Shown: in pieces, positions 1-64,000 of the stretch
How positions within the stretch are numbered: position 1 is the stretch's first letter
How the letters are laid out: every line of letters begins with the position of its first letter
Assembly: GCF_964204645.1 (NCBI RefSeq)
Contig: NW_027437445.1
Coordinates: 1-64,000, forward strand
Source of the DNA: Tubulanus polymorphus
Lineage: Eukaryota > Animalia > Nemertea
DNA length: 64,000 bases
Reading direction: 5' to 3'
The notes under the pieces: generated by a model
Seen by the model: the letters and a program-made list of their open reading frames with translations, nothing else
What the model was told of the DNA's origin: nothing
Database searches by the model: none
Made by a program: the position numbers and the translations under genes

Positions 1-559
1 TGGGAATAATAAGCTCCACTCGACAAACTCGTTCCCGTGCATTTTTATCTCTGTTTCAGCACACACACAGCCCCTCTACCATCAATGCCTAACCCCTGTT
101 CGACCAACTGTGGGCGTTTTCCTTTGAAACATAAGCCTAATTGTAAAAGATAAGCATTAATCTATGTTAATGCTGCATCTTTATCATGAAACCTAAGAAA
201 GATTATTCTATTATTTAGGCCTATTTAAATTTTCTGTCCACTACCACGTGGAAATAAGACCCAGTCAAAATTATGCATCACGCTTTGACGAAGAAATTGG
301 TTCTAGGCTATAAATTTTACGACTCAAACGAATCTTTTCCTCAAGCTTTTAGCCGCTTTTAGTTTGATGCAAAATGTCATTTGCTTTTTAAATGTGTAAC
401 TAGGCCTAATCAAAAGGAAAATTCAAAAGCAAACTTTGCCGGGCCAAGAGCCACATTGAATTCAATTTTTTCTGAACCATTATGCCTCTTTCATCATAAC
501 ATTATTTATCCTTTTTCAAGATCTTAGGCCTACAAGTAGAGAGAGGGCCTACGTTGGGT

Positions 560-1090
560 TCAAATCGGAATTTTAAGATTTATTTCATTTTATTCCAGGT
601 TTTCACTGTAGATTATCAAAGACATTTGGCGTTGTGGGAGTTCATAGTTGTTTGATAATCCATCATTTGTAAGTGTAAGGCTATTTGAGGGATTCGAAAC
701 CGACACTTTGTAAATTTTGTAGCTTTATTACGTTTAATTCCAGATGTTTATCATGACACGTTTCATTTTGGGGGTTTGTCAGCGAGTTGGTATGCTGTCG
801 GCAGAAGTAGTTTGATAATTCGTTTCATGTAAGTAAACAGCTATTTGAAGGATTCGAAACCGAAATCTGTATTGTGAATTTTTTAGTTGTATTTTGTTTG
901 ATTCTAGGTGAATAGGACATGATTCATTTTGGGAGTTTGTCCGCGAGTTTGTATACTGTCAAATGAAGTTTCTTCGTCAATTTGTCGTATGTAAGTATCA
1001 ATCTATAGGTTATATAGGCCCTATTAGGGGTTCGATACAGAAATTTGGTGAATTGCTCAGATTTATTTTAATTTATTCCAGGTTGTTATC
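560..1090. repeat. Degenerate ~160-bp tandem repeat, about 3 copies
   Basis: Blocks GGATTCGAAACCGA, TTCATTTTGGG.GTTTGTC.GCGAGTT and TGTAAGT recur; the first block is at ~690, ~850 and ~1030. Confidence 0.55.
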
Positions 1091-3345
1091 AGAAAAATAT
1101 GTACTTTATTTCATAGGTTGGTCTTTGATTGAAAACTAAAAATGGATGATAGTTCTAAATTTGATGTTGATTCACATGACCAATCTAGTAAGTATGGCTC
1201 ACTCGTCTTTTAGAATAAGAGACCTATTGCATTAATCCTTCAATTCAAGTTGCTATACAACCTTTTATACAGATATTTACCTTATGTAACATGTATTTGC
1301 CATTAGCCATACAATTTAGTAAAACTTTTCCCGTCCAGATTTTGAAACATCATTTGACTCAATTTTTCCTCCTAGAAAATTGCTTTAGCTCATTCCAATG
1401 TTCGCAGTAAAAATGAATGTAGCATGTATGATTCCCATCCATCAATTTTGTCTTGTTTCGTATTTTTAGCGAAAATCTCGAAAAAGTCTGACGTCGAGGC
1501 AGGTGGTGGCCAGACAAAGACATATTCTTGGGAAATATTTAAAGACGCATGGCAAACACACTTATTGTTCACTTTTTTCCTATCCTTATTTTGAAATTGA
1601 AGTATTGTAATAAACTATTGATTTATTTTTGTTGATCAACACAACTAGTTTTGTTGTTTTCTTTCTTAATTTACATTTGAATTGGATGGTCATCTTGCGT
1701 AGGAGTCAGTTTGTCATCGAAGCAATACAGTCTAACTTGTTGACGATGCAGCGGGGCAGGGCGGTCATTACATTGTGGACTTATCCAAATTACACTTACA
1801 CAGCCCAACGTGTTTCAGTGTGTAAACTCCGTCGTACTCGGCATTATAAGACAGTGAGGAATTGAGTTTTAGTCACCTGAGCCCTCGGCTTGATTCGACC
1901 AAAAAGACCTTAACTGACTTCACAGAATTTGATTATGAGTCAAGGATTTTCTAAATTTCTGAATGCTTTCTCTGGTTTTAAGATCAATTCAAATTCAATC
2001 TTCAAAATATTTTATTGAAAGAAATTCTCCTGAGGACAGATTTTGAAATGAAGGATATATCTAGGCAAATAATTATAGCAAAATCAACTGATGATCATCA
2101 AGGTGAAGTTTTCATTCATCTTCGGCTAATTTGTCTACCCCTGATGATTGAAGCATTTCGGTTACTCGCGCCAATTAGTCAGCCACAGTCGATTCTCATG
2201 CCATCTGACCTCTTTCCATCTGTAATTAAGCAATCAAATGTAAGAATTACTTAGGTAAGGAGCGAAATAATATATAGATATCTTAGGAGACTATTTGAAA
2301 TCATGATTTTGTTGTGAAAATCTATTACTACAGTCTCGTAGAGCATGGACACCAAGCCACGTGGCATTGGTATTTTAAGGGCAATTCAGTTTACTCCAAA
2401 ACAAGTCAATGATTAACATTAAAAAAGCTTCATATCAAGGGTATGTCGCAGGACTCGTGACGCCCATGAATTATCATCCCATAATTACAATGAACCCAAT
2501 TATGCATGTACGTTAGCACGACTGATTACTAATCCAAATATTGCATTACAAAAAAAAAATTACGCAAAACGTCAAGTACTTACAGCATCTGAGACAGTTG
2601 CGCTTAAGTTAGCGTGTTAAGTTACGTCTTTGGCTGTCAATGTCGAAAAAGCCTAATTTGAAACATACATTTGCGCACTGTGGTTTAATATTCCTGCAAG
2701 AATCCGCAAAGGAATTGAAGACCGTAGTTCCCAGTTCATTCCACGAATAATAGCTGGAAAGAAAGTAATCAAAATAAATTGTCATGCACATTCAGTGTAA
2801 ACCAGGCCATAACTAGCTGCTATTAAGGCATTCCACTGACTGGCTCTACCCATTATATTTAGGGCCTAAATCTATTCTAGGCGCATCCCCCAAAAAAGCT
2901 AGGCATTAAGTAAGTAGCCAACAATGATCATTGCTTCACCGAGTAGGCCTACTCATTTGCTACCATACTCATATTATTAAAGAAATCATTTAATACATTC
3001 CCTGGTTAACGGATTCTCACCTTAAAATACATAAACTCCGCTGTCGTTGTCATCGATCCGAGTCGTCAACTGAACGCGGAAGTAAAATTCCGTGTGAAAA
3101 TCCCTAAAATTTCTGTCCATATCACGTTGATTTGACCCCGAAATCTTCAGGAAATGTAGCCAACGTAAATTGATTTACGAATAGAATTAATCAATTGACT
3201 CATTTTGGAAATCATGGTTTCGTGAAATTCATTAAAGTCCTAAAACTCGCGATATATTTAAGCCGAAAATGATTTCAACCATCCACCATGTTGTTTCATT
3301 AATAAAACAATTGTTGCGCGCCGGCGCTGTACTGTGATAATGCAT

Positions 3346-3414
3346 GGTTTCACTAGGATTCGAACCCTCGCCCTCTCAGTTGGGAGTCAGACACCTTATC
3401 CACCATGCCACAGG
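3346..3414 (-). mobile_element. tRNA-derived SINE head or tRNA pseudogene
   Basis: Minus strand reads GTGGCATGGTGG (A-box-like) ... CTGACTCCCAA ... GGTTCGAATCC (B-box); acceptor stem does not pair; a more decayed similar segment lies at ~5447-5516. Confidence 0.55.
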
Positions 3415-6400
3415 ACAGGACGCTCTTTTTATCGTTAGTGGGAGTACCGGACAGGGCGAGTCGCGATTGCTACTATCATCCGGTGTTATCTTTCAGTAAG
3501 TAATTTTAAGTTTAAAATAGGACGGAGAGTGCATAGGTATAATCTACGCGGAGCGAATGCGTGTTATATTACTATCAGAATTCTTCATTTCAATTAGAAG
3601 CAGTTAGTTGTCGAATCTGATAGAAGATGAATTTTATGTGCGAAAAAAAGTGGAAAATATGTAAATAATAATAATAACAATCAACAGAATTACAAAAGGG
3701 TTTTCGACGAAAGTCAGAAAACCCTAAATATAGCTGCCAAGCAGCGATGACGGGTTTTCTGCAAAGCCATTCAGAATGATGGGAATGGTAGTAAATTGAA
3801 ATATCGATACATAGAATAAAATGCATTGACAGATTCGAACCTAATATGCCGTGTAAACGTCAAATATGATTCAGCTTTGAAACCGAACATACGTGGACGT
3901 ACAATCACAAATATTAATTTATTTGACCAGCCATTTATTTTGGCATTCAAACATCATGATACTATATTATCACCATCCTTAAAAATGGATCTCTCCTATT
4001 AAGAACTCATCTTAAGCACCTGCTGAGTCGATAGATTGAGTGAATTTACAGATAAGAACGTACTATGATTTAGAATAGATTTAAGAAGTTAATTTTTTTA
4101 TTGAAATATTTGAATAAATACATATATTGTAGTGTAGATTCAATCAATAAATTATGAATTGATCTGGTCTGGGTTTCCGGCTGATGTTGATTTTGGCTTT
4201 CATGGATTACAAATTCTATAGTGATAAACAATTGATACCTGCAACATGTGTGTAAATCAAACCTATTCCACTTGTTGCGTGTGTTTCCTAATAAACAGGA
4301 GAGTCACTCTTGATCCGAGTTATTAGAAAAATAATGTTCATTTAGTTATAGAAATTCATTGCCTTTTTGGAAACTCTGTAATAATATTTGTTCTGTCCTA
4401 ATTTTTATTACTGTATGAACCATTGATATGCTTTGTAAATATGATGTAATAAAATAAATTTGAATTTGAATTAAATGTGAACATGAGAATCAAGCATAAC
4501 TTCTGTTTTTTCAACTTGTCTTTTGTTAACAGTTCCAGAGTTTCAATTACAATCAAATCCAAATTGGCTAAAAAGTACATAGGACTAAATGAAATGAACC
4601 GTTAGTTACTGCAAACCTATTCCAGTATTATGTCGATCGTGTTGAATCACTTTCCTTGAGTTGAAAGAATCAGATCTTCTATGGTGCAACATCGTTCGAA
4701 GAGAGATATCTTGGTGTTGACTGTCCTTGACCATCTAACTTCATGCGTTTGACATTGGAATCAGCATCATACCCATTTGAACTGCAAAATATTCATACAA
4801 AATGAAAACCTACAGTACATGTATACAGTAATCAAACTTTCACCGATGTTGGATATTTGAATGAACGTTGGGCTTATTTCAGTATTCTAAAGCAGGAAAT
4901 AATAAGCCCAATAAATTGGCCCTATTTCCATTGGAACAATTGTATAATGCGTACAGCAGCACTTATCAGTCAAGTATGGAGAAATCGGTATACCAAACCT
5001 ACGAACAGCAAAATGTACAGGCCTAAAATGATTTCTGGTATACAAGCCGTGACCACATCAACGTTTTGGTTTGACTATTAATGTCAGCAGGTCAGAGAAG
5101 GCCTGGCCAAATTTAATCACATGGCTCAAATCAATTAGCCTTTCTGCGTGTGAATACTTCACTGTATTGTTTTAAAAATAGGCCTATCGAGTGAATTAGT
5201 ACAAAGACTGAATTAGACTTTAGGCTAGTCCTGACCAAATCCTATCCATGTTATAATTGCACCAGTTATAGTAACATCACTGTAGGGCCGACGAGAGGGA
5301 AAAAGTTGTGTTTGTAGTACATAGGCATGGTAGGCTTGTCGTACTCACTTAATACTTAAAATGCTGTTGTTACCTGTACGTGACTGGTCGGTGATTTCTA
5401 CAGGTTAGCCGTATGTGAGTACGTTGACGCTCAGACTTGCAATATTGGGATTCGAAACCAAACGAAAAAAAATCCAGTTGTAGTCCAGTGATTTTTTACC
5501 CACCACAGTGCCACAGAACGTAACTGCAGGGTGGATGAAATTTGATTTACAAATAGCCTAGCCTCACCTTACCCAAACTCTATTCTTTCACGCATTTATA
5601 GTAACTCACGTACGGCGTTTTTAGGGAACTCACGTTCGGCGTTTTTAGGGAACTCACGTACGGTTAACCTGTGGATATCACCGTACAGTCACGTACGCGT
5701 AACAACTTCGTACTTAAAAAATGGTATTGGCTACTATATAATAGGCCTATAGACAAATAAATACCGGTAGGCTTTCTTAGCTTCCACACTTCACAACCGA
5801 ACCAACTGACCAACCAGTATATTTATTCCCAATCCCAGTACGCACCAACCGGCACAGGCCTAACACTGTTTGTCAACTGTGTGTACCGTAGTAGGCTATC
5901 GATAATCACCTGATACTTTTCTGTCGTTTGTTTTCTCTCTGAGACGATGTAATTCTGCACCGTAATTCTAGTAGCCCTCCGCGACTCAACGACCTTGATT
6001 TAAACTTGATCAATTAAAAATCTGTTTATTGACGCTTTTCGTTACATGAACTGATCAGCAATATACTTAAATGAAATAACCGGAATAACAAGAAATCAAA
6101 AATATTAAAGAGGTAACAAACAAATGCCCGTAAACCTGTCAGACACGCGAACGCCGGACTCGTAAACTATTGGACTCGGACCCGCTGAGCAATAAATTCA
6201 TAAAATTGACTTTGAAATTGATTGTGGAGAAGAGAGGGAATTATTCGATAGCTCTTCCTCGAAAAGAAGAGAGAAATTTCGGAAAAAAAAACAACATTGC
6301 TACTAATTGAACGGAGCCAAATTTCCGATGTTTACGGCTCGTGGATTTATCAAAATTCCCATACAGTATCTGGAGATTGAAGTGAGCTGAAGGATATCAT

Positions 6401-6484
6401 ACGGATTGTATCGGCGACAGCGGTAAGGTAAGGAAGCCTTTACACTTTTAACAAAAACTGTGTGGAAAAGGGAAAAAAAATGAA

Positions 6485-7154
6485 TATAGCTGCAAAGCAG
6501 CGATAACGGGTTTCTGCCTTGCTGGATGAGGAGCGCCACTTAGGGGTCAGCTGATAACATGGCTATGTTGATTCACATGGGATACTACGCGAACAGTTCT
6601 AATGTACCAAGGTTAGGGGATACGACACCGAGAATAACGAAGATACGGTACTTTTACCATGCCCAAGTGGCCGGTAATTTGCCGGTTAGCATACTACTGA
6701 ATTACAATCGAAAAAACCGATGCTAGAATGAGTTTTCAACATTAACGCCCCCTAGTGGTTAAAATAGGAACTAATTATGTTAGGGATTCGTTGTATCTCA
6801 TATCCAGGTACATGTATATCAATTTTCATAGAAATCCCTTTATCCGCTTAGTAGCTATCAATGAAAATGCATTTCCAGCAAAATGTAGGTGGCGCTCCTG
6901 AAGAACCATATAAGTTACCTACTTAAACCATACATCCATACTTCACAAGTATCTTGAAAAGGGCTGCTAAACTGAATCGGGCTTAAATTTCGATGTTTAG
7001 AGGCTCACAGTGAGTAAACAGTGGCATACTGATTGATATTATACGCAGTATTTGTCAATGCAGCGTAGTACTTGTGATACAGAATGGATTCACCGACAGC
7101 GAAAGTAAGTTGCAGTAGTTTATATGCTTTCAGTAAGATCCAGTGTGAAAAAGG

Positions 7155-7190
<36 letters not shown>

Positions 7191-7450
7191 TAATAATAAT
7201 CAGCAGGAATACAATAGGGTTTCTGCGAAGGCAGCAGAAACCCTAATAATCACGCGTATTTCAATAGGGTTTTCTGTGAAGAAACAGACAACCCTAATAA
7301 TCATGCGAATTTCAATAGGGTTTTCTGTGAAGAAACAGAAAACCCTAATAATCACGCGAATTTCAATAGGGTTTTTACTGTGAAGAAACAGAAAACCCTA
7401 ATAATCACGCGAATTTCAATAGCGTTTTCTGTGAAGAAACAGAAATCCCT
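6485..7450 (+). mobile_element. Non-autonomous Helentron/HINE (DINE-1-like) element with tandemly amplified 3' hairpin
   Basis: 5' TATAGCTGCAAAGCAGCGATAACGGGTTTCTGC; internal (AAT)n; 3' stem-loop AGGGTTTCTGC...GCAGAAACCCT complementary to the 5' subterminal motif; the ~51-bp hairpin unit repeats 5 times at 7213-7450. Confidence 0.5.
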
Positions 7451-7543
7451 TATTACATATCTTCAACTAGCTAGTATTTAAAATTCTTTAACTTTAACTA
7501 GCTAGAATACTTATATTTTTTTTTCGCTTTTTCTCTAATATAA

Positions 7544-8125
7544 ATGTCAAAGAAATTGAGTAAAAATAATACCGATATTGAAAAGACAATTGAGGATTTA
7601 GGAATTGCAGATAATAAAGATACAGTTGTTTCTAATTGTGCTCAAGTTGATAATAATATTGATTTTGAATACTATTTAACATGTAAGCACCATCTTGAAT
7701 AACTAATTGCTGGTGGAATTAAATCTAAGGATTTCTTGGGAAAAATTATAACTTTTCAAGAATTAGATGCCATGAAACCAGATAAAGTAATCAAACATTT
7801 CAAGATATATGAAGAAGCTAGATTAGCTCGAATAAACGACTCTATAAGTGATGGTATTATAAAATGTTATTCTAAATTATGTAACCGGATAATACCAATT
7901 GATGATGAAAATAAATTATATATCGATTTAAAAAATGACTACTTAGTTATGACAGAATTACAAATATGGGTTGGATACGCTTCATTCCAATTAGGTGGAA
8001 TGATGACATTAATTTCTACTGCAGTTATAACATTTTCTAATATCAAACCTATAGCATGTAAAGATAAAAGTAAATCAGAAGATATTGAAACAGAACAAAA
8101 ATTAAGCAGAATAAATAAGCGATGA
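7544..8125 (+). pseudogene. Polinton hypothetical protein hypA
   Basis: TAAATG start at 7544, internal stop near 7700; homologous to 12463-12873 (FKIYExARxARIND, LKNDYLVMTEL). Confidence 0.75.
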
Positions 8126-8479
8126 TATTAAGAAGAGACCTAGATCTCAAAAACAAATTAAATGGGCAAGGGAATTAGGTAAAGATCTGCAGAATTAAAA
8201 AAAGCTAAGAAAAAGAAATTGACTGATATAAATGAACCACAGAAATTATCTGTTATTGATTTGAATGATAATCCATCTGATTCTTCTAATGCTGGAAGTA
8301 ATAAAAAATTATATATTACAATTGGATTAGTAACAGTTATTATATTCTCTGGTGTAATATATAAATATAGGTATAAATCTGATGATAAAGATGATTCCGA
8401 TGATAAACCTATTATACCAGAAAATAAATCAAATGATAAAATCATTAAAAAAAAACCAAGATTATTATTAATGGATTAA
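8121..8479 (+). pseudogene. Polinton hypothetical protein hypB, single TM segment
   Basis: RPRSQKQIKWARELG in a shifted frame matches KPRTQKQIEWSRQLG of 12172-12399; hydrophobic LYITIGLVTVIIFSGVIY. Confidence 0.65.
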
Positions 8480-8488
8480 ATAAATAAG

Positions 8489-9559
8489 ATGAAAAAAAGA
8501 ACAATATTTAAGAGATTTATATTATAACCCAGAGAGTGAAGTATAATATTCTAGTGTTTCAGAATTATGGGATAAAATTAAAACTGATAAAGAAAATATA
8601 GAATATAGTGAACTAAGATTATGGTTACAAAATCAACCAACATATCAAATCCATAAGAAAATGGATAAAAATTATTTAACAAGAAAAGTTATGGTTTCAT
8701 ATATCGATCACCAATGGCAAGCGGATTTAATTAACATGAAGAACTTAGAGGAATACAACAAAGGTTATTTCTGGATATTAAATGTTATAGATATATTCAG
8801 CAGATACGCATGGAGTATACCAATAAAGAATAAAACAGGCATAGAAGTTACAAATGCTTTTAAAAATATATTTAAAGAAGCTATCCCAGGTAAGATACAA
8901 TTTGATGAAGGTCAGGAATTCTATAATAAACATTGAAAAAAATTATTATCTGATAACGATGTAGAGTATTTTTCAACACACTCAGATAAAAAAGCATCTA
9001 TTATAGAAAGATTTAATAAAACATTGAAAACTAGAATGTGGAAATATTTTACTGCTTATGAAACATATAAATATATCGACGTGTTAGATGATTTAGTGAA
9101 AGGTTATAGTAATTCTAAATATTCTAGTATTGGTATGAAACTAATAAATGCTAGAAAAGAAGATAATTCAGAAAAAGTTTGGAATAATTTATATGGAGCA
9201 TTTGTTACACATGATTTTGGAGAACCAAAATTTAAAATAGGACAGCATGTAAGAATATCTAAATATAGAGAAACATTTTATGAACGTTATACTTCAAATT
9301 TTACAGAAGAAATATTCAAGATTAAAAAGACAATATTAACTAAACCTTTTGTTTATAAATTAGAAGATTTAAAGAAATATAAGTTATTTCTATGAACAAG
9401 AATTATCACTTGTGCCAAATCCAGATGAAATAGAATACAAAATAGAAAAAGTATTTAGAACAAAAGCTCTTAAAGGAAAAAAGTATTCTTTGGTGAAATA
9501 TAAAGCGTATGATGATAAATTTATTGAATGGATTTCATCTAGTAAAATTAAAAGAATAA
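8489..9559 (+). pseudogene. Polinton retroviral-type integrase with chromodomain (frameshifted)
   Basis: WQADLINM, IDIFSRYAW, IQFDEGQEF and ERFNKTLK motifs spread over ORFs 8661 and 9024. Confidence 0.9.
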
Positions 9560-10151
9560 ATGAATAAAGATTCATTTATATTTGAACCACGTAACCAACT
9601 GTGGTAAAACACATTTCATATAAGATTTATTAGAAACTATTTATAAGAATCATTTTGATAATATAATATTATTCTGCCCTACTTATGAAATGAAGAAAAC
9701 ATACACTAGAGATATAGTTAAGATAAAAAAGTTTATTGTATTCAATCCTAAAACAGTAAAAGAAAATTTAGATAATTGTATTAAAATAGCAATTGATATT
9801 TATAAAGGATCAAATACATTATTCATCATAGATGATTGCGCTAATTTACATGATTCAAAAGTTAGAGAGAGAGAACTATGTTATTTAGCTTTTTCTGGTA
9901 GACATTTTGGGATAACAACATGGGTTTTAAATCAAAAATATAATTCAATTGTTAAAGGTTTTAGGGAGAATATAAGATTTCTAGTTTTATTCTACAATAA
10001 AGATAGAAAATCAATGCAACAATCATTTCAAGAAAATCAAATTATACCTACTGAATTACATGATGAATATATGAATAAATTAAAAAGTAATAAAGGTTCA
10101 AAATTACTTCTGAAGCTTCAATTTCCTTATGAATATGAATTTATAAAATAA
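9560..10151 (+). pseudogene. Polinton A32-like packaging ATPase, Walker A region damaged
   Basis: FIIDDCA (Walker B), GRHFGITT, NQKY; the N-terminus lacks the NMLISG seen in copy C. Confidence 0.88.
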
Positions 10152-10169
10152 GGCATTGAAAGCATTTAT

Positions 10170-10420
10170 GTATTAGATACGTATTAGATACGTATTAGAT
10201 ACCTTATTACGTATTAAGTACGAATTAGGTAGGTATTAGATATATTAATACTTAAAACCCCCTTTTTTAAAATATAATATTTATTTTAATTTTTCAACTA
10301 ATATATTTTTATTTTTTCAACTAAGTTTGAAAATAATAAAGGTTATTTAGATTAATAAATATTAGATACATAAATACTTAAATACGTATTAGATACGTAT
10401 TAGATACGTGTTAAATACCT
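10170..10420. repeat. 10-bp minisatellite (GTATTAGATAC-like) between convergent Polinton genes
   Basis: Two clusters of TATTAGATACG repeats at ~10170-10250 and ~10360-10420. Confidence 0.7.
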
Positions 10421-10479
10421 AAATGCTTAAAACCCCTTTGTTTATTAACTATTATTTTATACCATTTTCAACTATTATT

Positions 10480-11304
10480 TTATATGAATGTGAGATAATT
10501 AACATCATTTTCATCATCATCCTCCAATTCATCATCAGACTCTAACAATCTATTAAACCTATCTACCGGATCATCATAAGTTTCTTCATTATAATCCTTT
10601 TTCATCCTATCGACCGCATCATTAATAGTTCCTACTTTACGTTTCGTCCAATCTGTATCTATATAATCTTCATTATTAATATGCTTATGTGTAACTATAT
10701 TTTCATTATCCTCTTTCTTAGTGTTGGACCTTAATATTTTATTTACAATGTTTGATCCTAATATTTTATTAGCATCAGTTAAATCTAATTCATCTTTACT
10801 GTGTTCAGGTTCCTTAGATAAAAATTCACCTAATAAATCTTTATATAAATCTTTACCATTTACTTTTTTATTTGAAACAAACTTTGTTACATATCTAAAT
10901 GGGTGTTCTATAAATTATCTTAAACCAACGCGTTTTATAACATTAGTAATATTTACAGCTGTATTCATATGGTTATTCCAATTTGATGGGCTGTTTGAAA
11001 ATTCACCTTTACAATAATCACAATAATTTCTTTTTTCACTATAATCTAATATTATTTCATTATTATATGTAGAAGGTAAAACATTATCAGATGTAGAAGG
11101 TAAAACATTATTATCAATTTCATTACTTAAATTATCAACAACTTTACTTTTATTATTATCGATTTCTATTAGTTTAGTTTTATAATTTTTGAAAATATAA
11201 TCAAATATCAAAGCTATTTTACAAGGTATTACATAATATAAGCCATCATTATTTTCATGTTAATCAATGTATGGAATATGTTTATACACTTTACCTGCCT
11301 CCAT
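10480..11304 (-). pseudogene. Polinton A hypothetical gene with CxxC/His motif (disrupted)
   Basis: TAAATG start at 11304, early stop, ORF 10915-11211 (CDYCKG...NNH), acidic tail; 3' end approximate. Confidence 0.5.
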
Positions 11305-11335
11305 TTATTATAAAATTTTTATGAAAACTAAAATT

Positions 11336-11500
11336 TTAATACATAACACTATTCAATTGAGAATTTATGATATTTTATTGCGCGTCAGATATAATATAAA
11401 TGTGCATTTTGAAATTTAAGCTTCCTTTTTTCTTTGTCATGAATAATTGTATCCCTTCTTTAGTGTTCTGCAGCTTTTTACCAGATCCATGTAATAAATT
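11336..11500 (-). pseudogene. C-terminal fragment of Polinton A major capsid protein
   Basis: NLLHGSGKKLQNTKEGIQLFM...MHIYIISDAQ is nearly identical to the end of ORF 61505-62146; it is cut at the terminus of copy B. Confidence 0.9.
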
Positions 11501-11570
11501 AGTAATTGGTAAATCAGGGTTTTCAGACCAGAGTACGAGAGTACGACACACCACTAGTAATTTTTCCTCG
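11501..11570 (+). repeat. Polinton terminal (TIR-like) sequence
   Basis: AGTAATTGGTAAATCAGGGTTTTCAGACCAGAGTACGAGAGTACGACACACCACT aligns with 49253-49320. Confidence 0.75.
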
Positions 11571-11577
11571 TAATAAA

Positions 11578-11893
11578 TGGGAGGTAGAAAAGCATTCTTA
11601 GCAACAATAAATAACAGAATAAAACCAACAAAAAACAATTTGAAATAAAAAAGTTAGTCGATGTTACAAAAGAAATTGAACACAAAATATTGGAATTAGA
11701 AAAGATAAAAACTAAATATGGAGAAAAAGTAACAGCAAATTTAAGCTACTGTAATGTTAGTACAACGCATGAATTAAAAGTATTTTTACCTGATAAATGG
11801 GTTGCATTGAGTACAGAAGATTTAGAAGGATTTAAAATAATTTACCATGGGAAAAATGAAGACGGGCATCATGATTTAGAAGTTGTTGACTAA
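11578..11893 (+). pseudogene. Small terminal Polinton ORF (KTKYG...VFLP), disrupted
   Basis: TAAATG at 11575-11580, early stop/frameshift, then ORF 11690-11893. Confidence 0.55.
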
Positions 11894-12171
11894 ATAATTA
11901 AGAAATAAAAAAATGAATATCAAGAATCCGAAATGACTTATCTGGACAATTCAATTGCTCCGCGTAGATAGACAAAAGTAGTGAGATATTCAATTAATTA
12001 AAATAAAATTAAAATTTTTTTTGCTTTTTTTCTTAAATATTAATCCATTTTTCATTGTGAATTTTGGAATTTCAGAAGTATTTTCATTTTTTATGGCTGT
12101 AGTTTCAGAATTATTAATATCATAAATTTTATTTGATTTGTACCAAATACACCCAATCAAAATGAATACAA

Positions 12172-12399
12172 TTACAAATCCAGTTGATATAGATATTTAT
12201 CAAATATTCTATTATTAGAAGGAGTAGAAATAACAATATTTTCACCATTTTTATTAACATTTTTATTACTTATTTTTTCTTTTACCGCTTTTTTATATTC
12301 CTGTGATTTAATTCCTAATTGTCGAGACCATTCAATTTGTTTCTGAGTTCTCGGTTTTTCCTTCACATTTAATTCTTTCACCTCTTCCACTTCGCTCAT
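12172..12399 (-). pseudogene. Polinton hypothetical protein hypB (frameshifted before the TM segment)
   Basis: TAAATG start; homologous to 8121-8479. Confidence 0.65.
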
Positions 12400-12462
12400 T
12401 TATTGTAGAAAAATTTTTATTTTCAATATTTGAAAATGTTGATAATAGCGTCATAAATCCAC

Positions 12463-12873
12463 CTAATTGAAATGATATAAATATCCAATCCATATATTTA
12501 ATTCGGTCATAACTAAATAATCATTTTTTAAATCGGAATATAATCTATTTTCATCTTGAATTGGCAGCATATAATTACATAACTTACTATAACCTTTTAC
12601 TACATTTTCTGATATCGCATCATTAATTCTAGCTATTCTCGCAGTTTCATATATCTTAAATAATTTAATAATTTCATCTGATTTCATTGTATCTAATTCA
12701 TTATGAGTTAAATTTTTACTAATAAAACTTTTACATTTCCCAGATGCTATTAATATTTCTAATTGATGTTTGCAATAAAGATAATATTCATAATTATTGT
12801 TTGTAGTAATATCATTTAAAGCATTATTATTATCTGACGCTAATTTTGTTTCTGTTATACCTAAATCATCCAA
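12463..12873 (-). pseudogene. Polinton hypothetical protein hypA
   Basis: Homologous to 7544-8125; C-terminus frameshifted relative to that copy. Confidence 0.75.
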
Positions 12874-12959
12874 AGTTTTTTCAATTGGAACATTACTATT
12901 TTTAGATTTAATTTTCTTTTCACCTACTATTTATATAAGAAACAAATTACTTGTGTTGT

Positions 12960-13245
12960 TGTAACTAGCATTCAACTAGAATTTAACTAGAATGTAACTA
13001 AAAATATACTAGATTAACAAGCTAGTTGAAATATTGTTGTTTTTATTTATTTTTTGTTGAATTCTATTTGATTTTTGTTTCAACTACCAATAACTAGAAT
13101 TCAACTAGAATGTAACTAAAAATATACTAGATTAACAAGCTAGTTAAAATATTGTTATTTTTATTCATTTTATTTGTTTCAACTGCCAATAACTAAAATT
13201 TAACTAGAATGTGACTAAAATATACTAGATTAACAAGCTAGTTGA
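12960..13245. repeat. CTAG-rich intergenic repeat downstream of the Polinton ATPase
   Basis: Three copies of AACTAGAATGT.ACTAAAA..TACTAGATTAACAAGCTAGTT; the reverse complement recurs at 63920-64000. Confidence 0.75.
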
Positions 13246-13247
13246 GT

Positions 13248-13300
13248 TTAAATAAATTCATATTTAAATGGGTGTTGTAATCGAAATAGTAATTTTGATC
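13248..13300 (-). pseudogene. C-terminal tail of Polinton B ATPase (...SKLLFRLQHPFKYEFI*)
   Basis: Matches the end of 63650-63913 and continues the ORF broken at 39473. Confidence 0.9.
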
Positions 13301-13878
13301 CGGTTCCTGAACTTCGCTGAAAAAGCTGAAACGCTGAAATAAAAACGCTGAAATTTCAGGGAATTTCCGAAAAACGCCCAAATTTCAGGGAATTCCCGAA
13401 AAACGCTGAAATCGTGCTAGGTACCGACAATACACGTTTTGAAATGTTTTCCGGGCCGGTGTCCGCTGACGAGTCCTGAACCGTGTTTTATGCTCTACCT
13501 TCGGTAACAGAGACATGTCTTATGGTCGTCGTCATGATCGGGTCGAGGATATTTCAGATAGAGTGAGACCACCTTCTGCATAATGAGCATTTCCGATGAC
13601 GTCACGTAATACGTAATCGAACATATGTATTTGTAAACAAAAGCACGTGCTTCCCCGACCAAAGCACGTGCTGCATAGCCAAATAGAATAAAACAGAATT
13701 AAGTTCTATTCCACTTACCTAATCGCCGAGATAATTGCAAAACGAGCCGGACACCTATGGCCACACAAAGAAATACCGTAGTCACGATTGGTAGAACACT
13801 ATATCCGTGTTGACGCGATGAGGAGAGAATCCCACGATGATAATAAAAAGTCCGAAAATGAAACTTCGAGATAGTAGT

Positions 13879-13926
13879 TTATTTCAACGTTTCGACTATA
13901 TCCTAATAGTCATCTTCAGGAATAAT
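13879..13926 (-). ncRNA. Minimal hammerhead ribozyme in Penelope pLTR
   Basis: Minus strand CTGAAGA-TGACTATTAGGATATAGTC-GAAACGTT: conserved core CUGANGA, stem II, GAAA. Confidence 0.75.
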
Positions 13927-14236
13927 GAGATACTACAGAAATTATGAGATATATATACAATCCAGAGACAAAGAGACTAATTCAAGTAATCAGAGATGAT
14001 ACAAACTAAAGGAAAATTAACGTAGAAACAGTTACACGCTAAAATAGATTAAAGGGAAGCAAACTAAGGTGTGATTATAAACAACAATAGTGAGTATAAT
14101 TATAAATGAAACTTAAAGTCAGTAGTAAAAAGAAAGACAAACAAGGGGGCACTTAAGTTAAAACAAAGGTGAATACAAGTTAAGTCAGAGACGAAATTGA
14201 TAAGAGAACAAATAACAAATAATCAAAGGGGAAGTC

Positions 14237-15310
14237 AAGTGTTGAGTTTAACCAGTTTACAGAGGAATTTTGATATAAGTTTATTATGGGTTGAAAAACC
14301 ATTGTTAAGGTTTACAACGTTGTTCGAATTTTCAATAATTAATGCAGATTCCAAAATATGTCTTCTAGTTTTATCGCTGCAAGGGTAAATTAATTCAGCA
14401 TTAGCAAAATCAAAATTGTGTGAAGTATGAAAAACATGACTAGCAACTCCGCTTTCAGGTTTAAAGTTTTTTACATCTTATTTATGCTCTTTTATGCGTT
14501 GATTAAGATTCCGACCTGTTTCTCCTATATATACTTTGTCGCAAACTTTACAAGGTATTTTATAAATTCCACAGTTTAGGGATTCGGTTTTCGGTTTGTT
14601 ATTAATCAATATGTTACTAAGTTTATTATTGTATTTAAAGATAAGTTGTTTATTTAGTGACCGAAGAGAAACTTTAGAATTCTCGAGGAAAGGTACATAC
14701 GGTACGATGATAGGCTGTTTATCGGTAGCCAACGTAGGAGTTCTAAGGTTGTTATTTCTAAAATGCGTAGTACGAGCTTTAAGTAGAGCTTTTTTCAATA
14801 GGAAATCGGGGTAGGCAAGTTTTTTGAGAGATTGGTTAATATGGTGAATTTCATCGGTTAGAAATGAGGGGTGGCAAATTCTCAAAGCGCGAAGAAATAA
14901 ACCTTGAGCTAAACCGAGTTTAATATCCGGAGAAGTAAAAGAGAAGTAATGGAGGTAGGATTCAGCGTTGGTAGGTTTCCTATAAACCGCGAATTTCAAA
15001 AAGGATCCACAGTTAAAAATCAAAACATCCAGAAAAGGTATTTTACTATTAGATTCCCATTCATACGTAAAAGCCAGAGACGGGTAAAGGGAGTTTAAAT
15101 ATATAAGAAAGTTATCAACATTGAAGTCAAAGGGAACCAAAGCCAGAACATCGTCAACATATCTGAGCCAGATTTTAGGGTGAATATCAGTGTAAAGAGG
15201 CAATATTTCAGATTCAACATGTTCTAGGAATAAATTAGCTAGAATAGGACTAAGAGGATTTCCCATAGCGATACCGAATGTCTGTTCGTAAAAACAATTG
15301 TTGAATTCAA
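14237..15310 (-). pseudogene. Penelope RT/GIY-YIG endonuclease, 5'-truncated, one nonsense codon
   Basis: GIAMGNPLSP, WLRYVDD, PFLDV, VYRKPT, GIYKIPC..C...YIGETGR; stop at 14478, frame continues to ~14237. Confidence 0.92.
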
Positions 15311-15407
15311 ATAAACTACTATCTCGAAGTTTCATTTTCGGACTTTTTATTATCATTGTGGGATTCTCTCCTCATCGCGTCAACACGGATATAATGTTCT
15401 ACCAATC

Positions 15408-15992
15408 GTGATCACGCTACCCACGGATCGAAATATCGTATTAAAATTCTTCTTCTTCACGTTCCCGTACCTCGTCGCTAGCTTCCGAAATTATGAGAAA
15501 TGCTATATCAAATCCAGGACTGCCAAAAGTAAAGTCAAGTTCCTTCAGGAGTGTTATGCCGAAAAAGTGGTTCCGCGATCACTTTCTTGGATTTGGAAAT
15601 ACGACTCCAGCTCTGCGTTTCTCAGCAATAATAAACTTAGTAACATATTGATTAATAACAAACCGAAAACCGAATCCCTAAACTGTGGAATTTATAAAAT
15701 AGGAGAAACAGGTCGGAATCTTAATCAACGCATAAAAGAGCATAAATTAGATGTAAAAAACTTTAAACCTGAAAGCGGAGTTGCTAGTCATGTTTTTCAG
15801 ACTTCACACAATTTTGATTTTGCTAATGCTGAATTAATTTACCCTTGCAGCGATAAAACTAGAAGACATATTTTGGAATCTGCATTAATTATTGAAAATT
15901 CGAACAACGTTGTAAACCTTAACAATGGTTTTTCACCCCATAATAAACTTATATCAAAATTCCTCTGTAAACTGGTTAAACTCAACACTTGA
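15408..15992 (+). pseudogene. Penelope ORF N-terminus fused by deletion to the GIY-YIG domain
   Basis: From ~15626 the sequence matches the minus copy but lacks IPCKVCDKVY; RT is absent. Confidence 0.85.
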
Positions 15993-15994
15993 TT

Positions 15995-16238
15995 TGTGGC
16001 GTTGCGAGTCACAAAGAATACCAGGTTCGGAGATAAAAGAAGAGAAAGACTAAAAACACGACGCGTTCAGTCTACAGATCATAAGATACTCGTTTATTTC
16101 GGTCACACACAGGCTAACCACCTGTCCCGACTGCACATGCGCATGCTAATATATATATGATGATTCGCTACATAGGCTAAGGGGGAGTGAACACTTTATG
16201 GTTACTGACATATTTACATAAACATCCTGTTCTCGACA
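15995..16238 (-). repeat. 3' LTR of BEL element
   Basis: Differs from 28458-28699 by about 4 substitutions and one 2-bp indel. Confidence 0.95.
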
Positions 16239-16410
16239 TTTCTCCGGGGCGACAAAGGTAAACAAATAAAGAGTAAGAACGGAGAGATATATGAATAATT
16301 CTTAAAATGGATTAGGTAAATAAAGCTTATGGAAATCAATAAACAACTAAACGTTAATTCAAAATACGATTAAATAGTAAATTCAGGCATTGATAGTAAC
16401 TATTATGCAG

Positions 16411-18528
16411 CTATTTCAAACATTCGACGATTTTCGCACGAGCCTTTCGCGCTGCGTTTCGCACGGGTCGCGGATCGGAGGCTATAACGGAGCCAGGCTC
16501 TTTAAAGTTCATATCGGTGTTAATTTCAAGCGGGAACAGTTTATTTATAGGTCGGCTAGTATTTGTAGTGCCCATTCTAATTTCTGCAGAACGAACTGCG
16601 CCGTCGTTCCCGTAGTTCAGTTTCGTTACGATCGCAAGCTTCCAGTTAATTCTACGTTTTTGGTCGTCGTGTACGAGTACAACGTCTCCTGATCGAATCT
16701 CGCTTGTTCTGCCATTATTTCGCATGGACAGATGTCGTTCACGTAGCGCAATAACGTATTCGTTGGTCCAACGAGACCGAAAATGTTCGAAGAGTTCCAT
16801 CACTCTTTGTGCGCGTTTCTGGAGGTTTTGTGTGTTTATCGAAACACCATACTCCGGATCACTGATAGCATCGGTATCAGATTGGTGCGGTAGATTCGAC
16901 ATAACTCGTCCGTGAAGGAGGTGCGATGGTGTTAGCGGTTCTGGGTCAGTTAGGTCATCGGACAAATACGTAAGCGGGCGGTTGTTGATCACCATTTCGA
17001 TTTCCGCGACGAGCGTAATAAGTTCAGACATCGATATGTATGCGCGGACTAAAACACGTTTCAGAACTTGTTTCGTAAGTCCAACTAAACGTTCCCAAAA
17101 GCCACCATGCCATGGGGCGGCCTTTGGTATAAATACCCATTCAACATTTTTCTCGAGCATGTATTTTCGAACCGAATGAATATCGAGAAGCTTCTTTATT
17201 CCTCCCGCCGCGGCCACGAATGCCGATCCGTTATCACTTATCAACTTTTGAGGTAAGGATCGACGTGCGGCGAAACGTCGGAAGGCGAGAAGAAATGTGG
17301 CACACGACATAACAGAAACAACCTCGAGATGAACGGCACGTGTGTTCGCACATGTAAACAAGGCTATATACGCTTTCGCTTCTCTGTTGTTATCTCTCAC
17401 GAACAAATGTCCGGTGAAATCCACTCCCGTTACGGTAAAGGGAGGGGCATCTGTCAGCCTGCTCTTCTGCAACGGTGCAGGGTCCGGTAGTGGGTATGGC
17501 TGACCACTAATGATTTTGCAATTGTAACATTTTCGCAACAGAGATTTAACGACTTTCCTGATACTTTGAATCCAATAAGTTTGTCGAATACGGTTAATCG
17601 TTGATTCTGTACCCAAATGAAGTGCTCTCGCGTGAGCATCAATCACAGTTAACTCGGTAAATCGCCCTTTCGGGGGTAGTAATATTGGGAATTTCGCGCC
17701 ATAATCAATCGGGGCGTTATGGAGTCTCCCTCCAACTCTCAACAAGCTATCATCGCCAATAAACAACCGTAGCTATTTTGTCAGGGGCGCTCGCGATTTT
17801 GCATGATTACCCTGCAGCACGAAAATTTCATTCGAATAATTAGCATTTTGCACAGCTTTAACCCACGCCGTTCTAGCTCGGGCTATATCATTCGGCGTCA
17901 GATCCGCGGCGGACCGATCTGTCTGGCGTTGAAGTTTCGCGACAAACAAGAAAACGTAAGCGGTGACACGTAATAATGTTCCCAACTCTATGAATCGTTC
18001 AATGTCGATTATTTCTACCAAACCAATCCGTTCGTCCTCCGCGTCTTCAACCTGCCCGGGTTGAGGATCGTTGATGTGGAGGATATTAACTGTGCTAGTG
18101 TCAGCGTATAATTTATCCACGGGCCAGTCACCATGTTTCAGCCATTCGGGGCCAAACCACCACAAATTAGAATGCCGTAGTTTCTCGGAGTCGATTCCAC
18201 GCGATAGTATGTCTGCCGGATTATCAGACGTCGGGCAGTAACGGTACTCGTCAATTTTGATAGATTTAATCTGTTTCACGCGGTTGCTGACGAATACTGG
18301 TAATTTTCGATCGGAGTTCAACCAACAAAGCACAATCTGACTATCGCTCCAAAGCACTTTTTTGGTTATAGCGATTTCGGAACCGAGCGATTCAGTTACA
18401 TAATCGATAAGCTTCGAACCGGTCAAAGCAGCAAGTAATTCCAGTCGTGGAATAGTTAATTCCTTCACTGGTGCGACACGTGTCTTAGACATAACAAACG
18501 ATGTATCATGCTGGTTTCGTAAATAAAT
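16411..18528 (-). pseudogene. BEL RNase H (distal part) and integrase
   Basis: TIPRLEL, WSDSQIVL, NPADILSRG; HHCC, GVDFTG, ISDNGSAF, WHGGFWERLV; stop at 17773. Confidence 0.93.
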
Positions 18529-18781
18529 TGAATTGAATTGAATTGAATTTATTTGCAAAATAAATTGTTACAAAAAATATCGACACAATATACATTATAT
18601 TCAGAGTAACAATATATAGTGCGAGGAGTAAGGAGAAGTCAAAATTTGACTTATACGAGTCCTTACCCCTCGGTCAACAATCACACTCACATGCACTCAT
18701 CACTTACACATACACGCACATTCGTTACAAGAATCACCCTTTACATATATAAACAATTAAATGGCGGCCACGTTGCGGGCA

Positions 18782-21730
18782 TTAATATTTTGCGACCAAA
18801 TAATTGGTTAAGCATTTTTTAAAGAAAGGGCGTGATTTCGAAGATTTGAGTTTTCTGGGAAGGGAGTTCCAGGATCTTGCACCTTGGATTTTTAATGATT
18901 TCATTCTAAAGTTAGATTTCGCATATTCCACTTTTAAATTTAGTGGGCGACGAGAAGGTCGCCCTGTCATGGATTTTAGAAAACAGTAAAATTCATTGAA
19001 AATTGATGGTAAGTTTTGATTAATTTGACTAAAGACAAAATTGCACAGCTGAAATTGATATATGTCGTGTAGCTTTAAGATTTCTAATTTCTTGAAAATT
19101 GGAGTTGTATGTGCTAGCCAAAAAGAATGTGTTATTATCCGAATTGCTTTCTTTTGGAGACGAAATAAGGGTTCCAAGTAAATATTACATGAATTACCCC
19201 AGATTAAAGTTGCATATGCAAGATGTGGATTGACAAAACAATAATATAAATTTTTAAGAACACCAAAAGGAAGAACATGTTTAAGCCTATTGATGAATCC
19301 AATTCCCCGGGAAACCTTTCGAGAGATGTATTGAATATGGTCCCGCCATGTCAGTCTCTGGTCAAAAATTACACCTAAGAATTTAGTACTATCTACACGC
19401 GAAACTCTTTGTCCATCGAAAAAAAGATTAATTTGACCTAGACACTTATAACCAAAGACAATAAAATGAGTTTTAATAGCGTTCACAGAGAGCCTATTTG
19501 CTCGAAACCACTGAAGAAGTTTCTCCAGCTGAGAATTTAAAACTTGCTCTAGTTTCTTGGGGTCCTTATCGCTGATGAAAAAATTACTATCATCAGCGAA
19601 AAAAATTGACTCTAGGAGTTTACAAGAAGAGGGGCAATCATTGATATATACAAGAAAAAGCAAAGGACCTAGGATTGAGCCTTGAGGAACTCCGAAAGTT
19701 ATATTTCTAGTTGGAGATAAGGAGTTATTATATTTAACACATTGTTTACGGTCTTCTAGGTAATTTCGAAACCATTGTAGAGGGGGCCCACGAATTCCAT
19801 AATTTTCCAATTTTGAAATTAAAATATTATGATTGATTGTGTCAAAAGCCTTTGACAAATCAACGAAGACACCAATCGTGACTTTGCCATTTTCAAGATA
19901 ATCAGTTATCTTATCCGTAATAAATGCTAAGGCTGAGGCAGTGGATCTATTTTTCCTGAAACCAAATTGACGATCTGATAGAATATTGAAATTTTCAAGG
20001 AATGCCTGGAGTCTATTATAAACGAGTTTCTCTATTATCTTAGATATAGCGGGAAGGACAGAAATAGGTCGATAGTTATTGAACTGCGATTTATCGCCAC
20101 TTTTAAAAATAGGTGTTACGTGAGCGATCTTAAATATGCTAGGAACAATACCCGTAAGAAAGCTATTATTAAAAATATGACAAAGGGGTTGTGAAATAAC
20201 TTGAATTATTGATTTCAATAGTTAAGTGCTGATTTGATCACAACCACTGGATAGTTTATTTTTAAAGCCATGCACAATTAATTCAATTTCATTGGGTGTC
20301 GTCGGTGACAGAAAAAAGTTTATATGATTTCGTTCCTCTAGAAAATCTTTAAAATGTTTATCGGAAGGCGGTATTTTTGATTCTAAGGAGCCGGCAATAT
20401 TAACAAAATAGTCGTTAAAACCACTGGCTATATCATAATCTGTTGAAATTACTTTGTCTTTATATACAAATTGAGAATGGGGTTTATCGCGTTTCTGTTT
20501 ATTGAGTAAGTTATTAACCTGTTTCCATGTTTCTTTAGGATCTGATTTGCAGGAGGCGAATACATTCTTATAATACATTTGCTTACATTTCTTTAAAATC
20601 GAATTGAGCTTATTTCGATAAGTACAATATTTATCCTTACATTCCTGGGTTTTTTTACGTAAATATTTTTTATACAGTTTTTCTTTCTGTTTGATAGAAC
20701 GTCGAATACCACAGGTTAACCACGGTTTATCATTTTTCTCCACGCCAGGAGTTACATACTTAAAAGGGAAACAGATTTCAAAATAATAATCAACAATGTA
20801 ATAGAACTCCTTACATGAGACTTCTGGGTCATTGCTATTATACACATTTTGCCAGTCGCATGATAATAAACAGCGCGTGAAGCGTTCCGTGGTCCGAGGA
20901 TTAATATCTCGGATTTTAATCCGCGGTAGTTTAGTATCATGAGACTCGTACAAACCGTGAACAAAAGTATAAATAGGATAATGGTCAGTTATGTCCGCCA
21001 AAAATACACCGCTAGTAAAACTGTAATTATCAAAAAAGTTTACCAAAATATTGTCAATTACGGTTGACGAGTGGTCAGTGACACGAGTAGGGATATTAAT
21101 TAATGGCATAAATGAATTGGAAATAGCCTCATCCATAAAAGCGTCACACTGACCACTCGCACCGTAATTTCCGAAATCAATGTTATAATCCCCCAAAATT
21201 AAAACATCTAATTTCTCTTTATTTACGCGTTCAGTAAATGACTGAAATTCTTTGATGAAATTAGCTATATCACTATCAGGAGCACGATAAATAACTCCGA
21301 CGATAATGGTTTTCGGTTTAAGAGGGACTTCTATAAACAAAGATTCAGCTAAGGAGAGATCATCTCTGATCTTAAAATTTATAGAATTTTTAATCAAAAG
21401 CGCAACTCCGCCACCTCCTTTATCGTTTCTACTGCGGAATAAACTCGAATAATTCGGCAAATGATACAATGAATCATTTTGACAATTGTCATCAGTCCAT
21501 GTTTCTGACAAACCGACAATTGAAAAATTATAGTTCAAAGTTTGGAGATAATCGGAAAATGAATCAAAATTTTTATTTGCACTTCGTACATTCGCATGAA
21601 AAAAACTGAGAGGTGAATCTTTGCCATCATGATTTAGTAAATTCACATCAAAATCATAGGAACATTTGTATTCACAGTTAAGTATATCGTCATCCATTTT
21701 CACAAAAGTTTGAATGAATATAAAGAACAC
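18782..21730 (-). pseudogene. LINE ORF2 (APE endonuclease + RT), one in-frame stop at 20222
   Basis: LSETW, YRAP, GDYN, TDHYP; NYRPIS, DLSKAFD, GVPQGSILGP, FADD, KFLGV. Confidence 0.95.
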
Positions 21731-22030
21731 AAATATTTAAGTCACGTATTATTTCATTTGGATGTTTACGCATTGGAATTTCAATGAATAAACACCCAAA
21801 TGTAGTAAAAATATAATACTACGCTATAGTTTTTAAATTGTGTACAGGTTTTAGTTAAACCTATAATTGAAGATTGACTACCATAGACATTGAGACAATC
21901 ATAATTATTTTTTATATTTCTCACAGTGTGAGAAGGGAAAGAGAAATTCACCACGTCGAGGAGAAAAACGATCGAAATGATATAAACACAAGTATTGACT
22001 ATGTCCGGTATATTCAAGTCACTCATCCTA

Positions 22031-23383
22031 TTATGCGTTTACGTTTGGTTTTTTTGACGTTTTTTCAGCCGACGGTGGCGTTGATGTTAAAGATCGCTCT
22101 TTGCGTTTGAGTTTATTTCCAGAACCCGGAGTTTGGAAAACATCACGATCTCCAGTGCCGTCAATCGCTTCGCAGAAGTTTTTAATCAGCGCCAGCTTTC
22201 CAGTCTCGTTCAGATGAACACCACTTTTATCTGTTGGCGAGTAAAAACGCTCCTGCGTCTTTCCCGAAGCTGTTTTAAGCAAGGTGTCATTGTCAATGAA
22301 ACAAATGTTTTGTTTTGTACATAGTTTTTCCATATAACTGTTAACCCCTTTTGCAGCGTTATTGAATGCCTTTACGTTGTTGTCGCCTCCTTTTCTTGGT
22401 ATTATACTGGATAAGAAAACATGCGCATTTGGGTAATGTTCTGTAGTCTTAGCTAGAGCTCAAGACAAATTCATTTTAACTGAGTCAGTGTCATTCTTGT
22501 TGTTATTTACATCGTTGGTACCCAAGTGTAAAATTACGTCACCAATTGACGACCTATCCGGAACCGCGGAATCAATTTCAGTCAGAAGTGACGATATTTT
22601 ATCGCTGGTTGCGCCTGGTTGGTAAATAATAACACCTGTTGGGATATCACATTCCCGAAGATTTGAGTCCCCGATTACGACAATTTCGGTTGTAGGTGCT
22701 TCTTCGGGCTTCTTCGCATCATTGGTTTCGGCTCTGCCAGGTTCAATATCACGCTGCTTAACTAGCGGACAATCACGCCTTATATGATCCGGCAATTTAC
22801 ATTCATGGCACAATCGGTTATTAAAACGGTTTGGACAGTCAAACGATTTATGATCACTGTTCATGCCCATAGACATACAGCGCTGGCAGTAACTATCACA
22901 GAACAAGCGCACTGAAAAATCCCCAATTTTCGTGTGGTTGGGCATAACGGTTTTAATGTTATTTAACTGTAAATATCTAGTTCCAGTGAATATAGAAGAT
23001 CCTTTGATGACACCCTTTTTTATAGAACCGCTAACATAGTCTCCGAACTGAGATATAAAAGCTACGATTGTTCTGTCATCCATTTCGATAGGAGCGTCTA
23101 CGACTTTAATGTTAATCACATTCACATCAACGTCCGTAAATCTAACGTTAGTTTTCAGCACCTGGAAGGTCTCGTCGGACAGTGTAGATTTCGTATCATT
23201 ATCTGTAGCAGTCACTATACAATAAGAGTTAGTAAGTTGAACTGAAAGAATCTTACTCACGTCGACTTTCGACTTGAGACCATCTACAACATCCAAATGA
23301 GACAATTTTCCTTTACCAAACTGTCTCAAATCAAATTTAACTGAATTCTCCCTGGTAATACTTGATTTTTGTTGACTTTCCAT
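22031..23383 (-). pseudogene. LINE ORF1 (RRM-like + CCHC knuckle + SGNH esterase), one in-frame stop at 22460
   Basis: CHECKLPDHIRRDC; VVIGDSNLR, LHLGTND, SGVHLN; ORFs 22460 and 22031 are in the same frame. Confidence 0.85.
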
Positions 23384-23472
23384 GGTAATATCTCCTCTGA
23401 TCCGCTAATAATCAACAATATTTGTGGAGCTCCAAATTAACGTGGCTACTAGTAATCCGCCATTTTCTCTTC

Positions 23473-24764
23473 AGCAGCTCCAAATGCTGCTTTGCTACTA
23501 TCAGCAAACACGTGTATTTCATAATTCTGGGTTTGCGGTTGACTTAAGTATTTCCTTGATAACACAATTTATGACGCACGTGACAAATCATTCCGAATCG
23601 AGAACCATTTTTCTCGCATTGATTCGTCCTGTACTGGGTCGCCCCAGCCTAGATTAAGTTTCCAGAGTTCCTGGATGTACATCTTAGCCCTGACCTGTAC
23701 GGGAGCCAGAAAACCAAGCGGATCATATAACTTCGACGCCGCACTAACTACCTCACGTTTTGTCACCAGATCGGACGTTTCGTCATCTACCTTGATGCTA
23801 AGGGTGTCGTTATGAGTGTCCCATCGGATCCCGAGGACGTTCGCGATGGGTTTCGACTCGGCTACTCCATACGAGCTCGCCAAGTTACGCAGTCTCTGGC
23901 AATTAGTTGCCCACGCTCTGAGGGCCAAGCCTGCAGAATTCATTATTTCGTTTGATTGTGCATAAAAGTTTATCGCTTTGTCCTCAGGTGTTACTCCAGT
24001 GACGATATTATCCACGTATATGTTTTCGGCCAATTTCCCCGCGGTTTCGCAATCGTAATTGGCTAAGTGGGATTTGACAGTGGCATTAAGGACAAACGGG
24101 CTCGAGACCGCTCCGAACAGGATACTTTTAAACTGAAGTACTTTGAAATCGCTTTCCGGATCATTCGGGTCGGTTAACCACAAGAATTTGGTATACTTCC
24201 GATCGTGTTCGTGGAGTCTTATTTGTAAAAATGCCTTTTCGATATCGGTGGATATTCCCGTAGAGTACAATCGAAATCGCAACAATATAGATACCAAATC
24301 GTTAAGGAGCGGGGGTCCAGTTTCCAAGCAATCATTCAACGACGGTTCGCTTCCGACTCTACAACTGCAGTCGAAAACGATTCTGAGAGGCGTGGTAGTA
24401 GAGTCCTTTTTTACTCCTCGGTGGGGTAAATAGTGTCCGATACTAAAGGTGTCATGTGTTACATCCTCTATGAAATCACGCGACAGTTGTTCTTCAATTA
24501 TTGTATCGTATACGGTTCTCATTTCTGCGGATAAACTGCGAGTCCGTGCTTCGGCCACGTGTCTGTTGTCCGGCAAGGGGCCGTGGCTTTCTTTCCAAGG
24601 TAGTTTCGCAGTATAGCGTCCATCGCTGTCAACAGTTAGATGGGTTTTAATATAGTCCGAATAAGCAAGTCCACGGTTTTTTATCAAAGAAGCGTCATCT
24701 TTGATGCCGATCGTTTCTAAGTCCCAAAACGATTGTAATGAGACTTCCTCTCCGCGGTGCGAAT
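23473..24764 (-). pseudogene. BEL reverse transcriptase and start of RNase H
   Basis: HYLPHRGV, LRIVFDCS, DIEKAFLQI, FGAVSSPF, YVDN, YDPLGF, then IHVFADSS after a stop at 23569. Confidence 0.93.
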
Positions 24765-26521
24765 AAACCATTTTACAGTTGCTAGCCGCCATTTTGTTAG
24801 GGTACTTTTGTCCCGTATTGTTGGGTCATTTTTTTCTCTTTTTTAAAAACTATCCGTGATGTGTATTGTATCATATTTCATCTGTCGATGGATGGATTTT
24901 GACAACTTCAGCAACATTCAAACCGCGTGAATCTCTAGTTTTCAGTTATGTAAAAATCATTTCTCAAATTTACAACAATGCGACATGAGAACGATATAAA
25001 AATCGGTGGTCAGTTTTTGCCGTGCGCATAGAAATCCAGGGTACTGAACTTTGAAGTTCGTTATTTTCAGAAATAATTTTCTAAAAAATCCAAACATTTC
25101 AAGCACTGTGCGCATAAACACCCCCTTTTAGGTGAACTTTGAAATTTTAAGATATCTTGCCTAGTTTTTTTCCTATGGCACTTTAACTGCAGCGCGTGTA
25201 TTGTCATTCCGAGATTCGGCGCTGTTTTCTTTGCGTGTATTTCAGTATATGGGTGTTATTTCTTCATTTTCACTACACTTGTCTCTACGGAAAATGGTTT
25301 TAATTGTTGGTACGAGTATCAGGTTTAAATATCACGTCGTTTATGCAATATAATAGATCGAAGACATTAGAGATGTTGGGGTTTAAGGGATTTTTCTGAC
25401 CAGTTTTAGCAGCGAGACTGAGCGGCATTTTGATCACGCATTCGAAGTTGCGCGCGGGAGAATATATGGGCCTATATTGAGATGGAAGAAGAAAAGAAAT
25501 ATAACACTCAAAATCGAGTATGATGACCATTTAAATCAGTAGTCTATCAATAAATTTACATAAAAATCTACTGAAATTAGATGGATGGAGAAGTGGTCAA
25601 AAAGCTGGACAAATGGGGTGGGGCAAATATTCAGCTACTTTCTATGAATACTTTCTATTAAGTACACTCAAGATTGATTAGATTGGGAAGAAAATGTAGG
25701 AAAACGTTTTCTTGTTTTGGTGGTGAAATATCAAGTATCAAGTTCGAATGTCAGACGCAGGTGATAAAAAGTAAAAAGTGACATCTACCATCACAAAAAC
25801 GCAAGAAGTGTGTGGATTGCATTTACAACAAAAGAGTGATATTTTGGGTTTTCTTGGGTGCATGTACGTAAGCCTCTGCCTGCTGTAAAAGCGGCTACCA
25901 TTACAGCCATTACGAACTAGCGCCGGAGAACGGAATACAGTATTAATGCCGTAATATTTAAACCTGATACTCGTACCAACAATTAAAACCATTTTCCGTA
26001 GAGACAAGTGTAGTGAAAATGAAGAAATAACACCCATATACTGAAATACACGCAAAGAAAACAGCGCCGAATCTCGGAATGACAATACACGCGCTGCAGT
26101 TAAAGTGCCATAGGAAAAAAACTAGGCAAGATATCTTAAAATTTCAAAGTTCACCTAAAAGGGGGTGTTTATGCGCACAGTGCTTGAAATGTTTGGATTT
26201 TTTAGAAAATTATTTCTGAAAATAACGAACTTCAAAGTTCAGTACCCTGGATTTCTATGCGCACGGCAAAAACTGACCACCGATTTTTATATCGCTCTAA
26301 TGTCGCATTGTTGTAAATTTGAGAAATGATTTTTACATAACTGAAAACTAGAGATTCACGCGGTTTGAATGTTGCTGAAGTTGTCAAAATCCATCCATCG
26401 ACAGATGAAATATGATACAATACACATCACGGATAGTTTTTAAAAAAGAGAAAAAAATTACCCAACAATACGGGACAAAAGTACCCTAACAAAATGGCGG
26501 CTAGCAACTGTAAAATGGTTT
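24765..26521. mobile_element. Non-autonomous foldback DNA transposon with ~570-bp TIRs (ISL2EU/PHIS-like)
   Basis: 24765-25332 is inverted at 25954-26521; AT on both sides; excision restores the BEL frame ...MDLN|SHRGEE. Confidence 0.85.
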
Positions 26522-28449
26522 ATTGAGATCCATATTTCTCACACAAGATACGTTGAGAACGGTTGAATTCCTTACTCCGGTGAGTAAGGTGTGGCTCGGT
26601 ATGGGCCCTGATAAGAGATACCCTATACGTGATGAAACGGCAGTCGGGCCGTAGCCCTTCACGGTATTATCGCCGACTATAGACCAGTAGTAATCGGCGC
26701 CAATTAATACATCGATATCAAAGTCGCCGGTTATTGATGATGGCTGTTCCGCTAGAGTTAGGTTAGGTTTCGCTGATGCGGAAGATCCAAAACTTTATTG
26801 TTTACAAGATTGCTGATTGGCGTGGAGATGGTCGGTATCACGAGGGCTTCAATTAGTATCGGTGAACCCTCTGATGACGCGATGTTAAAGTTCGTTCTTT
26901 GAAGTAATCGCCGACCGGCCAGTTGTTCTCCGAACGTCGCCAGATTGATTTCCTCTAGGCCCAGATGTGGGAGATTTAAGCTGACAGAAATTCGCGTCGT
27001 GATAAACGATCTATGGCTGCCTTCGTCCAGTAAAATGTTTATCTTACGACCATTCGAGCGGTTATTAGCGGAAGTTGATGGCGAAAAAATCTCCGCCACA
27101 GCTGTTTTAAGAAGTATGGGCCCATCTGGTCGTGGTTGTTGGGCGCCGGCATACGTTTGATGAACAGTTTTTATATCGTGAGAATCGCTTCTGCTTCCGT
27201 TTTGTGGTCGATTTTTCGTAGAAATCTCGCGCGTTTCTGTAAGGGAGGAACCACATAGTAACGTGTGATGTTTCCCTCTGCACTTTTTACATGTGTTCTT
27301 GGATTTACAGTCCCGAGAACGATGAGTGCCCATGCAATTAAAACAAAGTTTATCACGTTTAACGATATCCAGGCGTTTCTCTGGTTCGGTTACAAGAACA
27401 CAATCTGACGCGAAATGTGTCCCTTTACAAAATGTACATTTTAATGGTTTTCTCTTGATCGCATTGCCCACGTGGAACGCCGACGTGGTAACCAGGTGAG
27501 CAGTTTCTGGGTACACTGAAACTCCTGCCTGGAACGCTGTTATCTCTCTCGAAAGGGCATCTCGTAACGACTGGAGATTCCAATTCGCGCCGTTATTATC
27601 CCTCGTTATCCGTCGTCGTATCATCCCAGGCAGTTTATCTAAGATAATCGGAGTCAACAAATCTCCGTAGCTATCTTCGTTTTTTCCGAGTGCACTTAGT
27701 CCTCGGATATATGTTTCCAGTTTGTCCGAAAATTCCATCAGACTCTGCATGTCTTCTGTCGGTCGCGTAAGTTCCCATAACGCTCGCATATATGCACTGA
27801 TAATGATTTGCGGTTGCCCATACCTTTTTATCAGGACTTGAAGTGCGTTCGCATAATTCGACGCGGTGAGGGCCAGACCCTCGATCGTTCTGTAAGCTTC
27901 GCCGTTAAGTTGTGCGCGTAAGTATTGGAACTTAACGACGTCGTCGAGATTCGGGTCGTCGTTGACCGCTGAATTGAATCCGTCTATGAATTCCTGCCAT
28001 TTGAGTAAATCGCCGTCGAATTTTGCGAGCGTAAGTTTAGGTAGATTTACCTTGTTCGGGCGAAATGGCGTCGCAGAAGCACCGGAATTGTTCATCGAAG
28101 AATTATGAGGTTGTGTTGTGTTCGTCGCCTTTTCTACAAATCGGATTATTAGGTCGCGTTTTTCGATGACGCTAGATCTGAAGTCCTCTGCTTCTTGAAT
28201 CGTGTCCGAAAGATGCGTTAAGGGAGTTAGGTCCTCGATCGTCGAGTCTAGCTTCTCTAGTCGACTTAACTTTTCTGTGATCTGCTCGATGTAAATATTT
28301 AGTAAATCTACATCGTCTTCGGTCGTTCGAAAATCTTCGACGATTGTTGACGATTTCACGACGAGATCATCAACTTTCTGCCTGATTGCAGTTCGTGTGA
28401 TTGTCGACCGGTTCAGTTGAGTATCCTCCATTCGGCTGATCCTGGTCAC
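26522..28449 (-). pseudogene. BEL gag and aspartic protease
   Basis: LPKLTLAKFDGD, KFQYL, three Cys/His knuckles, LLDEGSHRSFI; a 5-bp duplication shifts the frame at ~26760, then IDVLIGADYYW. Confidence 0.93.
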
Positions 28450-28456
28450 GGCACCA
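28439..28456 (-). promoter_or_regulatory. Primer-binding site, tRNA-His type
   Basis: TGGTGCCGTGACCAGGAT directly inside the 5' LTR. Confidence 0.75.
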
Positions 28457-28457
28457 A

Positions 28458-28699
28458 TGTGGCGTTGCGAGTCACAAAGAAGACCAGGTTCGGAGATAAA
28501 AGAAGAGAAAGACTAAAAACACGACGGGTTCAGTCTACAGATCATAAGATACTCGTTTATTTCGGTCACACACAGGCTAACCACCTTTCCCGACTGCACA
28601 TGCGCATGCTAATATATATGATGATTCGCTACATAGGCTAAGGGGGAGTGAACACTTTATGGTAACTGACATATTTACATAAACATCCTGTTCTCGACA
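28458..28699 (-). repeat. 5' LTR of BEL element
   Basis: Direct repeat of 15995-16238, followed by TSD TGATT. Confidence 0.95.
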
Positions 28700-28985
28700 T
28701 GATTTCCCCTTTGATTATTTGTTATTTGTTCTCTCATCAATTTCGTCTCTGACTTAACTTGTATTCACCTTTGTTTTAATTTAAGTGCCCCCTTGTTTGT
28801 CTTTCTTTTTACTACTGACTTTAAGTTTCATTTATAATTATACTCACTATTGTTGTTTATAATCACCCCTTAGTTTGCTTCCCTTTAATCTATTTTAGCG
28901 TGTAACTGTTTCTACGTTAATTTTCCTTTAGTTTGTATCATCTCTCTGGATTGTATATATATCTCATAATTTCTGTAGTATCTCA

Positions 28986-29032
28986 TTATTCCTGAAGATG
29001 ACTATTAGGATATAGTCGAAACGTTGAAATAA
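28986..29032 (+). ncRNA. Minimal hammerhead ribozyme in Penelope pLTR
   Basis: TTATTCCTGAAGATGACTATTAGGATATAGTCGAAACGTTGAAATAA. Confidence 0.75.
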
Positions 29033-29985
29033 ACTACTATCTCGAAGTTTCATTTTCGGACTTTTTATTATCATTGTGGGATTCTCTCCTCAAATACAGT
29101 AGTTTCTCAAGAAAGTCAAATGCCGCCCGCGTCATCAAAAAGTACCTAATAAAAAGTAAAATGCGCTCGCCCGCATCGACAAAGCATAATCGTCACTTTT
29201 TTATGAAAATTAAAACCCGCTCGCCCGCATAGCTGTATAATGTATGACAGAGATTTTTTTCTGCGGCCGTTTATATGCTCATCCTCCACGTACTGGTAAT
29301 TCACATTTTACGGTGACAACAACAGCGGCAAGTTCGTTTCTTCTTACGTCATTTCGAGGAAGCGAAAATGATTGTCTTAGCTTCGATTAATTGTGACGAT
29401 ATAGTTTGATTTTATAGGTAAGGGAGCTTCTTAATTCTAAATACAGTTTTTTTGCATATGTTCTACATGTACTTGCACTGCTGGTTTGTTTGGCATTGGT
29501 AAAAAAAGCTTCCCTCCCGCGTCTCTTGTATAAGTCTCAAGTTGAGCTTTTTATTTTAACTTTTTTATTTAAAAAAAGCAATAAAAATAAAATTCGCCCG
29601 CCCTCGTCACTTTCCAGAAAAAAAATCTGATGAGAAACTAGGGTATTTCTTTGTGTGGCCTAAACGACTTTCCAGGCCTCAATGAGCCCAATAAAAAAAT
29701 AGAAAACAATTAGAATATATAACATTTACAACAGAAATTTATTCATCCTCAATAATTAATTCAACCTCATCACACACATGAAATGAAACAAACAGGAGTG
29801 CTCATCTGTTTACTAATTCATATTTTATAATATCTATAAAATAAGGTCATATACCTGTTGTTTTTTCCATGACGCTTATTTTGTACAGCAATTGAAATAT
29901 CCTACCATAATCCTGCTGCCTTACTTGGTCACAGCAAACACGGACCTTTGACTAAATAACTTTGATAGCCTACTTTCTGACTTCC

Positions 29986-30027
<42 letters not shown>

Positions 30028-30056
30028 CAATAACAACAATAACAACAATAACAACG

Positions 30057-30095
<39 letters not shown>

Positions 30096-30177
30096 ATAAT
30101 AAACAATAATAAACAATAATAAACAATAATAAACAATAATAAACAATAATAAATAATAATAAATAATAGTAATAATA

Positions 30178-30209
<32 letters not shown>

Positions 30210-30282
30210 TAACAATAATAAATAATAATAAATAATAATAAATAATAATAAATAATAATAATAAATAATAATAATAATAAAT
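29986..30282. repeat. Compound (AAT)/(AAC)/(AAACAATAAT) microsatellite
   Basis: Directly visible low-complexity tract. Confidence 0.95.
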
Positions 30283-33200
30283 GTATTTTCTATTCCTTAG
30301 CTCGGATAATTTGCAGGTACCAATTTGTCTGAGCAAGGCAAAGTTTTCTGTAATAATGTATACTGTTATGTATGAATACAAATTTACATTCTATCAATTT
30401 ATAGACAGCCTTACATAATTTTGTAAATAGGTTACCGGTACAAGAGATTTATTCATACTGTGCTTTGCATATAGGGCATTGGAATTCCCCACTTGGTATT
30501 CTCTTACTGATGCCTACACAGAGAAAATGGCACCAACGTCCACACACATCACATTTGATCCACTGTTACTTTCTACTAGGTGTGCTGGTTCTGCACCCAA
30601 TCATGTCACACACTGTTCGTTCAGCATGAGGCACCTTCTTTGCTGTCCACAGCTTTGCTCTGACGTATTTCCTCATCTTTATTGCCATCTCTTGAGATAA
30701 AATTTGTTGCAAGATGCCCTTTGTTAAAGCCAAAGCATTCTACAAAATATATCACGAGAAAAATAATTGAGATACAGGTAACTGGTAAATTTTTCGTCCA
30801 AAGCCTAGAACTATAATTCCTCTTACCAGCATAGCAAATGGGCCAAAGCTGCTGCCATCATGCTGCCTTGCAGATCTTATGTTCCCCACTATCCAATCTT
30901 CATCCAAATCACCAGTTGCGCCACTTCTAATTCTCATGAATTTTCTAGTATAAACAAATAAAAAATGAATATATATTTGTATAGTTTGGTGACAATAAAT
31001 TCTATTGTCTACTATCAAACAGCACCAACAGGTGAATGATTTCAAATGAATGCACATACCTCCACTTATCTATAAGGGTAAAATTCTGCTTTGATGACAA
31101 TGGATCCAAAACAGATACAGTTTTTTCAGAAACATTAGCTGCTAATAGTACCCAATGACTGTCACGAACATTTATTAGAACAAATATCCAATCATACACC
31201 GACATCTTAATCTGAAATTGTGACATCGAAATACAGGATCACGAATACATTTTATAAAGCATTCCTAGTGAACTCAATGATGAAAATCAATGGTAATAAG
31301 CTTATCATTTGTGATTACATACAAGTTGATATATTATACGATTCACCACAGTCTTTTATTAAACTTTTTTTTCTCATTAGAAATTACCTTCTTATAATGC
31401 CACATATTTGGACGATTCCATAAAACTGCAAGATATGATGTAAGCACCAATATGTGATGATTATCTTCTTTATTTCTTTCCTCCACAAGCAGACTGAGAT
31501 AACTATTGATAATCTGAAATGAAAGATTGGACTAAGACTTATATAAATCATCAATAATCTACCGGTACTTGAATCCCAATACACTAAGTCCTAAAGCGAG
31601 TACCTTATCATTAAGCCAGTTGTTGCCTTCAAGTGAATTGAAGTCAATCTTTTCCAAAACTTCATCGCAGACGAAAACACGACTGTCATCTTTTGTTATT
31701 TTCATGTCAGGGATACATTCAATTTCGGAATTTAGTTCAGCAAGACTGTTTTCACCTGAAAAAAATTTAAAACACCAAAGAAACAGATAAAAGATTTTTT
31801 GAAATGCTTCGAGTAGGATATGGATAATTTACTGATAAATACATAGTAAATAATAAGATAATACCTTTGAAACATTTGGCACTGGCACTGGCTCTTGCTT
31901 TTGTAATCTTGCGTTTGTTCTGTTACCGGTAATTGTGCTGTAAGAGGATGTTATCTGAATCAAATATGTTTATGATTAGCAAATCCAAGAAAATTCATTG
32001 TAATGTAATGATCTTACCACGACGATGTTTCCTTTTCAGTGACATTTTTATACCAGTACCATTTTCTCCCCCTTTAAAACATATAATATGAAGTCTTTTT
32101 CAACTTTAAAGCAGAATTCAAAAAAGGTTTCACTTAATTAAGTCTTACTTTGTCTTGATCCAACGTTTGAATAAGTATATATTTAGATTCATCTATGGAA
32201 TGCAATCTGAAACTTTGGTCATTTGTTCGGTCATCACGTTTCTCAACTATTTATAAAATGAATACAAATTTATATGATTTAAGACATATTAAGTGTACCG
32301 GTAGTTTGGAAATATGTTTAATCTGTGTTTTCACTCAATGTGAATCATGGACCATCATTAAGAATTATTATTACGATATTATATACATATATATTTACCT
32401 GAAGAACTATCTGTGCAACAAATACAGAATTCATTGCCAGACTCATTCACAGCTTTACATTTTTTGCATACTGGTACTATCCTAAGAGATACATAAACAA
32501 GTTAAAGGAATTAAATACATGATCCAGTTAAAATGTTTCAAGTGAGAATCATTACATACCTTTGAATATCTTTGGTCTGTGCCATTTCATCTACTGACAT
32601 TTTGGTTCTGTAATTTCGTTTGTATATTGCAGCTTTACTACCATGTCTGTTGGAGTAAGGATGTCTTTTTCTGGTATCTAACGGAATATTCTGTAGACGT
32701 TTAACTGCTTTGTGCTTGATTCTTTTGGCTGCAAGTCGCAAGGCTGATATGTCGATGCCATTCTCTTTCTTAGTGTCCAATTCTAACTCTTCTTTACATC
32801 CCTTCAACGTCAGTTCACATCGATCTAGTGCCTCGCTATCAGTAACGTCATACAACAAATTCTTGATCGATGCCAGTAAATCACGACAGCGAACGATTTG
32901 GGACCTTTTTGGATATTTCTTCATTGGAATATTAGCGTATTCTACGTCAGTTGGATGGTCATCCTGAACATCTGCCAGTATATCCAACGTCTCGTCTTGA
33001 AATGGTTGTTGATCCACTGACCGAAAACAAACTTCCATGTCAACGCTGATGAATGGAGAGTCTCGGTATAATTAATGCTGGCAAGTCGTCGAACGATTTT
33101 CGATTGCGAAATATATATATATAAGATGCTTACAAGGCAGGTATTTGTGCTGCCAGTCATAACAACCACAACTTGGATAACCTTTCTGATTGCAGAAGGA

Positions 33201-33819
33201 AATTTCATACGAGTTTTCATTGTCAATTTTGAACTGAAATTTTCCTTTTTCGATGTCTATTACTTCAAAGTGGCTGGCACTGTGAAGCTCTGCAGACGGT
33301 ATTCTCTTCATACAGTGATCAACATTGTCCGATGGTCGATTATGTAAAAATTTCGGTAACGCTGCATTTATCCTCTTGTATCCAGTTGCTGAACATTTGG
33401 TATTCGCATCAATATATCTAAAACACGATTATGTCTACGAGTATTTTTAATAGATCTCCATTCAACAAATAAAATAACATGAATATTTACTTCTCTAACT
33501 GATCCGGTAGGTACTCTTCGATCAAAATTTTTACAAGACTGCTCAGGGAATGCTTCCGCAGGTTATGCAGGTACTGATGTTTAAAAACGCCGTTCTGTCG
33601 TTCAAGTCCGTTATTAGTTGTGATGTTTACTAGCAACCTTTCTTGGCGAAAGGCCCATGCCCATTTCTAAAAAGGAATGCAAATTTAAGTAGAATTCTTG
33701 TAACATTTCTACATGGTCATGAAGGATTTTTTAATGAAATACAATATTGAAATATGAAAAATTGTAGATCAACTTCATTACAACTGTTTTGACTGGTTCA
33801 CAAATGAAAAAACAATTTA

Positions 33820-34161
33820 GGCTAAAAAAATGATACCTTGTTTCTCCGCAGCGGCCGGGTCGGAAAAAAATCATGCTGAAAATTTGTAAAAATAAAATCC
33901 TGGCGGCCGGGTCCCTTCGAAAAGCAGGTAGGAATTTAATTTAAAAATAAAATCCGGCCTGCAGGGTGAACATAAAACTTAATTTGAGCTGATATTTATT
34001 ATTTATTGTACATGAATGGGTGTACATGAATGGGGAGAAATTCATCGGAGCGACACACGGACCAATCCACAGAATCCTCGCTCGGTTAAGAAGAAAAGAC
34101 TTAAAGCGGGGGGGGGGCGATTTTAGAAGAAGGTGGAGAAACAAGGTATCTTTTTTTAGCC
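33820..34161. mobile_element. Tourist/Harbinger-like MITE in a transposase intron
   Basis: TIR GGCTAAAAAAA(T)GATACCTTGTTTCTCC; TTA on both sides. Confidence 0.8.
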
Positions 34162-36684
34162 TTACACACAATACACATAGGTTTATAATCATATACATTG
34201 TGCAACCCTTCAGAATGAAATTTGATACCGGTATCACATTTCATATCACATCACATTTCACTCTGTCACCAGTGCACAAAAGAATATAAGATATAAGAAG
34301 ACAGTAAAAGTTAAGAGTGCAGTTGCAGAAATTAATTATTAAACGTAGACAGACAATATACAAATCTACCATTCTATAACCAATAAGGCAGGAAGAAGCA
34401 CAACATATATTTTATGAAGCATTTTTGCATGCCTGTACATTGAGATCAAAGTTACTGTGAGTATACCGGACTTTGACTGTATAAATAGGACATATTTTAT
34501 GGAGTGTGGTGTGATACTTACTAATCAACAGCAGCCTATATATGAATCAAAATAGGTCATTAGCATATTTTTAAAGAAGGATTTCTTGAGCAAATCAAAA
34601 ACCCAAAAATCACAAATCGCTCATCAATAAAAGCTTCTTGGCTTACCTCTTTTACATTTAACCAAGTATTGGAGAACCACTTTTGCATTTTAGGATTGTT
34701 TTTCCAATCACTACTATTCTTTAATTCAACCACAGCTTTCTGAAAGTCTGCTTCAGATTTTGACCTAGCACATCGTCTCATTCCGGATAAAACCTTAAAT
34801 ATTGAAATGAGAATCTACTCGGTATGTGGTCCATTTTACAGCATGTACAGTTAACATGATGGGAAAAGTACCTTGTCTCTATTAGAAACACAGTTCTCTT
34901 TTTTGATGGTCCATCGTTCCCAGCATTGCTCGCGATGAAAATCACAGATCAAAACTTTTGAATCTGAAATGATATTTGGATCCTCATATTAGACAGTCTG
35001 ATTGTTGTTCCTTTGTATGACTTGAATAACCTTAATCTTTTTTTAAAATTTGCTACGCTGACTTTGCTCTAAAAATCCAAATGTGACTCTTACCTGTAAA
35101 TATTGAAGTAATGGCTGTTATTTCTTCCGTACACATGTCTGTCATTGCATACCTTGGCGCCCATTGGGGATTCCAATTTCGAATTACCGATAGAGCCTCA
35201 GCTATACTTGAAGAAGTTTCATCTTGTACCACAAACGAAGCAACAACCGAATAGCCAACATTTGATTTGACAGCCAAAAAGAAGAGCGGTAATGCGTAAC
35301 AAGTGGTCTTGTATGTAGCGTCTAAAAACACCATTTTATTACCATATAGAGATAACAGCCTCTTCTGCCATGCTGTTTGATGAACAAATAGAAGGCGTGT
35401 ACTGGTAGTGATATTTTTATTGACACCTCTGAATAAGCTATCTTCCTCACCATCTTCGTCATTATCACTATCATCATCTTCGTTTTCATCCTCATTGATA
35501 ACATCCATCGAATCATTTCTTTCAGCCAGTGTAAGGGCTCTGAAAAACACCGAGTGCTCCTTACCCAGCTCATTTAGCAAACACTGTACATTTTCCTGGT
35601 CTATAAGTGAAAGCCGTTGTTTCATCGTTGCAGAGTACATATGATCTTTGATCGTTCGCCGGTTTGGAAAATATCTTCTGTTACTCCTTGATGGTAAAGT
35701 TTTCCCACGAAACAACTCATCTTTCAGGTACGATTTCAAATGACGCTTCATTTCATTAACGGATCGTACACCATCTGCTACCATTTTATCGATTCGAATG
35801 ATAAGCCTCTCATTCAAGCGCTGCAAGATTCCGCCATGCTGGAATTAAGAATAGAAAATTAGGCGGGTAAGTGATAAAACTTCTGTCAAAACGCTAAAAA
35901 GATTTTTCTTACAATTCCAGTAGTATGCGTTGTGTGATCTTCATTGCACGGAAATTTTACATAGATACGATGCTCTTTTGTAGAATTTGACGAGTTTCGT
36001 ATTAAGCTTGACATTCGTTCTCTTCGTTTCCTAGTATTTTCTTCTATCTGAAATTGATAAGATGAAAAAACTATGATATAAAAAAGCCACTGAAAAATCA
36101 ACTGTTCTCAAGTATATTTGCACTATATACCTGATAAGCTGGAAACTGTACGATTTCTTTCATAATGATTTTAGCGGGACAATTGGTTTTCTTCGTGTCG
36201 AATTTCAGAAATCGTCTTTTTGCAATAAAGTGATCAGATTCCTAAATGCAAGGTGATTAAATCATAACAAAGCATTTCTCTTAATTCAAGAAAAATAAAT
36301 ATGCAAGTCAACATACCTGGTATTTAGAAGCATGTTTCTTTTTTTGTGATGTATTTCTATCAATTCCATGCTGACACTCTAAAATCTTTGTACCAATTAT
36401 CATGAATGGGATACCGTTATATGGAATGATATCGTCACACTGCCACCTTATCCTCCGGCTTAGTTCTAAAAAAATCAAAGTGAGCAAAAAATACTACTAC
36501 ATGGGACTTTTAGGCCTACATATAAGTTGGCCATAGTCACCGGTCAGTGAAACAGAAGGCCGAAACAGAAAGGCAAGAAGCGTACTCCCTCTAGTAGACC
36601 CAGACACGCAAAGAAAGGTCGTGGCTAGGGACTAACTTTAATCCATAGCTTAACCCATCAAAAAATGAAAATTAATTGAGTTAA

Positions 36685-36845
36685 AGTCTTTTTATTTTCG
36701 ATTGACCTCGATCTTTTTGGGATATTTCTCTTAATTTTTTGAACACAAACCTCACTGGTCCTAATGAGACCAAATTAAAGTATGTGTTCAAAAGATTAAG
36801 AGAAATATCCCAAAAAGATCGAGGTCAATCGAAAATAAATAGACT
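36685..36845. mobile_element. Palindromic MITE with TTAA TSD (Kolobok-like AG...CT ends)
   Basis: ~60-bp inverted arms; TTAA at 36681-36684 and 36846-36849. Confidence 0.7.
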
Positions 36846-39472
36846 TTAAGTTAACCCCATTCAGATTAAAAGTTAATACCAGCCCATAAATCTGATAATA
36901 CTGGGCCCAGGATGATAAACACCGAATTAAGCCTAAGGGGAAAAAATTTGATGCATTGTTTCTCAATTCTGCGGAGTTTTAGAGTTGACCCAGCCGACCC
37001 TCTAGCTCTTTAGTACACGCATCATACGGAGCGCCGCGAACCGGCCATTCTTCTCTGTCTGTTTCAGAGAGGAGACGGGTGAACTTGTTTTTACAATACA
37101 CTAAGACATACCGAATTCATCAGTATTTCGTTTACCGAAATCTTTGTCCACACTAAAAACTGTGAACTTCGTGGTAAAATCTTCTTCGTGCGTTTTAATA
37201 GCTAGATTGGCTTCTTCTATGGTATTAAAAGCTTTGACGGCTGATTTCACAGCTCCAACGACGGTTGAGGGATCCGCCATTTTACGTATTACGTGACGTC
37301 ATCGGAAAATGCTCATTATGCAGAAGGTGGTCTCACTCTATCTGAAATATCCTCGACCTCATGATCGACTTGATCGATTGCGGATTGCGTGGATTGTTAG
37401 ATGTGTTTTTTGCCATAGTTTTATGTGCATATACCGGTACGATCTAACAATGAAGTTATCATTTCATTTGAATAAATTCTTAATTATAGTAATATTTATT
37501 CACAATATTTTTTCTTATGTTTGGTGATTTCTTGCAACTTATCATTGCCAAGTCTCATACAAGTAGTAGCTGAATAAAAGTACAGTTAGGCTGAACCTGA
37601 TAACCCAAATTAAGTGCTAGCATGGAACTAATGATTATTTTGATTCTATTTTCGGTGTCATTGAAATTCGTTAATAAAGGTTCAACTGTCATAGTATACT
37701 GTACTTAGCATTGCTACGATTGGGTGCCATATTTCAACAATTTCTACCAGGAGGAAGGAGTCTTTAAGTGTCTTTGTTCCCCGGTAGGGTATGGGGTAAA
37801 ACCTGGTTTACTTTCTCTTTCGACTTGCCGGAGACTATTATCTGCAATGTATTGCATGCTTTGATTTGTCTGGCCTATAGGAGTCGAACGATATTTTCCC
37901 ATACACAAGCTTGGCTTTAGTACTAGATGAAGGCTAGGCACTGCACATTGTGGATTGACTGGAACTCTTAACTCACAAAATTAAACGAGTCAACAAGAAA
38001 GATCCAATAATTGGACGTTTGTCTAACTATATTATTTAACAGCTTGAAATAATACGTAACACATTCTTTAAGAGTACACAAAGGAAATCAGTTCTTACAT
38101 TACATCAGAATCAATAGTTCGCTTAACTCTGGCTAGAATTCTGGTTCCATTCCTTCATATTTTAATGAAATCCACTAGCATACCTTAGAATATCGCTTAG
38201 CTTAAGACTAAAGATTTGGTACCAGGAAACAGGGAAGAAAATTGGGTGTACTGTACATCCGCAATTGACTTATTTCTCTCTGGTTGAATCAAGTTATTAT
38301 TGAAATAGCATTCGAATAGCCATTTTATTTTTAAAAATTGTGTCGTTCAGCTATCCTTCTGCAAATTTCGCAGTTGAAGTTTACTGGTGCCAGCTGATTT
38401 CTCAGTATCTCAAAAAATTTGCACATTCTAAGCCTGAATCTAAAAATAGAAAAAGGTGCATTTTAGTAGGATATAAAAGAATAGTGGCTAATACACCCTG
38501 GACTATATAGCCAATGGGGTGGGCCTAGTTTGAAAGCACTGAGGTCCGAGGGAACAGCACTTAGTAAATAAATACTGAAATTAAACTTACAAAACACCCA
38601 GTACTTTAGATGATGTACTTGACAAGAAGTGTCTCCAGCTAAGCAAATCAACTTTGTCTATGACTCCTCCTTTTATAGATTCAGAAGTAGTCTAAAAATA
38701 TGAATCGGTACATTTTTCTAACAGTTGGTATGTCATTTCTTAAAAAAAACTAATTATTATCACGCCACAGCAAATAAATTATTCACAGTTGTTGAATGGT
38801 TTGCCCGATTTAGATTAATTGGTTGACGCTAATCAGTATGACCCATACGTAGGGCCCACTGCATGCCATTGGCGTCAATCCATTCCATTCCACAGTGAAT
38901 TAAGAAGAAATTTAGTTAGATCCCTTTTGTCCAAAAGCTGCATCATTTATATAACTAGCTGTCAAATTTAATTTACCTCCTTTAGAGAATACCACAGTGA
39001 CATAGTCCGTCGCCCATCAACGTGTTGACAAAAGAAAAGTTGCTCCATGTTTTATACATGAACGTTCAAATAAGATATTTTGCGACTTGCAGGGAATATT
39101 GAGCATAGTGTTTAAGTTGGCTTGCACGGTTTGTGAATGGGTTTTCCTCATTATGCTGCCTGTATGCATTAAAAATCCGGATTTCAAGCGAATTAAGTTG
39201 TCCAACAAGTGGCCCTCTAGAAGTATACTCCACACATAATGTCCATGCATGTCTCTGTAACCGAAGGTAGAGACTAAAACACGGTTCAGGACTCGGCAGC
39301 GGACACCGGCCCGGAAAATATTTCAAAACGTGTATTGTTGGTACCTAGCACGATTTCAGCGTTTTTCGGGAATTCCCTGAAATTTCGGCGTTTTTCGGAA
39401 ATTCCCTGAAATTTCAGCGTTTTTATTTCAGCGTTTCAGTGATTCAGCTTTTTCAGCGAAGTTCAGGAACCG

Positions 39473-40039
39473 ATTTTGATCTTTTATTCATTTTCAATTT
39501 ATCCATATATTCATTGTGTAAATCATGTGAAATAATATCATTTTCCTCAAGCGCATTTTTCATTGATTTTCTATCTTTATTGTAGAATAATACTAAAAAT
39601 CTAATATTCTCCCTAAAATCTTTAACAATTGAATTATATTTTTGATTTAAAACCCAAGTTGTTATCCAAAAATGTCTTCCAGAGAAAGCTAAATAACATA
39701 ATTCACTCTCTCTAATTTTTGAATCATTTAAATTTGCACAATCATCAATGATAAATAATGTATTTGATCCTTTATAAATATCAATAGCTATTTTCATACA
39801 ATTATCTAAATTTTCTTTAACTGTTTTAGGATTTAATACAAAAAATTATTATTATTTCTAGTAATATTTCTATCATAAGTTTTATTAAATTCATACGTTG
39901 GACAAAATAATACTATATTATCAAAATAGTTTTTATAAATAGTTTCTAATGAATGTAATATAAAATAAGTTTTCCCACAATTAGTTACACCAGAAATTAA
40001 CATATTATGAGGCTCAAATATAAATAATTCCTTATTCAT
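39473..40039 (-). pseudogene. Polinton B packaging ATPase (frameshifted, interrupted)
   Basis: GVTNCGKT, IIDDCA, GRH; highly similar to 63305-63913. Confidence 0.92.
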
Positions 40040-41160
40040 TTATATGTTTTTAATTTTACTTGATAATATCCATTCATTGAATTTATCTGGCCATCCAACC
40101 CATTTTACTAAAGAATCTTTTTTTCTATTAACAGTTTTTGTTTTTAATACTTTTTCAATTTTATATTCTTGTTCTAGATTTTCAGTAGTTAAACTTAATT
40201 CTTCTTCATAAAAATACCCATCAACTTCTTCACCATCTAAATCTTTTAATTTATAGACATATGGTTTTGTTGTTATTACCTTTTTTATTTTATATATTTC
40301 TCTAGTTAAATAACGATCGTATCCTTTGTCAAATGCCTTTTTATACATAGAAATTCTAACATTTTGACCAACTTTGAATTTAGGTTCGCCAAAATCATCT
40401 ACAAGAAATGCTCCATACGAATTATTCCAAACAATTTCAGCATTTTCAGGTTTTCTAGCATCAATAGGTTCCATTCCAATAGAAGAATGATAAGAATTAT
40501 TATAACCTATTATCAATTCTGGTAAAATATCAATCCATTTATAAGTATTATTTACTGTGAAATATTTTGACATTCTTGTTCTCAATGTTCCATTTAATCG
40601 TTCAACAACTGCTGCTTTTTTATCCGATTTTGTTGAAAAATATTTAATATTATGAAAATCTATGAGTCCATGAACTAATTAATGAATTATCAAATTATTT
40701 TCCATCATCAAATTGTATTTTTTCTGGCTTTATTTTACCACCTGAAAGAAATTTTCTTAAAACATTTGATGTTTGTACAGGATATTTTCTATAAAGTGGG
40801 AAGCTCCATACATAACGACTAAAAATATCAATTATATTCAATATCCACCAATAATCATCATTATCTTTTATAAGATTTTTCATATCAATTAAATCTCCTT
40901 GCCACTGTTGATCTACATAACTTACCATAGTTTTACGAGTTTTATATTTTCTAACAATTTTTTTATGTGTTGTATATTTTGGTTGTTCTAACAGAAATTC
41001 ATTTATATCCTTATATTTAACTAAATTTTGTGGGATTATCTCATCTACTTTATCTTGTTTTACTTGTTTCCATATGTTTTTACAGAAGAATAAGCAACCG
41101 AACTCTCAGGATTATAATATAAATTTCTTAGATATTGTTCTTAAGTATTTCGAGTTTTAA
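40040..41160 (-). pseudogene. Polinton B integrase with chromodomain
   Basis: ORFs 40695 and 40040 are collinear with 62177-63304. Confidence 0.92.
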
Positions 41161-41173
41161 CTTTATATTTCTA

Positions 41174-41580
41174 TTATTGAATACTATCGAATTGAGAATT
41201 TATAATATTTAATTGGGCGTCAGATATAATATAAATGTGGACTTTGAAATTTTTGATTCATTTTTCTTTTTTATGAATAATTGAATTCCATCTTTTGTAT
41301 TTTGTAGTTTTTTTTCCCAGAACCATGTAATAAGTTATCTTCAGTTGTTCTAAAATCTAACCATAATGCGTATTTATTACCAGTATAATAATCAATTTGA
41401 TTAATATTACAATTTTCAGATGATTTTATTTTTTCCTTCATAAAATGTTTTCTAATTTCTGGCCACCGATCTATCATTCTCATTCCTTGGCAAAATACTT
41501 TATTAGCTATACCTTCAATAGTTATTTCTACCTTTGATATTTCAGGATTATAATAATTATCAACATTTATTGCGCGTTAT
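41174..41580 (-). pseudogene. Polinton B major capsid protein, C-terminal third
   Basis: Matches ~61740-62146; ends abruptly at the satellite. Confidence 0.9.
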
Positions 41581-41588
41581 TATTTATT

Positions 41589-44500
41589 GCACATTTCGGC
41601 CCGAAAACGTCGTTCAGCGCGAGAAAAGACGTTTTCTCGTCAACTTCTCCCCGTATCGGAAAAATGAAAATGTCGGTGCGCAAAAGCGCTCAAATCGACG
41701 GGAAAAGCACATTTCGGTCCGAAAACGTCGTTCAGCGCGAAAAAAAGACGTTTTCTCGTCAACTTCTCCCCGTATCGGAAAAATGATAATGTCGATGAGC
41801 AAAAGCGCTCAAATCGACGGGAAAAGCACATTTCGGCCCGAAAACGTCGTTCAGCGCGAGAAAAGACGTTTTCTCGTCAACTTCTCCCCGTATCGGAAAA
41901 ATGAAAATGTCGATGAGCAAAAGCGCTCAAATCGTCGGGAAAATCACATTTCGGTCCGGAAACGTCATTCAGCGCGAGAAAAGACGTTTTCTCGTCAACT
42001 TCTCCCCGCATCGGAAAAATTATAATGTCGATGCGCAAAAGAGCTCAAATCGACGGGAAAAGCACATTTCGGCCCGAAAACGTCGTTCAGCGCGAGAAAA
42101 GACGTTTTCTCGTCAACTTCTCCCCGCATCGGAAAAATGATAATCTCGATGCGCAAAAGCGCTCAAATCGACGGGAAAAGCACATCTCGGTCCGAAAACG
42201 TCGTTCATGTCGAGAAAAGACGTTTTCTCGTCAACTTCTCCCCGTATCGGAAAAATGATAATGTCGATGCGCAAAAGCGCTCAAATCGTCAGGGAAAGCA
42301 CTTTTCGACCCGCAAACGTCGTTCAGCGCGAGAAAAGTCGTTTTCGTATCGAATATTCCCCCTATCGGAAAAACGGCGACGTCGATGCGCAAAAGCACTC
42401 AAATCGTCGGAAAAAGCACATTTCGGCCCGAAAACGTCGTTCAGATCGAGAAAAGACGTTTTCTCGTCAACTTCTCCCCGTATCGGAAAATGATAATGTC
42501 GATGCGCAAAAGCGTTCAAATCGACGGGAAAAGCACATTTCGGCCCGAAAACGTCGTTCAGCGCGAGAAAAGACGTTTTCTCGTCAACTTATCCCCGTAT
42601 CGGAAAAATGATAATGTCGATGCGCAAAAGCGCTCAAATCGTCAGGGAAAAGCACTTTTCGACCCGAAAACGTCGTTCAGCGTGAGAAAAGACGTTTTCT
42701 CGTCAACTTCTCCCCGTATCGGAAAAATGATAATGCCGATGCGCAAAAGCGCTCAATTCGACGGGAAAAGCACATTTCGGTCCGAAAACGTCGTTCAGCG
42801 CGAGAAAAGACGTTTTCTCGTCAACTTCTCCCCGTATCGGAAAAATGATAATGTCGATGCGCAAAAGCGCTCAAATCGACGGGAAAAGCACATTTCGGCC
42901 CGAAAACGTCGTTCAGCGCGAGAAAAGACGTTTTCGTATCGAATATTTCCCCTATCAGAAAAACGACGATGTCAATGCGTTAAAAGCGCTCAAATCGTCA
43001 GGAAAAGCGCATTTCGGCCCGAAAACGTCGTTCAGCGCGAGAAAAGACGTTTTCTCGTCAACTTCTCCCCGTATCGGAAAAACGACGTTGTCGATGCGTA
43101 AAAGCGCTCAAATCGTCAGGAAAAGCACATTTCGGTCCGAAAACGTCGCTCAGCGCGAGAAAAGACGTTTTCTCGTCAACTTCTACCTGTAACGGAAAAA
43201 TTATAATGTCGATGCGTAAGCGCTCAAATCGTCAGGAAAAGCACTTTTCGACCCGAAAACGTCGTTCAGCGCGAGAAAAAACGTTTTCGTATCGAATATT
43301 CCTCCTATCGGAAAAACGACAATGTCGATTCGTAAAAGCGCACAAATCGTCAGGAAAAGCGCATATCGGCCCAAAAACGTCGTTCAGTGCGAGAAAAGAC
43401 GTTTTCTCGTCAACTTCTCCCCGTATCGGAAAAATCATAATGCCGATGCGCAAAAGCGCTCAAATCGACGGGAAAAGCACATTTCGGCCCGAAAACGTCG
43501 TTCAGTGCGAGAAAAGACGTTTTCTCGTCAACATCTCCCCGTATCGGAAAAATGATAATGTCGATGAGCAAAAGCGCTTAATTCGACGGGAAAAGCACAT
43601 TTCGGTCCGAAAACGTCGTTCAGCGCGAGAAAAGACGTTTTCTCGTCAACTTCTCCCCGTATCGGAAAAATGATAATGTCGATGCGCAAAAGCGCTCAAA
43701 TCGACGGGAAAAGCACATTTCGGCCCGAAAACGTCGTTCAGCGCGAGAAAAGACGTTTTCGTATCGAATATTTCCCCTATCGGAAAAACGACGTTGTCGA
43801 TGCGTAAAAGCGCTCAAATCGTCAGGAAATGCACTTTACGACCCGAAAACGTCGTTCAGCGCGAGAAAAGACGTTTTCGTATCGAATATTCCCCCTATCA
43901 GAAAAACGACGATGTCAATGCGTAAAAGCGGTCAAATCGTCAGGAAAAGCGCATTTCGGCCCGAAAACGTCGTTCAGCGCGAGAAAAGACGTTTTCTCGT
44001 CAACTTCTCCCCGTATCGGAAAAATGATAATGTCGATGCGTAAAAGCGCTCAAATCGTCAGGAAAAGCGCATTTCGGCCCGAAAACGTCGTTCAGCGCGA
44101 GAAAAGACGTTTTCTCGTCAACTTCTCCCCGTATCGGAAAATGATAAATAATGTCGATGCGTAAAAGCGCTCAAATCGACGGGAAAAGCACATTTCGACC
44201 CGAAAACGTCGTTCAGCGCGAGAAAAGACGTTTTCGTATCGAATATTCCCCCTATCGGAAAAACGACAATGTCGATTCGTAAAAGCGCACAAATCGTCCG
44301 GAAAAGCGCATATCGGCCCGAAAACGTCGTTCAGTGCGAGAAAAGACGTTTTCTCGTCAGCTTCTCCCCGTATCGGAAAAATTATAATGCCGATGCGCAA
44401 AAGCGCTCAAATCGACGGGAAAAGCACATTTCGCCCCGAAAACGTCGTTCAGCGCGAGAAAAGACGTTTTCTCGTCAACTTCTCCCCGTATCGGAAAAAT

Positions 44501-47500
44501 GATAAATAATGTCGATGCGTAAAAGCGCTCAAATCGACGGGAAAAGCACATTTCGACCCGAAAACGTCGTTCAGCGCGAGAAAAGACGTTTTCTCGTCAA
44601 CTTATCCCCGTATCGGGAAAATGAAAATGTCGATGCGCAAAAGCGCTCTAATCGACGGGAAAAGCACATTTCGGCCCGAAAACGTCGTTCAGCGCGAGAA
44701 AAGACGTTTTCTCGTCAACTTCTCCCCGTATCGGAAAAATGAAAATGTCGATGCGCAAAAGCGCACAAATCGTCGGAAAAAGCACATTTCGGCCCGAAAA
44801 CGTCGTTCAGCGTGAGAAAAGACGTTTTCTCGACGGGAAAAGCACATTTCGGTCCGAAAACGTCGTTCAGCGCGAGAAAAGACGTTTTCTCGTCAACTTC
44901 TCCCCGTATCGGAAAATGATAAATAATGTCGATGCGTAAAAGCGCTCAAATCGACGGGAAAAGCACATTTCGACCCGAAAACGTCGTTCAGCGCGAGAAA
45001 AGACGTTTTCGTATCGAATATTCCCCCTATCGGAAAAACGACAATGTCGATTCGTAAAAGCGCACAAATCGTCAGGAAAAGCGCATATCGGCCCGAAAAC
45101 GTCGTTCAGTGCGAGAAAAGACGTTTTCTCGTCAGCTTCTCCCCGTATCGGAAAAATTATAATGCCGATGCGCAAAAGCGCTCAAATCGACGGGAAAAGC
45201 ACATTTCGCCCCGAAAACGTCGTTCAGCGCGAGAAAAGACGTTTTCTCGTCAATTTCTCCCCGTATCGGAAAAATGATAAATAATGTCGATGCGTAAAAG
45301 CGCTCAAATCGACGGGAAAAGCACATTTCGACCCGAAAACGTCGTTCAGCGCGAGAAAAGACGTTTTCTCGTCAACTTATCCCCGTATCGGGAAAATGAA
45401 AATGTCGATGCGCAAAAGCGCTCTAATCGACGGGAAAAGCACATTTCGGCCCGAAAACGTCGTTCAGCGCGAGAAAAGACGTTTTCTCGTCAACTTCTCC
45501 CCGTATCGGAAAAATGAAAATGTCGATGCGCAAAAGCGCACAAATCGTCGGAAAAAGCACATTTCGGCCCGAAAACGTCGTTCAGCTCGAGAAAAGACGT
45601 TTTCTCGACGGGAAAAGCACATTTCGGTCCGAAAACGTCGTTCAGCGCGAGAAAAGACGTTTTCTCGTCAACTTCTCCCCGTAACGGAAAAATGATAATG
45701 TCGATGCGTAAAAGCGCTCAAATCGTCAGGAAAAGCACTTTTCGACCCGAAAACGTCGTTCAGCGCGAGAAAAGACGTTTTCGTATCGAATATTTCCCCT
45801 ATCGGAAAAACGACGTTGTCGATGCGTAAAAGCGCTCAAATCGTCAGGAAATGCACTTTTCGACCCGAAAACGTCGTTCAGCGCGAGAAAAGACGTTTTC
45901 GTATCGAATATTCCCCCTATCAGAAAAACGACGATGTCGATGCGTAAAAGCGCTCAAATCGTCAGGAAATGCACATTTCGGCCCGAAAACGTCGTTCAGC
46001 GCGAGAAAAGACGTTTTCTCGTCAACTTTTCCCCGTATAGGAAAAATGATAATGTCGATTCGCAAAAGCGCTCAAATCGACGGGAAAAGCACATTTCGGC
46101 CCGAAAACGTCGTTCAGCGCGAGAAAAGACGTTTTCTCGTCAACTTCTTCTCCCCGTAACGGAAAAATGATAATGTCGATTCGCAAAAGCGCTCAAATCG
46201 ACGGGAAAAGCACATTTCGGCCCGAAAACGTCGTTCAGCGCAGGAAAGACGTTTTCTCGTCAACTTCTTCTCCCCGTAACGGAAAAATGATAATGTCGAT
46301 TCGCAAAAGCGCTCAAATCGACGGGAAAAGCACATTTCGGCCCGAAAACGTCGTTCAGCGCGAGAAAGACGTTTTCTTGTCAACTTCTCCCCGTATCGGA
46401 AAATGAAAATGTCGATGCGGAAAAGCGCACAAATCGTCGGAAAAAGCACATTTCGGCCCGAAAACGTCGTTCAGCGCGAGAAAAGACGTTTTCTCGACGG
46501 GAAAAGCACATTTCGGTCCGAAAACGTCGTTCAGCGCGAGAAAAGACGTTTTCTCGTCAACTTCTCCCCGTAACGGAAAAATGATAATGTCGATGCGTAA
46601 AAGCGCTCAAATCGTCAGGAAAAGCACTTTTCGACCCGAAAACGTCGTTCAGCGCGAGAAAAGACGTTTTCGTATCGAATAATCCCCCTATCGGAAAAAC
46701 GACAATGTCGATGAGTAAAAGCGCACAAATCGTCAGGAAAAGCGCATTTCGGCCCGAAAACGTCGTTCAGCGTGAGAAAAGACGTTTTCTCGTCAACTTC
46801 TCCCCGTATCGGAAAAATGATAATGCCGATGCGCAAAAGCGCTCAATTCGACGGGAAAAGCACATTTCGGTCCGAAAACGTCGTTCAGCGCGAGAAAAGA
46901 CGTTTTCTCGTCAACTTCTCCCCGTATCGGAAAAATGATAATGTCGATGCGCAAAAGCGCTCAAATCGACGGGAAAAGCACATTTCGGCCCGAAAACGTC
47001 GTTCAGCGCGAGAAAAGACGTTTTCGTATCGAATATTTCCCCTATCAGAAAAACGACGATTAAAATGCGAAAAAGCGCTCAAATCGTCAGGAAAAGCGCA
47101 TTTCGGCCCGAAAACGTCGTTCAGCGCGCGAAAAGACGTTTTCTCGTCAACTTCTCCCCGTATCGGAAAAATGAAAATGTCGATGCGCAAAAGCGCACAA
47201 ATCGTCGGAAAAAGCACATTTCGGCCCGAAAACGTCGTTCAGCGTGAGAAAAGACGTTTTCTCGACGGGAAAAGCACATTTCGGTCCGAAAACGTCGTTC
47301 AGCGCGAGAAAAGACGTTTTCTCGTCAACTTCTCCCCGTAACGGAAAAATGATAATGTCGATGCGTAAAAGCGCTCAAATCGTCAGGAAAAGCACTTTTC
47401 GACCCGAAAACGTCGTTCAGCGCGAGAAAAGACGTTTTCGTATCGAATAATCCCCCTATCGGAAAAACGACAATGTCGATGAGTAAAAGCGCACAAATCG

Positions 47501-49252
47501 TCAGGAAAAGCGCATATCGGCCCAAAAACGTCGTTCAGTGCGAGAAAAGACGTTTTCTCGTCAACTTCTCCCCGTATCGGAAAAATGATAATGCCGATGC
47601 GCAAAAGCGCTCAATTCGACGGGAAAAGCACATTTCGGTCCGAAAACGTCGTTCAGCGCGAGAAAAGACGTTTTCTCGTCAACTTCTCCCCGTATCGGAA
47701 AAATGATAATGTCGATGCGCAAAAGCGCTCAAATCGACGGGAAAAGCACATTTCGGCCCGAAAACGTCGTTCAGCGCGAGAAAAGACGTTTTCGTATCGA
47801 ATATTTCCCCTATCAGAAAAACGACGATTAAAATGCGAAAAAGCGCTCAAATCGTCAGGAAAAGCGCATTTCGGCCCGAAAACGTCGTTCAGCGCGCGAA
47901 AAGACGTTTTCTCGTCAACTTCTCCCCGTATCGGAAAAATGAAAATGTCAATGCGCAAAAGCGCACAAATCGTCGGAAAAAGCACATTTCGGCCCGAAAA
48001 CGTCGTTCAGCGTGAGAAAAGACGTTTTCTCGACGGGAAAAGCACATTTCGGTCCGAAAACGTCGTTCAGCGCGAGAAAAGACGTTTTCTCGTCAACTTC
48101 TACCTGTAACGGAAAAATTATAATGTCGATGCGTAAAAGCGCTCAAATCGTCAGGAAAAGCACTTTTCGACCCGAAAACGTCGTTCAGCGCGAGAAAAGA
48201 CGTTTTCGTATCGAATATTCCCCCTATCAGAAAAACGACGATGTCAATGCGTAAAAGCGGTCAAATCGTCAGGAAAAGCGCATTTCGGCCCGAAAACGTC
48301 GTTCAGCGCGAGAAAAGACGTTTTCTTGTCAACTTCTCCCCGTATCGGAAAAATGATAATGTCGATGCGTAAAAGCGCTCAAATCGTCAGGAAAAGCGCA
48401 TTTCGGACCGAAAACGTCGTTCAGCGCGAGAAAAGACGTTTTCTCGTCAACTTCTCCCCGTATCGGAAAAATGATAAATAATGTCGATGCGTAAAAGCGC
48501 TCAAATCGACGGGAAAAGCACATTTCGACCCGAAAACGTCGTTCAGCGCGAGAAAAGACGTTTTCGTATCGAATATTCCCCCTATCGGAAAAACGACGAT
48601 GTCGATTCGTAAAAGCGCACAAATCGTCAGGAAAAGCGCATATCGGCCCGAAAACGTCGTTCATTGCGAGAAAAGACGTTTTCTCGTCAACTTCTCCCCG
48701 TATCGGAAAAATTATAATGCCGATGCGCAAAAGCGCTCAAATCGACGGGAAAAGCACATTTCGCCCCGAAAACGTCGTTCAGCGCGAGAAAAGACGTTTT
48801 CTCGTCAACTTCTCCCCGTATCGGAAAAATGATAAATAATGTCGATGCGTAAAAGCGCTCAAATCGACGGGAAAAGCACATTTCGACCCGAAAACGTCGT
48901 TCAGCGCGAGAAAAGACGTTTTCGTATCGAATATTCCCCCTATCAGAAAAACGACGACGTCAATGCGTAAAAGCGCTCAAATCGACGGGAAAAGCACATT
49001 TCGGCCCGAAAACGTCGTTCAGCGCGAGAAAAGACGTTTTCTCGTCAACTTATCCCCGTATCGGAAAAATGAAAATGTCGATGCGCAAAAGCGCTCTAAT
49101 CGACGGGAAAAGCACATTTCGGCCCGAAAACGTCGTTCAGCGCGAGAAAAGACGTTTTCTCGTCAACTTCTCCCCGTATCGGAAAAATGATAATGTCGAT
49201 GAGCAAAAGCGCTCAAATCGTCGGGAAAATCACATTTCGGTCCGAAAACGTC
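41589..49252. repeat. 118-bp satellite array, about 65 monomers
   Basis: Unit GCACATTTCGGCCCGAAAACGTCGTTCAGCGCGAGAAAAGACGTTTTCTCGTCAACTTCTCCCCGTATCGGAAAAATGATAATGTCGATGCGCAAAAGCGCTCAAATCGACGGGAAAA; first period 41589 to 41707. Confidence 0.98.
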
Positions 49253-49338
49253 AGTAATTGGGAATGTAGGCTTTCAGATCAGAGGGCGAGAGGGCGAGAC
49301 ACCACTCATCACCACAAGTAATTTTTTTTTCCTTATAA

Positions 49339-52300
49339 ATGGGGGAGAATGAACACCAACTAGAAAACAATAATGTCAATAAAAATCAATATTATTGTCA
49401 ATATTGTAAAAAAAAAATCGATACATCTTATAAAACACGACATGAAAAAACTGCAAATCATATAAAAAATGTAATAGATTTTGAAACTCCAGAAAATTCC
49501 AATGAAAGAAAAGAACGATTAGAAAATATGAATGTGGATGAAATAAAATGTGAAGTTTGTAATGAATTTATAGTAAAAAGGAATTATAATAGACATCTCG
49601 AATCACAAAAACATTATAAAAATTTAAATAAAAATGTTTTAGGATTAGAATATTTTGATAATAAACCTCAACAAGTAAAAGAATCAACTTCAAAAACTAA
49701 ATCCATTTCAAATAAACCTTACATGGAAAATGTTAGAAATTATATTGATTCACTAGAAATAAAAGATACAATTGAAATTTTAGAAACATTACATAGTAAA
49801 ATTGGTCCTGCAGCTATTATATTTAGATTTTTTAAAGGTACAACAATAGAAGATTATAGTAAATTTAATGAAATAATAGAAAAAATACTAGATTTGATAA
49901 CAGATGTTGAATATCCAAAAATTAGTATCTCTGGGAAAGTAAGTTTTATAAAGTCAGAAGATAAAATGGATTATAATATTCAAACACTCTCTGAAGAAAT
50001 AATTTCAAAAACACAAATAAAAGAGAAGTTAGAAAAAATATTAAATGAATTTAAACGTCATATTGAAGAAAGATATTTTGAGGGTTCTGGCTTAACATTG
50101 AATGAAATTATATATTTAGATTTAAATGTTTATAATACAAAAAGGAATAAAACATCAAAAAGTAATAAAATGTTTAAAAATGATTCAAACTTTACAACAG
50201 AAAAGGATATTAAAGCATCATCTTATATTAAATTACCATTTATAACAAAAGCAGTAATAAATATTCAAAATGAAGATAATAAATGTTTTCTATGGTCAAT
50301 TATTAGTTGCTTACATCCAACACAGGAAAATGTTTGTAGAATAACAGATTATCGGAAATATGAAACATTATATAAAATTGATCAATATCCAGTAACTATA
50401 AAAATGATTCCTAAAATAGAAAAAGTTAATAATTTAAAAATAAATGTATTCGAATTAATGCAATTACCAAAGACAAAAGGTGAAAATATTAAAGATTATA
50501 CATTGGAAGCTTTATATTTAACAGAATATTATGATGATGAAAATGCTATAGATTTGTTACATTACAAAAAAGATGAAAATGAACATTATATGTGGTTAAA
50601 ACAAATTGATTTATTCTTTAGAACAGAAAGTGATCATCATAATAAAATTTATCTATGTAGAAAATGTTTATCTAAATTTATGACTGAGAATACATTATTA
50701 AAACATAAAGAATTATGTGATAATAAAGATTTTTGTAAATTAATAATGCCAACAGAAAAAGATTATAAATTGAAATTTACTAATCATAAATTTAAAAATA
50801 TTGTTCCATTTGTAATTTATGGGGATTTTGAATCGTTGAATAAAGAATTAACTGGTCAAGATAGAAAAGAAATATATAACAAAAAGCAATTATTAAAATC
50901 AATGGATAAAGGAAATGAATTAAATGAAGACACAATACAAGACCCACCAATTATAAATACAATTAAAAAAGTTCATCAAAGAGCTGCTGCTTATGGAATT
51001 TACATAAAATCAAATTATCCTGAATTATATGAAAGTCAATATATTTCTTTTAGAGGTGAAAATGTAGTTAATGATTTTTGTGATAAAATGATTGAATTAG
51101 AAAGTGATTTTACAAAATTATTAAACAAAAATAAAAGAATAGTTATGACAAAAGAAGATGAAATTGATTTTAATTATGCAACTCATTTTTGTTACTGTGA
51201 AAAACGTTTTTATTCATTTGATAAAAAAGTTAGAGATCATGATCATTTAAATTCAAAATATCGTGGAGCTGCTCATGAAGATTGCAATTTACAAGCTAAA
51301 AAAGTAAATTTCGTACCAATATTATTTCATAATTTATCAGGATATGATACCCATCTATTTATAAAACAATTATCAGGAAAATTGGGTGCAATTAATCAAG
51401 AAATAGAAGAATATAATGCTATGAATGAAGCAAATGTAAGAAAATATGATTTTAAACTATTAGCTAAAACATCTGAAAATTATATTTCATTTCAATTTGG
51501 TTGCATTAGATTTTTAGATTCTTATAGATTTCTAGCAAGTTCATTAGATAATTTATCAAAAAGTTTAGTTGATAATGATTTTGTTATAACTCGATATTAT
51601 TATCCAAATGAACAAGATTTTAAATTATTGAGATATAAAGGCGCAATTCCTTATTCATTTTATAAAACACATGATGATTTTAATGTAACAGAATTATTAA
51701 AAGATCAATTTTATGATCAATTAAAAGAGGAGTATGTGAAAGACGAAGTTTTTAATAGAACATTAAATATTTGGAACCATTTTAAGATGAAAAATCATGG
51801 CGAATTAGTTGATTTATATTTAAAATCAGATGTTATGATATTGGCTGACATATTTGAAAAATTTAGAGAAGTTAATTTGAATCATTTTAATGTTGATCCT
51901 TGTTATTGTTATTCTAGCCCAGGATTAACCTGGCAATGTGGTTTAAAATATACAAATGTAGAATTAGATTTATTAAAAGAACCAGATATGATTTTATTAT
52001 TTGAAAAATCAATTAGAGGTGGAATTAGTGGTGTTATGGGAGATAGGTATTTTAAAGCAAATGATGAATATAAATTATTATATATTGACGCCAATAATTT
52101 ATATGGTTGGGCAATGATGCAACCTCAACCATATAAAAATTTTATATTAACAGAAGTTGAAAATGGTGATAAAACTGATTGGGAAAGCGCAATTATTAGT
52201 TTAAAAGATGAAGCACCAATTGGTTATTTCTTTGTAGTTGATTTAGAATATCCTGAAAATATAAAGTTTAAAACAAGAAACTTACCTTATTGCCCAGAAC

Positions 52301-54402
52301 ATTTAACTGTAGATGATAGTTATTTAAGTGAATACCAGAAGAAAATAAAACCGAAAGATCATGTTTTTACAGAAAAATTAATACTTACTCAAAATAATAA
52401 ATACAATTATATTGTTCATTATAGAATGTTAAAATTTTATCTAAAACAAGGAATGAAATTAAAGAAAGTACATAGATATATTGAATTTAATCAATCGAAG
52501 TGGTTAGAAAAATATATAGATTTCAATACTCAACAGAGAACCATATCAAAAACAGATTTTGAAAAAGATTTTTTCAAATTGATGAACAATAGTTTTTATG
52601 GAAAAACATGTGAAAATATTAGAAATAGAAATGATATTGAATTAGTAAATAATTCTGAAAGATTAAGACATTTACAATCAAGTCCTAGACATTTAGGAAA
52701 TAAAAGGTTTGAAGATTATTTAACCGCGGTAAAATTAAAAAGAACGTCCATGAAATTTAATAAACCAATATTTATAGGTTCAACTGTTTTAGAAATTTCA
52801 AAATTATTGATGTATGAATTCTATTATAATGTATTACAACCTCATTTTGGAGAAAAACATATAGAAATCTTATATTTTGATTCTGTAACAGCTGATACTC
52901 CAATATTATTAAAATATAATAATCAAATATTAATTAGAAGAATTTCAGAAATAATTTCTTATCAAAATAAATCTTATATTTCGTATGGTGAAAAAGAACT
53001 AATACAAATAAATGGATTAATGGATGTTTGGACAAAAAATGGATGGGCGAAATTAAAGAATATAATTAGACATAAAACGAATAAGAAAATCTATAGAGTT
53101 AGAACTAAATTAGGATTTGTTGATGTTACTGAAGATCATAGTTTAATTAAACAAAATGGTGATGAAATAAAACCAACTGATATAAAAATTGGAGATGAAT
53201 TATTACACAACAGATTTTACCCAAGAATGAATCATATGTCATTTGATGAAATAATTGATAATATTTATAATATAGAACCCGAAACATTAGAAGAAAAAAA
53301 ATATTTTATCAAAGGATTTTTCATGGGCGATGGTTCAGCAGGTGTGTATAATTATGTTAATCGCACTCAATATCGTTGGTATTTATGCAATCAAGACTTA
53401 AAATTATTAGAAAGAATTAAGAAATTCTGTGAAGAAGTTTATCCAAATAAAACATTTAGAATCATGGATCATATGAAATCATCCGCGGTTTATAGAATAT
53501 TTGTAAATAATCCTAAAGATTTTGCTACAAAATATAATGATGAATTCTATATTCATGCAATAGTGAAAAGTAATACTTCAACTAAAGAAAAGATAGTTCC
53601 AGATTATGTATTAAATGCAAAAAATAATTTAAGAAAATGGTTCTTCATTGGATTCTATGCAGCAGATGGTTCAAAAAGTTTCCAAAACCGCAAAACAATA
53701 TCCTTTGCTCAAAAAGGAAAAGTTGCTATATCAGGATTGAATATATTATGTAGTTCATTAGGATTTAATATGAATATAGAATTAATTAAATCTAAACCAA
53801 ATTGTTTTAATTTAAGGCATGTAGAAAAAGAATTAACAGAAGAAGTTAAAGATTTATTTGAAATATATAACCCAACTGACTATGTTTATGATTTATCAAC
53901 AGATGATGGAACATTCAATTCTGGGTTCCCATTAATCCAAAAAAATACCGACAGTTACATACTAAAAATCAAGACAAATGACATAACAAAAGACTTAAAA
54001 ACATTAAAACATTATTTTGATTTTAGCAATTACCCCAAAGATCATGAATTGTTTAGCAATGATAATAAAAAGATTCCTGGTAAGTTTAAAGATGAATTAG
54101 GAGGTGATGAAATGATTGAATTTGTTGGGATAAGAAGTAAAATGTATAGTTACAGAACAAAAGATCATGAAGCTAAAAAGTTAAAAGGAATAACAAAACA
54201 TGTGGTTGATAAACATATAGAATTTCAAGATTATATAAAGTGTTTATATAAATCAATTCTAATGAAACACAAAATGAATTGTTTTAGATCAGAAGATCAT
54301 GAGATGTACATTAATGAAGTTGAAAAAACTAGTTTAAATCCATTTGATGATAAAAGGCATATTTTAGATGATGGTATAAAAACATTACCTTATGGCCATT
54401 AA
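49339..54402 (+). CDS. polB: Protein-primed family B DNA polymerase precursor containing an intein
   Basis: N-terminal Zn fingers, NKCFLWSI, exonuclease motifs YGDFES / FHNLSGYD / YLKSDV, EndoVII-like DHDH...GAAH..CN, motifs A YIDANNLYGWAM and B KLMNNSFYGK, split motif C YFD//TDS; 1687-aa open frame. Confidence 0.96.
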   Translation: MGENEHQLENNNVNKNQYYCQYCKKKIDTSYKTRHEKTANHIKNVIDFETPENSNERKERLENMNVDEIKCEVCNEFIVKRNYNRHLESQKHYKNLNKNVLGLEYFDNKPQQVKESTSKTKSISNKPYMENVRNYIDSLEIKDTIEILETLHSKIGPAAIIFRFFKGTTIEDYSKFNEIIEKILDLITDVEYPKISISGKVSFIKSEDKMDYNIQTLSEEIISKTQIKEKLEKILNEFKRHIEERYFEGSGLTLNEIIYLDLNVYNTKRNKTSKSNKMFKNDSNFTTEKDIKASSYIKLPFITKAVINIQNEDNKCFLWSIISCLHPTQENVCRITDYRKYETLYKIDQYPVTIKMIPKIEKVNNLKINVFELMQLPKTKGENIKDYTLEALYLTEYYDDENAIDLLHYKKDENEHYMWLKQIDLFFRTESDHHNKIYLCRKCLSKFMTENTLLKHKELCDNKDFCKLIMPTEKDYKLKFTNHKFKNIVPFVIYGDFESLNKELTGQDRKEIYNKKQLLKSMDKGNELNEDTIQDPPIINTIKKVHQRAAAYGIYIKSNYPELYESQYISFRGENVVNDFCDKMIELESDFTKLLNKNKRIVMTKEDEIDFNYATHFCYCEKRFYSFDKKVRDHDHLNSKYRGAAHEDCNLQAKKVNFVPILFHNLSGYDTHLFIKQLSGKLGAINQEIEEYNAMNEANVRKYDFKLLAKTSENYISFQFGCIRFLDSYRFLASSLDNLSKSLVDNDFVITRYYYPNEQDFKLLRYKGAIPYSFYKTHDDFNVTELLKDQFYDQLKEEYVKDEVFNRTLNIWNHFKMKNHGELVDLYLKSDVMILADIFEKFREVNLNHFNVDPCYCYSSPGLTWQCGLKYTNVELDLLKEPDMILLFEKSIRGGISGVMGDRYFKANDEYKLLYIDANNLYGWAMMQPQPYKNFILTEVENGDKTDWESAIISLKDEAPIGYFFVVDLEYPENIKFKTRNLPYCPEHLTVDDSYLSEYQKKIKPKDHVFTEKLILTQNNKYNYIVHYRMLKFYLKQGMKLKKVHRYIEFNQSKWLEKYIDFNTQQRTISKTDFEKDFFKLMNNSFYGKTCENIRNRNDIELVNNSERLRHLQSSPRHLGNKRFEDYLTAVKLKRTSMKFNKPIFIGSTVLEISKLLMYEFYYNVLQPHFGEKHIEILYFDSVTADTPILLKYNNQILIRRISEIISYQNKSYISYGEKELIQINGLMDVWTKNGWAKLKNIIRHKTNKKIYRVRTKLGFVDVTEDHSLIKQNGDEIKPTDIKIGDELLHNRFYPRMNHMSFDEIIDNIYNIEPETLEEKKYFIKGFFMGDGSAGVYNYVNRTQYRWYLCNQDLKLLERIKKFCEEVYPNKTFRIMDHMKSSAVYRIFVNNPKDFATKYNDEFYIHAIVKSNTSTKEKIVPDYVLNAKNNLRKWFFIGFYAADGSKSFQNRKTISFAQKGKVAISGLNILCSSLGFNMNIELIKSKPNCFNLRHVEKELTEEVKDLFEIYNPTDYVYDLSTDDGTFNSGFPLIQKNTDSYILKIKTNDITKDLKTLKHYFDFSNYPKDHELFSNDNKKIPGKFKDELGGDEMIEFVGIRSKMYSYRTKDHEAKKLKGITKHVVDKHIEFQDYIKCLYKSILMKHKMNCFRSEDHEMYINEVEKTSLNPFDDKRHILDDGIKTLPYGH
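52882..53946 (+). mobile_element. Intein (355 aa) with LAGLIDADG homing endonuclease
   Basis: Block A SVTADTPIL, block B VDVTEDHSLI, blocks C/E FIKGFFMGDGS and FFIGFYAADGS, block F YVYDLST, C-terminal KN followed by +1 Thr. Confidence 0.95.
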
Positions 54403-55699
54403 AACATAAAATCAATATCATCATACTCGAAATCACTATTGGCTTCTTCATTTTCATTTAATTGTTCAGGTTCTTCTTCCATTCCATTTTTCTCATTTAA
54501 ATAAAGTTCTATCTTGTTCCACATTTCATCTCGCTCTCTTTGTTTCTTTTTGTTTGTTAATTCATCAAATGGAATTATAATATCTAGGTTTAAATAATTT
54601 ACAATCTTATTTAAAAAGAATTCATAATTTATTGAATCTGTTATTCTATTTTCCAAATGATACATTAATATTTGTTTGAATATTTTTTTTATATTTTTCA
54701 TATCTTCTTCTGTTAATTTAGGTTTTTCATAATAATCGTTAAATAATAAATATAAATACATTTTCTTTTGTTTTGTGTTAAATGTTGGTGGAATAATTGT
54801 TTTTATAATATCTTTTTTAGTTATTTCACCATTTTCATTTTCTATTATTTTCATTTTTTCAAGCCATTGCATATATTCTGGTGTATGATCTTCTATAGAA
54901 AATATTTTAAAAATTTCATCAAGATAATTTAATTTTGGATCTATGAGAAAATCTCTAGTTTTTTCTTCACCTAATAAATTCTTTTGCCATCCACATTCAT
55001 TACAAAATATCACAGGACCTTCTTGTCTTAAGTACTCATAAATACATTGTGGGCATTTTTTTCTATCATAGCTTGGTAATAGATCTTCATTAAGCTCTTG
55101 GTATTTTCTTACGTTTTCTTTATGTTTTATTGTTCTATTATGTAGATTTGAATTACTTGTTGTAATAATCAATTTACAATATTTACAATAATATGTTTTT
55201 CTTGTTAATTCATTATATTGTTTTTCTAACTTTTCAACTGTTTCTTCATTATCTGGTAACGTTTTCTCATATTTAAATTTTTCTAATAAATTATTTTTTC
55301 TTTCATTGAATTCAGTTTCAAATTTATTAGAAATTTTATCTATATGTACTTTACGAAATTGATGATTCTCCCAATCTTCTATATTTTCAGGGTTATATTT
55401 TATTCGACAAGGCTCACAGAAATGATCTTTTATATTATCCTTATCATAGAATAAGAAAGGTCTTTTCCAAATAACTTCAGGTTCAACTTCAGCAGAATTA
55501 CTATCAACATTAGCCGTTGCGCCATTAATTCTACACTTCTCTGAATGTTTTTAACATAATTTCTTGAGAATAATTTATCACATTTTGGGCAGTTTATTTT
55601 AGGGGGTTTATAATTTTCATCATGTTTTTTCATATGTCGAGCCTTATTACTTTTTCTTAGAAGTTCACCACAAATTTCGCATGCTATCTTCTCATCCAT
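54399..55699 (-). pseudogene. Multi-zinc-finger protein with VLTF3 (poxvirus A2)-like C-terminal domain; frameshift near 55550
   Basis: TAAATG start; CEIC...H...H, CPKC, CEPC, CKYC fingers; CPQC...CNECG ribbon then KPKLTEE...IFKQI...INYEFFLNKI...DEMWNKI; VLTF3 call is by eye. Confidence 0.65.
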
Positions 55700-55767
55700 T
55701 TATTAAGGAAAAATTTTATTAAAATTAATTTTTAGTGATGAGCGGTAATTTTTTTATGTTATAAATA

Positions 55768-56526
55768 ATGGTAGAATTAAAAGAATACAGAATATTTGTT
55801 GATTCTAGAAAACTTACAAATTATAAATCTCATAATTTATTAGTACAATTAGATAGAGAATTTAAGAATTGCGTTGATTTAAAATTAGTAAATATAAGTT
55901 TATGTAATTCTTTTTATAATATATCGGATAAAACTTTCGAACATAGAGGTTTTGCAATTCATATGAAAAATAAAAATAAATGGTTTTATCTAATGTTAAA
56001 ACCAGGGTTATATAATTTAGAAACATTAGCCCAAGAAATTAATCGGAGAGCACGATTAAAACTTGGAAGTGAATATAAATTTTCAATTAGATTTATAAAA
56101 AGTGATAGTTCTGATAAAATTAAAATAAAGTTAGATGATGAAAGCAAACATGCATTTATGGTAAGGAAACCTTTAGCTAAAATGTTAGGAATTAAACCAC
56201 AAATTGTTACAGGAAACGTAGACGGTAATTCAAATATAATACCTTTTACACATTTTTATATTTATTGCAATTTAATCGATCCTACAAAAACATTTGAAGC
56301 AACTAAAGATACAACATGTAATTCTGGTTTACTAAACATTTTACCATTGAAGAATGTTAAACAATTTGGAACGCAAATAAATTATAATTTAACAGAATGT
56401 GATTTCAAACCATGCATTCCTCGTTTTAATAATTTTAGATTAGAAATTAGAAATCATACTGGATACTTAATTGATTTAAATAATTTCCCTGTAATTTATG
56501 AATTAGTTATAAGATGTAAAGAGTAA
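55768..56526 (+). CDS. Minor capsid protein (penton)
   Basis: IFVDS, NSFYNI, PGLYN, YIYCNLID, LLNILP and LEIRN..G.LIDLNN motifs typical of Polinton pentons. Confidence 0.8.
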   Translation: MVELKEYRIFVDSRKLTNYKSHNLLVQLDREFKNCVDLKLVNISLCNSFYNISDKTFEHRGFAIHMKNKNKWFYLMLKPGLYNLETLAQEINRRARLKLGSEYKFSIRFIKSDSSDKIKIKLDDESKHAFMVRKPLAKMLGIKPQIVTGNVDGNSNIIPFTHFYIYCNLIDPTKTFEATKDTTCNSGLLNILPLKNVKQFGTQINYNLTECDFKPCIPRFNNFRLEIRNHTGYLIDLNNFPVIYELVIRCKE

Positions 56527-56542
56527 TTTTTTCATTATATAA

Positions 56543-56884
56543 ATGAATATAACTGTTGGACCGAGTATATGTTTTGGGTTTGATTTTAAACATGGTAAAG
56601 AAATGAGAATTAAACTAAATGATGTAATTACTGATGTAAAAAGTAGATCATTTAACAATGCATCAATGATTGATAAAGAAAATTATAATATAGAAAAAGT
56701 AATTGATTTAATTAAATCACCTTTAGAATATTATGAATTAAATGAAGATGGAATTATTGATGATATTAAAAACATATTATCCAAAATATATGATAATCAT
56801 AAAACTAGTAATGAAATAAATGTTGAAATAATCATCACTAAGATAACTAAATATTTTGATGATAGTAATTTTTTTGATAAATAA
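56543..56884 (+). CDS. Polinton hypothetical protein
   Basis: TAAATG start, tightly packed open frame. Confidence 0.65.
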   Translation: MNITVGPSICFGFDFKHGKEMRIKLNDVITDVKSRSFNNASMIDKENYNIEKVIDLIKSPLEYYELNEDGIIDDIKNILSKIYDNHKTSNEINVEIIITKITKYFDDSNFFDK

Positions 56885-57106
56885 ATGAGTGATAATAAGT
56901 GGATAATAAGTGGATTATATAATGGCGCATTACTATCAGTTGGAACGGTTGGTTATTCAATGGTATTAAAAAAAGTATTCAAAATGGGAAGTGTTAATGT
57001 TGATAGATTTGATATCAATGATATTTTAAAGTTAACATTAGCAGTTACTTTATCTAATTTAACTATTGATTATTTGGAAAAACAAAAATATATTCCTCCC
57101 ATATAA
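56885..57106 (+). CDS. Small hydrophobic Polinton protein
   Basis: TAAATG overlaps the upstream stop; two hydrophobic/amphipathic segments. Confidence 0.7.
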   Translation: MSDNKWIISGLYNGALLSVGTVGYSMVLKKVFKMGSVNVDRFDINDILKLTLAVTLSNLTIDYLEKQKYIPPI

Positions 57107-57133
57107 GAAGTGTGTAATTTTTTTGCTAAATAA

Positions 57134-57556
57134 ATGGCTTCTGCAATTATAACTATTATAGGATCGGCAATTGTTAACGCTTTAGCATTTACTGGTGGTG
57201 GTTATTTATTTAAACATATTGATAAAAATAGTTCATTAGGAGAACAAAGAAGACATAACTTAGCGTTAGAGAAATACAATAAAGCTGCAGAAGAATATAG
57301 AGAAAAGAGACAAAACTATATGGATTACATCAATAAAGAATTATATGATCAGAAGATTTCACACAGAGATTTTCAATCAGTTGATGATGCAATGAGTTTA
57401 TATAACGCGGTAACCAATAAAGAAAAATTACATCTATACAAACCCAAATTATCAGATTATTATACCCCAAGTAAAGAACAACAGAAATATGAAATAATAT
57501 GGATTTTAGGTGGAACAGTTATTGTTATATTTGTTGCTTATAAGTTTACTAATTAG
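57134..57556 (+). CDS. Polinton membrane protein (N- and C-terminal hydrophobic segments)
   Basis: TAAATG start; IITIIGSAIVNALAFTGGG and IIWILGGTVIVIFVAY. Confidence 0.75.
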   Translation: MASAIITIIGSAIVNALAFTGGGYLFKHIDKNSSLGEQRRHNLALEKYNKAAEEYREKRQNYMDYINKELYDQKISHRDFQSVDDAMSLYNAVTNKEKLHLYKPKLSDYYTPSKEQQKYEIIWILGGTVIVIFVAYKFTN

Positions 57557-57575
57557 TAATTTTTATTCTAAATAA

Positions 57576-58010
57576 ATGGAAGATAAAGTTGATAGTATTG
57601 ATATTATTCCTCATGATATAAATAAAACTAAATTAAAAATATATTTAGAAAAACAAATATTAGAATTTGAAAGTGACTTAAAGATAAAAAAGAAAAAATA
57701 TTTAAAAAGTAAAATTATATATTATTTGATTATAAGTGGTTCGGTTACAATTAGTTCTGTAATAACATTTTTAGCAATATTCAGCCCATTAACACCTTTA
57801 GCTATATCAATTGGTGTATTAGGATTAAGTTCAAGTGTTTTAACTGGTATAAGTTCAAAATTAAATATAAAAAGTAATAAAGAAAAAATTAAAACTAATA
57901 TAAAAGAAATTAATAAATTAAAGAACACACTAGATTATATAATAAGTTTAAATGGCCATATAACAGTTGAAGAACAAGATAAATTATTAAAAGAATTAAT
58001 AAATTATTAA
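57576..58010 (+). CDS. Two-TM Polinton protein with coiled coils
   Basis: TAAATG start; ~45-aa central hydrophobic hairpin. Confidence 0.75.
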   Translation: MEDKVDSIDIIPHDINKTKLKIYLEKQILEFESDLKIKKKKYLKSKIIYYLIISGSVTISSVITFLAIFSPLTPLAISIGVLGLSSSVLTGISSKLNIKSNKEKIKTNIKEINKLKNTLDYIISLNGHITVEEQDKLLKELINY

Positions 58011-58026
58011 TTTTTTAATTATATAA

Positions 58027-59413
58027 ATGGTAGATAGTTTTCCAAAAGCTTTCCGATATAATAAATCAATTAAATATAATATTCCAGCAATAGATTTTAA
58101 TAAAGATATTACATATAGAAATGAAGTTTTAGATTCATTAACTAATTTAGAAATTTATGTTACTGAAACTAATAATTTTAATGCAAAGATGGAAAATATA
58201 TTTCATGTATATTTAATTAATTTTAAAAAATTGAAAGATGAAAAACAATGGTTATTAAAATCTAATATGAAGTATTGGCAGAACCAATTAAATTTTGCTG
58301 TTTATTGTGCAACAACAGGATGTGGAATTAGTTGGAATGATCATTTAAATAATTCTAAATATAAATTAATTCAAAGTTTATTTAGATTTCATACATACTT
58401 TCAAATCAGAATAATATTAAATGAATTAGAGTACGCTTTACCAGGATCTAGGTATTTCAAAGAATTAGATAATAATATTAATTTATCTAAGTTTTATAAG
58501 ATTTGCAATGAATTTAATATAGATATAAATAATTCTGATTTTAGAACAAAAATTGGAACAATAAGATCACTTCCATGCCCTAGAAAGATTGCAGAATATT
58601 GTGCACTTCCCATACCATCTAATACTTTTTATAATATCTATAATAATAAATTAGGTTATGGTAAAATAGAAACAAAGGATTTAGAAACATTAAATTTCAA
58701 TAAATTACCAAAATTTTATGATAATTTAAAACAAGAAAACAATAATGGTTGGGTTTATTTTATTTTAGAAAATAGTGAAGGTTTTACTAAATCAGGTATA
58801 GAAAGAATAAATCAATCTATTAGAATTTATTTGATTTGTATTCTAGGTGCGCAAGTTGAAACAAGATCACCGATAACTGGAAATTTGAATACATCATTCG
58901 ATACACAAAAACAATTTAAAGTATTATTTGAAGATTCCATACATGATGATAAAAATAGATCGATTCCAGAAAACATTATAAGATATCAAAATTATTTAGA
59001 TAAATCTCATGTAAGACTTAATTATTGTATAGGCCCTAATCTATTAATTATTTCTAATGATTTAGTATTGAAGATGGGAAATATAATTGGTTATAATAAT
59101 CTAATTAAAACTGCAACAATAAATAATTCATTCGGGTTAAATAATATAAATAAAAAGATTATTACTGCTCCAAAATTAATGGAAGGTGAAAAAAATAAAA
59201 AAACATATTCAATCAACAGAAACTAAAACTAAGAATATTAAATTAAATAATGATTCTAAAATAAAAGATTACAATACATCAGAAAATAATAGAACTGATA
59301 TTATTCAACATGATATAATTAAACTAAATGATGATAATAAATCCCATGAAAATACTAAATTAGCTAAATTAACTTGTATAGGAATTGTTATAGGAGGAAT
59401 ATTATATTTTTAA
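58027..59413 (+). CDS. Polinton hypothetical protein, probably frameshifted in the A-run near 59190-59200, with a C-terminal TM segment
   Basis: 399-aa ORF (WQNQLNFAVYCATTGCGISW) overlapped by a 75-aa ORF that has no TAAATG of its own. Confidence 0.7.
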
Positions 59414-59435
59414 TTTTAATTTTTTTATTATATAA

Positions 59436-60878
59436 ATGGATGTAGAAGGTGGAGAAGATATTGGAATGGATCCTTTTGATGAACCTAACATAACTGATGA
59501 ACAACCACCTGATTTTGATGAAACAAGTTTTAATGATGGTAATGAACCAGAATATAACAATAATTTAAATATGCCTGATTATATTAAAAATGCTGAATCA
59601 CAATTAAATCCTGAAAATTTAGACCCAGATTTAGTAAAACAAGATTTAGATAATTTAAACAAAATACCTAAATTAGAAGATTTAATTGAAAAATCTAATT
59701 TTAACATAAATGATGAAGACGTTGCACTTTTAGCAGATCAATTAAAATTTTTAGATAATGGTAAATGTAATTATCGTTTGAAAGGTGATTATTATATTGA
59801 TATCACTTATAAAAATAATAAAAATAAAATATTATCAGAATCAACTTTAGAAAAATTAAAACCAGATAGAATTAAAATAAAAAGTAATAGTAATGAAATA
59901 ACTGATGTTACACAAAAAGAAATAGATGATAATATAGATGTATTTAAACAAAGAATTAATGAATTATTTGAAATAATCAAAAAGAAATCAGAAACAGAAA
60001 CAACTTCTGAACAGAATATAACTTCCAAAAATAGTAAACTTAGATCAAATAAAGTTCCAATTGAAAAACTTTTACCGAATGGATTACTTGATGCAACAGA
60101 TCAAGAATTAGAAGATTTAGATATATTTTCTGATAAAGCAATTAGAGAAATTATTAGTATAAGACTTGCATCTGATAAAATTGCACATAATAAAAGTATA
60201 AGAGATTTTAAAATTAGAACTTTAGAAAAAGAATTAACTGATAAAAATAAAGAAATAGAACAATTAAAGTCTGATTTAGATCATCAAGTAATTGATGAAA
60301 TAGAATATAGGCAAAAAGAATTACGTTTAGAAAAAGAAATTAGTAATTTAAAAGATAATTTAGAAGTACAGAAAGAAGAAATTAAATTATTATTAAAATC
60401 ATATGATTATAATATTAATAGATTAAAAGTTATTTTTAAAGATTTGTTGATTAAACCAAATTCTGAAATATCATTAAAAGACAGGATGAAGTTATTATTT
60501 AAATTAGAAGGAATAACAATTCTTTCAATTCTAACAGCTGTAACTATGTTATTTACAACAATTGGTTTAGCTATATCAAATGCTTTAAAATCTACTCCTC
60601 CTACTCCCACTCCCAATAAACCAGATAAACCTCCAGGCAATAATTCTATACAAGATAAAGTTAAAGATGGTTTAAAGAAATTAGCAAAATATTTATGGGA
60701 ACTATCTAAAAAATCTGCTGCAGCATTGCCAGGAGTTATTGCATCAATTGTTGGTTTTATATTGAAATCTGCTGGGAATATTCTTAACTTTGCTGCCGAA
60801 CATATTATTTTATTTTTAATTACAGTTGTAAGTGCTATTATTTTTGGTTTAGTAAATATGATATCAAAAAATAAATAA
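59436..60878 (+). CDS. Coiled-coil protein with C-terminal multi-TM region
   Basis: Acidic N-terminus, heptad region, Pro-rich linker, three hydrophobic segments. Confidence 0.8.
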   Translation: MDVEGGEDIGMDPFDEPNITDEQPPDFDETSFNDGNEPEYNNNLNMPDYIKNAESQLNPENLDPDLVKQDLDNLNKIPKLEDLIEKSNFNINDEDVALLADQLKFLDNGKCNYRLKGDYYIDITYKNNKNKILSESTLEKLKPDRIKIKSNSNEITDVTQKEIDDNIDVFKQRINELFEIIKKKSETETTSEQNITSKNSKLRSNKVPIEKLLPNGLLDATDQELEDLDIFSDKAIREIISIRLASDKIAHNKSIRDFKIRTLEKELTDKNKEIEQLKSDLDHQVIDEIEYRQKELRLEKEISNLKDNLEVQKEEIKLLLKSYDYNINRLKVIFKDLLIKPNSEISLKDRMKLLFKLEGITILSILTAVTMLFTTIGLAISNALKSTPPTPTPNKPDKPPGNNSIQDKVKDGLKKLAKYLWELSKKSAAALPGVIASIVGFILKSAGNILNFAAEHIILFLITVVSAIIFGLVNMISKNK

Positions 60879-60898
60879 TTAATTTTTTTGTTTAATAA

Positions 60899-62146
60899 AT
60901 GAGTGGGAGTTATATAAGTCCTTCTAAGATTTCTAGAATATCTAATGCTATTAAAGCAGAAAGATCACATCATATAATTACTCATAACCCTTCAAATATT
61001 AATCCCGATGAAACTTTATATGTTAGAATTCCTAGATTAACACAAAATACTTTTTATGTTCCAAACAGTATTTATTTATCAGCTGATATAAAAGTAATCG
61101 GTAATAATAATAATTATGTTGTTGATAATGTTGGAAGATATTTGATTAAAAAATTAACAATAAAGATTGGTCCGGAAACAGTTTTCTCATTAGATGATTA
61201 TAATTTATTTTCACATTATAAAGATTTATGGTTAACTAAAGAAAATAGAAATAATATGATATTTCAAGGAATTCAATCAGAAAACCAAAATAAATTAAGA
61301 TCAGAAGCGCATAATGCAATATTAACTAATGATGTAGATAAATTGATAAAAAGTATATATGGAAGCAAATATAAAATTCCATTAGACTTTGAATTGATAG
61401 ATAATAATGCACCTTTATATAAATACGCAATTCAAGAAGATATTATATTTGAGATAACATTTGCTCCTGTAAATTAAATTGTATTATCTAGCGTTGTTAA
61501 AGATATGAGTTATAAATTATCGAATATATGTTTAGAATATAACACAATAACTAATGAAAATATTGCTAGCACAATTCAAACTCAATACAATCAAGGATTT
61601 TCATTATTATATGATTATATTGATAAATTTAAAACTGTAACTATTAATGCAAATGATGAAATTATTAATGAGAATATTAACTTTCCTAGAAGATCTATTA
61701 AAGGTATATTAATATTTTTTACCATTGGAACGTATACTAATGGCGCAATAAAGGTAGATAATTATTATAATCCTGAAATAACAAAAGTAGAAATAACTAT
61801 CGAAGGAATAGCAAATAAAATATTTTGTCAAGGAATGAGAATGATAGATCAATGGGTAGAAATTAAAAAACATTTTATGAATGAAAAATTAAAATCATTT
61901 GAAAATTGTAATATTAATCAAATTGACTATTATACCGGTAATAAATTTGCATTATGGGTAGATTTTAGAACAACTGAAGATAACTTATTACATGGTTCTG
62001 GGAAAAAATTACAAAATACAAAAGACGGAATACAATTATTTATGAAAAAGAAAAAAGGAAGTTTAAATTTCAAAATGCACATTTATATTATATCTGACGC
62101 ACAATTAAATATTGTAAATTCACAATTAGATAGTATTCAATATTAG
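60899..62146 (+). pseudogene. Major capsid protein (double jelly-roll), single nonsense at 61475-61477
   Basis: The two ORFs are in frame (27-nt gap), ~415 aa; NPS.I.P.ETL.V.IP, YKIPLDF, FALWVDFRT; size and position fit a Polinton MCP. Confidence 0.8.
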
Positions 62147-62176
62147 AAATATAAAGTTAAAATTAAGGATATATAA

Positions 62177-63304
62177 ATGAGTGGTAAAAAAACTCCTAAT
62201 ACTAAAGAACAATATTTAAGAAATTTATATTACAACCCTGAGAGTTCGGTTGCTTATTCTTCTACTAAAAATATATGGCGTAAAGTAAAACAAGATAAAT
62301 TAGATAAGATAATCCCACAAAATTTAGTTAAATATAAAGATATAAATGAATTTATGTTAGAACAACCAACATATACAACATATAAAAAAATTGTTAGAAA
62401 ATATAAAACTCGTAAAACTATGGTAAGTTATGTAGATCAACAGTGGCAAGGAGATTTAATTGATATGAAAAATGTTAAGAAAGATAATGATGATTATTGG
62501 TGGTTATTGAATATAATTGATATTTTTAGTCGTTATGTATGGAGTTTCCCACTTTATAGAAAAGATGCTGTACAAACATCAAATGTTTTAAGAAAATTTC
62601 TTTCGGATGATAAACTAAAACCAGAAAAAATACAATTTGATGATGGAAAAGAATTTGATAATTCACTTGTTCATGAACTCTTAGATAATCATAATATTAA
62701 ATATTTTTCAACAAAATCAGATAAAAAAGCAGCAGTTGTTGAACGATTTAATAGAACATTAAGAACAAGAATGTGGAAATATTTTACAGCAAATAATACT
62801 TTTAAATGGATTGATGTTTTACCAAAATTGATAGAAGGATATAATAATTCTTATCATTCTTCTATTGGAATGAAACCTATTGATGCTAGAAAATCTGAAA
62901 ATGCTGAAATTGTTTGGAATAATTTATATGGAGCATTTCTTATAGATGATTTTGGTGAACCTAAATTTAAAGTTGGTCAAAATGTTAGAATTTCTAAGTA
63001 TAAAAAGATATTTGACAAAGGATACGATCGAAATTTTACTAGAGAAATATATAAAATAAAAAAGGTAATAACAACAAAACCATATGTCTATAAATTAGAA
63101 GATTTAGATGGTGAAGAAGTTGATGGTTACTTTTACGAAGAAGAATTAAGTTTAACTACTGAAAATCTAGAACAAGAATATAAAATTGAAAAAGTATTAA
63201 AAACAAAAACTATTAAAAGAAAAAAATATTCTTTAGTAAAATGGGTTGGATGGCCAAATAAATTCAATGAATGGATATTATCAAGTAAAATTAAAAATAT
63301 ATGA
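62177..63304 (+). CDS. Retroviral-type DDE integrase with C-terminal chromodomain
   Basis: WQGDLIDM, IDIFSR, QFDDGKEF, VVERFNRTL; YKIEKVL...LVKWVGWP..FNEWI. Confidence 0.95.
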   Translation: MSGKKTPNTKEQYLRNLYYNPESSVAYSSTKNIWRKVKQDKLDKIIPQNLVKYKDINEFMLEQPTYTTYKKIVRKYKTRKTMVSYVDQQWQGDLIDMKNVKKDNDDYWWLLNIIDIFSRYVWSFPLYRKDAVQTSNVLRKFLSDDKLKPEKIQFDDGKEFDNSLVHELLDNHNIKYFSTKSDKKAAVVERFNRTLRTRMWKYFTANNTFKWIDVLPKLIEGYNNSYHSSIGMKPIDARKSENAEIVWNNLYGAFLIDDFGEPKFKVGQNVRISKYKKIFDKGYDRNFTREIYKIKKVITTKPYVYKLEDLDGEEVDGYFYEEELSLTTENLEQEYKIEKVLKTKTIKRKKYSLVKWVGWPNKFNEWILSSKIKNI

Positions 63305-63913
63305 ATGAATAAGGAATTATTCATATTTGAGCCTCATAATATGTTAATTTCTGGTGTAACAAATTGTGGAAAAACTTATTTTATATTAAATTTATTAGAA
63401 ACTGTTTACAAAAACTATTTTGATAATATAGTATTATTTTGTCCAACATATGAATTTAATCAAACTTATGATAGAAATATTACTAGGAATAATAAATTTA
63501 TTATATTAGATCCTAAAACAGTAAAATAAAATTTAGATAATTGTATAAAAATAGCAATTGATATTTATAAAGGATCAAATACATTATTTATCATAGATGA
63601 TTGTGCTAATCTACATGATTCAAAAGTTAGAGAAAGTGAGTTATGTTATTTGGCTTTCTCTGGAAGACATTTTGGGATAACAACTTCGGTTTTAAATCAA
63701 AAATATAATTCAATTGTTAAAGACTTTAGAGAAAACATTAGATTTCTAGTTTTATTCTACAATAAAGATAGAAAATCGATGAAAAATGCACTTGAGGAAA
63801 ATGATATTATTCCACATGATTTACATAATGAATATATGGATAAGTTGAAAAATATTAAAAGATCAAAATTACTATTTAGATTACAACACCCATTTAAATA
63901 TGAATTTATTTAA
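63305..63913 (+). pseudogene. A32-like packaging ATPase, nonsense at 63527-63529
   Basis: Walker A GVTNCGKT, Walker B IIDD, GRH; TAA where copies A and B have GAA. Confidence 0.92.
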
Positions 63914-64000
63914 ATTCAATTAGTTTGTTAATCTAGTTGAATTCTAGTTATTGGTAGTTGTAACAAAAATCAAATAGATTTAACAATATTTTAACTAGCT

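Follow-up and report, generated by a model that had tools for sequence, protein, structure and literature searches.

A candidate self-splicing intein in the catalytic motif of a Polinton DNA polymerase from a likely invertebrate genome

We describe an intact intein of the pol-c type that interrupts the catalytic motif of a Polinton protein-primed family B polymerase (pPolB) in what is likely an invertebrate genome. It lies within a 64,000-nucleotide stretch of DNA, the whole of which is referred to here as the window. The intein is predicted to splice itself out, and it probably spreads by cutting empty copies of its target and being copied into them; in this reading as a whole we have good, if incomplete, confidence. 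According to a 2021 review inteins are absent from metazoan genomes (PMC8529194), and the supplement of a 2018 survey of eukaryotic inteins counts zero for Metazoa (PMC5784728), and the initial annotation of this DNA had called inteins essentially unreported in animal chromosomal genes. Our literature search found no earlier Hint intein in a Polinton.

RESULTS

A complete intein splits motif C

The intein occupies positions 52882-53946 of the forward strand, 1065 bases that encode 355 amino acids in frame and without a stop, from Ser1 (SVTADTP) to Lys354-Asn355 (IQKN). It is flanked by LYFD upstream and TDSY downstream, the insertion point falling between the first Asp of motif C and the Thr that follows. 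Besides sequence, profiles and fold, DNA reads that skip exactly these 1065 bases give independent confirmation of both ends. The N-terminal Hint region (52882-53211) contains block A with Ser1 and block B with Thr83-Glu-Asp-His86 (TEDH, 53128-53139), and TIGR01445, a profile of the intein N-terminal region, matches its residues 2-88 at 30.4 bits (cut-off 24.5). The LAGLIDADG endonuclease region (53287-53820) carries GFFMGDG at 53314-53334 (Asp150) and GFYAADG at 53650-53670 (Asp262) and is matched by LAGLIDADG_3 (PF14528) at 33.4 bits (cut-off 22.5). The C-terminal Hint region (53839-53946), recognised from sequence, holds block F with Asp337 and block G with Lys354-Asn355; the motif YVYDLST is also found in the intein. 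The Pfam profile Intein_splicing gives 37.0 bits for the whole protein, against a cut-off of 35.8, and 27.7 bits, under the cut-off, for the intein alone. An AlphaFold model of the intein (mean pLDDT 76.7) finds as its best fold matches solved endonuclease-bearing inteins, TliVMA (E 2e-15) followed by PhoVMA, PI-PkoII, PI-PfuI and PI-SceI, with I-DmoI also among the matches of the endonuclease region.

The nucleophile, block and terminal residues of a class 1 intein are in place (Ser1, Thr83, His86, Asp337, Asn355 and the +1 Thr), and so is the catalytic acidic pair of the endonuclease, Asp150 and Asp262. At the level of sequence the insert is confirmed as a canonical-type Hint plus LAGLIDADG intein at the pol-c site, for which splicing and cleavage are predicted. 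The initial annotation had proposed a complete intein at these coordinates, with motif C split as LYFD|TDS and the splicing and LAGLIDADG motifs named above, and had suggested a profile search for Hint and LAGLIDADG domains; the open frame, the three profile matches above cut-off, the motifs and the boundaries seen in DNA reads all bear it out. It had also singled out Lys354, which replaces the penultimate His that is usual, though not obligatory, in class 1 inteins. This we rejected as a special feature: with ends defined by motif, Lys is the commonest penultimate residue in related RNA-primed PolB inteins (90/155, against 57/155 for His), and it is present in three of ten Polinton inteins. 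An RNA intron was rejected as well, since the gap occurs in DNA reads, is in frame and is not bounded by GT-AG ends.

The host gene belongs to a decayed Polinton

The open reading frame at 49339-54402 (forward strand) encodes 1687 amino acids, intein included. Its N-extein (49339-52881, 1181 residues) ends at the first Asp of motif C and has N-terminal zinc fingers and, as in its relatives, an endonuclease VII-like insert; PF02945 is found in 23 of the 26 members of alignment A2, which covers its relatives, and is absent from the window protein itself. The C-extein (53947-54402, 151 residues) starts at the +1 Thr of TDS and is 41-59% identical to related pPolB C-exteins. A PF03175 match of 69 bits on the N-extein (cut-off 25.8) upholds the initial annotation's assignment to the protein-primed polymerases, as the arithmetic of excision (1687-355) does its figure of 1332 residues for the spliced product. 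PF03175 is found on 22-40% of the members of the nearest Atlas clusters; no polymerase of solved structure was recovered as a sequence relative in a search with an extein profile.

Together with pPolB, the window contains a retroviral-type (rve) integrase with a chromodomain in an open frame (62177-63304, forward strand; PF00665 40.8 bits, weak PF00385) and an A32-type packaging ATPase gene (63305-63913, forward strand; PF04665 in both halves), the latter broken by an in-frame stop at 63527-63529. A putative major capsid protein gene (60899-62146, forward strand), recognised by translation and a weak Capsid_N match (17.6 bits, under the cut-off of 24), has one in-frame stop at 61475-61477, and a VLTF3-like Polinton gene lies on the reverse strand at 54399-54872 (PF04947, 27.9 bits). 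With a stop in both the capsid and the ATPase gene, this copy cannot by itself constitute a complete virus. The intein's host is a proviral gene and not a cellular animal gene. No Pfam match to a cysteine protease was found in the 11 open reading frames of at least 100 residues between 49339 and 63304, and the element may extend past the window, its right end lying at the window's edge or outside it. Its left end adjoins a 118-bp tandem satellite array (41589-49252), and neither a terminal inverted repeat nor a 6-bp target duplication was found there. A 220-bp stretch at 39248-39472, considered as a Polinton end, was rejected as part of another high-copy element.

Filled and empty copies coexist in DNA reads

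The survey of intein-plus and intein-minus alleles proposed in the initial annotation found both in raw DNA reads. Run X5 has 107 reads, with 68 starts between them, in which precisely these 1065 bases are missing and a clean empty site is left; another 39 lack the intein and carry synonymous changes in the three codons just 3' of the site. Relative to single-copy depth the intein is covered about 29-fold and the exteins about 58-fold; the ratio of 0.49 suggests that roughly half of the element's copies are filled, although intein depth also drops where copies diverge past the 85% likeness limit, and the genome-wide copy count rests on reads. In most empty reads the site reads as it does in the filled copy; an active endonuclease has therefore not fixed the intein in X5. 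Some intein copies are frameshifted (27/165 reads at position 53484).

A Polinton-wide clade of inteins

The intein is not a one-off. A further 12 clusters of Polinton-type polymerases, one of them of a far-distant polymerase type, have it at this site, and by sequence it is a member of a Polinton-wide clade. Ten Polinton inteins that we compared share 40-86% pairwise identity; Ser1, Thr83, His86, Asp150, Asp262, Asp337 and Asn355 are invariant in all of them, and mean identity is 0.52 in the endonuclease region, 0.54 in Hint and 0.28 in the linker. In P0004 the intein is 47% identical to the window's and the exteins have no blastp match to the other nine, so that a lateral jump is needed. Exteins 73% identical to the window's (P0159-P0161) have an empty site, MYFDTDSY, and the P0281 cluster has both filled and empty members. 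On the polymerase tree the intein-bearing members are scattered, and intein state changes no less often than in shuffles (nine changes on the unrooted 36-row extein tree, with 109 of 500 shuffles as low).

Beyond these clusters, a profile search of 1.84 billion representatives returned 3171 matches, the best 150 of which comprise 131 RNA-primed PolBs, six topoisomerase II proteins and 13 unclassified proteins, with no pPolB extein detectable among those 150. Scans of viral contigs (37 loci, best full-length identity 41-42%) and of prokaryote genomes (28 loci) yielded no close Polinton-type match. The metagenome scan, in which 80 of 235 loci were kept, yielded one Polinton-type locus, L038, whose intein has two in-frame stops. 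For P0078 and P0121 a precomputed label gives PF03175, but their sequences are those of RNA-primed PolBs; they were rejected as protein-primed and counted accordingly. A 190-aa fragment, P0438, is by eye similar to the P0277 type.

Differences cluster at the insertion site

The P0003 cluster allowed a comparison of seven filled and eight empty proteins. Filled members differ from three empty ones of the YFDTDA type by 12 fixed differences in 1191 columns, all of them within -7 to +44 residues of the site (the interval used for counting co-conversion, -12 to +50, was chosen after the sequences were seen). Identity drops from 98-99% at a distance to 79-81% close to the site. The clustering of these 12 differences is what homing with co-conversion would leave. 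Between two almost identical empty types, eight of 900 columns differ, five of these at -5 to +3.

It might be argued instead that the intein still splices but has lost homing, having entered long ago and been inherited with the polymerase, so that the mixture of filled and empty copies arose from losses and ordinary recombination. Within the main clade of exteins, the identities of intein and extein indeed run in parallel (59/63/59% and 79/76/79%, for example), a pattern compatible both with homing and with a long shared descent accompanied by losses. Counts of change on an unrooted tree do not separate gain from loss, and both the unchanged empty sites of X5 and the frameshifted intein copies sit well with this view. 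However, conservation is as high in the endonuclease region as in the splicing region, with both catalytic Asp residues retained in all ten inteins compared, every fixed difference between filled and near-identical empty copies clusters at the site, the at least eight precise losses required make a weak fit, and P0004 demands a lateral jump in any case. We regard loss of homing as unlikely.

Spread by homing, which we favour, can be outlined from intein chemistry and from the patterns above. The gene would be translated as the 1687-aa precursor; Ser1 would undergo an N-O shift, the +1 Thr would take over the N-extein and Asn355 would cyclise, giving the 1332-aa polymerase with its FDTDS motif rejoined. 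The polymerase would depend on splicing, because motif C stays split until then. Once free, the endonuclease would cut the unoccupied site of further Polinton copies, whether these are chromosomal or replicating; repair off a filled copy would convert them and transfer short flanking stretches too. With dozens of copies in each genome, targets would be in steady supply, and empty copies whose site sequence has changed may escape.

Kinship with giant-virus inteins

In the intein tree the ten Polinton inteins form one clade (support 100/100) within a larger clade (99/96) that holds all four giant-virus MAG loci included; branches to the outgroup are long. The window intein is 30-43% identical to RNA-primed PolB inteins and 41-42% to the best giant-virus MAG loci. 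Polinton inteins are closest to giant-virus PolB inteins. In the best tree they are nested among RNA-primed ones, which form a single clade in 0 of 200 bootstrap trees; yet a topology that keeps all 33 of these RNA-primed PolB inteins together is not rejected by an AU test (p=0.40), and since a sister relation is thereby retained, nesting and direction of transfer are unproven. Of the crossing from an RNA-primed PolB lineage proposed in the initial annotation, the kinship stands and the direction remains a proposal.

We would place the origin in a single jump from a giant-virus RNA-primed PolB to a Polinton. The intein would then have stayed in Polintons for long, being gained and lost repeatedly, and would have jumped at least once more, from one Polinton polymerase type to a distant one. 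There is a small chance that Polintons were instead the donors to giant viruses or a sister reservoir, or that both drew on a common source. The AU result would allow this, and the Polinton clade is deep and covers two distant polymerase types; against it stand the nesting in the best tree and the far greater number and diversity of pol-c inteins in RNA-primed PolBs, archaeal ones included. This question is about origin only and is compatible with homing.

Chromosomal setting

From its sequence the flanking DNA looks animal, and an animal is the most probable host. The alternative, that a virus, free or borne by a symbiont, or an element of a non-animal eukaryote was misjoined to these flanks at the satellite, is very improbable: the element does adjoin 7.6 kb of satellite with no terminal repeat found there, no read or contig was found to bridge intein and unique host DNA, and of the three polymerase clusters nearest to the window's, one has Mucoromycota as its commonest source, but runs from two studies contain the window's unique DNA as well as the element, other decayed Polinton pieces lie in the window among BEL/Pao, Penelope-like, LINE and MULE elements, the BEL/Pao gag has matches (at 0.95-0.98) in clusters whose commonest source is Arthropoda, Nematoda or Cnidaria, the capsid and ATPase genes have stops as integrated copies do, and filled relatives sit on contigs that measure 95 kb to 1.0 Mb, well above the length of a Polinton.

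DISCUSSION

Tens of intein copies thus reside in what is most likely animal chromosomal DNA, though in a proviral and not a cellular gene. The case suggests that an intein crossed between two deep branches of family B polymerases at their shared catalytic motif, an exchange that would link Polintons with giant viruses and could be dated. A genome with filled, empty and variant targets offers a system for testing homing, escape and the persistence of homing endonucleases, and a source of inteins and endonucleases that evolved in animal cells. A broader reading of the sequences, in which animal genomes harbour an actively homing, self-splicing, Polinton-borne intein lineage, has in our judgement an even chance of being right. 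The lineage would have crossed once from giant-virus RNA-primed polymerases and would now move among the multicopy Polintons of several invertebrate hosts and among distant polymerase types, driving an arms race in which residues around the catalytic DTD change (even from DTD to DCD) to escape cutting. If true, this would be a natural homing drive within the animal nucleus.

The closest known systems are the pol-c inteins of giant viruses and archaea, the allele type to which the Mimivirus PolB intein belongs (Ogata, Raoult and Claverie 2005, PMC549080). The site in motif C is the same (YGD|TDS theirs, YFD|TDS here), as the initial annotation had recognised in agreement with that paper, and these inteins likewise have a Ser start, an Asn end, a +1 Thr, a LAGLIDADG endonuclease and a similar length. 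They differ in their hosts, which are RNA-primed polymerases (PF00136), whereas ours is a protein-primed Polinton polymerase (PF03175) on an integrated, multicopy element, such that filled and empty targets coexist in one genome.

Gallot-Lavallee et al. 2023 (PMC10710043) describe inteins of Anaeramoeba as well as viral-like DNA polymerases that bear inteins and lie on nuclear scaffolds of Klebsormidium, Tetrabaena and Hondaea; in the main text of that paper the words 'polinton' and 'animal' do not occur. These cases resemble ours as viral polymerase inteins in eukaryotic chromosomes with viruses as carriers; the hosts named there are algae and protists, whereas in our case a Polinton carries the intein and an animal is the most likely host. 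Insertions of HNH and VSR nucleases in Polinton pPolBs have been reported by Jeong et al. 2023 (PMC10748475), whose published set numbers about 22,000 integrase-linked pPolBs and where 'intein' is absent from the main text and one supplement file, and by Krupovic et al. 2024 (PMC11071308), where one sentence suggests that such insertions stem from intein invasions. They too are nuclease domains within Polinton polymerases. They are described as nuclease domains, with no mention of a splicing domain in the passages concerned, while the insert in the window has full Hint and LAGLIDADG parts and splits motif C.

Inteins of invertebrate iridoviruses, reportedly the subject of a 2013 paper by Bigot et al., are likewise inteins of viruses that replicate in animal cells. 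Iridoviruses are large free viruses with RNA-primed replication, in contrast to the integrated, multicopy genome element that carries the intein here; their inteins are listed by Green et al. 2018 (PMC5784728). Finally, the element shares pPolB, the rve integrase, the packaging ATPase and a putative capsid gene with Polintons/Mavericks (Polintoviricetes, as defined in PMC11071308). It departs from typical ones in that neither protease nor terminal repeats were identified in the window, in its broken capsid and ATPase genes and in the intein of its pPolB.

A canonical intein in the catalytic motif

The longest open reading frame of the window (49339-54402, 1687 aa) is interrupted by a real and well-bounded insert of 355 aa (52882-53946), which runs without a stop from SVTADTP to IQKN, in frame with LYFD before it and TDSY after it. 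As the initial annotation claimed, its removal leaves a polymerase of 1332 aa. The Hint and LAGLIDADG domains are recovered by profile searches, all above cut-off: Pfam Intein_splicing scores 37.0 bits with the whole protein (cut-off 35.8; with the insert alone it stays below, at 27.7), TIGR01445 30.4 bits (cut-off 24.5) and LAGLIDADG_3 33.4 bits (cut-off 22.5). PI-PkoII is the sole solved relative found by sequence (E 4e-5). The folded model, built from six sequences (pLDDT 76.7), has endonuclease-bearing inteins as its top structural matches and, among viral models, giant-virus DNA polymerases as the first ones. The insertion site, YxD|TDS in PolB motif C, had been assigned to Ser-initiated PolB inteins and is indeed the pol-c site of Mimivirus, whose intein is described in PMC549080 as having Ser first, Asn last and Thr at +1, the first C-extein residue. 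GC content is alike in intein (25%) and exteins (23-26%).

Ser1, Thr83, His86, Asp150, Asp262, Asp337 and Asn355 are invariant in all ten complete, non-redundant Polinton inteins, among which endonuclease and Hint regions are conserved to a like degree. The penultimate Lys, earlier taken as a departure from the usual His, proves to be common within the family; this non-obligatory His is the only tested feature lacking, and all others, of sequence and of fold, agree with a predicted canonical pol-c homing intein.

The host polymerase and its surroundings

That the interrupted enzyme is a protein-primed Polinton polymerase (pPolB) is confirmed by the N-extein, which matches PF03175 with 69 bits (cut-off 25.8; in the whole-protein scan the match is masked by the intein), and by the downstream genes: VLTF3-like, probable capsid, rve integrase with chromodomain and A32 ATPase. 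Capsid and ATPase genes have one in-frame stop apiece, while polymerase and integrase frames are open. A 252-aa ORF without Pfam match (55768-56526) presumably resembles Polinton minor capsid proteins, and five further ORFs up to 60878 have no assignment. The left end of the element, where no terminal repeat was found, adjoins a 7.6-kb satellite array (41589-49252, 118-bp unit, GC 47%). This array sits between two oppositely oriented Polinton copies, 91% identical over the capsid-integrase-ATPase part. More decayed pieces (integrase, ATPase, capsid ends) at 7200-13500 and 39473-41575 are 73-91% identical to the focal copy; a second polB was not found in the window.

Along with these decayed pieces, the window is filled by elements of the BEL/Pao, Penelope-like, LINE and MULE kinds. 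The host of this DNA is most likely an invertebrate, since the BEL/Pao gag protein matches, at 0.95-0.98, eukaryotic clusters that occur most often in Arthropoda, Nematoda or Cnidaria, and BEL/Pao is termed a metazoan subclass in PMC3118150.

Filled and empty copies

The window stretch is present in four of ten listed sequencing runs, all four from one study. In X5 (raw DNA, same species label, separate study; 12% of the run read), polymerase copies with and without the intein coexist: 107 reads, from 68 starts, lack precisely the 1065 bases and run directly from FD into TDS, and another 39 lack the intein and carry synonymous changes in the three codons that follow. The exact empty joint also occurs in contigs of runs X1 and X4, not in X2. 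Against a host baseline of 7.0-fold (mean of seventeen bins, one repeat-spike bin and the repeat-rich bins beyond 37077 left out), exteins stand at 58-59 times this depth and the intein at 29 times, a ratio of 0.49. The element is thus present in some tens of copies, about half with the intein; these figures are rough because likeness limits differ (95% for host bins, 85% for the element) and diverged intein copies can be lost. A frameshift at 53484 in 27 of 165 reads affects some intein copies. No records joining the intein to unique host DNA were found in the runs.

The same reads reveal a high-copy element (37078-39472) at a depth of 30 to 160 times baseline; 652 reads at its end, 39472, continue into unlike sequences. 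This end recurs at 13301-13517, and both occurrences adjoin Polinton remains. A 35-base stretch (33826-33861) with >3200 loose-ended reads per side in X5 is a short motif common to a very abundant repeat.

An intein lineage across Polintons

Three protein searches (289 hits among 5153 candidates, 4440 among 7989 and 1108 among 7992; best 120 of each examined) place an intein at the identical site in at least 12 other Polinton-type polymerase clusters (P0002, P0003, P0004, P0009, P0012, P0065, P0215, P0276, P0277, P0278, P0281, P0299), three of them incomplete sequences, and several ENA proteins may share one host. Among the best 120 matches to the exteins four are filled; the closest of them, at 73%, lack the intein. 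In the P0003 cluster, the contigs that carry filled members range from 95 kb to 1.0 Mb. P0004, a PF03175 polymerase, has exteins without blastp-detectable similarity to those of the other nine polymerases with complete inteins, yet its intein is 47% identical to that of the window; it presumably carries a VSR-like motif.

NCBI assigns P0276 (MBV2113503.1), an intein-bearing Polinton pPolB on a 2.5-kb contig, to a MAG of Candidatus Thiodiazotropha, a symbiont of the clam Ctena, but it is probably host DNA binned together with the symbiont; P0164, labelled Sulfurimonas, is an empty pPolB. Inteins of the same family occupy DxD|TDG-like sites in type II topoisomerases (P0005, P0069, P0114 and six other representatives), hence the family jumps between unrelated proteins with a common acidic metal-binding motif. 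A related intein lies at YGD|TDS in P0115, named DNA polymerase delta catalytic subunit of Chloropicon primus at NCBI.

In a 72-row tree, thinned by identity from 174 inteins with motif-defined ends, all ten Polinton inteins form one group (SH-aLRT 100) beside RNA-primed PolB inteins with a common C-terminal G[FY]PL motif (93). A 49-row tree with six archaeal pol-c inteins as its root, from which 31 RNA-primed and 2 topoisomerase rows were omitted and in which the outgroup branches are long, unites them in one clade (100/100) inside a 99/96 clade that includes all four giant-virus MAG loci added. RNA-primed rows form one clade in 0 of 200 bootstrap trees from the latter, but holding them together is not rejected by the AU test (p 0.40). 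Of the proposed crossing from an RNA-primed PolB, the kinship stands and the direction is inferred; a single transfer out of giant viruses is the best reading.

Signs of homing

For the P0003 cluster (15 of 136 members examined) we aligned seven filled and six empty full or near-full proteins, plus two empties from a separate protein search. Filled members differ from three YFDTDA-type empties by 12 fixed differences in 1191 columns, every one at -7 to +44 from the insertion site; of the differences from the YTDCDS type, all 14 in 899 columns lie near the site, and of the 46 from the less closely related YGDTDA type 12 do. Filled copies have the flanks CHYMD|TDSFVLSV, which are similar to the flanks in P0278, P0215 and P0299, relatives that are also filled. 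Flank co-conversion is a known mark of homing (PMC2790892). Two near-identical empty types differ at eight of 900 columns, five of them at -5 to +3, which would fit predicted escape from cutting. In the P0281 cluster (15 of 121 examined) one member is empty, and its flanks are identical to those of the filled members.

In an N-extein tree of 36 stretches picked from 116 and trimmed of the 12 residues beside the site, the intein switches between present and absent nine times, eight forced by starred branches, as with shuffled labels. Intein and extein identities parallel one another within the main clade, which counts against purely recent spread.

Of 109 empty polymerases whose motif C can be read (P0159-P0275 and cluster members), 37 have DCD in place of DTD, and many may stem from one host. 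This change may be an escape from cutting, and a +1 Cys could remain usable for splicing.

Comparison with known inteins

No report of a Hint intein in a Polinton, the point on which novelty had been made to depend, was found in the open literature, although an earlier annotation may exist in subscription journals, in Repbase or InBase, or among bioRxiv supplements. The word 'intein' is absent from the text and one supplement file of Starrett et al. (PMC8502044), from the text of Barreat and Katzourakis (PMC8097293) and from the text and one supplement file of Jeong et al. (PMC10748475). PMC12220804 and PMC5718144 mention inteins just in general terms, and Krupovic et al. suggest intein invasions as the source of the nuclease insertions in polinton pPolBs (PMC11071308). 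Metazoan inteins are put at zero by Green et al. (PMC5784728), and a review describes metazoan genomes as free of them (PMC8529194). Eukaryotic scaffolds that carry viral polymerase inteins have been described before in algae and protists (PMC10710043). What is probably new here is the host: a polymerase of the protein-primed type, encoded by a multicopy Polinton that is integrated in the DNA of a probable animal. The intein belongs to a lineage spread across many Polintons, which bears marks of homing at the population level.

Follow-up and report, generated by a model that had tools for sequence, protein, structure and literature searches.

The window, that is, the whole 64,000-nt stretch of Tubulanus polymorphus DNA that was analysed, carries a decaying Polinton in which a broken gene homologous to VLTF3, a late transcription factor of poxviruses (vaccinia A2), is fused with a set of four zinc fingers, and in which most genes start at the motif TAAATG. 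On the best reading, held at roughly even odds (a probability of about 0.5), the element would come from a lineage of virophage-like Polintons that depend on a helper and use their zinc-finger VLTF3 to direct its polymerase to their own promoters. The wider proposition is advanced rather more tentatively: one animal Polinton lineage may consist of integrated virophages of poxvirus-like viruses, with all genes following the post-replicative promoter code of the helper and with a finger-tethered late factor of their own that captures the helper RNA polymerase. The features of the element are collected in Table 1.

Table 1. Features of the element, in order of position in the window
Feature	Position	Strand	Basis
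Left element end, AGT directly after a 118-bp satellite array; polB T-tract and TAAATG start, 86 nt in	49253..49341	+	
Protein-primed PolB of 1687 aa, intact; carries an intein and, N-terminally, two U1-type fingers	49339..54402	+	
355-aa LAGLIDADG intein in polymerase motif C (FD/S...N/TDS)	52882..53946	+	
Frameshifted VLTF3 gene: four zinc fingers, zinc ribbon, helical domain, acidic tail	54399..55699	-	profile, fold, relatives
VLTF3 core (poxvirus A2-like ribbon and helical domain)	54465..55079	-	modelled, pLDDT 80
Four zinc-finger units, two C2H2/C2HC-like and two U1/matrin-like; the second crosses the frame break	55120..55699	-	
Divergent intergenic region, 68 nt; back-to-back T-tract and TAAAT for the VLTF3 gene and ORF 55768	55697..55770		
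252-aa ORF, starts TAAAT-A-ATG	55768..56526	+	
Six ORFs (56543, 56885, 57134, 57576, 58027, 59436), all with an ATAA/ATG start	56543..60878	+	
Major capsid protein gene, in-frame stop 61475-61477, ATAA/ATG start	60899..62146	+	weak Capsid_N match, E 0.003
Intact rve integrase with chromodomain; ATAA/ATG start after an A-rich, not T-rich, tract	62177..63304	+	
A32-type packaging ATPase, one in-frame stop at codon 75; without a TAAATG start	63305..63909	+	

The gene set is that of Polinton/Maverick elements (Polintoviricetes), namely a protein-primed polymerase (pPolB), an rve integrase, an A32 ATPase and a jelly-roll capsid, the capsid match being weak, and the AG at 49253 is presumably a Polinton-type terminus. 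The element has a GC content of 23% and is incomplete in the window: its right end lies beyond position 64000, no second copy of the left end occurs in the window, and neither an adenovirus-type cysteine protease nor a minor capsid protein was recognised among the ORFs found there. By position alone, the otherwise unassigned ORF 55768..56526 is possibly the minor capsid protein, and ORF 57576 has a weak SLATT-like match.

The VLTF3-like gene had been described in the sequence-only reading as a zinc ribbon with three downstream motifs and four preceding finger-like units, ending in a stop codon that overlaps that of polB, and all of these were found on the minus strand at the positions it gave. 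Specifically, the ribbon CPQC...CNECG (55055-54990) is followed by KPKLTEEDMKNIKKIFKQI, INYEFFLNKIVNYL and KQRERDEMWNKI; the fingers N-terminal of it are CEIC (55681), CPKC (55591), CEPC (55418) and CKYC (55187), the last scoring as zf-U1 (29.1 bits against a cut-off of 22); and the TTAA at 54399-54402 supplies the overlapping stops of two genes lying tail-to-tail. The interval is one gene, as claimed, but not one open frame. Fingers 1-2 lie in a frame running from 55699 to about 55559 and the remainder in 55550-54402, with the break near 55550-55559. Since both frames align to the same intact 697-aa relative, P0003 (54% identity over 46 aa and 43% over 367 aa), they are best read as a single frameshifted gene, and the stops inside the capsid and ATPase frames argue for genuine decay.

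Homology to VLTF3/A2 was upheld by sequence profiles and by the predicted fold. Against Pfam Pox_VLTF3 (PF04947; cut-off 25), three trimmed queries scored 26.2, 28.4 and 31.3 bits, while Pfam did not report the family for the 383-aa frame taken whole, for P0003-P0005 or for the trimmed core of the related locus L004. HHalign against seven giant-virus VLTF3s gave a probability of 97% (E 1e-10) over 187 columns, colinear from the C4 ribbon into the helical domain, and a profile of seven giant-virus VLTF3s scored 22.7 bits on the window frame, where 500 shuffles peaked at 4.9. With the modelled core as query, 14 of the 20 top Foldseek rows in BFVD were named VLTF3 or late transcription factor, as were four of the five with E <= 0.001. 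Poxvirus VLTF3s made up three of the top four matches (TM 0.64 to cowpox VLTF3), although identities were 14-23% throughout and this ranking may stem from the shortness of poxvirus A2. No PDB structure matched the core model in Foldseek at E <= 0.001, and a single-sequence fold of the protein (pLDDT 45) was discarded. The features that the window gene shares with the family are the ribbon-then-helical order and the C-terminal pattern of Y..FL.K and D..W..I. In its seven full giant-virus ORFs the N-terminus is long and of low complexity, where the window gene has its four zinc fingers; the window gene also differs in being Polinton-borne, in having several conserved motifs changed, and in being broken in this copy.

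Relatives of the gene are few. A full HMMER scan of 1.84 billion proteins returned three, and a word-indexed search found none with the single protein and only P0004 with an alignment as query. No relatives turned up in IMG/VR, whether the query was the VLTF3 gene, the integrase or the capsid; PHROGs gave no useful match, and PDB sequence searches returned zinc-finger matches only. Intact relatives do exist (P0003, for example), the search for intact orthologues having been proposed at the outset as a check; they retain the four zinc fingers, and L004 also retains the tail-to-tail placement with polB. The VLTF3 family search covered 16 of 35 loci, and the VLTF3 alignment omits L043, whose ORF is short.

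The second line of evidence comes from the gene starts. TAA directly precedes the start codon at 10 of 12 gene starts but only 33 of 578 ATGs elsewhere in the element, a difference with a Fisher p of 9e-11, and does so with an upstream run of at least four T at 9 of 12 versus 6 of 578; a stricter T-tract/TAAATG pattern has seven matches in the 64 kb, all at gene starts (0.03 in shuffles). Such an upstream T-tract is a feature of poxvirus late promoters. In vaccinia, intermediate and late genes have TAAAT as their initiator, according to the available text of PMC6211774, and the element's motif is identical to it, vaccinia being the comparison here. Among the loci compared, the trait is confined to one branch of pPolBs, made up of the window element, L004 (2 of 2 starts) and L002 (7 of 7), as against 20 of 300 starts in 25 other pPolB loci, some of them as AT-rich as the window element. 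This branch has a FastTree value of 92 (not starred) in a tree holding 25 of 28 rows, L188, L192 and L193 having no qualifying ORF. Since L002 has the motif with no VLTF3 detectable in its 9-kb fragment, an association between motif and gene is unsupported. Across IMG/VR, the promoter pattern gave, among the matches listed, single matches only and no element-related locus. An 8-mer common to the polB and VLTF3 upstream regions was set aside, not being clearly retained in L004.

The motif could in principle reflect no more than the context of translation, or arise from compaction in an AT-rich element, with the VLTF3 fusion a captured cargo serving some unrelated nucleic-acid binding, and the low GC content fits this, as do two starts that come immediately after a stop codon and the patchiness of VLTF3 in polintoviruses, the gene being missing from 26 of 27 related loci. 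We consider this very improbable. TAAATG also stands at divergent and isolated gene starts, so that more than stop-start coupling is involved; the equally AT-rich loci L184 (GC 0.22) and L172 (GC 0.26) prefer AAA/ATG and are without the trait; with T at -3 the context is a poor one for a eukaryotic start; the spacing from T-tract to TAAATG is constant; and the colinearity of VLTF3 from ribbon to tail is retained across three lineages at 37-49% identity.

The sequence-only reading had argued from the absence of an RNA polymerase to a helper virus. Indeed, the 14.7 kb of the element that are visible hold 12 genes and none for a polymerase, but the argument is insufficient, since chloroviruses, prasinoviruses, CpV-BQ1, mriyaviruses and ariadnaviruses, as far as the available accounts of them go, are without a polymerase, retain VLTF3 and are believed to rely on the nucleus of the host. 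The idea of a helper itself nevertheless gains support on other, independent grounds, namely TAAATG on most genes and a polB intein that giant-virus PolB has as well. The same viruses lend weight to the main rival of the helper reading, possible but on balance unlikely, in which an autonomous nuclear element would use its zinc-finger VLTF3, as a partial TFIIB, to bring the RNA polymerase II of the host to its TAAATG promoters. The integrase implies that the element enters the nucleus, and the core model, a zinc ribbon followed by helices, aligns weakly to cyclin/TFIIB-type chains in VIA, where the best Z, 6.2, is below the tool's trust level and some 90 residues superpose with an rmsd of 3.5-3.8. 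Such chains, however, account for 19 of 50 rows (counted by eye) and tie with nuclear-receptor domains (22 of 50). Moreover, those polymerase-less viruses also hold VLTF2 and often TFIIB or TBP, whereas the 12 visible genes include no recognisable counterpart of these, and with the motif on both polB and the VLTF3 gene there is no visible early class to start a cascade. Finally, AATAAA is not avoided in the coding strands (59 occurrences versus 54.9 +/- 4.0 expected), and the gaps between genes, 30 nt or less in 9 of 11 cases, are too small for normal UTRs. Among the five motifs tested, TTTTTNT, which terminates poxvirus early transcripts, is mildly depleted in the same strands (9 versus 15.9 +/- 2.5; 4 of 300 shuffles), an effect too weak to be used as evidence.

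Under the helper-dependent reading, a large DNA virus of poxvirus-like kind would infect the same cell, and the intact factor would have brought its RNA polymerase to the element's promoters. TAAATG would then be an initiator of the poxvirus post-replicative kind, the message beginning inside TAAAT and acquiring a poly(A) leader by polymerase slippage, and such promoters would be read in the cytoplasm by the helper's polymerase. Since polB and the VLTF3 gene share the same motif, the first round would have to be primed by the helper's own factors. The zinc fingers, like those at the N-terminus of polB, may anchor the factor on the element's DNA or RNA, thereby biasing the borrowed machinery toward element genes. 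Precedents can be cited: by the rule stated for virophages in the available part of 10.1101/2025.10.09.676808, their promoters match those of the helper, and PLVs (Polinton-like viruses) have been described from entomopoxvirus occlusion bodies in the available part of PMC11296320. A quite different use of the factor, as a decoy that enters the helper's late initiation complex and shuts off its late genes, so that the element would be a defensive provirophage from which the host gains protection, is scarcely probable. Residues conserved in seven sampled giant-virus VLTF3s (YKR.NH, YYE, R.NFLSY), which form surface motifs, are altered in the window protein with the fold retained, and integrated PLVs and virophages can reduce helper yield, in the accounts available; yet the element's genes seem to need the same late-type machinery, and a plain block would silence them too. 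The altered residues also count against the helper-dependent reading.

The polB intein is 41-42% identical to inteins at the identical site of giant-virus PolB and is missing from the sister polB of L004. The giant-virus loci with the closest inteins show no preference for TAAATG (L005 0 of 5, L006 1 of 7), and the intein tree, which omits 16 of 37 intein loci as partial, duplicate or unmatched, leaves the Polinton intein unplaced; for these reasons, the intein shows past contact with giant-virus polymerases rather than current dependence. No donor is named, the tree having no starred set.

Animal Polintons may be viruses in their own right, transposons, or parasites of larger viruses, and the initiator motif makes this question directly and cheaply testable. 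If the proposal is true, start-site motifs would sort animal Polintons into helper-dependent and autonomous ones and indicate the helper's family, a poxvirus-type initiator on nearly all genes being a sequence marker that can be scored across thousands of them. A small, naturally re-targeted VLTF3 would also help to clarify the role of this factor, which belongs to the core set of large DNA viruses and is poorly understood.

Several known systems invite comparison. The pGKL cytoplasmic elements of yeast have, to our knowledge, neither capsid nor integrase. In the available text of PMC6211774 they are AT-rich, compact and linear with a poxvirus-like TAAAN initiator, thus resembling the window element, and carry genes for an RNA polymerase and a capping enzyme of their own, whereas the window element shows no polymerase. 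VLTF3 in polintoviruses has already been published for stony corals (PMC11131425, citing Krupovic and Koonin 2016), as have VLTF3-bearing PLVs (PMC8502044; 10.64898/2026.06.19.733378; 10.1101/2025.10.09.676808). Like the window element, these are of Polinton type with pPolB, rve integrase, capsid, ATPase and VLTF3; compared by description, the available parts of these sources do not describe a zinc-finger fusion, promoter motif, intein or mechanism. More broadly, a zinc-finger VLTF3 fusion, a TAAATG promoter trait and a polB intein in Polintons were not found in the literature searched, although its supplements may show them. The entomopoxvirus-associated PLVs (PMC11296320), small Polinton-like elements linked to invertebrate poxviruses, are called highly diverged in a main text that is without promoter, TAAATG, VLTF3 or intein. 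Finally, the virophages and provirophages, such as mavirus and EMALEs with CroV and the Tetraselmis Tsv with TetV-2, share the late promoter of their helper and are, like the window element, integrated and polymerase-less with one conserved start motif on most genes. Those systems have protist hosts, Megaviricetes helpers and a demonstrated dependence, whereas the window element has a likely animal host and a motif of poxvirus type.

The Polinton gene that converges on the intact gene for protein-primed PolB (pPolB, polB) was confirmed in the window sequence to encode the VLTF3 motif set and four zinc fingers and to share a TTAA stop overlap with polB, as the sequence-only reading had described. 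That both parts belong to one gene is borne out by their match to the intact relative P0003 (697 aa), but in this copy the reading frame breaks near 55550-55559, so that they are spread over two frames. The trimmed core scores over the Pox_VLTF3 cut-off, although Pox_VLTF3 was not detected in full-length Pfam scans, and this failure may be the reason such VLTF3 genes lack annotation. For reference, eight giant-virus VLTF3 loci were obtained from 16 searched records and seven were used. HHalign comparison of three Polinton-type cores with these seven gave a probability of 97 (E 1e-10) over 187 columns, from the ribbon through the tail, and their profile scored 22.7 bits against the window frame (500 shuffles, <=4.9); P0003-P0005 are not among that profile's top 10 rows. 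A structure model of the core, built from a 5-sequence alignment (pLDDT 80), found VLTF3 in 14 of its 20 top rows in BFVD, where a cowpox protein and two from entomopoxviruses rank highest, and hints at a possible TFIIB-like cyclin fold.

Relatives are few, with three clusters (6 members) among 1.84 billion representatives. The intact orthologues that the sequence-only reading had proposed to look for do exist, as P0003 and P0004 are unbroken and carry the same four fingers, and P0005 has the zinc ribbon and helical domain only. P0005 and P0008 are divergent 281-aa VLTF3-like proteins, devoid of the zinc-finger array, from 6-13 kb contigs. In the related locus L004, the P0003 gene lies tail to tail with pPolB, stops abutting, and that pPolB shares 74-83% identity with its counterpart in the window. 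Finger four is similar to the N-terminal-most finger encoded by the element's own polB (17 bits in a three-sequence search), so the Polinton itself is the likely source of the fingers.

The window is eukaryotic and rich in repeats, including Pao/BEL (Pao elements being mostly metazoan), LINE-type, Penelope-like, and MULE elements, a set that suggests the host is an animal. The left end of the Polinton immediately abuts a satellite array, whose other border is a 91%-identical inverted fragment. This Polinton copy is probably decaying, since its capsid and ATPase genes each contain in-frame stops, and the VLTF3 gene is absent from both further Polinton fragments.

Features of the window
Feature	Position	Strand	Description
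Older decayed Polinton fragments	7544-13300		73-85% identical
Penelope-like RT-GIY-YIG ORF	14232-15995		flanked by 297-nt inverted repeats
590-nt inverted repeat	24762-26524		inside the Pao element
Decayed Polinton fragment	39473-41575		capsid-integrase-ATPase, inverted
Satellite array	41589-49252		~65 copies, 118 bp, 47% GC
Polinton	49253 to window end		23% GC; pPolB, VLTF3 gene, seven other ORFs, capsid, rve-chromo integrase, A32 ATPase
8-mer CTCATCAC, upstream of polB	49305-49312	+	candidate factor-binding site
polB	49339-54402	+	intact
LAGLIDADG intein	52882-53946	+	355 aa, motif C of protein-primed PolB
VLTF3 gene	54399-55699	-	four zinc fingers fused to VLTF3
8-mer CTCATCAC, upstream of VLTF3 gene	55735-55742	-	candidate factor-binding site
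Integrase start	62150-62179	+	A-rich tract upstream (TAAAATTAA), no T-tract
ATPase start	63280-63307	+	A-rich tract upstream (TAAAATTAA), no T-tract

The intein is absent from the sister polB in L004, and none was detected in the remaining related pPolB loci. Its relatives in IMG/VR comprise 37 loci (17 named giant-virus bins; best identity 41-42%), 28 of which have the same GD|S junction. The site is common to the Polinton protein-primed and giant-virus RNA-primed PolB, and the intein would have crossed between two polymerase subfamilies. Homing endonuclease domains in polinton pPolBs are mentioned, as likely intein invasions, in PMC11071308; the source it cites, PMC10748475, contains neither "intein" nor "LAGLIDADG" in its text. 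Four further sources offer general evidence of gene exchange only (PMC3671162, PMC5294986, PMC12220804, 10.1101/2024.03.23.586382). The intein tree did not settle its origin, and giant viruses with related inteins have no TAAATG preference. The intein is a second trace, but an old one, of cells once common to the Polinton lineage and large DNA viruses.

The Polinton genes also share a start signal, in which a T-tract lies 5-9 nt ahead of ATAAATG and the start codon falls within the motif. TAA|ATG occurs at 10 of 12 gene starts versus 33 of 578 other ATGs, and with an upstream T-run at 9 of 12 versus 6 of 578; an eleventh gene has TAAAT one base ahead of its ATG. The strict pattern occurs seven times in 64 kb, each at a gene start. 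TAAATG-type motifs flank a divergent gap of 68 nt, another lies at a distance of 86 nt from the element end, and the older fragment at 7.5-12.4 kb still has T-tract and TAAATG at five ORF starts. The A-rich tracts at the integrase and ATPase starts are possibly a second promoter class. The 8-mer occurs at only two sites in the element and is not clearly conserved in L004.

Of the 27 related pPolB loci, just two, L004 (2/2 starts) and L002 (7/7), share TAA|ATG with the window; the other 25 have it at 20 of 300 starts and mostly prefer AAA. The three carriers form one side of one branch (support 92) in a FastTree pPolB tree (25 of 28 rows), from which the related locus L192 was excluded because it had no qualifying ORF. 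L192 has T-tract and TAA|ATG at 3 of 14 ORF starts, the top count among non-carriers. L002 is a distant Polinton whose integrase (L002:2740-4251) has a 150-aa N-terminal extension, presumably resembling a cysteine protease. Of the three carriers, only two link VLTF3 with the motif. In the Polinton, 9 of 11 intergenic gaps are <=30 nt. The TAAATG starts could be read as AT-rich compaction or mere translation context, with the VLTF3 fusion as captured cargo, but this weaker reading seems improbable.

The presence of VLTF3 in Polinton-type elements was already known, because earlier papers report it in coral polintoviruses (PMC11131425, citing Krupovic and Koonin 2016), MELD viruses (PMC8502044), PLV groups (10.64898/2026.06.19.733378), and Tetraselmis PLVs (10.1101/2025.10.09.676808); PMC11253617 still describes VLTF2/3 as undetected beyond Nucleocytoviricota. 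The one-step argument from a missing RNA polymerase to a helper virus is undercut by reports of viruses that lack an RNA polymerase yet retain VLTF3 (PMC12085832, 10.64898/2026.08.29.747986). We nonetheless favor, at roughly even odds (about 0.5), a model in which a co-infecting large virus's polymerase would transcribe the Polinton lineage, the helper's own factors would prime transcription, and the zinc-finger VLTF3 would tilt the borrowed machinery toward the element's promoters. Such a helper would not have to be a true poxvirus. That the factor instead acts as a decoy, blocking the helper's late genes, is a weaker reading and appears quite unlikely.

Recruitment of host Pol II to the element is the main rival to transcription by a viral polymerase, and is a doubtful but serious one. 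No earlier report of a poxvirus-like promoter code in Polintons was found in the literature searched, and this code, rather than the VLTF3 gene, is apparently the unreported part. Poxvirus late promoters likewise have an upstream T-tract. Vaccinia intermediate and late genes use TAAAT as their initiator, and slippage there gives the transcripts a poly(A) leader (PMC6211774). With its short intergenic gaps, and with AATAAA not avoided in nine coding strands, the Polinton is laid out less like a set of Pol II genes than like a cytoplasmic expression unit in the poxvirus style.
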